NCBI GenBank assembly: GCA_037917675.1
Contig: JAVCBW010000009.1
Span: 1-34,259, forward strand
Source: Thermoproteota archaeon
Lineage (GTDB): Archaea; Korarchaeota; Korarchaeia; B14-G2
Direction: 5' to 3'
DNA length: 34,259 bases
Shown here: in pieces, positions 1 to 34,259 of the stretch
Position numbering within the stretch: the stretch's first letter is position 1
How the letters are laid out: each line of letters opens with the position of its first letter
The notes under the pieces: generated by a model
The model's database searches: none
What the model was told of the DNA's origin: nothing
What the model saw: the letters and a program-made list of their open reading frames with translations, nothing else
Made by a program: the position numbers and the translations under genes

Positions 1-630
1 TTAAGAGAGCTAGCAGATCTCAGGTATAGATCCGAGCAGCACGACAGGAAGTTCAATGAGATCCTCGGCAGGCTAGACGAGCACGACAGGAAGTTCAATG
101 AGATCCTCGGCAGGCTAGATGAGCACGACAGGAAGTTCAATGAGATCCTCGGCAGGCTAGATGAGCACGACAGGAAGTTCAACGAGGTGATTTCTGAGCT
201 CAGAGAGCTTCACAGGGAGGTATCTGAGATAAGAGCTTATGTAGAGAGGACATCACTGACCCTAGAGGAGGAGGCTAGAGAAGTCTTAGAGTATAGGCTT
301 CACAGAGAAGGGATTCAAGTCAAGCTTAAGCCACTCATCAAGCCTGATCTAGAGGTAAACATCTATGGGGCCACGGGAGACCTATGTGTAGTAGGTGAGG
401 TCTCTACAAGAGCTGGCATCAGGGTAGTAAGAGCATTAGACAGGAAAATAGCTACACTCCAGAGGAGGCACCCAGAACTCTTAAAGCCTAAAGTCATCAA
501 GGTGCTATACGTCCTCTGGGCTAGTGAGGAAGCCATCAAAGAAGCAGAGCAGAGAGGCATATGGGTGGTAAAAACCACATCAAACCTAACACAGCTCAAA
601 ATCGTAGAGCAAAATAGCATGGAAGCCTAA
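1..630 (+). CDS. 5'-truncated archaeal coiled-coil repeat protein with degenerate C-terminal PD-(D/E)xK-like domain (PaREP/DUF3782-like)
   Basis: Frame is open from base 1: LRELADLRYRSEQ(HDRKFNEILGRLDE)x3 HDRKFNEVISEL...; C-terminus LEVNIYG..CVVGEVS..KVIKVLYV..EEAIKEAEQRGIWV resembles the restriction-endonuclease-fold tail of archaeal coiled-coil repeat proteins. Confidence 0.7.
   Translation, partial: LRELADLRYRSEQHDRKFNEILGRLDEHDRKFNEILGRLDEHDRKFNEILGRLDEHDRKFNEVISELRELHREVSEIRAYVERTSLTLEEEAREVLEYRLHREGIQVKLKPLIKPDLEVNIYGATGDLCVVGEVSTRAGIRVVRALDRKIATLQRRHPELLKPKVIKVLYVLWASEEAIKEAEQRGIWVVKTTSNLTQLKIVEQNSMEA
40..186 (+). repeat. In-frame 42-bp tandem repeat, 3.5 copies (HDRKFNEILGRLDE)
   Basis: Units start at 40, 82, 124 and 166 and differ only at synonymous gac/gat and aat/aac positions. 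Confidence 0.95.
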
Positions 631-809
631 CCCCATGTTACATGGCATGTATAGCTATAGCTTGAGAAAGTTCGGCTGGTGGTAGAGGTGAAGCTAGCTT
701 GCTAGCTGTAGCCGAGTTGAGGGTATGAAGATTGCTGCTGGGCATATTCTTAGAGGCGGAACTTGGTAGAGTAGGCTGTGAATGCTGCTCTGCTTTGTGT
801 TAGGTGGCG

Positions 810-1244
810 TCATGGGAGTGTTGGTGCTACTGCCTTTGCTGCTAGATATGCTGATGCTGCTGTGAATGCTGTTAGCATCAGCTTGTCTGCTAGGCCTCCT
901 GTCTTCAGTGGGCCCTTTAGCCTCTGCTTTGATAGCGGCCATAGCCATGCTACGCCTGTTTTGGTGAGTGAGTCTAGTATGAAGTGGGATAGCACGGCCA
1001 TGGTGGTGTAGAAGGTGTATGCTGGCGTGATCTCGTGGAGGACGTAGGCTGATGCAAGGAGGAACCAGATGTTGTGGAATGTCTTCCTATGTGATATTCC
1101 GGGTAGTGGTGAGAGGATGAGGTCTAGGTCTGGTAGCATTGCTGCAATTGCCACTAGCCCAAGTGAGAAGAGCGCCTGCGGATCCCTTGGGTAGAGCCAT
1201 ATGACTAAGAGTATTGCGAAGGCTACGTGCGTCTTTCTGCTCAT
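810..1244 (-). CDS. Membrane-bound metal-dependent hydrolase (YdjM-like)
   Basis: Motifs KTH, AMLPDLD, HRKTFHN, SHFILDSLTKTGV and WLWP; likely start ATG 1244 (MSRKTH). Confidence 0.88.
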   Translation of the reverse strand: MSRKTHVAFAILLVIWLYPRDPQALFSLGLVAIAAMLPDLDLILSPLPGISHRKTFHNIWFLLASAYVLHEITPAYTFYTTMAVLSHFILDSLTKTGVAWLWPLSKQRLKGPLKTGGLADKLMLTAFTAASAYLAAKAVAPTLP

Positions 1245-1765
1245 AGGTAGGTAAGCTTCTAGATGCATAATAAGGCTTACTATAGCAGCTTAAGGATTAG
1301 CTTTAGGTCTCTGAGTATGTGTAGAGTTGCCTCCTGTACTCGATTCGCTGGTGCATCTGGTGGTGATGTAGTATTCTGCTGCGTCTCATGGGTTATGTAG
1401 GCTTTCTGAGCTGTGCTAAGCTTTATCTAGATGCTCGCTTGCTGTAGCCTACCTCTCTGGAGGCTTCTCTTGGTTTTCAGTCTATGCTTAGTGTGAGCTC
1501 CTCTAGTTAGCTCTTGCAGCTTCTAGTCCATGTAGCTTATTGGCAGCTATGGAGCTCGTTTTCTTTAGCGATGTAGCATGCTGATATTATAGCTGCTGGA
1601 TGTATTGACGTGTTACAGTGCTTACACATGTGCTCCATGAGCTTGCTGCATGTTAGGCTGTATGCTAGCTTGATTATGCTGCTTGGAGGAGGCTGAACCT
1701 AGCTGCTGGCTGCTGTGTTGTCTGCTAGCAGTATGCTATCCTCTGGTAGGCTTAGCTTCTGCTGG

Positions 1766-1800
1766 TATATAGGTTTACGTCTGTAGGGCTGTTGGAGGTG
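1766..1800 (+). promoter_or_regulatory. Putative TATA box and RBS of the pilus operon
   Basis: TATATA at 1766-1771; GGAGGTG at 1794-1800, 6 nt before GTG 1807. Confidence 0.45.
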
Positions 1801-1806
1801 ACTGAT

Positions 1807-2205
1807 GTGAGGAGTGGGATCAGTACTCTGGTTGTGACTGTTGTTTTGATGGTGGTGGGTGTGGCTGGGGCTCTGCTGGCCTATGGTGTGCTGAGGGGGC
1901 AGATAAGGCTTGCAGGGAGGAAGATGGCTGGTGTAGCTAGCGCAGCTCAAGTGGAGATCATAGGGCTTGACTCAAATGGGAATATTGTGGTGAAGAACAC
2001 TGGGACTACTGTGATACCTGATGGGAACTGGGAGGTTGTGGTTGATGGGCAGGTCGTAAACCAGGTTACTAGCCTAGGTAGGCTGGAGCCAGGTGAGACT
2101 CTAGGTTTAAGCCCAGGGGCCTTCACGTTCCAGGAGGGCATAACCTATGTTATAGAGGTTAGTGGGCCAGCTGGCGCGACAGCACAGTACGTCTATAGCC
2201 CATAG
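1807..2205 (+). CDS. Archaeal type IV pilin (probable major pilin)
   Basis: Class III signal MRSG|ISTLVVTVVLMVVGVAGALLAY; globular domain with VKNTG and LEPGET motifs typical of archaeal pilins; RBS supports GTG 1807. Confidence 0.88.
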   Translation: MRSGISTLVVTVVLMVVGVAGALLAYGVLRGQIRLAGRKMAGVASAAQVEIIGLDSNGNIVVKNTGTTVIPDGNWEVVVDGQVVNQVTSLGRLEPGETLGLSPGAFTFQEGITYVIEVSGPAGATAQYVYSP

Positions 2206-2215
2206 TGGTGCCATA

Positions 2216-2587
2216 ATGCAGACTACTGCCATAGTTGTCGCGCTGATGCTCTTGAGTGTAGCCTTAGCTGCAGCTCTCAGCCAGCCTATGAGGCTGATGG
2301 TAGCTAGGGTAGCTAAGTCTTCAACTAGGGTAGCTGCCAGAGTAGAGATAGCAGCATTCAGCCCAGATGGCCAGGTTACAGCCAGGAACCTAGGGCCTGA
2401 CACCATACCAGCTGGCACATGGCATGTCATCATAGATACAGAGGTCAGAGGTGAGGCTAGGCTCCAGGAGCTCAAGCCAGGAGAAGCAGTGACACTAGGC
2501 TTCCAGCCAGTAGACCCAACTACATCACACTTTGTTGAAGTCAGTGGGCCAGCTGGAGTCACTGGGCAAGCAGGCTGGACACCCTGA
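2216..2587 (+). CDS. Type IV pilin paralog (tandem duplicate of 1807-2205)
   Basis: Aligns with the upstream pilin (VEI..G.V..RNLG..IP.G.W.VIID..L.PGE..VEVSGPAG); hydrophobic N-terminal helix; ATG 2216 follows GGTG. Confidence 0.8.
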   Translation: MQTTAIVVALMLLSVALAAALSQPMRLMVARVAKSSTRVAARVEIAAFSPDGQVTARNLGPDTIPAGTWHVIIDTEVRGEARLQELKPGEAVTLGFQPVDPTTSHFVEVSGPAGVTGQAGWTP

Positions 2588-2666
2588 TGAAGGCATGGAG
2601 CAGCCTAGCTCCAGGGGGCAGAGCCCCGAAGCTGGGGCGCCCACCTGCTAGGGTGGTTGCTTGGAT

Positions 2667-3095
2667 ATGCGTGGAGCTGTGGGGCTGGCGATCCTGCTAG
2701 CTGCAGGCATAGCTGCTGCAGCATCGCTAGCTGGAGGCTTAGCTGAGAGGCTCTTCTCAGAGAAGCCTGACCTCACGAGCTTGGTGGCAGGAGACGTGGA
2801 CTCAAGCTGGGAGGCGATCCTAGCTAGCCTAAGTGACCCTAAGGTCAGGGAGTTCACATCGAGGCATCCTCAGGCAGAGTGCTTCCCTCATCCTCTGAAC
2901 TCGACGGAGCTCCAAGCCCTTAGGGAAGCCTACCCTGAAGTAGACTGGCCTCCCATCGTCTGGCAGGTGTTCTGGGACTCCTGGAGCCTCCAGCAGCTAG
3001 AGAGCAGCTATCCCAGTATACCACCTCACCCATACCTTGTAGCCTATGTTTCAGCAGGTGGTGAAGTCCTGTTGGTGGAGGAGCATGAGAGGTGA
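2667..3095 (+). CDS. Pilin-like / membrane-anchored hypothetical protein
   Basis: MRG|AVGLAILLAAGIAAAA class III-like N-terminus; lies inside the operon. Confidence 0.6.
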   Translation: MRGAVGLAILLAAGIAAAASLAGGLAERLFSEKPDLTSLVAGDVDSSWEAILASLSDPKVREFTSRHPQAECFPHPLNSTELQALREAYPEVDWPPIVWQVFWDSWSLQQLESSYPSIPPHPYLVAYVSAGGEVLLVEEHER

Positions 3096-3099
3096 GACT

Positions 3100-3900
3100 A
3101 TGCTTAGGAGAGGCTATGGAGTCGTTCTTACACTAGGCCTCCTAGCTACTCTAGCCATTGCAGCAGCTATCCTCACCTTAGTGCCCTCTGCCTCTAGGAG
3201 CGAGCCAGCAATATATGAGGGCTTCAGAGACGCAACACTCCAGCTTAAGCAAGCTGTCGAGGAGGCAGCTGGCAGCCAGGGGACAGTCATAGAAGCAGAG
3301 GAGGCGCTCAGGCAGACATGTCAAGCTGTGAACCAGACTCTAGTAGAGAGAGGGATGAAGCTTGAGGTTTTAGAGCTGAGTGTAGCAGGCCCAGCTAGGA
3401 CCATAACACTAGCTTACAGAGTGTGGTGTGGTGGAAGCTTCCTCCAGAGCACCCTACAGGCAGCTGGCTCAGGCTCTCTAGAGAGGCCTCTAGAGCTCTC
3501 GCTGACACCAGCATGGGCAAACTGGACATATAAGCTTGCAGGAGACACCATACTAGTTACACTACCATCTGGAGCTAAGGCATATGTCCTAGTGGGATAT
3601 GTGCTCCAGAACCTTGGAGCTGACACGCTAGCTGTCCTCCATGCTGACCCAGATGCTGTGTGGATAGAGGTAGACGGCTTCAGGTATGGGAGCCAGGAGG
3701 CATCAACATGGCTATCAGAAGGCGAGTCTAAGGAGGTAGTGGTCCTATGGCTTGTATCCCCAAGCTTGAGGTCAAGCATGCTTCAAGCATGGCCTGAGGG
3801 ATCAGCTCTAGCTGACACTGCCCTCGCCTTATGGGAGAGGCAGCTTAGGCAGCTGGCAGGAGAAGCTAGCCTGAGAGGTGAGCTGGAGGTGAGTGGTTGA
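3100..3900 (+). CDS. Minor pilin-like protein with extra C-terminal beta domain
   Basis: GAGGTG RBS then ATG 3100; MLRRG|YGVVLTLGLLATLAIAAAIL class III signal; helix then beta-rich domain (LQNLG motif). Confidence 0.7.
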   Translation: MLRRGYGVVLTLGLLATLAIAAAILTLVPSASRSEPAIYEGFRDATLQLKQAVEEAAGSQGTVIEAEEALRQTCQAVNQTLVERGMKLEVLELSVAGPARTITLAYRVWCGGSFLQSTLQAAGSGSLERPLELSLTPAWANWTYKLAGDTILVTLPSGAKAYVLVGYVLQNLGADTLAVLHADPDAVWIEVDGFRYGSQEASTWLSEGESKEVVVLWLVSPSLRSSMLQAWPEGSALADTALALWERQLRQLAGEASLRGELEVSG

Positions 3901-5483
3901 AGGCGAGGCTCTCAGGGATGCTAGCTCTGATGGCAGCAATCACGCTCACAATAGTGCCACTGCAGCATGCATACACCCTACCTGGGCTGCCTCCAGGCTA
4001 CAGAAGCATGCCACAGCCAGACCCTGGGACACAGGAGTGGCTTGAAGAGAACTATCGCAGCATCATTCCTGCTTTTCCTGCCAGTGATTACTGGCTACAG
4101 CCTCCTCCGCCAGGTGGCTGTGGTGTCCTTATAGTGCAGGCAGTGTCATCTCAGAAGCTACCATACTGCTTCTGGCATGTAGTCCTAGAGAAATATGATC
4201 CATGCATAGGCTGGTATACTCAAGAGATGACGGCTAAGACAGATGGGAGGAGCCTACCGAAGCCAGAGACGTGGCAGGAGGCAGCTCCAGCAGCTACTCT
4301 GACCCCCACAGTCACTATGACGAGGACTAGAGTCGTCAGGAAGACTATTGAGGAGACAGCTTGGTCCACGAGCACAGCTAGAGCTACGAGAGCTGTGAGA
4401 GCTACCATAGCTAAGACTGTAAGGACTACTGAGACACCACCTATACCGCCATCACCAGCCCCAAGGCTAGTCGATCTCTCATCTAGGTGCTGGGGCATGG
4501 AGGAGTGGCTCCTAGAGGCCACATCTGACATCTATAACGCGACTCTCAGGCTGGAGGTCAGTGGAGTAGAGTTGGAGTCAGGGAGGCAGCCTCCCTACGC
4601 TAGGAGCATAGAAGCCTACCTAGATGGGTATCCAATCCTACACATATACGCTAGGCAGCAAGTAGATAGGTGGGCTGAGGGCACAAGGAGGTGCATCAAG
4701 CTCACCTTAACCTACCATGCCATGGAGTATGGCAAGGACTCTAGTAGTAGGGTTGTAGCGAGGTATGTGGTTGAGGGGTGGGTTGATGAGCAGGCTAAGA
4801 GAGGGCATATCGAAGCTTGGAGAGAGGGCTCCATAGAGGGCGTATATGAGGCAACGCTGGGGAGCATAGCCAGGGGCCTCCATAGGCTCAGCTTCAGAGT
4901 CACAGGGCTATACTGGGAGCTCCCGGAAGGATGGGAGGACCTGACTGGAGGCCAGGAGTATGTCTATGGGAGGAAGATAGCTAAGGCTGATATCAGCTTC
5001 AAGCTGACTGGAGCATGGGTCCAGGAGCCAAAGCTGGAGAGGCTGGGGAGCTATGGCACAAGCCTCAGAGGAGAGGAGTGGATAAGAGAGGGGTGGCCTC
5101 TCAAGTATGGGGTCAAGAAGACCTTAAGCTATAGGCTCACTAGGAAGGTCATATACCTTGGAGAGGACACTGAGAAGAGCATTGAGAGAAAGAAGGTGGT
5201 TGAAGCCAGAGCTGAGAGGAGGTATCTTGGGAAGGAGGTGGAGGTCAGGAGGGATGAGAGCATCACAGTCAGGAGATACTATGACTCTCAGAGAAGACGC
5301 TGGATAGTCGAGTACACGAAGACCACTAGGATAACGAGGATAGTGACCCACAGGTGGCTGAAGCTAGTGACTGAGGTCACAACCTGGCATATAACAGTCT
5401 ACATCACGACGCTAGAGCGCTACAGAGTCTTGTGGAAGTGGGTTCCACGAGTCGAGGAGAGGTTCTGCTGGGGGGGTGGGTAG
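3897..5483 (+). CDS. Secreted hypothetical protein with Thr-rich stalk, Ig-like domain and very long predicted beta-hairpin
   Basis: N-terminal signal peptide (MKARLSGMLALMAAITLTIVPLQHA); TVTMTRT.. Thr-rich tract; Pro-free, beta-residue-rich ~110 aa C-terminal segment; overlaps both neighbours. Confidence 0.75.
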   Translation: MKARLSGMLALMAAITLTIVPLQHAYTLPGLPPGYRSMPQPDPGTQEWLEENYRSIIPAFPASDYWLQPPPPGGCGVLIVQAVSSQKLPYCFWHVVLEKYDPCIGWYTQEMTAKTDGRSLPKPETWQEAAPAATLTPTVTMTRTRVVRKTIEETAWSTSTARATRAVRATIAKTVRTTETPPIPPSPAPRLVDLSSRCWGMEEWLLEATSDIYNATLRLEVSGVELESGRQPPYARSIEAYLDGYPILHIYARQQVDRWAEGTRRCIKLTLTYHAMEYGKDSSSRVVARYVVEGWVDEQAKRGHIEAWREGSIEGVYEATLGSIARGLHRLSFRVTGLYWELPEGWEDLTGGQEYVYGRKIAKADISFKLTGAWVQEPKLERLGSYGTSLRGEEWIREGWPLKYGVKKTLSYRLTRKVIYLGEDTEKSIERKKVVEARAERRYLGKEVEVRRDESITVRRYYDSQRRRWIVEYTKTTRITRIVTHRWLKLVTEVTTWHITVYITTLERYRVLWKWVPRVEERFCWGGG

Positions 5484-7278
5484 CATGAAGCCTGGGAGAA
5501 AGCTAGGGCTCATGCTATGGGTGCCTGCCCTCCTCACCCCCACATTTTTTATGCTCACTGAGCTCACATTCACATGGAGCCAGCCTTGGGCTTCAGCCTC
5601 AGGTCTAGACCTCTATACCTGGTGGCTTGTAGACATATACCCAAATTGGACCATCAGGTATAGAGTCACATATCAGCTAGCAAGGTTCAACCTGAGAACT
5701 GGAAGCTACGCTCCAGCCCTAGAGCATGGTGAGCTTCTCGCAGAGGAGGCATCTAGGATCCTAGAGCTCCTCAAGATGGGTAAGTGGAGGGAGCTAGCTG
5801 AGCTCTATGAGCCAGTGTGGAGCGAGGGAGACTGGAGCAGCCCAGGATACGTGAGGCAGAGGGTGCTCAGAGCTATCTCAGCCTACCTGATGTCTATGGG
5901 GGCTGCCCCAATGTACTATACCTCAGCCTTCACTAGGCCTAGAGCCTCAGCTAGCGAGCACACCTGGCGCGCTCACATGGAGGTTGAGGAAGTTAAAGGC
6001 ATATACGTGGACAGGAGCTATCTCGAGAGGCACGTGCGCTTCAATGAAGCCTCAGTGAGCTCTGAGAACGCCTCCTTCACCCTAGACTGCAGCTTCTACA
6101 TCTATGCCTCACCATACTTCCCATACATGAGGAGGTATGTGGAAGGAGCTCCTGGATCTATGGGGGTAAGCAGTCAGGCAGAGGCTACAGTGTTCTCTCT
6201 GTGGCTTCTCCACCCAGATGGTAGAGCCTCGCCAATAGAGGGGCCTATACACCACCTTGAACTCAGGCTGCATGGAGGCTTGAAGCTAGTGGAGTATAGG
6301 CTCTCCTGGATATACCCCTGGTCATTCAGGATGCTACCTAGCCAGCCTACTGGAGAGCCAGATGAGGGTGAGCTGGCTACGCAGCAGGAGTGCTGGCTTC
6401 TGTTCTCACCTAGCTACATCAAGCCAGAGGAGCCCACTAGGCTGGAGCTGAGTGTGTGGAGAGCTGAAGCTACAGGGTGGAGCCTCACCATAGATCCTAG
6501 AGGGAGAGGCTGGGGGGTTGTGCTAGCTACAGTAGGAGCATGGGGCAGGGTCTATGCTTCACCTAATGCAGTAGAGGTCGCCATAAGGTTCCCTTGGGCA
6601 CCAGGGTGGCTTGAACCACTCAACATCCTAAATGAGGAGTGGGCTCTAGGCTTTAAGGCTATAGCTGGAGCCGGAGACACTGAGGCCCTGAGGCTCCTAA
6701 AAGAGACCCTAAAGCTAGCTGAGAACGCTACGAGCAGAGTGCTCCTCGGAGGCCCGCTCAGAAACCCTGGGTCAGCTCAGCTCCTCGAGAAGACACGTCG
6801 CCTCTGCACTGAGATCATAGAGTACAGGCTAGACGAGAGGGAGGTGGAGCTCATCCTGCCCCTATGGGACACGTCTTTCAGAACTGACTTCAGGAGGAGA
6901 GGGCACCTGCATAGAGACTACTGCCTGATAGCTCTCACTGGAGAGTACACTTGCCCTCACGCCATGACAGATAGGCTGCCATCTCAAGCTGAAGTGCTGC
7001 TCTTAGCCTACACCCTGGGCTTCCAGAGCTGCTACAGGCGCACCCTCCTCATATGGGGGAACACAAGATATGGCACACTAGCAGGAGTGTTCTGGCTCAG
7101 CCAGAGGCCATGGAGACACATCAGCTTCCCAGCCTCTATCATAGTCCTAGAGTGGACTGACCTAAACGAGAATAGCATTCCAGATGAAGCAGACAGGTAT
7201 AGGGTGGTATACCCTAGCATCATGTGTGAGCTTGAAGCTGGCAGGTGGGCTAGCAGCCTGCTGAGAGAAGGTGGCTGA
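5476..7278 (+). CDS. Exported protein with C-terminal S-layer-type domain
   Basis: N-terminal hydrophobic segment; C-terminal DYCLI...LLIWGNTRYGTLAG...IIVLEWTDLNENSIPDEAD resembles the G-x-[TD]-R-x-GT-x-A module of Thermococcales/Methanococcales S-layer-associated proteins. Confidence 0.6.
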   Translation: MGSMKPGRKLGLMLWVPALLTPTFFMLTELTFTWSQPWASASGLDLYTWWLVDIYPNWTIRYRVTYQLARFNLRTGSYAPALEHGELLAEEASRILELLKMGKWRELAELYEPVWSEGDWSSPGYVRQRVLRAISAYLMSMGAAPMYYTSAFTRPRASASEHTWRAHMEVEEVKGIYVDRSYLERHVRFNEASVSSENASFTLDCSFYIYASPYFPYMRRYVEGAPGSMGVSSQAEATVFSLWLLHPDGRASPIEGPIHHLELRLHGGLKLVEYRLSWIYPWSFRMLPSQPTGEPDEGELATQQECWLLFSPSYIKPEEPTRLELSVWRAEATGWSLTIDPRGRGWGVVLATVGAWGRVYASPNAVEVAIRFPWAPGWLEPLNILNEEWALGFKAIAGAGDTEALRLLKETLKLAENATSRVLLGGPLRNPGSAQLLEKTRRLCTEIIEYRLDEREVELILPLWDTSFRTDFRRRGHLHRDYCLIALTGEYTCPHAMTDRLPSQAEVLLLAYTLGFQSCYRRTLLIWGNTRYGTLAGVFWLSQRPWRHISFPASIIVLEWTDLNENSIPDEADRYRVVYPSIMCELEAGRWASSLLREGG

Positions 7279-7295
7279 GCTGGAGGTGAGGGTGA

Positions 7296-7808
7296 GTGGA
7301 GTCTATTGCAGCTGAGGGCATGCTGCTCCTGGTAGCAGTAGGGGCTCTGGTAGCAGCCGTCAAGCTATATGCTCCCATAGTCTCCTCGAGAATACAGGAG
7401 GTGAGGCTCAGGGAAGCTGAGAGCCTGAGCCTAGAGCTCCAGCAGATGCTTGAGGCTGCCATAAAGCAGGGCCCTAACACAACAGTCTACATGTCTCTTG
7501 CCCTCCCAGAGGGATGCATCCTAGTAGGGAACTCAACAGCACTGAAGCTCATCTTGCTCAAGCCTCCTAGGTATGAGGATGCCACCTTGCTGTACAGGAG
7601 TGAGCTGACTGAGCTCTGGGTTGAGCCTCATGGCACCTTCCTTGCTTTCGCTGTGAAGCTCTCTCCTGAGCTGGTGGGGGAGGGCTGGAGCCTGAGCTTC
7701 AGCCCTCTACCTGGCATCAGTGGCCCATGCCTCTCTAGAGCTGGAGGCTCTCTTGAGGCTTGGGCTAGGAGCCTAGGTCAGGTGGTGGAGGTTGGCTGGG
7801 GCAGCTAG
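7296..7808 (+). CDS. Minor pilin-like protein
   Basis: SIAAEGMLLLVAVGALVAA hydrophobic helix with early Glu, long helix, then QGPNTTVYMSLALPEG.I.V, a pattern typical of archaeal minor pilins. Confidence 0.65.
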   Translation: MESIAAEGMLLLVAVGALVAAVKLYAPIVSSRIQEVRLREAESLSLELQQMLEAAIKQGPNTTVYMSLALPEGCILVGNSTALKLILLKPPRYEDATLLYRSELTELWVEPHGTFLAFAVKLSPELVGEGWSLSFSPLPGISGPCLSRAGGSLEAWARSLGQVVEVGWGS

Positions 7809-9222
7809 GGTGCTTTCAGCCCTCACACTCATGCTGCTCACAGCCCTATCAGGCTGCTTAGGCCAGAGGCAAGCCTCTGAGCCTACACCTACATCTGAGG
7901 CTACCTCTACACGTGAAGCTGAAGCTACACCTACCATGACACCTACATCTGCCCCTGTCCCTACTCCTACATCCATCACAGCTACGCCACCTCCATCACC
8001 TACGCCATCAGCTACACCATCTGCTTCCGATGTAGCTGTGTACTCTGTCAGCTGCCCTAGGAGGGCTAGGATAGGAGACGTCTTAGAGGTTGAGGTGAAC
8101 ACGTCAGCTGACATGGTGCTGGTTGAGCTCATGGGCCGTAACTACACGGCTGAGCTCAGAGGCTGCGTTTTCAAGGCCTACGTGAGCCTAGCTAAGGCTC
8201 CTGAGAGGGAGGCTACCATGAGAGTCTACTGCATTAGAGGTAGGGAAGCTGAGGTCAGGGAGCTTAAGCTCTTCGCATATGACATCCCAGAGGTGGAGCT
8301 GAGGGTTGAGCCCCAGAAGCTCACTTTCAGCGAGATCATCATAGAGAAGTATAGGAGGTATCTCGTCAGAGGTCTCCAGCTAGAGGAGGTGAGAGCTGAG
8401 GCTGTGGTCGAAGATAGCTCACAGATACTGGCTGTAACCCTATACTATGGAGCCGATAGCACAGGAACTTTGAGTAGAGGTGTCAGCATGGAGCTCTCAG
8501 AGGGAGGTACATGGAGCTGTACTCTCCCCTGGGAGCTTGGGCTAGAGGCTCTGAGAGCTGGGCTAGCTGATGATGGAGTACACCTTAGAGCTGTGGCAGA
8601 GGACAGGTGGCGTAACAGGGGTGTAGCTGAAGCTAGGCTCATGGTGGAGGTCAGGGAGCTAGTGATAAGGGGAGTCTCCTTCCATGAGCAGATCCATGAG
8701 AAGCCATGGTGCATGACAGCCTGCATCCAGATGCTCCTAGACTACTGGAGCTGTAGCCCCCTCCCATCTCAGGAGGAGATAGCAGAGCATGGTGGGTGGG
8801 GGGAGCCCACATATGGCTTCATATCCTACCTGAGGTCTCTAGGGTTCACCCTAGAGGAGTACAGGGTGAGCATGCAGGAGCAGAAGGTCGCTACAGCTAG
8901 GAGGCTCCTAAGCCAAGGCTACCCTCTGATAGCTGGAGTATTCATCCCAGATCTAGGAGGGCACGCCATAGTCCTATATGGCTATGACAATAGCAGAAAG
9001 AAATTCTACACTCTAGATCCAGCAGGGTGGATGAGAGAGGTGAGCTATGCAGAGTTCAGGCTCAGATGCTACCTGCTATATGTGCTGAAGCCCATCAGCA
9101 TGGGTCTAGGATGCCACCTGACAGGCCATCCAGCCCTCCAAGAGGAAGCTACATGTAAGCTAGAGACTCTGGCGGAGAGGCCAGGATTCTGGTGGAGGTG
9201 GCCTAGATGCATAGAGCCATGA
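7792..9222 (+). CDS. Lipoprotein C39-like (papain-fold) cysteine peptidase with Pro/Thr linker and Ig-like domains
   Basis: Lipobox ALSGC; PTPTS-rich linker; catalytic motifs FHEQ..PWCMTACIQMLLDYW, SQEEIA, GYPLIA, GHAIVLYGYD and YTLDPA. Confidence 0.85.
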   Translation: MAGAARVLSALTLMLLTALSGCLGQRQASEPTPTSEATSTREAEATPTMTPTSAPVPTPTSITATPPPSPTPSATPSASDVAVYSVSCPRRARIGDVLEVEVNTSADMVLVELMGRNYTAELRGCVFKAYVSLAKAPEREATMRVYCIRGREAEVRELKLFAYDIPEVELRVEPQKLTFSEIIIEKYRRYLVRGLQLEEVRAEAVVEDSSQILAVTLYYGADSTGTLSRGVSMELSEGGTWSCTLPWELGLEALRAGLADDGVHLRAVAEDRWRNRGVAEARLMVEVRELVIRGVSFHEQIHEKPWCMTACIQMLLDYWSCSPLPSQEEIAEHGGWGEPTYGFISYLRSLGFTLEEYRVSMQEQKVATARRLLSQGYPLIAGVFIPDLGGHAIVLYGYDNSRKKFYTLDPAGWMREVSYAEFRLRCYLLYVLKPISMGLGCHLTGHPALQEEATCKLETLAERPGFWWRWPRCIEP

Positions 9223-9386
9223 GCTTCCTCATCTCTATGAGCATAGTGGTTGGGGTAGCAGCTTATGGCCTCAGAGAGGTAGGGAGGAGAGCTGAAGTAA
9301 GGCAGTTGGCTCTGCAGCCTCTAGCTGAGTCCATATTGAAGAAGCTCCTCGAGACTCCTGGAAACTGGTCTAGGATGCCACCTGAC
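9103..9386 (+). repeat. Exact 20-bp direct repeat GGTCTAGGATGCCACCTGAC (9103-9122 and 9367-9386)
   Basis: Read directly from the sequence; copies are 264 bp apart and each is followed closely by AGGCC. Confidence 0.9.
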
Positions 9387-9683
9387 CCAGGCCTCTGCAT
9401 TGAGGGAGAGGAGGGAGCACTCTCATATGTGATAGACCAGGTGAAGCTTAGGAGGCTAGCTTCAATGAGTGAGGAAGAGCTTGAAGAGGCCTTCGGGCTA
9501 AAGGGGAAGCATGCTAGGATAGCAGTATACGTCTGGAGCCAGCAGCTAGGGAGGTTCCAGCTCTATGCTGAGGCTGGAGCTAGGGTCAGGAGGGCTGGGG
9601 CCTCAGCTAGGAGCCCAGCTGCCATAGGCCTAGGTGAGGAGCTCAGGCAGGCTCTTGTTGAGGTAGAGGTGTGGGGTGGCTGA
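9207..9683 (+). CDS. Minor pilin-like protein
   Basis: MHRA|MSFLISMSIVVGV class III-like signal; LLETPGNW....PGL motif seen in archaeal pilus-locus minor pilins. Confidence 0.7.
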   Translation: MHRAMSFLISMSIVVGVAAYGLREVGRRAEVRQLALQPLAESILKKLLETPGNWSRMPPDPGLCIEGEEGALSYVIDQVKLRRLASMSEEELEEAFGLKGKHARIAVYVWSQQLGRFQLYAEAGARVRRAGASARSPAAIGLGEELRQALVEVEVWGG

Positions 9684-9685
9684 GC

Positions 9686-10120
9686 ATGCTGGAGCTGGCT
9701 AAGCTCAGGCGTGGAGGCCTTTATAAGCCTCTATTGGCTTCTATGCTTGTGCTAGCTGGTCTTGGAGCCCTGGCTGCCCTGGCTGGGCTTAGGCCTGCCC
9801 TCGTGAGGCTCAGGCTGAGGAGGCAGGCTCAGCAGGCTGCTGAGCTCATTGCAAGAGAGATCCAGTTGGTGACTGAAGCTCACAGGATTGGAGCCAGCTT
9901 AGGCAGGAGGTACATCACGCTACCGAGGTACCTAGTAGACATCATAGAGGTGAATGAGACCCACGTGTGGGCTAGGGCCTCATCAGGAGCTCTATGGGCT
10001 TCTGCTGCAGTCGAGCATGGCTCCCAGCTGGTTAAGGGCAGCTATAGGATCTCACCTGGTGCAGTGGTCCTCTGGATTGAGGGAGATGAGGTGAGAGTAG
10101 GGAACCTTAGAGGTGGGTGA
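9686..10120 (+). CDS. Minor pilin-like protein
   Basis: KLRRG|GLYKPLLASMLVLAGLGALA; AAELIAREIQLV...G..YITLP pattern. Confidence 0.65.
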   Translation: MLELAKLRRGGLYKPLLASMLVLAGLGALAALAGLRPALVRLRLRRQAQQAAELIAREIQLVTEAHRIGASLGRRYITLPRYLVDIIEVNETHVWARASSGALWASAAVEHGSQLVKGSYRISPGAVVLWIEGDEVRVGNLRGG

Positions 10121-11072
10121 GTTGGATCTGGCTCCAGCTGAAGCCTTAATTGCATCAGTGATGGTAGCTGTCATGCTACTAGCTGGGCTCTCTGCCATGG
10201 AGCCGAGGTGGCATGGGAGCAAGCAGCTTGCTCTAGGGCTCGCTGGATCCTTAACACCGCTTGCTACAGAGTACCTGGAGTCTGACATGGAGCTTGAGGA
10301 CCTCAGGAGCAGAGCTGGAAGATGGCTTCAGCCATATGAGATGGAGATGAGGCTTGAGGGCGGGGTTAAGCTAGTCTACATGCTCGGGGGCTTCAGGTGT
10401 GAGCTTGAGGCTAAGCCTAGCCCCAGGAGGGTGGAGGCTAACGCCATGCTGCCAGTCCAGCTTCCGAGAGGACAGCTGAAGGGCTTCGCCATACCATATA
10501 GGAGAGCCTTCTACGCTAGAGACTGGCTTGAAGTCTACCTAGCCTTCATGTTTGAGAGAGGCGAGCCAGCTCCACCTGCCCTCAAGGTTGAGGCTACCTT
10601 ACTTGACAGTAGAGGCAGACCAGTAGCTATGCTTGGGGCTACCCCAGTCGACATGAGCTATACCCTCTATAGAGTTAGGTGGCTCATACCAGAGGAGCTG
10701 AGCCCTGGGAGGTATGAGCTCAGATCCACTTACACTGGCCCTGGTGGCCTCTGGGCTGAGGCTTCAGCTGAGCTCATGGTGGCAGCTGGCATGCCACCTA
10801 GCCTGAGTGAGCTTATCCCAGTGAGATGGTGGTGGAGGCTTGGAGAGAAGTGTGAGCTAACCGTGACGAAGCCTGGTGTAGCATTCAGCGTGAAGCATTC
10901 GCTTAAGGGCCGCTATGTATCAGGGAGAGCTGAGGGCACAGTAGTAGGCTTCAGCTTTACAAGCCCAGTTAACCTCGCTCCTGGCGTCTATGTGGTGGAG
11001 GCAGCAGGCTGCAGAGTTCCCGTAGTGCTCCTCCCCTTCCCAGCTTACGTGCTGATTGAGGTGGGTAGTTGA
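10113..11072 (+). CDS. Pilin-like protein with Ig-like C-terminal domains
   Basis: EALIASVMVAVMLL N-terminal helix; LLDSRGRPV..W.IP..L.PGRYEL and LAPGVYVVEA Ig-fold motifs. Confidence 0.62.
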   Translation: MGELDLAPAEALIASVMVAVMLLAGLSAMEPRWHGSKQLALGLAGSLTPLATEYLESDMELEDLRSRAGRWLQPYEMEMRLEGGVKLVYMLGGFRCELEAKPSPRRVEANAMLPVQLPRGQLKGFAIPYRRAFYARDWLEVYLAFMFERGEPAPPALKVEATLLDSRGRPVAMLGATPVDMSYTLYRVRWLIPEELSPGRYELRSTYTGPGGLWAEASAELMVAAGMPPSLSELIPVRWWWRLGEKCELTVTKPGVAFSVKHSLKGRYVSGRAEGTVVGFSFTSPVNLAPGVYVVEAAGCRVPVVLLPFPAYVLIEVGS

Positions 11073-11977
11073 GAGCTAAGCTAGGTCTACTTGCTGCAGC
11101 CACCTCAGCTGTCCTCCTATATTGGGGTATAGTGTGCTTCCATGCTGGGCTCATGCTGCTTAACACACCAGTTGAGCTCGAGGATAGCTGGGTGAGCTAT
11201 GCTAGCAGCAGGATCCCAAGTGAGTTGCTTGAGCACATTGAGAAGCTGAGCTTCGACAGCGCAGTTGACGTGCTTAACCAAGCTGCGCTAGTTTACCTGG
11301 TAATGGCTTTCTTCCCTGCTGCTATAGCAGCTTCATTCAAACATGAGCTGTACAGGGGAGAGGACAGGGAGAGGGAGCTGCTCTACATAGCTCTGCTGCT
11401 ACCTGCTGCCATAGCAGCTGCCTTTCCTCTCCCAGAGTCCTACTGGTCTAGAGCTAGGCTGCTCCCCTGGCCTATCCCAGCTGTCACAGCTGTGCTCCTT
11501 GCATGCGGGCTCAAGCCTAAGGCCTATCCTCTCCCACAGCTGATTGCAGCAACACCAGCTGTCTGGCTGCTAGCGCAGCAGCTGCTTACAGGAGATCAGA
11601 GCGTAGTGATGGCAGCATACGTAGTGGCAGTGGCTCTCATAGCTAGCGCTATGCTAGCTGAAGCCTCTACTAGACAGCACTCGAGTAGGATAGTAGGCTG
11701 GCTTATTGCAGTAGCTCTACCTCTCATGCTAGCGCTACTAGTGAGCTGGCTGCTTAAGCTCCCCTGTCTCCCAGCGTCCATTTCGGCACCTAAGCATGTT
11801 GCAGCAGGAGCTCCTGCTGCAGCCATCACTACAGCAATGGCAGCGATCCTATCGAGAGAAGGAGGGGAGGAGGTGACGATAGGGGAGCATAGAGTGAGAG
11901 GGCTCAGGCTGCTTACTGAGCTACTGGGAGTGGAGGTGTCGCTAGCTGAAGCTGAGGAGAAGCAGAGGCAGAAATAG
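11069..11977 (+). CDS. Multi-pass membrane protein of unknown function
   Basis: Roughly 8 hydrophobic segments; 4-nt overlap (TTGA) with the upstream gene. Confidence 0.7.
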   Translation: MRAKLGLLAAATSAVLLYWGIVCFHAGLMLLNTPVELEDSWVSYASSRIPSELLEHIEKLSFDSAVDVLNQAALVYLVMAFFPAAIAASFKHELYRGEDRERELLYIALLLPAAIAAAFPLPESYWSRARLLPWPIPAVTAVLLACGLKPKAYPLPQLIAATPAVWLLAQQLLTGDQSVVMAAYVVAVALIASAMLAEASTRQHSSRIVGWLIAVALPLMLALLVSWLLKLPCLPASISAPKHVAAGAPAAAITTAMAAILSREGGEEVTIGEHRVRGLRLLTELLGVEVSLAEAEEKQRQK

Positions 11978-12110
11978 AAGGGCAGATGAGCTATACCAAG
12001 CTTCCTTCGAGCCCACCAGTAGAGGGCTTGAGCTCATTGAGGGCTGTGCTTGGAGAACTGTAGGCAGAGAGTATAGGCTAGTAGAGATACCGCCGCCTCC
12101 AAGTGGGCTG

Positions 12111-13298
12111 ATGAGAGAGCTGCAGAGCTACATAGAGGGGAGGCTCGGCTCTAAGCCTGTGCGTGAGCTCATAAAGGAGGCTGTAGCCAGAGCTGTGAAG
12201 GCTAGAGGCTGGAATCCACCTAAGCAGCTCCTCAGGGCAGCAGCATACCACCTCCTAAAGGACATGGAGGGGCTTGGGAAGCTTACTCCCCTGCTCTGGG
12301 ACCCTGAGATAGAGGACATCAAGCTCCCTAGCAGAGGGGATAGGAGGCTATGGGTCATGCTCTCAGGGCTAACTGGCTGGCTTCCCACCAACGTGGAGCT
12401 AACTGAGGATGAGGCCAGGGAGCTTGTGCTTAAGATGGCTGAGCTATGTGGGAAGCAGGTGAGCCTCGCGAGCCCACGCCTCGAAGGCAAGCTCCCTAGT
12501 GGAGAGAGGGTGCAGGCAGCCCTGGGATATGAGATCTCAGAGGGTGGTACAGCATTTGTCATAAGGAAGTATGTGAGGCGTAAGCTCACTCTATGGGACT
12601 GGGTGAGGCAGCATGCAATAACACCTGAGGCAGCAGCTTACCTCTGGCTTCTCGTAGAGGAGGGGATATCAGGGCTCATAGCTGGGGAGACAGGGTCAGG
12701 TAAGACGACATTCCTCTCAAGCTTGCTCAGGCTCATCCCATGGGACAAGTCTATAATAACTGTAGAGGACACCCCAGAGATAGCACTTGAACACAGGAAC
12801 TGGATCCAGCTCGTCACTAGGCCTGGCTCAGGGTCAACTAGAGAGATAGGGTTCACTGAGCTCATGCGTGACGTGCTCAGGATGCGTCCAGACTACTGCA
12901 TCATAGGAGAGTCTAGGGGAGAGGAGACGAGGATCCTAGCTCAGTTCATAGCAATGGGCCGCACTGGCTTTGCTACCTTCCACGCGATCTCAGTCCAAGA
13001 TGCCTTGAGGAGGCTCCTAAGCCATCCTCTCAGCCTTACTCCAGAGCAGGCAGCCATGTTCAGAGTCATAGTGCTGCTGAGAATCCATGAGGGCAGGAGG
13101 CTTGTAGCTGAGATAGCTGAGACAGAGGCTGAAAACATGCTTGTGAAAGCCAGGAGCCTGTTTAAGCTTAGGGGAGGGAGGCTTGAGGGGAGAGTTGAGG
13201 ACAGCAGAGTCCTAGCGAGAGTAGCTGAGAGAAGAGGATGTAGCATGAGAGAGGTGCTCAGGGATTGGGAGGAGAAGGTGAGGAGGCTCAGGAGCTGA
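12111..13298 (+). CDS. Type II/IV secretion ATPase (VirB11/CpaF/FlaI family); true start probably upstream (11946 or 11986)
   Basis: LTPLLWDPEIEDI, Walker A GETGSGKTT, TVEDTPE, Walker B LRMRPDYCIIGESRGEE, ATFHA; frame is open back to 11946. Confidence 0.95.
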   Translation: MRELQSYIEGRLGSKPVRELIKEAVARAVKARGWNPPKQLLRAAAYHLLKDMEGLGKLTPLLWDPEIEDIKLPSRGDRRLWVMLSGLTGWLPTNVELTEDEARELVLKMAELCGKQVSLASPRLEGKLPSGERVQAALGYEISEGGTAFVIRKYVRRKLTLWDWVRQHAITPEAAAYLWLLVEEGISGLIAGETGSGKTTFLSSLLRLIPWDKSIITVEDTPEIALEHRNWIQLVTRPGSGSTREIGFTELMRDVLRMRPDYCIIGESRGEETRILAQFIAMGRTGFATFHAISVQDALRRLLSHPLSLTPEQAAMFRVIVLLRIHEGRRLVAEIAETEAENMLVKARSLFKLRGGRLEGRVEDSRVLARVAERRGCSMREVLRDWEEKVRRLRS

Positions 13299-14818
13299 TC
13301 CCTAAGCCTAGGCTGGCATACAGGATTGCCTGTAGACTCTTCCCTGAGAGCCAGCTGGCTAGGAGCCTAGCTGACAAGATGCCTGAGGATGCTGCTAAGG
13401 AGCTGCTGTCCACAGCTCTAGCTGCAGCCTCACTTGCAGCTGCAGTAGGCTACATGGCGAGAGCGCCTCTACCACTGGCGATGCTTCCACTCATAGCTGT
13501 CCCAGTGAGCCTGCTAGCACCCAGGTTAGAGGCTAGGTCTCTAGGTAAGGAGCTTGACCACAAGCTCTGGCATGTACTGGGAGCGATCTGGATCCTGTTC
13601 ACAGCTGGAAAGAACCTCTCCACTTCACTCGAGGCTGCAGCTAGAACCTCAGGAGGAAAAGCGAGGAGGTGGCTGAGCAGAGCAGCTGCTCACGTGAGGC
13701 ATCTAGGGCCTATGAGAGGGCTTAAGCTAAGCATAGACTTATGCCCATCTAGGAGGCTGAGGCAGCTACTGGAGAGGCTTCTAGACTACTATGTTGGGAG
13801 AGGGGAGGTGACCATAGATATGCTGAGGCGTGAGCTAGAGGAGCAGAGCACTCTTATAGAAGAGCAGCTTAAAGCTGCAGCGAGAAGACACATGCTTCTC
13901 CTCACAACATACACCATAGTGATGGTTGTCTTCCCAGTTGTGCTTGCTCTAGTATATGTGTTCAAGGCTGTAGCTGAGCTAGCTCAGCTAGACCTGATGC
14001 CGTTCATCATGGTGGTAGTGCTCCCTGCACCAGCTTTCATAGCCTTGTTCAGAGGGCAACCCAAGCTCTATAGGCTACCGAGGAAGCTTGTAGCTGTAAG
14101 CTGGGCTATAGCTTTAGCAGCTAGCAGCATGATGCTGGCAGCAGGCCTGAGCCTAGAGGTAGCAGGTCTAGCACTAGGCTTATGCTACCTTGTGGTAGCT
14201 AGAGAAGAGGAGAAGCTCCACCAGCAGGCAATAGAGCTACCTAAGCTCCTAGAGGACATCAGCGCTGAGCTGGCTGGAGGTAGGACGCTGAGCAAAGCTG
14301 TCCTCAGGGTGCAGGCAGAGTACAGCGGACTAAAAGAGGCGCTCAAGAGGATTAAAGCTCAGGCAGAGCTCTCAGCACCCTACAGCAGGACGCTTAAGGC
14401 AATGCAGAGAGCAGTGAGGCACGTGGAGACATCAAGCCTCCTAAGGCTGCTTGAGGAAGCTCTGAACTCCGGCGCAAGCCTACAGGAGGCTTTGAGGAGC
14501 ACATCAGAGTTCGGGAGGAGGCTCAGAGTAATATTCCTGAGGACAGAGGCAGAGAAAAAGCAGCACTACATCATAGTAGTAGCATGCTTCACCATAGCAG
14601 TAGCAAGCATCACACTAATCCAAGCACACCTAGGACTACAGGAGCTAATCCCACAGCAGGCAGAAGAGCTAGCACAGACACTAGACAAGCTTATAGCAGC
14701 ACAGGCGATAGCAGTAGGCCTAGTACTAGGCACAGCGAGAACAGGACACCTGACCTCAGGGCTAAGAGAGGTAGGCATCCTATCTGCCATAACCCTACTA
14801 GCACAGATGCTAGCCTGA
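13265..14818 (+). CDS. Type II secretion system F-family platform protein (TadC/FlaJ-like, two T2SSF domains)
   Basis: Follows the ATPase; two modules (TAGKNLSTSL..CPSRRLRQLL and ELPKLLEDISAELAGGRTLSKA..ALNSGASL) each followed by TM pairs. Confidence 0.88.
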   Translation: MGGEGEEAQELIPKPRLAYRIACRLFPESQLARSLADKMPEDAAKELLSTALAAASLAAAVGYMARAPLPLAMLPLIAVPVSLLAPRLEARSLGKELDHKLWHVLGAIWILFTAGKNLSTSLEAAARTSGGKARRWLSRAAAHVRHLGPMRGLKLSIDLCPSRRLRQLLERLLDYYVGRGEVTIDMLRRELEEQSTLIEEQLKAAARRHMLLLTTYTIVMVVFPVVLALVYVFKAVAELAQLDLMPFIMVVVLPAPAFIALFRGQPKLYRLPRKLVAVSWAIALAASSMMLAAGLSLEVAGLALGLCYLVVAREEEKLHQQAIELPKLLEDISAELAGGRTLSKAVLRVQAEYSGLKEALKRIKAQAELSAPYSRTLKAMQRAVRHVETSSLLRLLEEALNSGASLQEALRSTSEFGRRLRVIFLRTEAEKKQHYIIVVACFTIAVASITLIQAHLGLQELIPQQAEELAQTLDKLIAAQAIAVGLVLGTARTGHLTSGLREVGILSAITLLAQMLA

Positions 14819-14966
14819 TAGCTGAGGAGGTAGCTGAGCTCACCTCAGAGAGAAGCGTGGAAAAGGATCAAGGTGAAGCTTAGCTGACGTAGACGCTTAC
14901 ATTCTAGCTATATGCCTGCTAGCTGGTGTAGCTGCATGTGAGAGCAGCAAGGCTATAGAAGGATAG
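14818..14966 (+). pseudogene. Possible remnant of a VapC/PIN toxin C-terminus
   Basis: Three-frame stitch IAEEVAELT / REAWKRIKVKLS / DVDAYILAICLLAG resembles the PIN LS.xD.xI.A motif; short, so uncertain. Confidence 0.3.
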
Positions 14967-15133
14967 CTATAGCTCAGTCTTTATCTCAGCATCCACAGCA
15001 TGCATCTATACAGGCCCACTAAGCTTGAGGTGAAGCCTCTAACAGGATGCTAGAGCCTACTTACATCTGTTAGATTCTATGTGCTGAAGACTGGAGGTGC
15101 AGGTTGATGGCTACAAGATGAGCTAGCCATGAC

Positions 15134-15140
15134 TTTTAAG
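15134..15140 (+). promoter_or_regulatory. Putative TATA box
   Basis: TTTTAAG about 30 nt upstream of ATG 15170. Confidence 0.4.
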
Positions 15141-15169
15141 TGTAGTAGCTGTGTAGCTGCAGTGAGAAT

Positions 15170-15706
15170 ATGAGGATGCAGCTTAAGGTGCTGTTTGGTG
15201 TCTCCCCATTTCTAGCTGCCTTCATCTTTATAGCCGCCTCCATACTGGCTTACCCTGGTTTCAGCTGGAGGAGGAACGCCTTGAGCGACCTGGGGCATGC
15301 TACGAGAAGCAGGTCTGCTGTCCTATACAACTTTGGGATCTTCACATCAGGCTTCCTAATGGGCTTATATGCTGCCACCTGCGTATCTAAGAGGAGACCT
15401 GCTACAGCTCTGTGTACTGGGCTAGCTGGATATGTACTTGGGCTTGTAGCTGTGTTCGATGAGGTATATGGGCAAGTCCACGTAGCTGTCTCAACCTTAT
15501 TCTTCCTGACGCTGTTAGCGAGCTCCATAGCCTACTCAGCTGAGGGCAGGTGGCTCCCTCCAGCAGTGCTAGCTGTGCTCGGTGTCTTTGTGTGGGCTGC
15601 CTTCTGGGCTAGTCTGCTAGAGTGTGGTGTTGCAGTCCCTGAAGCAATATCCGTCATATTGGTCTTCATATGGTACCTTAAGCTGGTAGCTGAGGCTAGC
15701 AGGTGA
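15170..15706 (+). CDS. DUF998-family membrane protein
   Basis: YPGFSWRRNALSDLG, YNFG, VAVFDE..G.VH motifs; multiple TM segments. Confidence 0.85.
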   Translation: MRMQLKVLFGVSPFLAAFIFIAASILAYPGFSWRRNALSDLGHATRSRSAVLYNFGIFTSGFLMGLYAATCVSKRRPATALCTGLAGYVLGLVAVFDEVYGQVHVAVSTLFFLTLLASSIAYSAEGRWLPPAVLAVLGVFVWAAFWASLLECGVAVPEAISVILVFIWYLKLVAEASR

Positions 15707-15728
15707 GTTTTTAAGATGCCTGCTAGAG

Positions 15729-16664
15729 GTGAAGCATATGCCTGAAGCAAGCTTATATGCCATACCAGGGCTCTCTGGTGTATGGGTTATTGAAGACATC
15801 ACTAGAAACAGCTTCTTCATATACAAGGTGAAGAGGGTCTTAGAGTACGTGAGAAGCAGATACCAGGAGATCTGTGTGACAGAAACATATGACTTTGGGC
15901 TTGCTCTCATGCTCGATGGGAGAGTACAGTTCACTGAGCGAGATGAAGCAGTATACCATGAGGCACTAGTTCACCCTGTCATGCTAGCCCACAGGAACCC
16001 TGAGAGAGTGCTGATAGTTGGTGGAGGAGACGGGCTTGCCCTAAGAGAGGTGCTCAAGCATAACTGTGTCAAAAGAGCTGAGCTTGTCGACCTAGATGAG
16101 GCTGTCATAGAGGTCTGTAGAAGACACTTCAGGAAGATCCTCAGTGGAGCATTTGAAGACCCTCGTGTAAGAGTACACATAGGTGAGGGCAGAGAGTTTC
16201 TAGAGAAAGCACCTGAAAGACACTATGATATAGTGATACTTGACCTAACAGACCCTCTTGGAGGAGGGCCAGAGAAGCTCCTCTACACCATCGAGTTCTA
16301 TAAGCTCGTTAGGAAAGCTCTCAAGGAAGAGGGGCTCATGGCGACTCAAGCTACATCACCATTCTACCCCAGAGTATTTGGAAGCATAGTGAAGACTGTG
16401 AGAGAGGTATTCCCGAGCATAAGCTACCACCTAGCTTTCGTCCCATCATACTCTCTCCCATGGGCATTCATCACAGCAGGCGAGAAGCTGCCTGAGCTGA
16501 AAGCAAGCGAAGTGGCTAGCATAATGAGGAAGAGGGGAGTGAAGCTGAGGTACTTCAGCTCTGAGATGATAGCCTCACTTAGAGCCTGGGTGACTTCACC
16601 TGAGCTAGCTGAGATAATCAGAGAGGCAGCTGTCGCCACCGACAAAAGGCCGCTGCCACATTAG
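15729..16664 (+). CDS. speE: Polyamine aminopropyltransferase (spermidine synthase)
   Basis: SRYQEI, LMLDGRVQFTERDEAVYHEALVH, VLIVGGGDG, LVDLDE, YDIVILDLTDP, LYTIEFY. Confidence 0.95.
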   Translation: MKHMPEASLYAIPGLSGVWVIEDITRNSFFIYKVKRVLEYVRSRYQEICVTETYDFGLALMLDGRVQFTERDEAVYHEALVHPVMLAHRNPERVLIVGGGDGLALREVLKHNCVKRAELVDLDEAVIEVCRRHFRKILSGAFEDPRVRVHIGEGREFLEKAPERHYDIVILDLTDPLGGGPEKLLYTIEFYKLVRKALKEEGLMATQATSPFYPRVFGSIVKTVREVFPSISYHLAFVPSYSLPWAFITAGEKLPELKASEVASIMRKRGVKLRYFSSEMIASLRAWVTSPELAEIIREAAVATDKRPLPH

Positions 16665-16716
16665 CCTGCGAGCTCAAACAGGAGAGACTCGACCTCAGGA
16701 GTCAGCTCCGCTCTCT

Positions 16717-16850
16717 CCTCAAGGTGGTTCAAGTAATTTTCCGTAGTATTCAACCACCTTGAGAGGGCCCTCCCGTTCCATCTGGCTCTATGAGCCAGAC
16801 TTCACCAGGGAGCGTTCGGGGGGAACGGAGCTCCCCACATCCTGACTTGT
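16717..16850 (-). ncRNA. Putative TnpB omega-RNA (right-end RNA) scaffold
   Basis: Overlaps the tnpB 3' end; stems CTCAAGGTGGTT/AACCACCTTGAG (16718-16729/16752-16763), TCTGGCTC/GAGCCAGA (16781-16799) and GGGAGC-GTTC..GAAC-GGA-GCTCCC (16808-16835). Confidence 0.6.
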
Positions 16851-17910
16851 AAAGGTTTAGAGTAGCTACGACATCTCTATCGAAGATTAAACCGCAATTC
16901 TTACACTTTAACAGCCTCTGCCCATTCGGGTTTAGTTTCGACTCACATATCGGGCAGAGGCCTGAAGCGTAGTTAGTCTTGAAATATCCGACTGGTAAAC
17001 CATTCCATTTAGCCTTATACTCCATGAAGAACTGCAATTTTCTGAAATTCCATCTGTTTAGCCTTCTTCTTATGCTTTTACCCTTTCTGTTGATTGATCT
17101 GTGTATGTACTTTAAGTTCTCCATTACTATCTTAGCGTTGTACTTACCGCTTCACGAATGATTATTGTTGACTTTGTGTAGATAATCTTCAACTCTTCTC
17201 TTTCCTCTCCCATAGTACTTTCTTAGGATTTTTCTCATCTTATGCAGTTTCTTGGCAAGTCTTCTTTGATTTTCTCCCTCTTCTTAGTGTTCATCGTGAA
17301 CTTCTTTCACTTTATAGAATATCCAGTCTTACTGTTTTAATGACCTCCCCATTCCTGAAAACCGAGTATGTAAATTTTTCTCGTTAACATCTATTGTCAT
17401 CACAGCTTCTGTATCTTTAAATTCGACCCCCTTCTTAAACGAAACTATGATGTGATCTCGTTTGATTATTATTTCACCAACGTCAAGTTCACCGCTCTTC
17501 CAAGCTTCAACGAACCTACGCTGGTACTCTCCTAAAACTAAGTTCACAGTTATCCAATCTCTCGGAGCAGTAGCAATCCTTATCTTATCACCTTCAAACT
17601 TGAAAATCACTTCTCCAAGCTTCACGAAATCTCTCTTAGCCTCTGGCTTTTCTCTGTCGGTCAAACCTTTCTTCTTTCTTTTCCTGAAGTTGTAGCAATC
17701 TTGCAGGCTGAATGGCTGTAGTGAGTGTGATACCTAGGATACCATCCCCTCTTCCACTCTTCGTAAACAGCTTTTCTAAGCTTAGCGTTAAGAAGTTACA
17801 CCAAGCTCCAAAGCTTTATCTATGCAAAATTCTATAATCTCTCTGAAATCTCTAAACAGCTCGTCTAAGCTCCCATAATATTTGAACTTAACAGACTTAA
17901 TTGCTTCCAT
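16750..17910 (-). pseudogene. tnpB: TnpB RNA-guided nuclease pseudogene (multiple frameshifts)
   Basis: MEAIKSVKFKY start at 17910; RuvC-I TIDVNE, RuvC-II IVMENL, LNRWNFRKLQFFMEYKA, Zn finger CPIC..CKNC, RuvC-III DRDVVATLNL, spread across several frames. Confidence 0.92.
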
Positions 17911-17980
17911 TCTCTTTCAGCTCCTTCTCAACAGTCCCTTTAAGCTTCTTAACCTCGTGACTTCTCATCCCATACAACTT
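17897..17980 (-). pseudogene. tnpA: C-terminal remnant of IS607 serine transposase
   Basis: Minus-strand frame reads KLYGMRSHEVKKLKGTVEKELKENGSN*, the characteristic IS607 TnpA tail, overlapping the tnpB ATG. Confidence 0.8.
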
Positions 17981-19445
17981 CAGCTACGATGTATCCATTG
18001 AACCTAGCTACAACTCTAGCTCTAGGGTCTCTTAGCACCAGTTGAGCCCTTCTCCCTGTGAGAACGAAGATGCCGCTCTTCCTTCCCTCTCTGATCTCCT
18101 TCTGAAGCTCCATGGTACTGACCTCCCTATACATCCCTGAGTCAGTCAGCCTGCCTGTAGTTAGGGTTATGTAGTCTGCTAGAGGGCCCATTGGTACATG
18201 TAGTATCTCTTCTTCAGGGATGTTATCAGATATCCACTTTGAAAGCTCTATTAGAGCTGGGTCGCTTAGGGAGAAGCCCCATGGGTCTCTGGCTTCAGCT
18301 CCAGAAGCTAGAGAGAGCTCAGCTATCAGAGGAGACCTACACTTCATGCCTTTAGCAGCCCATGGGATGCGTCCTGCCCCCGTGAGCACGAGTATGCTAG
18401 GCTCACATAGAGCTGACCCCAGAGCTAAGGCTAGTACTACTATAGCAGCTAGCCTCCTCCTCTTAGCTATCTCATCGAGGACTACAGCTGTAGCAAGCGC
18501 ATTCACCATGGGGGAGTGTAGCATATACCTTGAGCCATAGGTTAAGGCTATCAGGGTAAAGCCTACTGGAGCTGAAGCTGGAATTGAGTAAGCCCTCCTC
18601 CTACCTGTGAGAGCAGCTGAAGCCACAACACCAGCTGGAGTCAGTGTTAAGAGCAGTATGTTAGCTGACATAGCAGATGCAGCTAGCCTTATAGCATTGA
18701 ACCTGTCGACCATACTCAGATACTCGAGGTTTGCTGCAACGTGAGCTCCCCATGGGAGGTATAATGCTAAGGCTATGGCAGCTGATACGCCTAGGTCACG
18801 CCACAAGCTTTCACCATAGGCATATAGGATAGCAGCTTGCAGGAGCAGGCAAGCAAAGAATACTAGAGGGATCCCAAGGTGTAGGTATAGGACTACAGCG
18901 AGCAGGAGCCCTAGGGCAGCTCTCCTCCTAGCTAGGAGGAGGTAGGCTAGAGGAGGATAGAGGATGAGAGCTACTGCTGTTGGAGCCACTGAAACCTGCC
19001 ACATCCAGAAGTGAGCTGAGCTTGACAACAGGAGTATAGCTATCAGAGCTAGCCTAGGTGAGAAGAGCCTCCTTGAAACCAGGTAGAGTGAAGCCAGTGA
19101 GAGAGGATACTGAGCTACAGCGATAAGCCTCCCAACAGAGATGAAGTCAAGGCCTGTCGCAGCATGAAGCCACCAGATCAGTACATGAAGCAGTGGAGGA
19201 TAGAGGTTAGGCCTCCCAACTGGAGCATACTCATAGTAGTCCCAGAGGCAAACCTTACCATAGTCACTGAACATCTTTCCCATCAGCAAGTGGTATGGTG
19301 TGTCGAGACCTAGAGGGAGCTTACTCCAATCCAGCAGCAGTAGGCTAAGGTGGCTAGCTACAAGCACTATGGCAGCTAGGTCATACAGGCTAAGCTTAGC
19401 CCGTAGCCTACACCACCTGATAGCCTCACTCCCTACAACCATCAC
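17949..19445 (-). CDS. GT-C fold membrane glycosyltransferase-like protein (PMT/STT3-related N-terminus)
   Basis: GLDTPYH, YEYAPVGRPNLYPPLLH, many TM helices, soluble C-terminal domain (LSKWISDNIPEE). Confidence 0.65.
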   Translation of the reverse strand: MMVVGSEAIRWCRLRAKLSLYDLAAIVLVASHLSLLLLDWSKLPLGLDTPYHLLMGKMFSDYGKVCLWDYYEYAPVGRPNLYPPLLHVLIWWLHAATGLDFISVGRLIAVAQYPLSLASLYLVSRRLFSPRLALIAILLLSSSAHFWMWQVSVAPTAVALILYPPLAYLLLARRRAALGLLLAVVLYLHLGIPLVFFACLLLQAAILYAYGESLWRDLGVSAAIALALYLPWGAHVAANLEYLSMVDRFNAIRLAASAMSANILLLTLTPAGVVASAALTGRRRAYSIPASAPVGFTLIALTYGSRYMLHSPMVNALATAVVLDEIAKRRRLAAIVVLALALGSALCEPSILVLTGAGRIPWAAKGMKCRSPLIAELSLASGAEARDPWGFSLSDPALIELSKWISDNIPEEEILHVPMGPLADYITLTTGRLTDSGMYREVSTMELQKEIREGRKSGIFVLTGRRAQLVLRDPRARVVARFNGYIVAEVVWDEKSRG

Positions 19446-19754
19446 CTACACCCCTGAGCCCATGGAGCATAGCTAGCTTATAGACGCCACTATGAGCACC
19501 CTCGAGTGAAGTCTTTTAAGCCTTATGAACATAGGAGGCCATAGGGTTCGGAAACTGTAGCAGCAGTAGAGGAGGTCTAAGCTTACTTGAGCTGAGCACC
19601 AGCTGTAGGCGATGAGCGTGAGCTAGTGTCTACCATGCTCAAGCTGGCATGTAAGCCCTGAAGCTTGATAGCCTTCTCAACTGCAGGCAGCTGTAGTAGC
19701 TGAGCTAGACAGCGGCTTTTAAGTAACTAGGTAAGCTTATAACCTTGAGGTAAT

Positions 19755-22169
19755 GTGGTTTTAGGGTTCTACTTGAGAGCTCTAGCGCTGACAGTGCTGC
19801 TGCTCGCTGGGCTCCAGCCGACTCTTACAGTCAACCTAAGCTCTGGCAGCGTCTTCCCTGGCAGCAATGTGACCGTATATGCCTCACTTCCATCTAGCCT
19901 GCCAGCTGTGTTTGAAGCTTACCTCTACTATGATAGCCAGCTCATCTCTAAGGCTACAGCTACCTCGATGACTGGTGTAGCTCAGCTTACGCTGAGTGTG
20001 CCTAGTGAAGCAGAGCCAGGCGCCTATAGGGTTATTGTCACAGCTATAGCTGAGGGCATCAGAGCTAGCGGTGTAGCTAAGCTAACTGTAGCCCCCTCTT
20101 TCAGAGGCATAGCTGAGCTGGCTGCTAGAGCCTCCGTGGCCTCGTATAGAGCTGAGAAGCTAGCTGAAACGCTGAGCGGGTACCCTGAGGCTAGGAGGCT
20201 AGCTGAGATGAGAGAGCTTGTGCTTAGGGGGGTACACGAGCTCTTTGAAGCCTGCTCTCGTAAGGATGCTGAGGAGGCAGCTGCCCTCTATACTAGGGTG
20301 CAGAGGGACATAGAGAGGCTTGAGGGGGAGGTCAAGGAGGCTGGTGGAGCTAAGGCTACAGTCTGGAATGTAGCTAGACGCATAGACAACTCACTTGAGT
20401 TCAACCCAGCTATAGCATTCAGGTTCTGGGCTAGGCTAGCTACAGCCTCAACAATCCTCTTAGCCATGTTAGCTGTCCTATTCCCACTCTACTCCATAGG
20501 CCCCCTCACCTTTACAGTCCAGGTAGCCAGAGAGCTTGCTAGCAGAGGAGAGGATATCGATAGCATTGAGGTGGTGTCAGCTGTCGAGGAGAGAGCTGCC
20601 AGCGTACTTGAGCTAGCTTACTCCAAGATATCAGAGGGCTTGAATGCTAGAGGCCTCTCTACAACGGCTGTCGCAGCAGTCCTAGCTACAGTAGGGCTTC
20701 TAGCTGACAACATAGCTGCTGTCATAGGATCCATGCTCCTAGCTCCCCTAATGATAGTCTTCATAGCTGCTACAGTAGGGCTCTCACTGGTAGGCTTTAG
20801 GAGAGATGATGTAAGTGGTGAGCTCGTCTTCTATGCTGGAGTCAGAGCTGGGCTCATAGGTGTAGCTGTTGTCGTGCTGATATCATGGCTTACAGCTCTC
20901 ATATCAAAGGCCTTCGTCCCACTTAAGCTCACAGAGCAGCTTTCAGCTAGGGCAGCACCTAACCTAGCTGACTTCGGGATAGCTCTTGGAGCTGGGCTAG
21001 GAGGAGGCATAGCAGCTACTAGCAGGCGTGGAAGCGAGGCTCTAGTTGGAGCAGCTGTAGCCATAGCGCTAGTGCCACCTGCCTCAGCAGTCGGCTGTGG
21101 GCTAGCAATGCTGAACTCAAGCCTCCTACTTGGGTCAACAGCCCTCCTGACAACCAACATGATAGCCCTACTAGCATCAGGCTACCTGACAGCAAGGATG
21201 TATACAGTGTACCCTGTGCTCCAGCTTGTCTATGCTAGGCTAAAGAGGGAGGTCAGTGAAGCCTACAAGGGTGCTCCACCTGCCTCAGCTCTCCTAGCTT
21301 TCGCAACCCTCTTAGCTGAGATCCTCGAGCTAGCTCTGCTCTGGGTCAAGCTGTCAGCAGGAGTCACGGTCTCAAGAGGAGTCACTAGGGCTCTAACTGC
21401 CCTAGCTGAGAGGATAGCTAAGCTAGCTACCCCATTCATACTAGCTGTAGCAGCCTGGGCTCTGATATCAACCGAAGCATCATCATTCTTCTCAGCGCCC
21501 CTAGCCACCCTGTTCTCTGAGCTCTCTAGGCTTACATCAGCTCTTAATGCAAGATGGCTAGCATCTATCCTCGGGAGCTTTCCAACTGTGCTTATAGCTG
21601 TACTCCTGCTGACAGCTGGAGTCTTGAGGTGGGCTTCCTCAGCTAGGCAAGGCTCGAAGAAGAGCTTAGGGAAGCTCCTAGCTGGAGCAGCTCTCCTATG
21701 GGCCACTCTAGGATACATTCTTAGAGCACATAAGTACTCACATGTAGCAGCATCATACACACTAGCTCTAGCACTAGGGGTTGCTGTCTGGTCATCTAGG
21801 AGGCTCTGGAAAGCTAGAGGTAAGATAGCGGTATATGGCTTCCTCGTCTTCACCCTACTAACCCTGATGGCACACAGCACAGAAGCCTACCAGAGGCTAT
21901 ATCTCAGAGAGGTTGCAGCTGAGCTTGAAGCTAACATGATTATCAGAGAGGCGATAGCAGCCTATGCTGGGATCCCACCTGAGAGAGTTGAGGTCAATGT
22001 GGAGCCTACTCCACAAGGCTGGCTGGCTCAAGCCAGAGTCGCAGTAAGTGTCAGTGAGCTGAGCAGGCTTCAGCCAGCTGCCTTCAGTGAGGCAGAGCAG
22101 GCATCTGAGCTAGCCTTACAGCAAGACATCCAGCTTGAAGTAGAGTATAAGATTGTGCCAGGAGGATAG
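19755..22169 (+). CDS. DUF389 (TIGR00341-like) membrane protein fused to an N-terminal Ig-like/helical ectodomain
   Basis: ADNIAAVIGSMLLAPLM, LSARAAPNLADFGIALGAG, LVGAAVAIALVPPA; signal peptide plus VFPGSNVTV..VP..EPGAYRV Ig domain. Confidence 0.82.
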   Translation: MVLGFYLRALALTVLLLAGLQPTLTVNLSSGSVFPGSNVTVYASLPSSLPAVFEAYLYYDSQLISKATATSMTGVAQLTLSVPSEAEPGAYRVIVTAIAEGIRASGVAKLTVAPSFRGIAELAARASVASYRAEKLAETLSGYPEARRLAEMRELVLRGVHELFEACSRKDAEEAAALYTRVQRDIERLEGEVKEAGGAKATVWNVARRIDNSLEFNPAIAFRFWARLATASTILLAMLAVLFPLYSIGPLTFTVQVARELASRGEDIDSIEVVSAVEERAASVLELAYSKISEGLNARGLSTTAVAAVLATVGLLADNIAAVIGSMLLAPLMIVFIAATVGLSLVGFRRDDVSGELVFYAGVRAGLIGVAVVVLISWLTALISKAFVPLKLTEQLSARAAPNLADFGIALGAGLGGGIAATSRRGSEALVGAAVAIALVPPASAVGCGLAMLNSSLLLGSTALLTTNMIALLASGYLTARMYTVYPVLQLVYARLKREVSEAYKGAPPASALLAFATLLAEILELALLWVKLSAGVTVSRGVTRALTALAERIAKLATPFILAVAAWALISTEASSFFSAPLATLFSELSRLTSALNARWLASILGSFPTVLIAVLLLTAGVLRWASSARQGSKKSLGKLLAGAALLWATLGYILRAHKYSHVAASYTLALALGVAVWSSRRLWKARGKIAVYGFLVFTLLTLMAHSTEAYQRLYLREVAAELEANMIIREAIAAYAGIPPERVEVNVEPTPQGWLAQARVAVSVSELSRLQPAAFSEAEQASELALQQDIQLEVEYKIVPGG

Positions 22170-22170
22170 C

Positions 22171-22875
22171 ATGCTAGTAGACGCACACACGCACTTCCAT
22201 GAGATCCCACAACAGGAGAGATGCAAGTATAGTGGGATGTGGATAGTAGCTGTAGCAGATGACCTTGAAAGCTCACTTGAAACACTCAGGCTAAAAGGCA
22301 GCTACCTCGTGAAGTGCATCGGAATACACCCATGGAGCATCAGAGATGCAAGCTATAGCCACTTAGATGAGCTAGAGAGGATAGCTTATAGGAGCGAGGT
22401 AGATTGCATAGGTGAAGTCGGCCTAGATAGAAGGCGTAGAGGCTACAGCAGGCAGCTTGAGTTCTTTAGGAGGCAGGTGAAGCTTGCCATAGACCTCGGA
22501 GCCCCACTAAACCTCCATGCTCTAGATGCCTGGAGAGACGTCCTAAATGTACTAGACCACTATGGAGCTGAGAGAGCCCTATTCCACTGGTACTCTGGGC
22601 CTATCAGCCTCCTCCATGAGCTGGAGGAGAGAGGCTACTTCATATCAGTAAACCCATGTGTCAAATTCCAGAGGAAGCACATGCAGGCACTAGAGCAAGC
22701 CAGCCTAGAGATGCTGCTGACAGAGAGCGATGGCCCCTACCTCTACAGGGGAGTTAAACTTGAGCCAACGATGGTAAAGGAGAGCCTAAAGGCAATAGCT
22801 AGAGTGAAGGAGATAAGCTTAGCTGAAGCAGAGCAGGCTGTTGAAAGAAACCTCATGAGGTACCTTGGTAGATAG
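22171..22875 (+). CDS. tatD: TatD-family deoxyribonuclease
   Basis: MLVDAHTH, GIHPW, IGEVGLD, LNLH, FHWYSG, LTESDGPY. Confidence 0.93.
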   Translation: MLVDAHTHFHEIPQQERCKYSGMWIVAVADDLESSLETLRLKGSYLVKCIGIHPWSIRDASYSHLDELERIAYRSEVDCIGEVGLDRRRRGYSRQLEFFRRQVKLAIDLGAPLNLHALDAWRDVLNVLDHYGAERALFHWYSGPISLLHELEERGYFISVNPCVKFQRKHMQALEQASLEMLLTESDGPYLYRGVKLEPTMVKESLKAIARVKEISLAEAEQAVERNLMRYLGR

Positions 22876-22953
22876 CTTCATCAGCCTAACTGCATTCTGG
22901 TGGGATGAGGGCGACCTCGAGCCTAGGTAGCAGTGAGCTGAGGCCTCACTGGC

Positions 22954-23673
22954 CTAGAACTCACCTCTCTTAAGCATCTCAATGACCTCAGCTAGCCTAC
23001 TGACCACATACTCGAACACTTCCCTCCCCTTCTCCACACTGGCAGTCCTAGCTAGGCCAATAACACCTGTCCTCGCGTACTCACCTATAGTCTTCGCCTC
23101 AAACACCGGAGAAGCCTCTGGCATAGGCCCATCTACAATGCTCTCCTCATCTACGAGCTCAGGTGCCAAGTGCATCATTAGAGAAGCCTCCTCCGACCCG
23201 GCATGATGCCTCTCTTCAGCCTTGAAAAGCCTCAGCTCACCTGAGACACGCCACCAATCAGCTACCAAGACTGTCATACCGAGCTCCATCTTAGCCTCCA
23301 GGGCAAGCTCCCTTAAGACAGCAGAGTTACCTCCATGCCCATTCACAACCAGAAGCTTCCTCACACCCTGCTCCCAGAGGCTATAGAACAGGTCTCTCAA
23401 GTAGGCTTTAAAGACATCAGGTGAAACATAGACTGTACCAGGGAAATCCTTATGGTGAGCTGATACACCATATGGCAATGGAGCCAGCACCAAGACACCT
23501 GCTCTCTCAGCTACAGCCTCAGCTATCCTCCAGCTAGCCAGGTAGTCTGTTCCAGTTGGGAGAGCAGGCCCATGCTGCTCAACTGAGCCAACTGGAAGAA
23601 CCACTACATCACAGGCCTCCAGAGCCTCCTCCAGCTTCCTCCAGCTCTTCTCCCACCACCTCAACCCTACCAC
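22954..23673 (-). CDS. Creatininase / creatinine amidohydrolase family protein
   Basis: PVGSVEQHGPALPTGTD, YGVSAHHKDFPGT, VNGHGGN, HAGSEEAS. Confidence 0.92.
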   Translation of the reverse strand: MVGLRWWEKSWRKLEEALEACDVVVLPVGSVEQHGPALPTGTDYLASWRIAEAVAERAGVLVLAPLPYGVSAHHKDFPGTVYVSPDVFKAYLRDLFYSLWEQGVRKLLVVNGHGGNSAVLRELALEAKMELGMTVLVADWWRVSGELRLFKAEERHHAGSEEASLMMHLAPELVDEESIVDGPMPEASPVFEAKTIGEYARTGVIGLARTASVEKGREVFEYVVSRLAEVIEMLKRGEF

Positions 23674-23703
23674 CAGCTACAGCTATGTGAGCTGCAGCAA
23701 GCA

Positions 23704-23710
23704 TTATAAA
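23704..23710. promoter_or_regulatory. Shared TATA element between divergent genes
   Basis: TTATAAA about 30 nt from the creatininase start and about 40 nt from GTG 23751. Confidence 0.4.
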
Positions 23711-23750
23711 AACCTACTAGACCAGGCTGCCAGCTAGCAGGTGGCTGACT

Positions 23751-24086
23751 GTGGAAAGCCTACTAGCACTCTTAAGGTTCTGTTCAGCAGCATTTGGGCT
23801 CCTCATAATAGTCGGGATCCTAGAGCTCTTTTATGTAATAGCTGATGAAACGAGGTTCAGGGCAGCTAGAGCATACATATACCTGAAGATGCCTCAATTG
23901 AGGCTAGCCTTCCTCGTGCTGATGACTGGAGTCATCTTAGAGCTGATCGGTGGAGCTCTGATGATGCTAGCTTTGATGGACGCTCTACAGAGAGAGGAAA
24001 TAGCTCTAGCCGTCAATACAGCAGCCCACCTAACAGTCTTCCTAAGCCTCCAGCTCCTCTACTACATATTCTCAGGCAAGATATAA
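23751..24086 (+). CDS. Small membrane protein (3 TM), hypothetical
   Basis: Three hydrophobic helices; host-like codon use. Confidence 0.65.
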   Translation: MESLLALLRFCSAAFGLLIIVGILELFYVIADETRFRAARAYIYLKMPQLRLAFLVLMTGVILELIGGALMMLALMDALQREEIALAVNTAAHLTVFLSLQLLYYIFSGKI

Positions 24087-24276
24087 AGCACAGCTAGCTG
24101 CCTTCACTCAAAAGCCAGAGCTCACCAGCTGTAGAAAAAGAGAAGCTAAGCTGACCAGAGCCACCCTAGACAGCACTGACTACAGCAGAGAAGCCATCGA
24201 AGCCTTAAATCCTGTTGCTACCGACCCCCAATGAACTTCAGGTAAATTTAAATACTCTGGACAATCTACTTTGCCA

Positions 24277-24531
24277 GTGACATCCCTGAGTCAGTAGCTA
24301 TACTGAAGATAGGAAAGAAGGGAGCAGTATATATTCCCAAGCGCTTAATGGAGCTCCTAGACATCAGCGAAGGAGACTCCATAATCATGAAGGTTGAGGG
24401 GAATAAGCTAACCCTCGAGTTCATACCAGATCCCCTCCTGCTAGCTTTAAAGAGGCCAAAGTAGGCTAAAACTAGCGTAGAGGAGTTTGAGAGAGTCTGA
24501 AAGGGAGCAGAGTGATCTATATGGCTCTTAA
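24277..24531 (+). pseudogene. vapB: AbrB/MazE/SpoVT-type antitoxin pseudogene
   Basis: ILKIGKKGAVYIPKRLMELLDISEGDSIIMKVEGNKLTLEFIPDPL..K*AKTSVEEFE; premature TAG at 24462 (likely Trp TGG) and a slip in the GA run near 24490; TTTAAATA box at 24247. Confidence 0.85.
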
Positions 24532-24583
24532 AGTCCTCCTAGACTCAACCTACATTCTCCCCTCTACTGAGCAGGCTGCTTAG
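24521..24583 (+). pseudogene. vapC: Truncated VapC/PIN toxin N-terminus
   Basis: MALKVLLDSTYILP, overlapping the antitoxin end, stops after 20 codons. Confidence 0.75.
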
Positions 24584-24644
24584 AGGTGTTTTGGCGCCTT
24601 TCTGAGCTTGGGTAAGCTTTAATAGGTGGCTATGGTGGGTTTTT

Positions 24645-25345
24645 ATGCTGAGGGTTGCTGTTGCTGCTTGGTTTTGTGTGCTTGTCTTTATGCTGGCTTT
24701 ACCTTGGCTTGGCTGCTTTAGCTGTAGGGTTTCTGTTTCTGTTGAGGCTGATAAGGACTGTTTCTTCCTGGTGAGGTCGCTGAGCTCCATGTCAAGCTTA
24801 GTGGAGGAGGCTTTGCCTTCCTTAAGATTCTTGTGGAGGGGCCTGGGGGCAGCAGCTACAGCTACCCGCTTTACTACTGTATGGCTCCTGGCTCTGTCAA
24901 GCTGCTTTACAGGGTGCCTGATTGCTCTCGCTTTGATGTCTTTAAGGTTATGCTCTCGCTTACAGCGACCCTACTTTTGTGATGCTGGTTTCGCGGTGCT
25001 ATCGTGAGTTTAAGGTGTATGATGTGCTCTCAGCTGAGGGGGAGGTTGAGGACGCCTTCATAGATGTCAAGGTTCAGCTGGATAAGGGCTAGCGTCGAGG
25101 CCGGTGGGTCCTTTGCTGTCAGGGTTTCAGCTGAGAACACTGGTGAGCATGGAACCTATGTTGTAGCTGTTGTTAAGGCTGTGCGTGTTGTGAGGAGTGC
25201 TGGTAGGCTTATACCTAAGGAGAGGTATGTCGCTTTGGGTGCTAAGACTGGCTTCCTGAACCCCTGGGCTCTTTATCGTGCCATATCCCCTGGGATGCTG
25301 AGCCAGGAAAGTACAGGATCCTGGTGGACTTCTATACTAGCTTGC
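24645..25345 (+). pseudogene. Frameshifted secreted Ig-like/CARDB-domain protein
   Basis: Signal peptide, then VSVEADKDCF / LPGEVAELHVKL..VEGPGG / AYSDPTF..REFKVY..IDVKVQLDK / ASVEAGGSFAVRVSAENTG, requiring shifts near 24763, 24955 and 25087. Confidence 0.6.
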
Positions 25346-26488
25346 TCTCTCCTGTTAAGGAGTGGGAGGCTTGAAGTTGAGGTTGAGCTCCCTGTCCCAG
25401 ACAAGAAGGCTAGAGAGGAGATCCTTGATGTCCTGGCTAGAGACCTGCCTCTCGCAAGCGAGCTCTGCTCCTATAGGTGCCCTAGATGTGGGGTGGCTTA
25501 TAGTCTCCCTGGAGCTTGCTCAGAGTGCAAAGCTGAGCTCGAGCTTAGGCCTAGCCTAGCTAAGGTAGCTGAGGCAGCTAACGGATATGTCGGCGCTGAC
25601 CTAGCTGCAGTGTGTAGGGAGGCTGCTGTCCTAGCAGCTAGGTCAGGTAGCAGCATAATCAAGCTAGAGCACTTCATGGAGGCTCTAAAGCTTGTCAGAC
25701 CTACTGCCACGAGAGAGATAAGGACTGAGAGGCCGAGGGTCAGCTGGAGTGACATAGGTGGCCTCTCTGATGTGATCCAGCAGCTAAGGGAGGCAGTTGA
25801 GTGGCCTCTGAAGCACCCAGAGGTCTTCAGGAGGATGGGTGTTAAGCCTCCTAAGGGGGTGCTCCTATATGGGCCACCCGGTACAGGTAAGACGTTGCTT
25901 GCTAAGGCTGCTGCAAGTGAGAGTGGAGCCTCATTCATAGCTGTAAAGGGCCCTGAGCTCCTCAGCAAGTGGGTTGGGGAGTCTGAGAAGGCTATAAGAG
26001 AGGTCTTCAGGAAGGCTAGGCAGTACTCTCCCTCAATTGTGTTCTTCGATGAGATAAATGCTCTCGCACCTAGGAGGAGCGACAACGGCTCTAGAGTAAG
26101 CGAGAGGGTAGTAGCTCAGCTCTTAACTGAGATGGATGGGATAGAGGAGCTTGAGGGTGTCGTCGTGATGGCTGCCACAAACAGGCCTGACCTCCTTGAC
26201 CCAGCTTTACTGAGGCCAGGTAGGCTAGACAGGGTCATACAGGTCCCCCTGCCAGACGAGAAGGGGAGGCTTGAGATCTTAGGGATCCATACTCGAGAGA
26301 TGCCTCTAGCAGATGATGTAGACTTAGCTATGGTAGCTAGAGCAGCCCACAGGGCCTCTGGAGCAGACTTGAAGGCCAAATGTATTGAGGCAGCGATCCT
26401 AGCTCTAAGAGAGTCTCTTGAGGCAAGGGAGGTGAGGGTGAAGCACTTCATGGAGGCTGTCAAGAAGGTGATGGCTTCACGTAAGTAA
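25064..26488 (+). CDS. cdc48: 5'-truncated CDC48/p97 (VAT)-family AAA ATPase: D1 lid plus complete D2, fused to unrelated N-terminus
   Basis: Homology starts near 25350 (RSGRLEVEVELPVPD); GYVGADL, VSWSDIGGL, GVLLYGPPGTGKT, FFDEINALAP, AATNRPDLLDPALLRPGRLD; N-domain and D1 Walker motifs absent. Confidence 0.85.
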   Translation: MSRFSWIRASVEAGGSFAVRVSAENTGEHGTYVVAVVKAVRVVRSAGRLIPKERYVALGAKTGFLNPWALYRAISPGMLSQESTGSWWTSILACSLLLRSGRLEVEVELPVPDKKAREEILDVLARDLPLASELCSYRCPRCGVAYSLPGACSECKAELELRPSLAKVAEAANGYVGADLAAVCREAAVLAARSGSSIIKLEHFMEALKLVRPTATREIRTERPRVSWSDIGGLSDVIQQLREAVEWPLKHPEVFRRMGVKPPKGVLLYGPPGTGKTLLAKAAASESGASFIAVKGPELLSKWVGESEKAIREVFRKARQYSPSIVFFDEINALAPRRSDNGSRVSERVVAQLLTEMDGIEELEGVVVMAATNRPDLLDPALLRPGRLDRVIQVPLPDEKGRLEILGIHTREMPLADDVDLAMVARAAHRASGADLKAKCIEAAILALRESLEAREVRVKHFMEAVKKVMASRK

Positions 26489-26520
26489 ATTAAGCCCACC
26501 TTACATGGGGTTGAGGGAGC

Positions 26521-26847
26521 ATGCTAGGTGTAATCCTCGCAGTAGTCTTGGAGACCTTGGCGCTATGGGTCAGCCAGAAGATGATCCTGCCAGCAGAGAA
26601 GGAGAGGAGCCTGCCTTCAGTCCTGGCTCTAGTGGTAGTTGGCTTGCTTGCCTCAGCTGGGATAAGCATGCTGATACCTGTGCTCGGCTGGCTGATCTCA
26701 GCTCTAGCTTGGCTCTGGCTCGTGAAGGTGTGGTTTAGGACAGGCTGGCTTAGAGCCCTAGCAATAGCTCTGCTAGCTGTCATCATACTAGCTGCTATAG
26801 CCCTGCTAGTAGGCCTCCCATTTCTAGCTGTAGAGAGGCTGAGGTGA
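26521..26847 (+). CDS. Small hydrophobic membrane protein
   Basis: About 4 TM helices; WLVKVWFRTGWLRALAIA pattern; GAGGGAG RBS. Confidence 0.75.
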   Translation: MLGVILAVVLETLALWVSQKMILPAEKERSLPSVLALVVVGLLASAGISMLIPVLGWLISALAWLWLVKVWFRTGWLRALAIALLAVIILAAIALLVGLPFLAVERLR

Positions 26848-26851
26848 GCTG

Positions 26852-27634
26852 ATGAGGCAGTTCACCCTAGGAGTCCTAGCTGGATTAGGCTTATCTCTAG
26901 CAGTGTTCTCAGCTCTAGGCTATGTGCTAGCCTCATCTGCTTATGAGCCTGCTTACAGGAGGATAGCTGAGGCTAAGCCTATGCTAGAGGACATGCTAGC
27001 TCTACTGGAGTCTAGTGAGGTAGAGGACATGCTATCCTCTTACAGAGAGCTTTACTCTGCTATCCCGAAGGCTGAGGCTATGGTGGAAGCATACTCAGAG
27101 GCCTATCCTGTCTTAATTGAGCTATCTAGCTTAGCTCAGGAGGTATATGACATGTCTCATAGCAGGCAGTATAATGAAGTGGCAGCTGCACTCGAGAAGA
27201 TAGATGAAGCAGCTTCTGAAGTCAAGTTCCTGCTAGCTGCTGCAGGCTTAACAGACCTATATGCTCTAGTTGACTCAGCTAGCATGGCAGCTGAGCTCAT
27301 GAGGGAAGTCAAGAGGTTCTCTGAGGCTGCAGCTGAGAGCTCTAGGCTCCTTGAGCTCATACCACCTGAGGAGCTCAAGGCCCAGGTTAAGTTTCTCAAG
27401 ATGATAGCTGAGAAGCTTCCTCCAAGCAAGCTCGAGGACATGGTCAACACCGCTAGAGTAAACCTCAGAGAGCTCTCAGCCTTTGCTGATAGGGCTGAGA
27501 GGCATCCTCCAGGGCAAGTTAAGCTCATGCTTGCAGCAGCATGTACAGCTGGGCTAGCTCTGTCAGCTGTATCAGTAGCTTCAGCTAGGCGAGTGCTTGA
27601 GAAGCCAGCTGCTCAGAGTGATGTCAGCAGCTAA
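26852..27634 (+). CDS. Membrane protein with TM anchors at both ends and a long helical ectodomain
   Basis: N- and C-terminal hydrophobic helices flanking about 200 aa of amphipathic helix; GAGGTGA RBS. Confidence 0.75.
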   Translation: MRQFTLGVLAGLGLSLAVFSALGYVLASSAYEPAYRRIAEAKPMLEDMLALLESSEVEDMLSSYRELYSAIPKAEAMVEAYSEAYPVLIELSSLAQEVYDMSHSRQYNEVAAALEKIDEAASEVKFLLAAAGLTDLYALVDSASMAAELMREVKRFSEAAAESSRLLELIPPEELKAQVKFLKMIAEKLPPSKLEDMVNTARVNLRELSAFADRAERHPPGQVKLMLAAACTAGLALSAVSVASARRVLEKPAAQSDVSS

Positions 27635-27811
27635 GCTATATGCTAAGAGAGGCTCTCGGCTAAGGTAGAGTACTACAGCAAGCTCCTCTCGTGCCATGAG
27701 CTCTAGAGCTCCATCTAATCTAAGCAAGCTAGGTAGGCTATCAGACGCTAGGAGGAGCCACCTGTATGAGATGCAGCATCAAAGAGGCTGTTCTGCACCT
27801 GTAGCACTGGG

Positions 27812-27823
27812 GAAAGGTTTATA
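27812..27823 (+). promoter_or_regulatory. BRE-TATA promoter of the ABC operon
   Basis: GAAAGG-TTTATA about 24 nt upstream of ATG 27847. Confidence 0.55.
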
Positions 27824-27846
27824 CGTGTAGCTTATGCTTGAGCTTG

Positions 27847-28125
27847 ATGCTAGTGGAGGAGGCTATAAGAGAGTATAACTCAGCTAGAAGCCTTGAGGCT
27901 AAGGCAAGGCTGATCTCAGCTGGAAGAGGTAGGCTGGAGGTGGAGTTTAAGCTGGCTAGGACCTGTGGCCTCCTAGACTGGATTGAAGACTTAGCTGTGA
28001 TCCTAGAGGAGAAGCTGAAGATTAAGGTGAGGCTTGAGGAGCTAAGGGAGATGGAGGGAGAGGAGATCAGGGTTCTAGCTGCTTTCAGGCTGGAGGGTGA
28101 TGAGGTTGGAGGCTATATCAGCTAG
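27847..28125 (+). CDS. Conserved archaeal hypothetical protein
   Basis: AIREYN..RS.EA.A, VEF...TCG..DWIED pattern; start could be TTG 27838. Confidence 0.6.
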   Translation: MLVEEAIREYNSARSLEAKARLISAGRGRLEVEFKLARTCGLLDWIEDLAVILEEKLKIKVRLEELREMEGEEIRVLAAFRLEGDEVGGYIS

Positions 28126-29089
28126 AAGCCTTAAGAAGACTTACATAACATACCTGAGGAGAGGGTTCAGGAGAGAGAGGAAGATCGTGAAGGCCTTACG
28201 TGGAGTGTCCTTTGAAGTGAGATACGGAGAGGTCTTTGGGCTCCTTGGGCCAAATGGGGCAGGGAAAACCACCACAGTAAAGATTCTAGCAACCCTGCTG
28301 CTACCAGACTCAGGGGAGGCTACTGTAGCTGGCTTCGATGTCGTGAGGCAGCCATCTGAGGTCAGGAGGAGGATAGGAGTCACCCTGACAGTAGAGAGAG
28401 GCTTCTTCTGGAAGCTGACTGGCAGAGAGAACCTCAAGTACTTCGGGCTTCTAAGAGGGCTCAGAGGATCTACCCTAGACTCTAGGGTGAGAGAGCTCCT
28501 CAGGCTCACAGGCCTAGAGGAGCTTGGAGCCTCAGACAAGCTATATGAGGAGTACTCTCTAGGGATGAAGGCTAAGCTATCGCTTGCTAGAGCTCTGCTA
28601 GCAGACCCACCTGTCCTCATGCTAGATGAGCCTACTCTAGGCTTGGATCCCTCCTCAGCCAGGGAAGTCAGGGAGCTACTTGTTAAGCTAGCTAGAGAGG
28701 AGGAGAAAGCTGTGCTTGTGACAACACATAACATGTGGGAGGCTGAGATGATATGTGATAGGGTTGCGATAATAAGCCAGGGGACCATAGCTGCAATAGG
28801 GAGCGTCAGTGAGCTGAAGAAGCTAGCTCCCAAGAAGTCTGTGCTAAAGGTGCTGCTGAAGGCCCCAAATACAGACAGGCTGAAGGATGCTGTAGACTGG
28901 ATTGGAGAGGAGGATAGCTGGACTGCTGTCAGGGTGTACTGTGAGCCAGGTGGAGAGGGAGAGGCCCTGGCCACCATAGCCTCCATGGTAGCTGAGCTAG
29001 GTGGGAGAGTATATAGGGTTGAGCTGTCTGAGCCGACGCTGGAAGATGTTTTCATAGAGCTGACTAAGGGAGGGGCATGTCAGCAATAG
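28097..29089 (+). CDS. ABC-2 type exporter ATP-binding subunit
   Basis: GPNGAGKTT, YSLGMKAK signature, LMLDEPTLGLD, TTHNM, C-terminal EPTLEDVF. Confidence 0.95.
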   Translation: MMRLEAISARSLKKTYITYLRRGFRRERKIVKALRGVSFEVRYGEVFGLLGPNGAGKTTTVKILATLLLPDSGEATVAGFDVVRQPSEVRRRIGVTLTVERGFFWKLTGRENLKYFGLLRGLRGSTLDSRVRELLRLTGLEELGASDKLYEEYSLGMKAKLSLARALLADPPVLMLDEPTLGLDPSSAREVRELLVKLAREEEKAVLVTTHNMWEAEMICDRVAIISQGTIAAIGSVSELKKLAPKKSVLKVLLKAPNTDRLKDAVDWIGEEDSWTAVRVYCEPGGEGEALATIASMVAELGGRVYRVELSEPTLEDVFIELTKGGACQQ

Positions 29090-29883
29090 ATGTCGTTAAG
29101 GCAAGCTTATACCTCACATACTCCTGGTATAAGAACAATAGGATAATGCTCTTCACGTCACTGATCTGGCCCTACCTCATGGCTTTCCTAGTCTTGGCGC
29201 TGGGCAGCATGTATGGTAGCGTAAGCGAGTTCACTAGGAAAATGGATGTGTCAAACCCAGTCCTATACATGCTGGCTTCAAGCACAGTAGCCTTCTCGAG
29301 CATAGCTGTACTTGAAGCTGCAGTCGGCTTCGTCATGTATAATAGGTGGCTTGGGACGCTCCAGTATATAGTGCTCTCTCCAGTAGGCTCTAAGACTCTG
29401 ATAGCTGTAGCAGGGATCCCAGACTCACTGCTCTCAGCAGTGATCTCGGTTACAGCTGTCGCCCCAGCTGCAGCCTATTTCGAAGGAGTCAACGGAGCCT
29501 TGAAGACCATGGCAGTCCTCCTACTGATCCTGGCTGGAATGACCCCTATGCTAGCTCTATCAGTTGTAGCTGCTGCAGCAACCCTCTCTATAAGAGAGGA
29601 GACAAATGTCCTAGCCTTCCTAAACCCCATAATCCTCCTGCTCAGCGGAGTCTTCTATCCAATAGAGGTTCTGCCTAGGATCTTCCAGCTAGCCTCACTA
29701 GCAGTCCCCTCAAGATATGTGATTGATGCAGCTAAGCTCCTTGCAACATACACTACACCAGGGGGAAAGCTCCTCATGCTAGTCCTCTATCCTCTTGCAG
29801 TCCTGGCTGTAGCATATAACCTCCTAGCCCTAGCTGGAGTAGATAGGGCTGTTAGCCTAGCTAAGAGGAGGGGTTTCGAGTGA
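29077..29883 (+). CDS. ABC-2 type exporter permease
   Basis: RWLGTLQYIVLSP, LLSGVFYPIEVLP, P..YVIDA. Confidence 0.9.
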   Translation: MSAIDVVKASLYLTYSWYKNNRIMLFTSLIWPYLMAFLVLALGSMYGSVSEFTRKMDVSNPVLYMLASSTVAFSSIAVLEAAVGFVMYNRWLGTLQYIVLSPVGSKTLIAVAGIPDSLLSAVISVTAVAPAAAYFEGVNGALKTMAVLLLILAGMTPMLALSVVAAAATLSIREETNVLAFLNPIILLLSGVFYPIEVLPRIFQLASLAVPSRYVIDAAKLLATYTTPGGKLLMLVLYPLAVLAVAYNLLALAGVDRAVSLAKRRGFE

Positions 29884-30665
29884 AGGCTAAGGCTGTGGTG
29901 TGGCTACACTTCCTCAGGCTATGGAGATACAAGATCTCATTCATGAACACAGTACTCAACACAGTCCTCTGGTTCACCATATTCCTGCTGGGAGCACTGA
30001 TGTTTGTCCCAAGAGATCAGCTAGCTGAGAGTGCAGCTCTAGCCTTCTGGGGGATAGTCATGTGGAACCTCATATCTACACCAACATGGGTGATGGGAGG
30101 CTGGATGCGCTTCTATGTCTCACAGGGGTTCGTAGAGGAGCATATGCTAGCAGACACATCGACAGCCATGGTTCTAGTAGGGAGGATGATCCCAAACACA
30201 GCAGTCTCAACAGCAGCATCAGCTCTCATGTACTATGTGGTGTCAGCTGCAGCAGGCCAGCCTCTCCCACCAGTCAGAAGCTGGCCAACCCTGGTACTGG
30301 GACTAGCAGACCTCATGGCAATGGCTGTAGCATACTCCCTAACCATAGCAGCAGCAACGATGGTGACAGGAGCCCCAATGAGGCTAGTGGAGCTAGGGAA
30401 CTTCCTGGTGTTCATAGTAGGGGGGATAGCAGCTCCAGTAGGAAAGCTACCTACAGTACTCCAGAAGGTAGCGCTAGTAATCCCCTACTCATATGCCTCA
30501 GAGACAGCGAGGCTAGGTGCAGCAGGTATACCTCCACATACCCCACATGCACCAGAAGCCTCAACAGCCATAGCCATAGCAATGATGGTGGCAGCACTAG
30601 CATCCATGAAGAGAGCTGAGAGAGTAGTGAGAAAGAGAGGAACCAAAGCTATAGGAGGCATGTAG
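29880..30665 (+). CDS. ABC-2 type exporter permease
   Basis: G.VEE, GGIAAPVGKLP..LQ.VA..IPYSYA.E.AR; GTGA overlap with the upstream permease. Confidence 0.88.
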   Translation: MKAKAVVWLHFLRLWRYKISFMNTVLNTVLWFTIFLLGALMFVPRDQLAESAALAFWGIVMWNLISTPTWVMGGWMRFYVSQGFVEEHMLADTSTAMVLVGRMIPNTAVSTAASALMYYVVSAAAGQPLPPVRSWPTLVLGLADLMAMAVAYSLTIAAATMVTGAPMRLVELGNFLVFIVGGIAAPVGKLPTVLQKVALVIPYSYASETARLGAAGIPPHTPHAPEASTAIAIAMMVAALASMKRAERVVRKRGTKAIGGM

Positions 30666-30765
30666 CCACAGGCATAGAGGGCGTATACCCATAGGCATGA
30701 TGCCAGCTCCACTGAGCCAACTAATATAGGAATCCCTAGAGCTCTCGAGAGTGGCCGTAGGCCCT

Positions 30766-30821
30766 CAGCTATAAGCCTAGCTTATAGCTGCAGCTACCAA
30801 CTCAGCTGCTAGCAGCTGAGT
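30766..30821. repeat. Adjacent inverted repeats: 11-bp stem with 3-nt loop and a perfect 22-bp palindrome
   Basis: CAGCTATAAGC-CTA-GCTTATAGCTG (30766-30790) and ACTCAGCTGCTAGCAGCTGAGT (30800-30821), between convergent genes. Confidence 0.85.
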
Positions 30822-31016
30822 CCTCTGCAAATGGCAGCCTGCTACCTCCTTATAGCCCCCTATAGCGATCATATCCTCCTCTAATCTAAGCACTGCACTG
30901 TAGTCTTCCTAGCAGTGTAGCTAGCGTTTCTATCAGCAGCTGGTGAGAGATGCTCTCAGCAGTATACAGCTGAGAGGAGCCTTAGGTAGCTCACTCTAGG
31001 CAGTAGGGTTATATAG

Positions 31017-31310
31017 CTAAGTGCAGAAGACTGCTACAAGCTTCTGGAGAGCATCTCTAAGCTCAGCTAGCTCGAACTTCCCTCCATCATCAAAAGCTTT
31101 CAGGATGAGCTTAACATCCTCCATTTCACTTATGTTATGGTAGCTCGTGACTGCTTCAACCCAGACTCTTATGATGCCGATCTTGTCCTGTATCTCAGAT
31201 AAAATAAGTTGAGGGAAGTACCTGGACGCCTTAGTCTTCTCTACTATCCAGAGGCACTCCAGCATCTCTCTCTGGAGGAATTCCGGAGCTCTTGGAGCTA
31301 GCTTACCCAA
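31017..31310 (-). CDS. Hypothetical protein
   Basis: 97-aa ORF with GAGGTGA RBS before TTG; overlaps the upstream ORF. Confidence 0.6.
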   Translation of the reverse strand: MGKLAPRAPEFLQREMLECLWIVEKTKASRYFPQLILSEIQDKIGIIRVWVEAVTSYHNISEMEDVKLILKAFDDGGKFELAELRDALQKLVAVFCT

Positions 31311-31606
31311 AAGATCACCTCATCCCTATCTTCCCCATCTGGTATGAGCACTGGCTGCACCCTCCTTCTAAGAGACCACTCAACAGTCTCCTTTAGGGCA
31401 TTCAGCAATCCTCTACCATTCTTCACCTCAAAGGCGATCTGCACGCTATTTGCTCGAACTAGCCTTATGTCTCCTCTCTGGAAGGCTGTAAGGACTTCCA
31501 CTAGCTCCTCAACCTCCAAGACACTTCCCTCTGAGCTAGATGCTCTCACTAGCTTGGTGACATGGGTACAGGCTGCGGAGGAGGCTGTGGTGGGAGAGGA
31601 TACCAT
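31298..31606 (-). CDS. Hypothetical protein
   Basis: 102-aa ORF with alpha/beta character, coupled to the downstream gene; start uncertain. Confidence 0.5.
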   Translation of the reverse strand: MVSSPTTASSAACTHVTKLVRASSSEGSVLEVEELVEVLTAFQRGDIRLVRANSVQIAFEVKNGRGLLNALKETVEWSLRRRVQPVLIPDGEDRDEVIFWVS

Positions 31607-31753
31607 GTCTTAGACATTGGGCCATGAATGAGAGTCTCCATCACACTCACCAGGCAAACTGCTCTCTAAGGTCACATAAAAACTTAAATAAACAGGGTTT
31701 TACGGGTTTCTTGACAGTATCTAATGTGCTTATTGGAAATTAGGGGTAGGTAG

Positions 31754-33316
31754 TTGTCCCAAGATATGCTGTCGAATCTGGTCAAAAAAGGCATGGAGCT
31801 AGCTAGGAGGTACCAGCCTGAGAGGGTGCGGGCTCCAGTTAAGCTTGTGATAGGAGATAAGCTTGAGGTCAGTGGGCATGAGATAGCTATCCCAGAGCAG
31901 CTTCTCAGGTATGAGAGGTTCCTTGAAGGCTTCCTTGCTGTAGCTATAGCAGTTCCAGTGGAAGTGAGGTCTATACCTGAGGTCGTAGATATCATGTTCT
32001 ATAATGGGCTGAAGCAGGAGGCAGCTCCAGAGCTTGTGGAGCTATGGAAGCAGGCTGCTGCCACCCATGTCAGCCCAGATTTCAACCCGCTATATGCACT
32101 GCCTAGCTGGGACATGATACTAGGAGGGAAGTTTGTAGAGAGCGTTATAGAGGAGCTATGGAGGGTCAGCGAATATGGCATAAGGCTAGATGGTGCTTCC
32201 ACCCTACTGCTTTTTACGAAGATGCTTTGGGAGTATGATGCTCCACTCACCTATACTGATATAAGGATACTGAAGGCGCTTTCTCTTAAGCCTACTGCAA
32301 GCGGCCGTGAGATAGCTAAGATGATTTCCACACCAAAGTCTACTGTGCTAAACAGGGTAAAGAAGCTTAGGAGCCGCAACTGGCTCAAGATCGTCATAGT
32401 TGTAAACTACCCGATGATAGGGCTTGAGCATAAGGCAGTCTTAGCTGAAGTACCATCTGTTGACTTCAAGTCTATTGAGGAAGCTAAAGCCCTGCTTGAC
32501 ACACCCTACACCAGGTATGTAACGATAGTATATGGTGGAAGACCCACCATATATGCTATCTTAACCATGCCATTCCACCTAGAGCAGGCTCTGAGAGCTC
32601 TCTTGAATAAGGCTACCAGAGAGGGAGTCCTGTCAAGCTATAAGCTGATCACGCTGCTAGGCTATAACAGCTTCTATAACTTCACAAGCTACATCCCTAA
32701 GGTAGGGTGGAGATCTGAGAGCATGGGGTGGGTGATGTGGATGGTCAACTGCCTAAGGAGGAGGGCTAAGGCCCCTATGCACCTCTACTCGTATGAGCCA
32801 TTCGAGTTCGATAAACTTGATCTCATGATAATCAGAGAGATGCAAAGGGGTCTTCTGAAGCCGAGTGAGATAGCTAGAGCTCTCAGAGTAGATGGAAGCG
32901 AGGTCGGTGAGAGGAAGAGGCAGCTTGAGAGGCATGGTGTCATAAGCTATCTCCCTGCTATGGCATTCGATGGACTCAAGGAGTTTCTGGTAGTTCTAGC
33001 TCAGCTAGAAAGCCGTGATGTAGCTGAAAGCTTTGCTGCAGGCTTAACCATACTGCCATACTGCAGCTATGCCCTCTGCTCTGGTGACGTAGACGGAGTA
33101 TTGGCTCCACTAAAGCTACCTAGTGGTGGAGCACTCTCCTACATGCATGATCTCGAGTGCGTCTCCTCTGAGCTAAGCGGAGTAGAGGAGCTGCACTTCT
33201 ATGTGAGATGGGGCATGGGAGGCGTCCATAGGCTCCTTCCTGTAGAAATGTATAGCCCAGATAGAGGGTGGGTCGGTAACTATAAGATGCTTGCTCAGAA
33301 GCTAGACAGACCTTAG
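31754..33316 (+). CDS. Large transcriptional regulator with two winged-HTH/Lrp-AsnC-like modules
   Basis: LTYTDIRILKAL...ASGREIAK..TPKSTVLNRVKKL..NYPMIGL and FDKLDLMIIREM..SEIARALRVD.SEV.ERKRQLERHGVI, each followed by a ferredoxin-like (RAM) region. Confidence 0.8.
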   Translation: MSQDMLSNLVKKGMELARRYQPERVRAPVKLVIGDKLEVSGHEIAIPEQLLRYERFLEGFLAVAIAVPVEVRSIPEVVDIMFYNGLKQEAAPELVELWKQAAATHVSPDFNPLYALPSWDMILGGKFVESVIEELWRVSEYGIRLDGASTLLLFTKMLWEYDAPLTYTDIRILKALSLKPTASGREIAKMISTPKSTVLNRVKKLRSRNWLKIVIVVNYPMIGLEHKAVLAEVPSVDFKSIEEAKALLDTPYTRYVTIVYGGRPTIYAILTMPFHLEQALRALLNKATREGVLSSYKLITLLGYNSFYNFTSYIPKVGWRSESMGWVMWMVNCLRRRAKAPMHLYSYEPFEFDKLDLMIIREMQRGLLKPSEIARALRVDGSEVGERKRQLERHGVISYLPAMAFDGLKEFLVVLAQLESRDVAESFAAGLTILPYCSYALCSGDVDGVLAPLKLPSGGALSYMHDLECVSSELSGVEELHFYVRWGMGGVHRLLPVEMYSPDRGWVGNYKMLAQKLDRP

Positions 33317-33509
33317 TCTTGAGAGAAGCGAGCTAGCAGAGGAGAATCCACTGAGTGCTATGGCTGGTGGCTACAGGCTTCTCAAGTAGCCCATATGCTA
33401 GAGAAGGCTTACTAAGGCACCGTGACCTCAGAGCTGCCAGCTAGGTTATGATTTCTCTTAGAATGCCTGCCTAGGCTCTCTGGATGGCAGGTAGCTTTCT
33501 TATGTGAAG

Positions 33510-33945
33510 CTATATGCCTAAGTATGCCTTCTTGACATGCTCGTTTGCCAGGAGCTCCCTAGACTCTCCCTCTAGGACTATCCTCCCTGTCTCGAGGACA
33601 TAGCCTCTGTCAGCTAGCTCCAGTGCATGCCTCACGTTCTGCTCTACTAGGAGCACAGTTATCCCTTCATCGTTTATCTTCTTTAGCATCTCGAAGACCT
33701 GTAGGACAAGCTTTGGGGCTAAGCCTAGTGATGGCTCATCTGACATCAGCAGCTTAGGCCTAGACATGAGTGCTCTACCTATAGCTAGCATCTGCTGCTC
33801 TCCTCCACTCAAGGTTCCAGCTAGCTGGTTCCTTCTCTCCTTTAGCCTAGGGAAGAGCTGGTAAACCCACTCTAGTGTGTCATCTTTCCTCCTCCTCGCT
33901 TCCCTAGTATAGGCGCCTAGCTCCAAGTTCTCTAGAACAGTCTCA
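33510..33945 (-). pseudogene. livF: 5'-truncated branched-chain amino acid ABC ATPase fragment
   Basis: TVLENLELGAY, LFPRLKERRNQLAGTLSGGEQQMLAIGRALM, DEPSLGLAP, VKKAYLG; Walker A half is missing and no liv partners are adjacent. Confidence 0.85.
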
Positions 33946-34259
33946 GGAGCTATGGTCTTGCTGGCAATAGCCTGCATATCGATCCTAGGGGGATACGCTA
34001 CACTCTAGGCCCATTTATCAGGACGCTAGCATACACAATAAGCTAGAGGCACTTAGGATCAGTCTAGAAGCCAAACTAGTAGCCCTAGTGTGGTATTCGG
34101 TTTGCTGCTGATAGCTCTCATACTGGTGCTGCCAGCAGGCTTGTGCAGCATAGAGAGGCTTCTCCCCAAAGAGGTGGTGAAGTAGCAGACAGAACTTAAA
34201 CATTTAAAGCTCAGCGTATTTAGGGGGGAACTTGCTGGAATGCTATAACAGGAAGGTTC

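Follow-up and report, generated by a model that had tools for sequence, protein, structure and literature searches.

A type IV pilus operon with genus-limited accessory genes in a korarchaeal genome

Layout of the operon and its core genes

The analyzed window, a stretch of 34,259 nucleotides from a Thermoproteota archaeon of the Korarchaeia (assembly GCA_037917675.1, contig JAVCBW010000009.1), contained a run of 14 open reading frames (g01 to g14), all co-oriented on the + strand, from position 1792/1807 to 14818 (canonical span 1807-14818). Longest-ORF calls overlapped at 10 of the 13 gene junctions, and an SD core of 5-8 nt (GGAGGTGA, GAGGTG, or similar) was found 4-8 nt ahead of 10 of the 14 canonical starts, or 11 of 14 if the ATPase gene starts at CTG 11946. 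GGAGGTG-type ribosome sites were situated within the 3' ends of the preceding genes, and the five C-termini that the initial annotation had described as doubling as the next gene's ribosome site were present (g04 ELEVSG, g05 CWGGG, g09 EVWGG, g10 NLRGG, and g11 IEVGS). Close gene coupling together with the SD sites supported a single transcription and translation unit, in agreement with the earlier view of many overlapping genes forming one coupled unit. A candidate archaeal TATA box (TATATA, 1766..1771, + strand), which may act as the promoter, was read ~25 nt upstream of the GGAGGTGA (1794-1801) preceding g01. Base composition was uniform, with a GC content of 0.54-0.57 throughout the operon.

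Every product from g01 to g11 displayed a single N-terminal hydrophobic helix. The major pilin g01 (1807..2205, +; GTG start at 1807 with GGAGGTGA 5 nt upstream) comprised the leader MRSG, a hydrophobic helix (ISTLVV...), and a beta-sandwich domain with a weak CARDB match (18 bits) below the cut-off. The second pilin g02 (2162..2587, +), whose start is uncertain (2162 or 2216), aligned with the g01 family and ended in ...VEVSGPAGVTGQAGWTP. The profile of the 14 family members (g01, g02, and 12 relatives) matched the AT4P pilin of Pyrobaculum calidifontis (8FK7, 144 aa) from end to end with an E-value of 9.6e-10. Besides these two pilins, about six minor pilins had been proposed, consistent with the six proteins of small or medium size identified here whose N-termini resemble those of pilins, namely the small, genus-specific g03 (2661..3095, +; MDMRG/AVGLAILL..., with its N-terminal hydrophobic helix) and five minor-pilin-like proteins of the conserved core. 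The latter were g04 (3100..3900, +; MLRRG/YGVVLTLGLL..., GAGGTGA 4 nt before ATG 3100 in a frame open from 3046), g07 (7296..7808, +; GGAGGTGA 6 nt upstream), g09 (9207..9683, +; MHRA/MSFLISM..., GGAGGTG 6 nt upstream), the basic g10 (9671..10120, +; pI 10.8), and the larger g11 (10113..11072, +; 319 aa, likely start TTG 10122 with GAGGTG 6 nt upstream). Homologues were identified in the loci of five relatives for g04 and g10 and of six relatives for g07, g09, and g11 (308-423 aa for g11). Sequence reading suggested a short leader with G or A as its last residue, and then the helix, in g01-g04, g09, and g10, while g07 and g11 had no positive charge ahead of the helix and the g01 leader read R-S-G compared to the K/R-G before the helix in the FlaFind class III signal motif. 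Pilins and pseudopilins are not separable by sequence alone, and a short non-filamentous assembly is compatible with this gene set.

The assembly ATPase g13 (11946..13298, +) belonged to the FlaI/TadA family (T2SSE, PF00437, E 1.3e-28, 100.2 bits vs cut-off 24.9) with the Walker A motif GETGSGKTT and other invariant residues in place. Its first ATG lies at 12111 with a conserved N-terminal motif upstream of it, so that translation probably starts at CTG 11946; the frame is open from this position with GGAGGTG 6 nt upstream, and the same arrangement was found in the genome of a second species of the genus (G001). Its best solved relatives were 2oap (an archaeal GspE-type ATPase, 193 bits), 4ii7 (FlaI), and CpaF, and it scored about 44 bits against the NCBIfam GspE models. 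The TadC/FlaJ-type platform protein g14 (13265..14818, +) had at least six hydrophobic segments, matched T2SSF in two stretches (PF00482, E 2e-9, 37.9 bits vs cut-off 25.2), and was 22-33% identical to the TadC adjoining each relative's ATPase. The VirB11/FlaI ATPase and TadC/FlaJ protein recognized earlier were thereby confirmed, as was a locus free of FlaH/KaiC, archaellin, and prepilin peptidase genes, with no such Pfam domain among the 14 products. A locus with no peptidase gene of its own is nothing unusual here, since the enzyme is encoded at another site: the genome's only Peptidase_A24 match (PF01478, 34.7 bits, cut-off 26.5) occurred on another contig (G000:C1:171949-172269), adjoining a TadC-like gene.

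Genus-specific genes and their distribution

The gene g05 (3897..5483, +) coded for a 528-aa secreted orphan. Its N-terminus resembles a signal sequence, Cys residues are conserved, a linker is rich in Thr and Arg, and the C-terminal third is basic (residues 401-528, pI 10.2, 31 Lys+Arg). The relatives of g05 were the G001 copy (54% identity) and P0123, itself 99% identical to the G001 copy; no further relative was retrieved from 1.84 billion representative proteins, and Pfam, NCBIfam, and PHROG searches gave no match. Its designation as a giant beta-hairpin protein was not sustained at this length, and the beta-richness appeared solely in a model with a pLDDT of 33.8, the predicted structures (pLDDT 31-34) being unusable. 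The adjoining g06 (5476..7278, +) encoded a 600-aa secreted orphan with one full-length homologue (P0125, 58%), and its earlier label of S-layer-domain protein found no Pfam or NCBIfam match at E <= 0.1. The C-terminal module of g06 (~residues 415-590, GNTRYGTLAG...LEWTDLNEN) also occurred in other secreted proteins of the class, with matches in 11 of 40 class genomes, and was positioned at the C-terminal end in all four relatives examined; these four had no Pfam match to the module, and a PDB search returned none. Neither g05 nor g06 had a C-terminal membrane anchor.

The product of g08 (7792..9222, +) was a C39-like papain-fold cysteine peptidase, consisting of a lipobox-like LSGC signal, a Thr/Pro linker, a beta-rich middle, and the peptidase domain. 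The cysteine peptidase reported initially was thus confirmed by Peptidase_C39_2 (PF13529, E 5.9e-9, 37.1 bits vs cut-off 24, residues 297-411) and Peptidase_C70 (PF12385, E 1.8e-6, 28.3 bits vs cut-off 19). Its Cys (PWCMTAC) and His (GGHAIV), which we take to be the catalytic positions of the PF13529 family, aligned with those of five other PF13529 matches in the phylum. The LTALSGC motif at residues 16-22 presumably fits the archaeal lipobox consensus; the N-terminus of the G001 copy falls outside its assembly. Lastly, g12 (11069..11977, +) encoded a genus-specific polytopic protein with at least six hydrophobic segments, as expected from its first description as a multi-TM protein, and was represented in G001 by two ORFs of 107 and 199 aa. 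A relationship of g12 to TadC was ruled out (hhalign probability 0.4%), and a comparison with the A24 peptidase of the genome found the two unrelated.

Comparative analysis separated a nine-gene core common to other genera of the class (g01, g02, g04, g07, g09, g10, g11, ATPase, and TadC) from five extra genes (g03, g05, g06, g08, and g12), known from two species and positioned at four places between the core genes (g03; g05 and g06; g08; g12). The ATPase formed a clade of its own (SH-aLRT 100, 19 rows in the clade) that was matched at E <= 1e-60 in 20 of the 61 genomes searched, including the source genome, and in 15 of 36 genomes of family f2; within the genomes searched, this pilus lineage was confined to one small archaeal phylum. 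The initial annotation had proposed to look for co-occurrence of the genes at 3897, 5476, 7792, and 11069 with this ATPase clade, which did not extend beyond the genus: among 40 class genomes, g05, g08, and g12 turned up in two, the source genome and a congeneric one, full-length g06 had the same distribution, and six further genomes with a member of this ATPase clade had none of the four in their loci. Synteny of these cargo genes was accordingly observed in the same-genus genome and not in the other six loci. For g03, no homologue occurred in the loci of other genera, and a 142-aa ORF occupied its position in G001. The five extra genes kept an identical order in the second species, and the accessory proteins were 43-58% identical between the two species (46-58% for g05, g06, and g08) with conserved Cys, Trp, and Gly, which argues that they are real genes; the ATPase was 86% identical over the assembled part. 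Beyond the genus, PF13529 peptidases were present in 6 of 43 phylum genomes, on contigs other than that with the ATPase-clade match.

Relationship to characterized pili and secretion systems

The view that the locus does not encode an archaellum was upheld by several lines of evidence. The archaellin family PF01917 had no match in the 92.7%-complete genome, g13 scored 207 bits against the FlaI equivalog NF058587 (cut-off 550), and no ATPase of the genome reached this cut-off (best 417.5 bits). The FlaH/KaiC and ArlF/G/X/C/D/E families were absent among the 14 products in Pfam and NCBIfam searches, the sole ArlF trace being at E 0.098 (12.8 bits vs cut-off 110). One of the 14 pilin-family members gave a weak PF01917 match (E 0.006). 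The Aap, Ups, and Bas systems of the Sulfolobales have an ATPase, a TadC-like protein, class III-signal pilins, and a peptidase encoded elsewhere, a general build shared by the korarchaeal operon, in which the class III signals are putative. However, the scores against Bas and Ups models were far below their cut-offs, with 168.3 bits vs 1000 for g13 against BasE (NF053672) and 35.5 bits vs 400 for UpsF (NF046075), the only NCBIfam match of g14. The ATPase thus stood outside the characterized families compared by NCBIfam (FlaI, BasE, and UpsF; AapE/AapF and UpsE had no model among the matches), and no Sulfolobales name appeared among the 120 closest ATPase homologues listed.

The major pilins of P. 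calidifontis and of the korarchaeal operon are alike in being small and of a single domain, with a short leader, N-terminal helix, and beta-sandwich, whereas the Pyrobaculum locus, in the part of its description consulted, includes a KaiC-family ATPase gene (2023; PMC10334743) that has no counterpart in the korarchaeal operon. Subclades 4B/4E/4G of Thermoproteales clade 4 are complex type IV pilus loci in the relevant sections of Makarova, Koonin, and Albers (2016; PMC4858521), combining the ATPase, TadC, PilA-like major pilins, and many small fast-evolving minor pilins with additional membrane proteins and one or two large signal-peptide proteins, for which an adhesin, minor-pilin, or S-layer-like nature was proposed there. 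All of these elements have likenesses in the korarchaeal locus, but its ATPase falls in a separate clade of one small phylum, its large proteins have no C-terminal membrane anchor and no detectable relatives, and it lacks a FleN/MinD ATPase. A FleN/MinD ATPase is present in a paralogous locus of a related genus. The same study links surface transglutaminase-family peptidases to clade 1 (Epd-type) pili of Methanococci and euryarchaeal pili, suggesting that they process or degrade pilins (PMC4858521). In both cases a type IV pilus is accompanied in the genome by a surface cysteine peptidase of the papain fold, although g08 is C39-like (PF13529/PF12385) rather than transglutaminase-like, the ATPase lineage is different, and the korarchaeal peptidase-pilus link is found in one genus. 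That study thus already describes pilus loci with linked surface cysteine peptidases, sets of minor pilins, additional membrane proteins, and large proteins that are secreted or S-layer-like (PMC4858521), and the initial proposal of an undescribed machine was not borne out. The operon also recalls the bacterial type II secretion system (T2SS), which likewise has an assembly ATPase, a polytopic platform protein, and several minor subunits that resemble pilins, while the korarchaeal ATPase lies on the archaeal FlaI/TadA branch and no secretin, GspC/L/M, or other envelope-conduit family was detected among the 14 products (Pfam, NCBIfam). To our knowledge Archaea have no outer membrane, which makes this comparison a functional one only.

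Proposed function of the pilus and its accessory proteins

The 14 genes are a genuine archaeal type IV pilus operon, and its product is probably an adhesive, non-rotating filament with lineage-specific accessories. Here the pilus is known from its genes, the major pilins being evident homologues of a known filament subunit. In the proposed mechanism, leaders of class III-like type would be removed by the A24 prepilin peptidase (PibD/FlaK type), pilins would then be extracted from the membrane and added to the filament by the hexameric ATPase together with TadC, and the five minor subunits (g04, g07, g09, g10, and g11) would prime or tip it. From operon position and signal sequences, g05 and g06 may be secreted, adhesin-like binding proteins associated with the pilus or cell surface, g08 an extracellular cysteine peptidase, anchored in the membrane, for the maturation, trimming, or release of g05/g06 or pilins, and g12 an additional membrane subunit of the pilus base.

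The initial annotation favored a T2SS-like or contact-dependent apparatus with its own conduit, and no result pointed to a conduit, export, or contact dependence. A T2SS-like machine for export or display, in which a short pseudopilus pushes g05, g06, and g08 through the envelope, is unlikely: the N-termini of these proteins resemble signal sequences and their genes are coupled in translation within the operon, g05 and g06 are orphans with no other assigned role, and g12 adds a polytopic membrane protein, but the ATPase, TadC, and minor-pilin core occurs without g05, g06, g08, and g12 in six other loci, such that the machine does not depend on them. Furthermore, the pilins share homology with a protein known to build a filament (8FK7), searches with the 14 products gave no family resembling a conduit or secretin, and the sections consulted of PMC4858521 describe no archaeal T2SS analogue.

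A role in cell-cell contact or aggregation like the Ups pilus of Sulfolobales, with g05 and g06 in partner recognition, is similarly improbable. The basic C-terminal third of g05 (pI and Lys+Arg content given above) might bind DNA or glycans, the fast divergence of g05, g06, and g08 relative to the ATPase would fit recognition proteins, and UpsF was the sole family match of TadC; against this, that match was far under its cut-off, rapid divergence is common to any surface protein, DNA-transfer genes were absent from the window, and no homology link supports the idea. Little probability was also assigned to the five extra genes being surface-protein passengers that share the promoter but are connected to the pilus neither physically nor functionally. 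Their absence from all other ATPase-clade loci examined, the location of PF13529 peptidases away from the ATPase-clade contig beyond the genus, and the g06 module in many unrelated secreted proteins are consistent with passengers, but insertion at four separate sites among core genes with overlapping stops/starts and SD sites, an arrangement retained in a second species despite ~50% sequence divergence, and the uniform operon GC argue otherwise.

It is unlikely that, with the five inserted genes, an otherwise conserved pilus has become specialized in this genus for export and display, as an archaeal counterpart of type II secretion; if so, the pilus would carry or push g05 and g06 to the surface, g08 would mature or release them, and g12 would be an added membrane subunit. 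For the adhesive pilus favored here, complex pilus loci with large secreted proteins were already known, and the operon differs from these in its separate ATPase clade and its genus-limited accessories.

Operon architecture and pilus components

The pilus operon, whose description in the initial annotation was largely right, comprised 14 consecutive plus-strand open reading frames (ORFs; g01 to g14) from 1792/1807 to 14818. Using the longest ORFs, 10 of the 13 junctions overlapped and the others were gaps of 73, 17, and 133 nt. Shine-Dalgarno cores of 5–8 nt (GGAGGTGA, GAGGTG, and similar) were found 4–8 nt upstream of 10 of the 14 canonical starts. These sites lay within the final codons of the preceding genes, explaining the Gly/Val/Ser-rich C-termini ELEVSG, CWGGG, EVWGG, NLRGG, and IEVGS to which the initial annotation had drawn attention. 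The plus-strand sequence TATATA at 1766–1771, approximately 25 nt upstream of the first Shine-Dalgarno site, is a candidate promoter. The GC content was uniform along the operon (0.54–0.57) and the neighboring genes were unrelated housekeeping genes (YdjM, DUF998, and spermidine synthase), with TatD, creatininase, an AAA ATPase, and an ABC-2 transporter encoded in the more distant flank.

Elsewhere in the window, GC content fell to 0.38 at 17001–18000, where the skews of both GC and AT were strongly negative; this stretch lies around small minus-strand ORFs (16750–17124 and 17329–17664) and adjoins a 498-aa minus-strand ORF (17949–19445) without a Pfam match. An exact look-up of seven proteins from the window gave no named entry. 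No RNA sequencing run was listed as containing this DNA, and the two DNA runs listed may come from the source samples. The hexamer TAGCTG was considered as a repeated regulatory element in the flanking spacers and rejected, being over-represented throughout the window (161 observed vs. 85 expected, a count reached in 0 of 100 shuffles of the whole window); the excess looks like a genome-wide bias in oligonucleotide or codon-pair usage that is not operon-specific.

The assembly machinery was encoded by g13, a T2SSE-family ATPase (PF00437, 100.2 bits) with the archaeal GspE-type ATPase (2oap), FlaI (4ii7), and CpaF as solved relatives, and g14, a TadC/FlaJ-type protein with two T2SSF stretches. 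Each of g01 to g11 carried a single N-terminal hydrophobic helix and g12 had at least six hydrophobic segments. The major pilins g01 and g02 belonged to a family of small pilins present in all related loci, in which a leader with a terminal Gly is followed by (I/V)S(R/Q)V and a hydrophobic helix, then by a beta-sandwich domain and, at the C-terminus, the motif VYGPxGT. A 14-pilin profile matched the 144-aa subunit of PDB 8FK7, the AT4P pilin of P. calidifontis, from end to end (E 9.6e-10) and therefore, the g01/g02-type major subunits are homologous to a known filament-building protein. The single Peptidase_A24 match in the genome was on a contig (C1) other than that of the operon, making the lack of a prepilin peptidase in the locus unremarkable.

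The conserved N-terminal motif of the ATPase (ELIEGCAWR...) was encoded upstream of the first ATG at 12111 (window 11929–12113), where the public gene call starts the protein (395 aa). The frame was open from a CTG at 11946, situated right behind a TAG and with GGAGGTG 6 nt upstream, and contained no ATG, GTG, or TTG between CTG 11946 and ATG 12111. The same context (GGAGGTGTCGCTAGCTGAAGCTGAGGA) at the ATPase start in G001, a genome of the same genus (locus L048, 2350–2500), suggests a conserved CTG start.

The ATPase lineage and its conserved core

Among the matches listed from a 5.8-billion-protein collection, the ATPase had one partial match with 87% identity, followed by eleven proteins with 45–51% identity (322–372 bits) and then a fall to 218 bits. 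A 55-row tree, built by a quick search without bootstrap from rows that include no characterised references, placed the ATPase within a 19-row clade (SH-aLRT 100, stem of 1.01 changes per column) whose sister group (support 93) was a set of proteins, one of them labeled Thermoprotei. The ATPase paralogues from its own genome were poorly extracted (end branches of 6–9) and their placement was not used. Matches to the clade at E ≤ 1e-60 were identified in 20 of the 61 genomes searched, counting its own, including 15 of 36 genomes from the main family of the class. The spread was very uneven by genus: the largest contributed 1 of its 21 genomes, and three others contributed 5 of 5, 4 of 4, and 4 of 5. 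A scan of genome contigs with generic Walker-type patterns from the ATPase alignment returned distant ATPases only (16 loci, best 36% identity).

In one relative (locus L030, 14847–18747; G024:C7), the clade ATPase reached 914 aa through an intein with a LAGLIDADG endonuclease (Intein_splicing and LAGLIDADG_3). An 88-aa N-terminal ATPase fragment and a 190-aa ORF fusing an ATPase piece to a pilin lay shortly upstream, suggesting that the region had been locally duplicated or rearranged. A related genus also carried a paralogous pilus locus (L055, 5669–13964; L056, 1312–10117) encoding a 40–42% identical ATPase, pilins of the same family, a MinD/ParA-type ATPase, and an approximately 480-aa secreted protein without a Pfam match.

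Eight loci around the ATPase of this clade were compared by tblastn, phmmer, and iterated jackhmmer. Homologues of g04, g07, g09, g10, and g11 were each present in five to six of the eight loci alongside one or two pilins, the ATPase, and TadC, and together these constitute a conserved nine-gene core. The remaining five genes (g03, encoding a small pilin-like protein, g05, g06, g08, and g12) had no homologue in any of the eight compared loci.

Genus-specific accessory genes

The accessory genes were recovered within the genus. The large secreted protein g05 matched in two of the 40 class genomes (its own and G001) and was 54% identical to the G001 copy; the peptidase g08 and the polytopic membrane protein g12 also matched in two of the 40, with 46% and 43–52% identity to their G001 copies, respectively. 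G001 retained the orders g03-g04-g05-g06 and g08 ... g10-g11-g12-ATPase across two short contigs, along with an ATPase fragment of 86% identity. The synteny by which the initial annotation had proposed to judge its "cargo" genes was thus absent from every relative outside the genus and present in the single one inside it. In G001, the g12 homologue was split between two ORFs that overlap (107 and 199 aa; L048, 1480–2399), representing either a frameshift, an assembly error, or a genuine split. Word-indexed searches of large collections with g05 and g06, the other large secreted protein, returned one homologue each, both on one 21.5-kb contig; the g05 homologue (P0123) shared 99% identity with its G001 counterpart. 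When 1.84 billion representatives were searched exhaustively by HMMER using the g05 profile, P0123 was the sole match.

The only accessory protein with an assigned family was g08, which by its matches to PF13529 (37.1 bits) and PF12385 (28.3 bits) is a C39-like papain-fold cysteine peptidase. Its Cys and His aligned with those of five other PF13529 matches in the phylum, and the peptidase domain followed a lipobox-like signal (LSGC) and a linker rich in Thr and Pro; no match under E 0.06 was found against PDB sequences. In the phylum-level search of 43 species genomes, PF13529 occurred in six, and outside the genus it was on contigs other than the one carrying the ATPase-clade match.

The g06 protein ended in a module of approximately 130–175 aa (window 6706–7278) with GGP..., GxTRYGTxAG, and LEWTDxNGNG motifs that was also C-terminal in four other examined secreted proteins (L037 to L040) and matched in 11 of 40 class genomes. 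It had no Pfam counterpart and its profile had no PDB match under E 0.06, giving no support to the S-layer domain earlier ascribed to g06; the module is a candidate surface-attachment domain family. The g05 protein began with a signal-like sequence and had a Pro-rich N-terminal part containing three conserved Cys, followed by a linker rich in Thr and Arg and by a C-terminal third that was strongly basic. Structure prediction from two-row alignments gave mean pLDDT values of 33.8 for g05 and 31.0 for g06, such that neither the previously suggested "beta-hairpin conduit" of g05 nor any other fold can be claimed.

Two identities were rejected for g12. A diverged TadC was contradicted by an hhalign probability of 0.4%, and similarity to the A24 prepilin peptidase of the genome was confined to a 53-residue patch (E 0.038) with no A24 Pfam match. 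Searches against PHROGs found no match for g03, g05, g06, g08, or g12 and consequently, a viral origin of the accessory genes is without support.

Proposed function and relation to known archaeal pili

The operon is probably best read as encoding an adhesive type IV pilus with genus-specific accessories. That the system is a pilus we hold with high confidence, and the roles proposed for g05, g06, g08, and g12 stand at about even chances. The parts at hand are an assembly ATPase, a platform, filament-type pilins, five conserved pilin-like proteins, and a prepilin peptidase encoded on another contig. Once their leaders were trimmed, the pilins would be raised out of the membrane to form a filament, which the minor subunits would prime or cap, with an adhesive pilus as the product. 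In the simplest reading, g05 and g06 would be binding proteins associated with the pilus or surface, g08 may serve as a peptidase for processing or release, and g12 may be an extra base component.

The initial annotation was correct in the type of system, and its suggestion of an undescribed secretion or contact machine was wrong or, at the least, lacked support. A type II secretion-like apparatus exporting g05, g06, and g08 is improbable, the main argument against it being that the same core occurs without this cargo. An Ups-like contact or aggregation pilus is judged similarly unlikely. Scores far under the cut-offs of the NCBIfam equivalog models for FlaI (207 bits vs. 550), BasE (168 vs. 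1000), and UpsF (35.5 vs. 400) set the operon apart from the archaellum, Bas, and Ups systems. The 92.7%-complete genome had no archaellin match and no ATPase exceeding the FlaI cut-off, and five T2SSE ATPases scored over the Pfam cut-off (three on contig C41), such that it encodes several pilus-type systems and apparently no archaellum. That the accessory genes are unrelated passengers also has a low probability, as they occupy four separate insertion points and retain their coupling across approximately 50% divergence.

This reading agrees with the picture of archaeal pilus loci in the consulted parts of Makarova, Koonin and Albers (2016; PMC4858521). These describe loci with numerous minor pilins that evolve rapidly, one or two large proteins with signal peptides per locus interpreted as adhesin, minor pilin, or S-layer-like, additional membrane proteins, a "strong link" of transglutaminase-family surface peptidases with some pilus systems, and modular, combinatorial evolution. 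The peptidase differs, being C39-like here and transglutaminase-like in those systems. The four apparently new elements are the ATPase lineage with its fixed minor-pilin set (in a tree without characterised references), the link of its pilins to 8FK7, the C39-like peptidase, and the two large orphan proteins. Literature searches, judged by titles and abstract openings, listed no study of pili in these archaea and none describing the lineage.

The operon leaves the understanding of archaeal surface machines unchanged. Hyper-diverse and fast-evolving pilus loci with large unexplained proteins were already known from this region of the archaeal tree. What the operon defines is a type IV pilus lineage with five fixed minor subunits in little-studied, uncultured marine-sediment archaea, and it ties the pilins of that lineage to a solved filament. 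It also offers a clean natural comparison between loci that share one pilus core and either carry or lack the module of five accessory genes, which could reveal how archaeal pili gain adhesins, processing peptidases, and extra membrane parts.

Follow-up and report, generated by a model that had tools for sequence, protein, structure and literature searches.

In the genome of a Thermoproteota archaeon, a type IV filament locus encodes a genus-restricted accessory protein of 528 residues. Its tail very likely consists of unusually long beta strands arranged round a central hairpin. The gene lies in a 34,259-nucleotide stretch of contig JAVCBW010000009.1, called the window here. A first-pass annotation of the window had read positions 5115-5448, the codons for residues 407-517 of the ORF at 3897..5483 on the plus strand, as a two-stranded beta-ribbon of about 55+55 residues. 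We find that the segment is all-beta, with a hairpin centred at the turn that the annotation had marked, while the extension to 55+55 residues is neither borne out nor refuted. Our tentative preference is for a different course of the chain. The C-terminal module may fold back into a compact sheet and serve the pilus system outside the cell, in binding or adhesion.

The ORF is surrounded by the genes of a type IV filament system (Table 1). The secretion ATPase matches PF00437 at 1.3e-28 and 100.2 bits (cut-off 24.9), and the platform protein matches PF00482 at 2e-09 and 37.9 bits (cut-off 25.2). Matches of the ATPase to FlaI/TadA-type NCBIfam models are strong, yet under the equivalog cut-offs, and the match of the platform protein to UpsF (4.8e-09) is likewise under cut-off. 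The two pilin-like ORFs, and several others, start with a short charged segment, a Gly and a long hydrophobic stretch. The pilin-like pair is conserved in related loci, and no pilin family model in Pfam or NCBIfam matched it. The pilins, four other small ORFs and the ATPase recur in six related loci from other genera. The slot of the 528-aa gene is taken there by unrelated proteins of 330-644 aa whose N-termini bear a hydrophobic segment, and none of the six has a Pro/Gly-free module of about 120 residues. The 528-aa gene occupies the variable accessory slot of this archaeal type IV filament locus. A scan of genome contigs with the ATPase returned the sister species only.

According to PMC13705601, the accessory proteins encoded in archaeal type IV filament loci are diverse and include adhesin-like and Ig-fold types. 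The 528-aa protein resembles those of the system 4-type loci described there in lying between pilin-like and ATPase/platform genes, in its probable N-terminal export signal, in being beta-rich and lineage-specific, and in sitting in a slot of unrelated large proteins. It differs from them in having no sequence similarity to any and in a leader that looks Sec-type, not class III.

Table 1. Positions of the filament locus and of the parts of the 528-aa protein within the window
Feature	Position	Strand	Remark
Type IV filament locus	1792..14818	+	surrounds the 528-aa ORF
Pilin-like ORFs	1792-2205, 2162-2587	+	first in the locus
Genus-specific ORFs	2661-3095, 3046-3900, 3897-5483, 5476-7278	+	follow the pilin-like ORFs
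ORF	7296-7808	+	follows the genus-specific ORFs
C39-like peptidase protein	7792-9222	+	
Small ORFs with N-terminal hydrophobic segment	9207-11072	+	
ORF	11069-11977	+	between the small ORFs and the ATPase
ATPase, T2SSE/FlaI/TadA type	12111-13298	+	PF00437
Polytopic platform protein, T2SSF/UpsF type	13265-14818	+	PF00482
ORF, 528 aa	3897..5483	+	TTG start, overlapping the stop of the upstream ORF
Sec-type signal-peptide-like N-terminus, residues 1-25	3897..3971	+	as read from the sequence
Thr/Arg-rich stretch without Pro or Gly, residues 138-180	4308..4436	+	predicted second, shorter hairpin
Residues 190-400	4464..5096	+	mostly beta by prediction; highest conservation in the protein
Long-stranded all-beta module, residues 404-525	5106..5471	+	basic, aromatic-rich
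First YLG, Y420-L421-G422	5154..5162	+	conserved; bulge (ribbon) or two-residue turn (meander)
Second YLG, Y443-L444-G445	5223..5231	+	conserved; strand break here in both models
Central hairpin, residues 446-485, 18+18	5232..5351	+	sole supported part of the proposed ribbon
Central turn, S464-Q465-R466-R467	5286..5297	+	P-K-I-K in the orthologue
H485-R486-W487	5349..5357	+	invariant return-side block; mirrors the second YLG
R508-Y509	5418..5423	+	mirrors the first YLG; Y509 conserved
C-terminal tail, residues 517-528 (PRVEERFCWGGG)	5445..5480	+	nearly invariant; contains C524

Synteny in the sister species and an overall dN/dS of 0.27, a value obtained with dS near saturation, show that the gene is real. 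The sister-species protein (54% identical) is the single orthologue found anywhere. It alone was recovered by a HMMER scan of 1.84 billion representatives, and a word-index search gave no match beyond it. Genome searches across the order and phylum were positive in 2 of 43 genomes, one being the window's own, and a metagenome scan yielded two loci, both from the same sister species. The protein has no match in Pfam or NCBIfam, no similarity to any arCOG-derived family searched and, in a profile search of PDB sequences, no match at E <= 1. The ESM Atlas gave nothing usable for the whole protein or for residues 190-528. With an orphan that has a single orthologue, little more can be gained from sequence-based methods.

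The N-terminus suggests export. K2 and R4 precede about 13 hydrophobic residues and a Q-H-A, a pattern that the orthologue keeps (ending AQPA) despite 33% identity over residues 1-30. In a class III signal peptide, a basic residue and then a Gly or Ala stand immediately ahead of a hydrophobic helix about 20 residues long. By eye, the 528-aa protein instead reads R-L-S-G, about 13 hydrophobic residues and P-L-Q-H-A, and the orthologue R-I-A-G and then A-Q-P-A. The leader is probably Sec-type. Further along, AlphaFold predicts at low confidence a second hairpin with strands 139-152 and 166-179, followed by a Pro-rich linker (181-189). Period-2 conservation is strongest protein-wide in windows starting at 166-171. 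Residues 190-400 are 66% identical to the orthologue, with a dN/dS of 0.17.

The composition and spacing on which the ribbon had been proposed are as described. The stretch of about 110 Pro-free residues is a run of 115 (402-516), and P517 is the final residue of the span. The only two Gly in the span, G422 and G445, both sit within YLG motifs, with Y420 and Y443 23 apart. The turn-like YYDSQRRRW covers residues 461-469, and the span midpoint is 462. On the return side, R486-W487 and R508-Y509 are spaced by 22, and on each strand the motifs are separated by exactly 20 residues (423-442 and 488-507). The inner segments likewise number 20+20 (446-465 and 466-485) if the turn is centred between 465 and 466. 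The pairing register is internally consistent, with i+j equal to 931, then 930, then 929 past each LG. An Arg had further been placed opposite each LG; R486 is conserved, but R508 is Leu in the orthologue, so one of the two pairings is kept. The choice of motifs was selective, as there is a further RW at 468, and RY is found at 442 and 460 as well. Both YLG motifs, YYD, H485-R486-W487 and Y509-R510 are conserved in the orthologue, and the alignment of the two proteins is gap-free across the long-beta region.

The long runs without Pro, or without Pro and Gly, in the window protein exceed chance and are rare in shuffles. When the full protein was shuffled 20000 times, at least 115 consecutive residues without Pro arose 207 times, at least 71 without Pro or Gly (as in 446-516) 36 times, and at least 52 without P, G, N, D or S (as in 465-516) 4 times. 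The same three measures are weaker in the orthologue (5168, 555 and 133 of 20000). No internal repeat stood out at offsets 2 to 69. The forward strand as a duplicated 23-residue unit was considered and rejected, as offset 23 gave 11 and 9 identities, which is background.

Of the proposed ribbon, the central hairpin alone has support. Both AlphaFold runs predict strands 446-463 and 468-485 with a turn at 464-467. The ends of these strands sum to 931, the inner register of the first-pass annotation, and each model has its best local pLDDT at 446-485 (46-50 in the full-length model, 66-79 in the fragment). The orthologue has a Pro at 464, within the central turn. In a crude pair score with both orthologues taken together, register 931 came first of 17. 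A predicted central hairpin with register i+j = 931 is thus supported.

Conservation also alternates along the chain. Between 423 and 443, 7 of 11 odd positions are identical and 1 of 10 even positions; between 469 and 485 the counts are 5/9 and 0/8. This period-2 pattern points to strands constrained on one face and speaks against helices. A helix at 423-442, where the window sequence is rich in E, K, R and A, was rejected on the basis of this pattern and of the beta-type sequence of the orthologue. One face, face A, carries 11 of the 13 aromatics of the window protein (12 of 17 for the orthologue). Aromatics and K/R/H are concentrated on this conserved face. Identity is 33/54 on face A versus 17/50 on face B (Fisher p = 0.0065), a parity that the continuous ribbon and the folded-back sheet have in common.

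Outside the hairpin the models are of lower confidence. The full-length AlphaFold model has a mean pLDDT of 33.8. A fragment prediction from a two-sequence alignment reached 61.8 in its best model (41.9-50.2 in the other four), with a pTM of 0.50. Its strands are 404-420, 429-443, 446-463, 468-485, 500-506 and 509-525. Both ends of the outermost pair, 404-420 and 509-525, sum to 929, the outer register of the ribbon. The monomer prediction, which had been put forward as a check on the ribbon, reproduces the central and outer registers (931 and 929), but the middle partner fails to form: residues 486-499, which would pair with 429-443, are coil in the fragment model with pLDDT below 50. The full-length model places a strand at 488-504 opposite 430-443, also with pLDDT below 50.

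Pairing and parity statistics discriminate little between the two courses of the chain. Registers 931 and 929 score well, but register 930, which the middle of a ribbon would use, is unremarkable among 21. Register 1015, corresponding to a 488-506/509-525 hairpin, scores as high as any. When parity of conservation was compared over 64 assignments, a meander with two-residue turns throughout ranked first (contrast 33/53 vs 17/51) and the ribbon second, with a negligible gap, so parity fails to separate them. Mirror symmetry of conservation about 465-467 is weak, with phi of 0.14-0.36 for single registers 929-933. It is 0.14 for the ribbon register versus -0.02 for the meander pair list, and it is not significant, as 9 of 57 circular shifts reach the observed value. 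Hydrophobic parity by segment was not significant, except for 509-516 of the orthologue (p = 0.027).

Structural comparison gave weak matches. Foldseek against the PDB returned no match at E <= 0.001. Its sub-threshold rows included GFP-type barrels and OmpX, and the MPEG-1 pore at E 0.35 is noise. A VIA-align search of 48161 chains had a best Z of 4.2 and nothing at Z >= 5; all rows fall below its stated noise level, a typical best Z of 7-8 for unmatched models. The neighbours were 2o2a (Z 4.2), the porin KdgM (Z 4.1) and the secretin rows XcpQ (Z 4.0), 8jvb (Z 3.7) and RcpA (Z 3.4, rmsd 2.8 over 68 residues). These are compact sheets or proteins and barrels, aligned over 68-106 residues. Together with the pTM of 0.50, they suggest that the modelled chain folds back.

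The preferred reading draws on the strand lists, the pTM and these weak structural matches. Residues from about 404 to 525 would form the C-terminal module of a Sec-exported, genus-restricted pilus-locus accessory protein. This all-beta module would have unusually long strands of 17-21 residues, nucleated by the central hairpin. One face holds most of the aromatics and the conserved Arg, Lys and aliphatic residues, and the other is polar and free to vary. The chain would reverse at both YLG glycines, and again at breaks of non-canonical type around 486-487 and 507-508. The product would be compact, with a height of about 6 nm: an antiparallel sheet of five or six strands, or a small barrel. 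The conserved aromatic/cationic face might then lie against the central beta domain of the same protein or against a partner; candidates are the pilus, a sister subunit and an attachment target. On the locus context, its role would be extracellular binding or adhesion by the pilus system, with no free 18-nm ribbon. We regard the folded-back sheet as a possibility to be held tentatively, and a ribbon in any of its forms as rather unlikely.

The best-placed alternative is that residues 407-465 and 466-522 pair as one continuous ribbon of about 16-18 nm, a rigid stalk acting as monomer or dimer. The LG bulges would lie opposite R486 and R/L508, each YLG Tyr would stack on W487 or Y509, and the aromatic face would probably be covered by a second copy or by the pilus. 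Several observations are consistent with it. Every noted spacing holds, Gly is confined to the forward strand, all five Trp of 469-515 fall at odd positions, and the conserved blocks RRYLG and HRWLK, and YLGE and YRV, oppose each other. In the return half, residues 465-516 of the window protein lack P, G, N, D and S, the orthologue lacks them over about 477-516, and neither protein has a strong turn former at the two return-side sites where a meander must turn. A meander would therefore need two tight turns (HRWL; LERY / VKLY) without the usual formers, and a continuous return strand explains this half more simply. Against the ribbon stand the coiled middle third in the better model, the unremarkable register 930, the loss of R508 and the non-significant concordance of conservation across the strands. 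A free two-stranded ribbon with about 27 exposed apolar/aromatic pairs would also be unusual without a covering partner. On balance we consider this form unlikely.

Another version, which we consider improbable, sets the ribbons of several copies side by side to make a needle or a long, narrow beta barrel. It would be a counterpart of secretin walls with their long strands, or of the extended stems that beta pore-forming toxins have, and could give the pilus system a conduit or spike across the envelope. In such an assembly a continuous ribbon of about 50+50 residues (16-18 nm) would have two glycine bulges that aromatic stacking clamps. Copies would self-associate by way of the conserved aromatic/cationic face and would pass through the envelope, or open it, next to the pilus, which seems a long shot. 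The face pattern is amphipathic over the full length, secretins and a porin are among the weak neighbours, and the gene lies in a type IV filament locus; the passage of archaeal filaments through the S-layer is still discussed as open in PMC13705601. However, the neighbour Z values are all under the VIA-align noise level, and the strongly charged tip and full-length apolar face leave no membrane-width belt. Orthologous loci in other genera lack the gene, which thus cannot be a core conduit of the system. A four-copy prediction of residues 396-528, run without controls, gave scores of 0.00 and 0.05 against a mark of 0.42, and counts neither in favour of binding nor against it.

Equally improbable is a very basic sheet that binds a polyanion such as extracellular DNA, an acidic glycan or an envelope polymer and might fold fully only upon binding: the net charge over the 111 residues 407-517 (+14 in the window protein, +26 in the orthologue), the aromatics and K/R/H on the conserved face and the low model confidence without a partner are in line with it, but no nucleic-acid- or carbohydrate-binding family matched in Pfam, NCBIfam or PDB sequences. 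DNA uptake or exchange is a function of some type IV filament systems. Proteins from thermophiles, too, are typically rich in Arg/Lys, Ile/Val and Tyr/Trp.

Known long-stranded proteins resemble the tail in part. The stems of beta pore-forming toxins such as the anthrax protective antigen pore (PMC5666345) have very long paired hairpin strands, and the idea of stabilisation by oligomerisation is shared. In the toxins an apolar belt is limited to the hairpin tip, whereas here the tip reads Y-Y-D-S-Q-R-R-R-W and the apolar/aromatic face runs the full length; the archaeal host and the pilus locus differ as well. A HMMER scan, Pfam, NCBIfam and a PDB sequence search detected no homology to these toxins. 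The secretins of bacterial type II/III secretion and of type IV pilus/Tad systems likewise combine long antiparallel strands with a type IV filament system. Unlike a secretin, the 528-aa gene is not conserved with its locus; the secretin Z values of 3.4-4.0 are below noise, and no secretin C-domain or N-domain matched in Pfam at E <= 0.01. OspA is a surface protein with a single-layer beta sheet. Were the tail a stalk, it would also resemble the single-layer rods of SasG E-G5 repeats, which are elongated, project an adhesin and lack a classical hydrophobic core (PMC4458895). The SasG domains described there are three-stranded tandem repeats with a collagen-like centre, whereas the 528-aa protein has no repeat signal and would have at most two strands.

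The accessory proteins of archaeal type IV filaments, and the passage of these filaments through the envelope, are poorly understood. If the long ribbon were real, it would be among the longest two-stranded beta structures known in one chain and a simple natural design for a rigid protein rod in a presumed thermophile. A needle or barrel would be a beta-only architecture without a solved counterpart, and a candidate answer to the S-layer problem for some archaeal filaments. The folded-back sheet would make the protein a lineage-specific pilus accessory or adhesin of unusual composition, of local interest only.

The extreme C-terminus is nearly invariant, with 91% identity and a dN/dS of 0.03 over residues 518-528. 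Its terminal GGG was considered as a double-glycine signal for the neighbouring C39-like peptidase. This was rejected, since GG, GS or SG endings are shared by at least 7 ORFs here and by many in related loci, and since the Gly codons coincide in part with the G-rich ribosome-binding site that serves the following gene (DNA 5470-5480, before the ATG at 5485).

The segment that the first-pass annotation had read as a two-stranded ribbon of 55+55 residues lies near the C-terminus of an orphan 528-aa protein, and what was said of its sequence all holds on recheck. Proline is absent from residues 402-516, a run of 115 residues. The sole glycines in residues 407-517 are G422 and G445, 23 residues apart and each within a YLG motif (Y420 and Y443). 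YYDSQRRRW occupies the middle of the span at residues 461-469, and R486-W487 and R508-Y509 are 22 residues apart. The stretch between the motifs is exactly 20 residues long in both halves (423-442 and 488-507), and the inner arms are also 20+20 if the turn centre is set between residues 465 and 466. The proposed register, the sum i+j of paired positions, runs from 931 to 930 to 929, losing one residue per LG, and is internally consistent. The choice of motifs is somewhat selective: RW recurs at 468 and RY at 442 and 460. No internal repeat was found in the protein at 23 residues or any other offset.

The observation on composition and spacing is thus confirmed, and the composition, in which Thr, Val, Ile, Tyr and Trp are also abundant, is genuinely odd. 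When the whole protein was shuffled 20000 times, 207 shuffles had 115 or more consecutive residues without Pro, 36 had 71 or more without Pro or Gly (as in 446-516), and 4 had 52 or more without P, G, N, D or S (as in 465-516). These run-length measures are weaker in the orthologue, a 525-aa protein from a sister species (5168, 555 and 133 of 20000, respectively).

All searches return this same sister-species protein, so there are only two distinct orthologues, the window protein counted. Among 5.8 billion clusters, a word-index search gave the 528-aa protein itself and the 525-aa protein (~54% identical) only, and HMMER, run in full over 1.84 billion representatives, gave the latter again and no other. 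Whole-genome searches placed the gene in 2/2 genomes of the order and 2/43 of the phylum, the window's own included, and a metagenome scan found two loci, both from the sister species. Comparisons with Pfam, NCBIfam and PDB sequences (the last at E <= 1) gave no match to the protein, and nothing usable came from the ESM Atlas. The sister contig preserves synteny, with 69-71% identity for the 144-aa and 284-aa ORFs that lie upstream. Whole-gene dN/dS is 0.27, with dS near saturation. The C-terminal module (residues ~404-525) is faster-evolving (45% identity, dN/dS 0.43); identity rises to 66% in the central domain, 191-400 (dN/dS 0.17), and the final 11 residues hardly vary (dN/dS 0.03). The orthologues align gap-free over 404-528. 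Five of the six cysteines are conserved, one of them in the invariant tail (table). A disulfide joining this tail to the body of the protein, which is predicted to be exported, is possible; if it exists, the end of the last strand would be fixed.

AlphaFold was run on the full-length protein and on residues 396-528, with an alignment of two sequences only. The full-length model is unusable (mean pLDDT 33.8, pTM 0.26). The fragment fared better, its best model reaching a pTM of 0.50 and a mean pLDDT of 61.8 (other four models, 41.9-50.2). Both runs predict a central 18+18 hairpin; its strand ends sum to 931, the proposed inner register. Local confidence peaks there in each run (66-79 for the fragment), and the orthologue carries a Pro at 464, within the turn. 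Register 931 also ranked first of 17 by a crude pair score, taken over both orthologues together, that counts apolar-apolar, salt-bridge and cation-aromatic pairs and penalizes like charges. This evidence partly supports the earlier interpretation: an all-beta module with its central hairpin at the place and register proposed. The free in-register ribbon of ~18 nm, the remarkable part of that interpretation, would go beyond it. A second Pro/Gly-free stretch, residues 138-180, is 43 residues long, Thr- and Arg-rich, and directly followed by a PPIPPSPAP linker. A low-confidence AlphaFold model predicts a 14+14 hairpin there, and windows starting at 166-171 have the strongest period-2 conservation of the whole protein.

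Beyond the hairpin, we tentatively prefer a long-stranded module that would fold back into a sheet or small barrel, its conserved aromatic and cationic face packing on the central domain or a partner. Compact beta domains are the commoner outcome; this was weighed against absent return-side turn formers and a weak, apparently folded-back model. The pTM of the fragment model and its weak matches to compact proteins and barrels suggest a folded-back sheet rather than a ribbon. The matches, over 68-106 aligned residues, were 2o2a (Z 4.2), KdgM (Z 4.1) and secretins (Z 3.4-4.0), values under the tool's stated noise level and taken solely as a pointer to how the model is shaped. The AlphaFold and Foldseek check proposed earlier recovered the central hairpin, and its weak matches, GFP-type barrels and OmpX among them, hint at a compact shape.

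A ribbon acting as a stalk is unlikely, though several features fit it. Strong turn-forming residues are missing from the return half, and both orthologues lack one at the two return-side sites that a meander, or folded-back antiparallel sheet, needs (H-R-W-L; L-E-R-Y / V-K-L-Y). Gly is confined to the forward side, and the ends of the first and last fragment-model strands sum to 929, the outer register. The proposed parity puts 11/13 aromatics on one face (12/17 in the orthologue); this face is 33/54 identical versus 17/50 for the other (Fisher p = 0.0065), and conserved blocks lie opposite one another under ribbon pairing. However, the fragment model has a strand at 429-443 but coil, with pLDDT below 50, at its ribbon partner 486-499. 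The middle-third register, 930, is unremarkable by pair score. An Arg had been placed opposite each LG, and R508 is not conserved in the orthologue. Judged on sequence, the parity argument cannot separate ribbon from meander, because a two-residue-turn meander predicts the same faces except at 487-507, where parity signal is absent (conservation 4/11 versus 4/10; hydrophobicity differences -0.05 and 0.00). Of 64 parity assignments, the meander ranked first and the ribbon second. Conservation concordance of ribbon pairs is weak (phi 0.14, reached by 9/57 circular shifts; meander pair list, -0.02). The single-layer beta rods of SasG, in the available text of PMC4458895, resemble a stalk, but the 528-aa protein is without repeats.

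An oligomeric needle or barrel is improbable. Secretin walls and the extended beta pore-forming toxin stems (available text of PMC5666345) resemble such a long barrel; however, the 528-aa protein has a charged hairpin tip and an apolar face that is not a belt, and its gene is not conserved with the locus. Residues 407-517 are strongly basic (net charge +14 over 111 residues; +26 in the orthologue), and a polyanion-binding surface that folds upon binding is equally doubtful.

Coordinates of features in the window, in related pilus loci and elsewhere in the genome
Feature	Position	Strand	Detail
528-aa ORF	3897-5483	+	5115-5448 encode residues 407-517
Residues 138-180	4308-4436	+	Pro/Gly-free
C75 codon	4119-4121	+	conserved
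C91 codon	4167-4169	+	conserved
C103 codon	4203-4205	+	conserved
C198 codon	4488-4490	+	conserved
C524 codon	5466-5468	+	conserved; C-terminal tail
Full-length model strands	residues 410-419, 430-443, 446-463, 468-485, 488-504, 510-519		AlphaFold
Fragment model strands	residues 404-420, 429-443, 446-463, 468-485, 500-506, 509-525		AlphaFold
C39-like protein, 476 aa	7792-9222	+	PF13529, 5.9e-09
T2SSE-type ATPase	12111-13298	+	PF00437, 1.3e-28
T2SSF/UpsF-type platform protein	13265-14818	+	family matches
3' ends of ORFs ending GG, GS or SG	3900, 5483, 7278, 7808, 9683, 10120, 11072		
Protein beside distal pilin gene, L016	5575-7059	-	N-terminal hydrophobic segment
Same, L017	5599-6648	-	N-terminal hydrophobic segment
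Same, L019	5464-6456	-	N-terminal hydrophobic segment
Same, L020 (two)	4823-6358, 6389-8323	-	N-terminal hydrophobic segment
Second ATPase, genome G000, contig C41	20211-21140	+	37% identical

The operon around the 528-aa ORF ends with ATPase and platform genes, and small ORFs with pilin-like N-termini lie upstream of that ORF. By gene content the operon is classed as an archaeal type IV filament locus. Orthologous loci from six genomes of other genera (ATPases 45-49% identical) were compared by Blastp. The two pilins, the 170-, 158- and 149-aa ORFs and the ATPase have counterparts there, the 319-aa ORF a weak one in one of the six only, and the 144-, 284-, 528-, 600-, 476- and 302-aa ORFs none in these loci. 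Beside the distal pilin gene, 4/6 related loci carry unrelated proteins of 330-644 aa, and the window's genus-specific ORFs occupy the same place. The missing counterparts and these unrelated proteins mark the 528-aa protein as lineage-specific and its place in the locus as an accessory slot whose occupant varies. Its N-terminus has K2, R4, a ~13-residue hydrophobic stretch and then Q-H-A, a pattern kept in the orthologue; by eye, the leader appears Sec-type, not class III pilin.

The available text of a 2026 survey (PMC13705601) describes diverse adhesin-like, Ig-fold and beta-helical accessory proteins in archaeal type IV filament loci, and treats S-layer passage of the filaments as unresolved. 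The 528-aa protein is like these by context, in its variable slot; it is outside any described family in Pfam and NCBIfam. It is a lineage-specific protein in a known kind of system, an orphan with a single orthologue and weak models. Judging from context only, its most likely role would be outside the cell, in the pilus system, as an accessory or adhesion component.

The place beside the distal pilin gene looks like a hot spot of accessory or adhesin gene exchange. Within the locus, the C39-like protein has a lipobox-like L-S-G-C near its N-terminus, then a Thr/Pro-rich linker, and ends in a C39-like papain-fold peptidase domain. The C-terminal residues are GG, GS or SG in at least seven operon ORFs and in many ORFs of related loci. 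In the 528-aa ORF, Gly codons (5470-5480) overlap a G-rich ribosome-binding site just 5' of the next gene's ATG at 5485 (region 5470-5487), and most neighbouring operon ORFs share a few bases. Such an arrangement suggests that translation is tightly coupled, which partly accounts for the conserved C-terminal GGG. Another ATPase from the superfamily of the locus ATPase is encoded elsewhere in the genome, so the organism carries two or more type IV filament-like systems.
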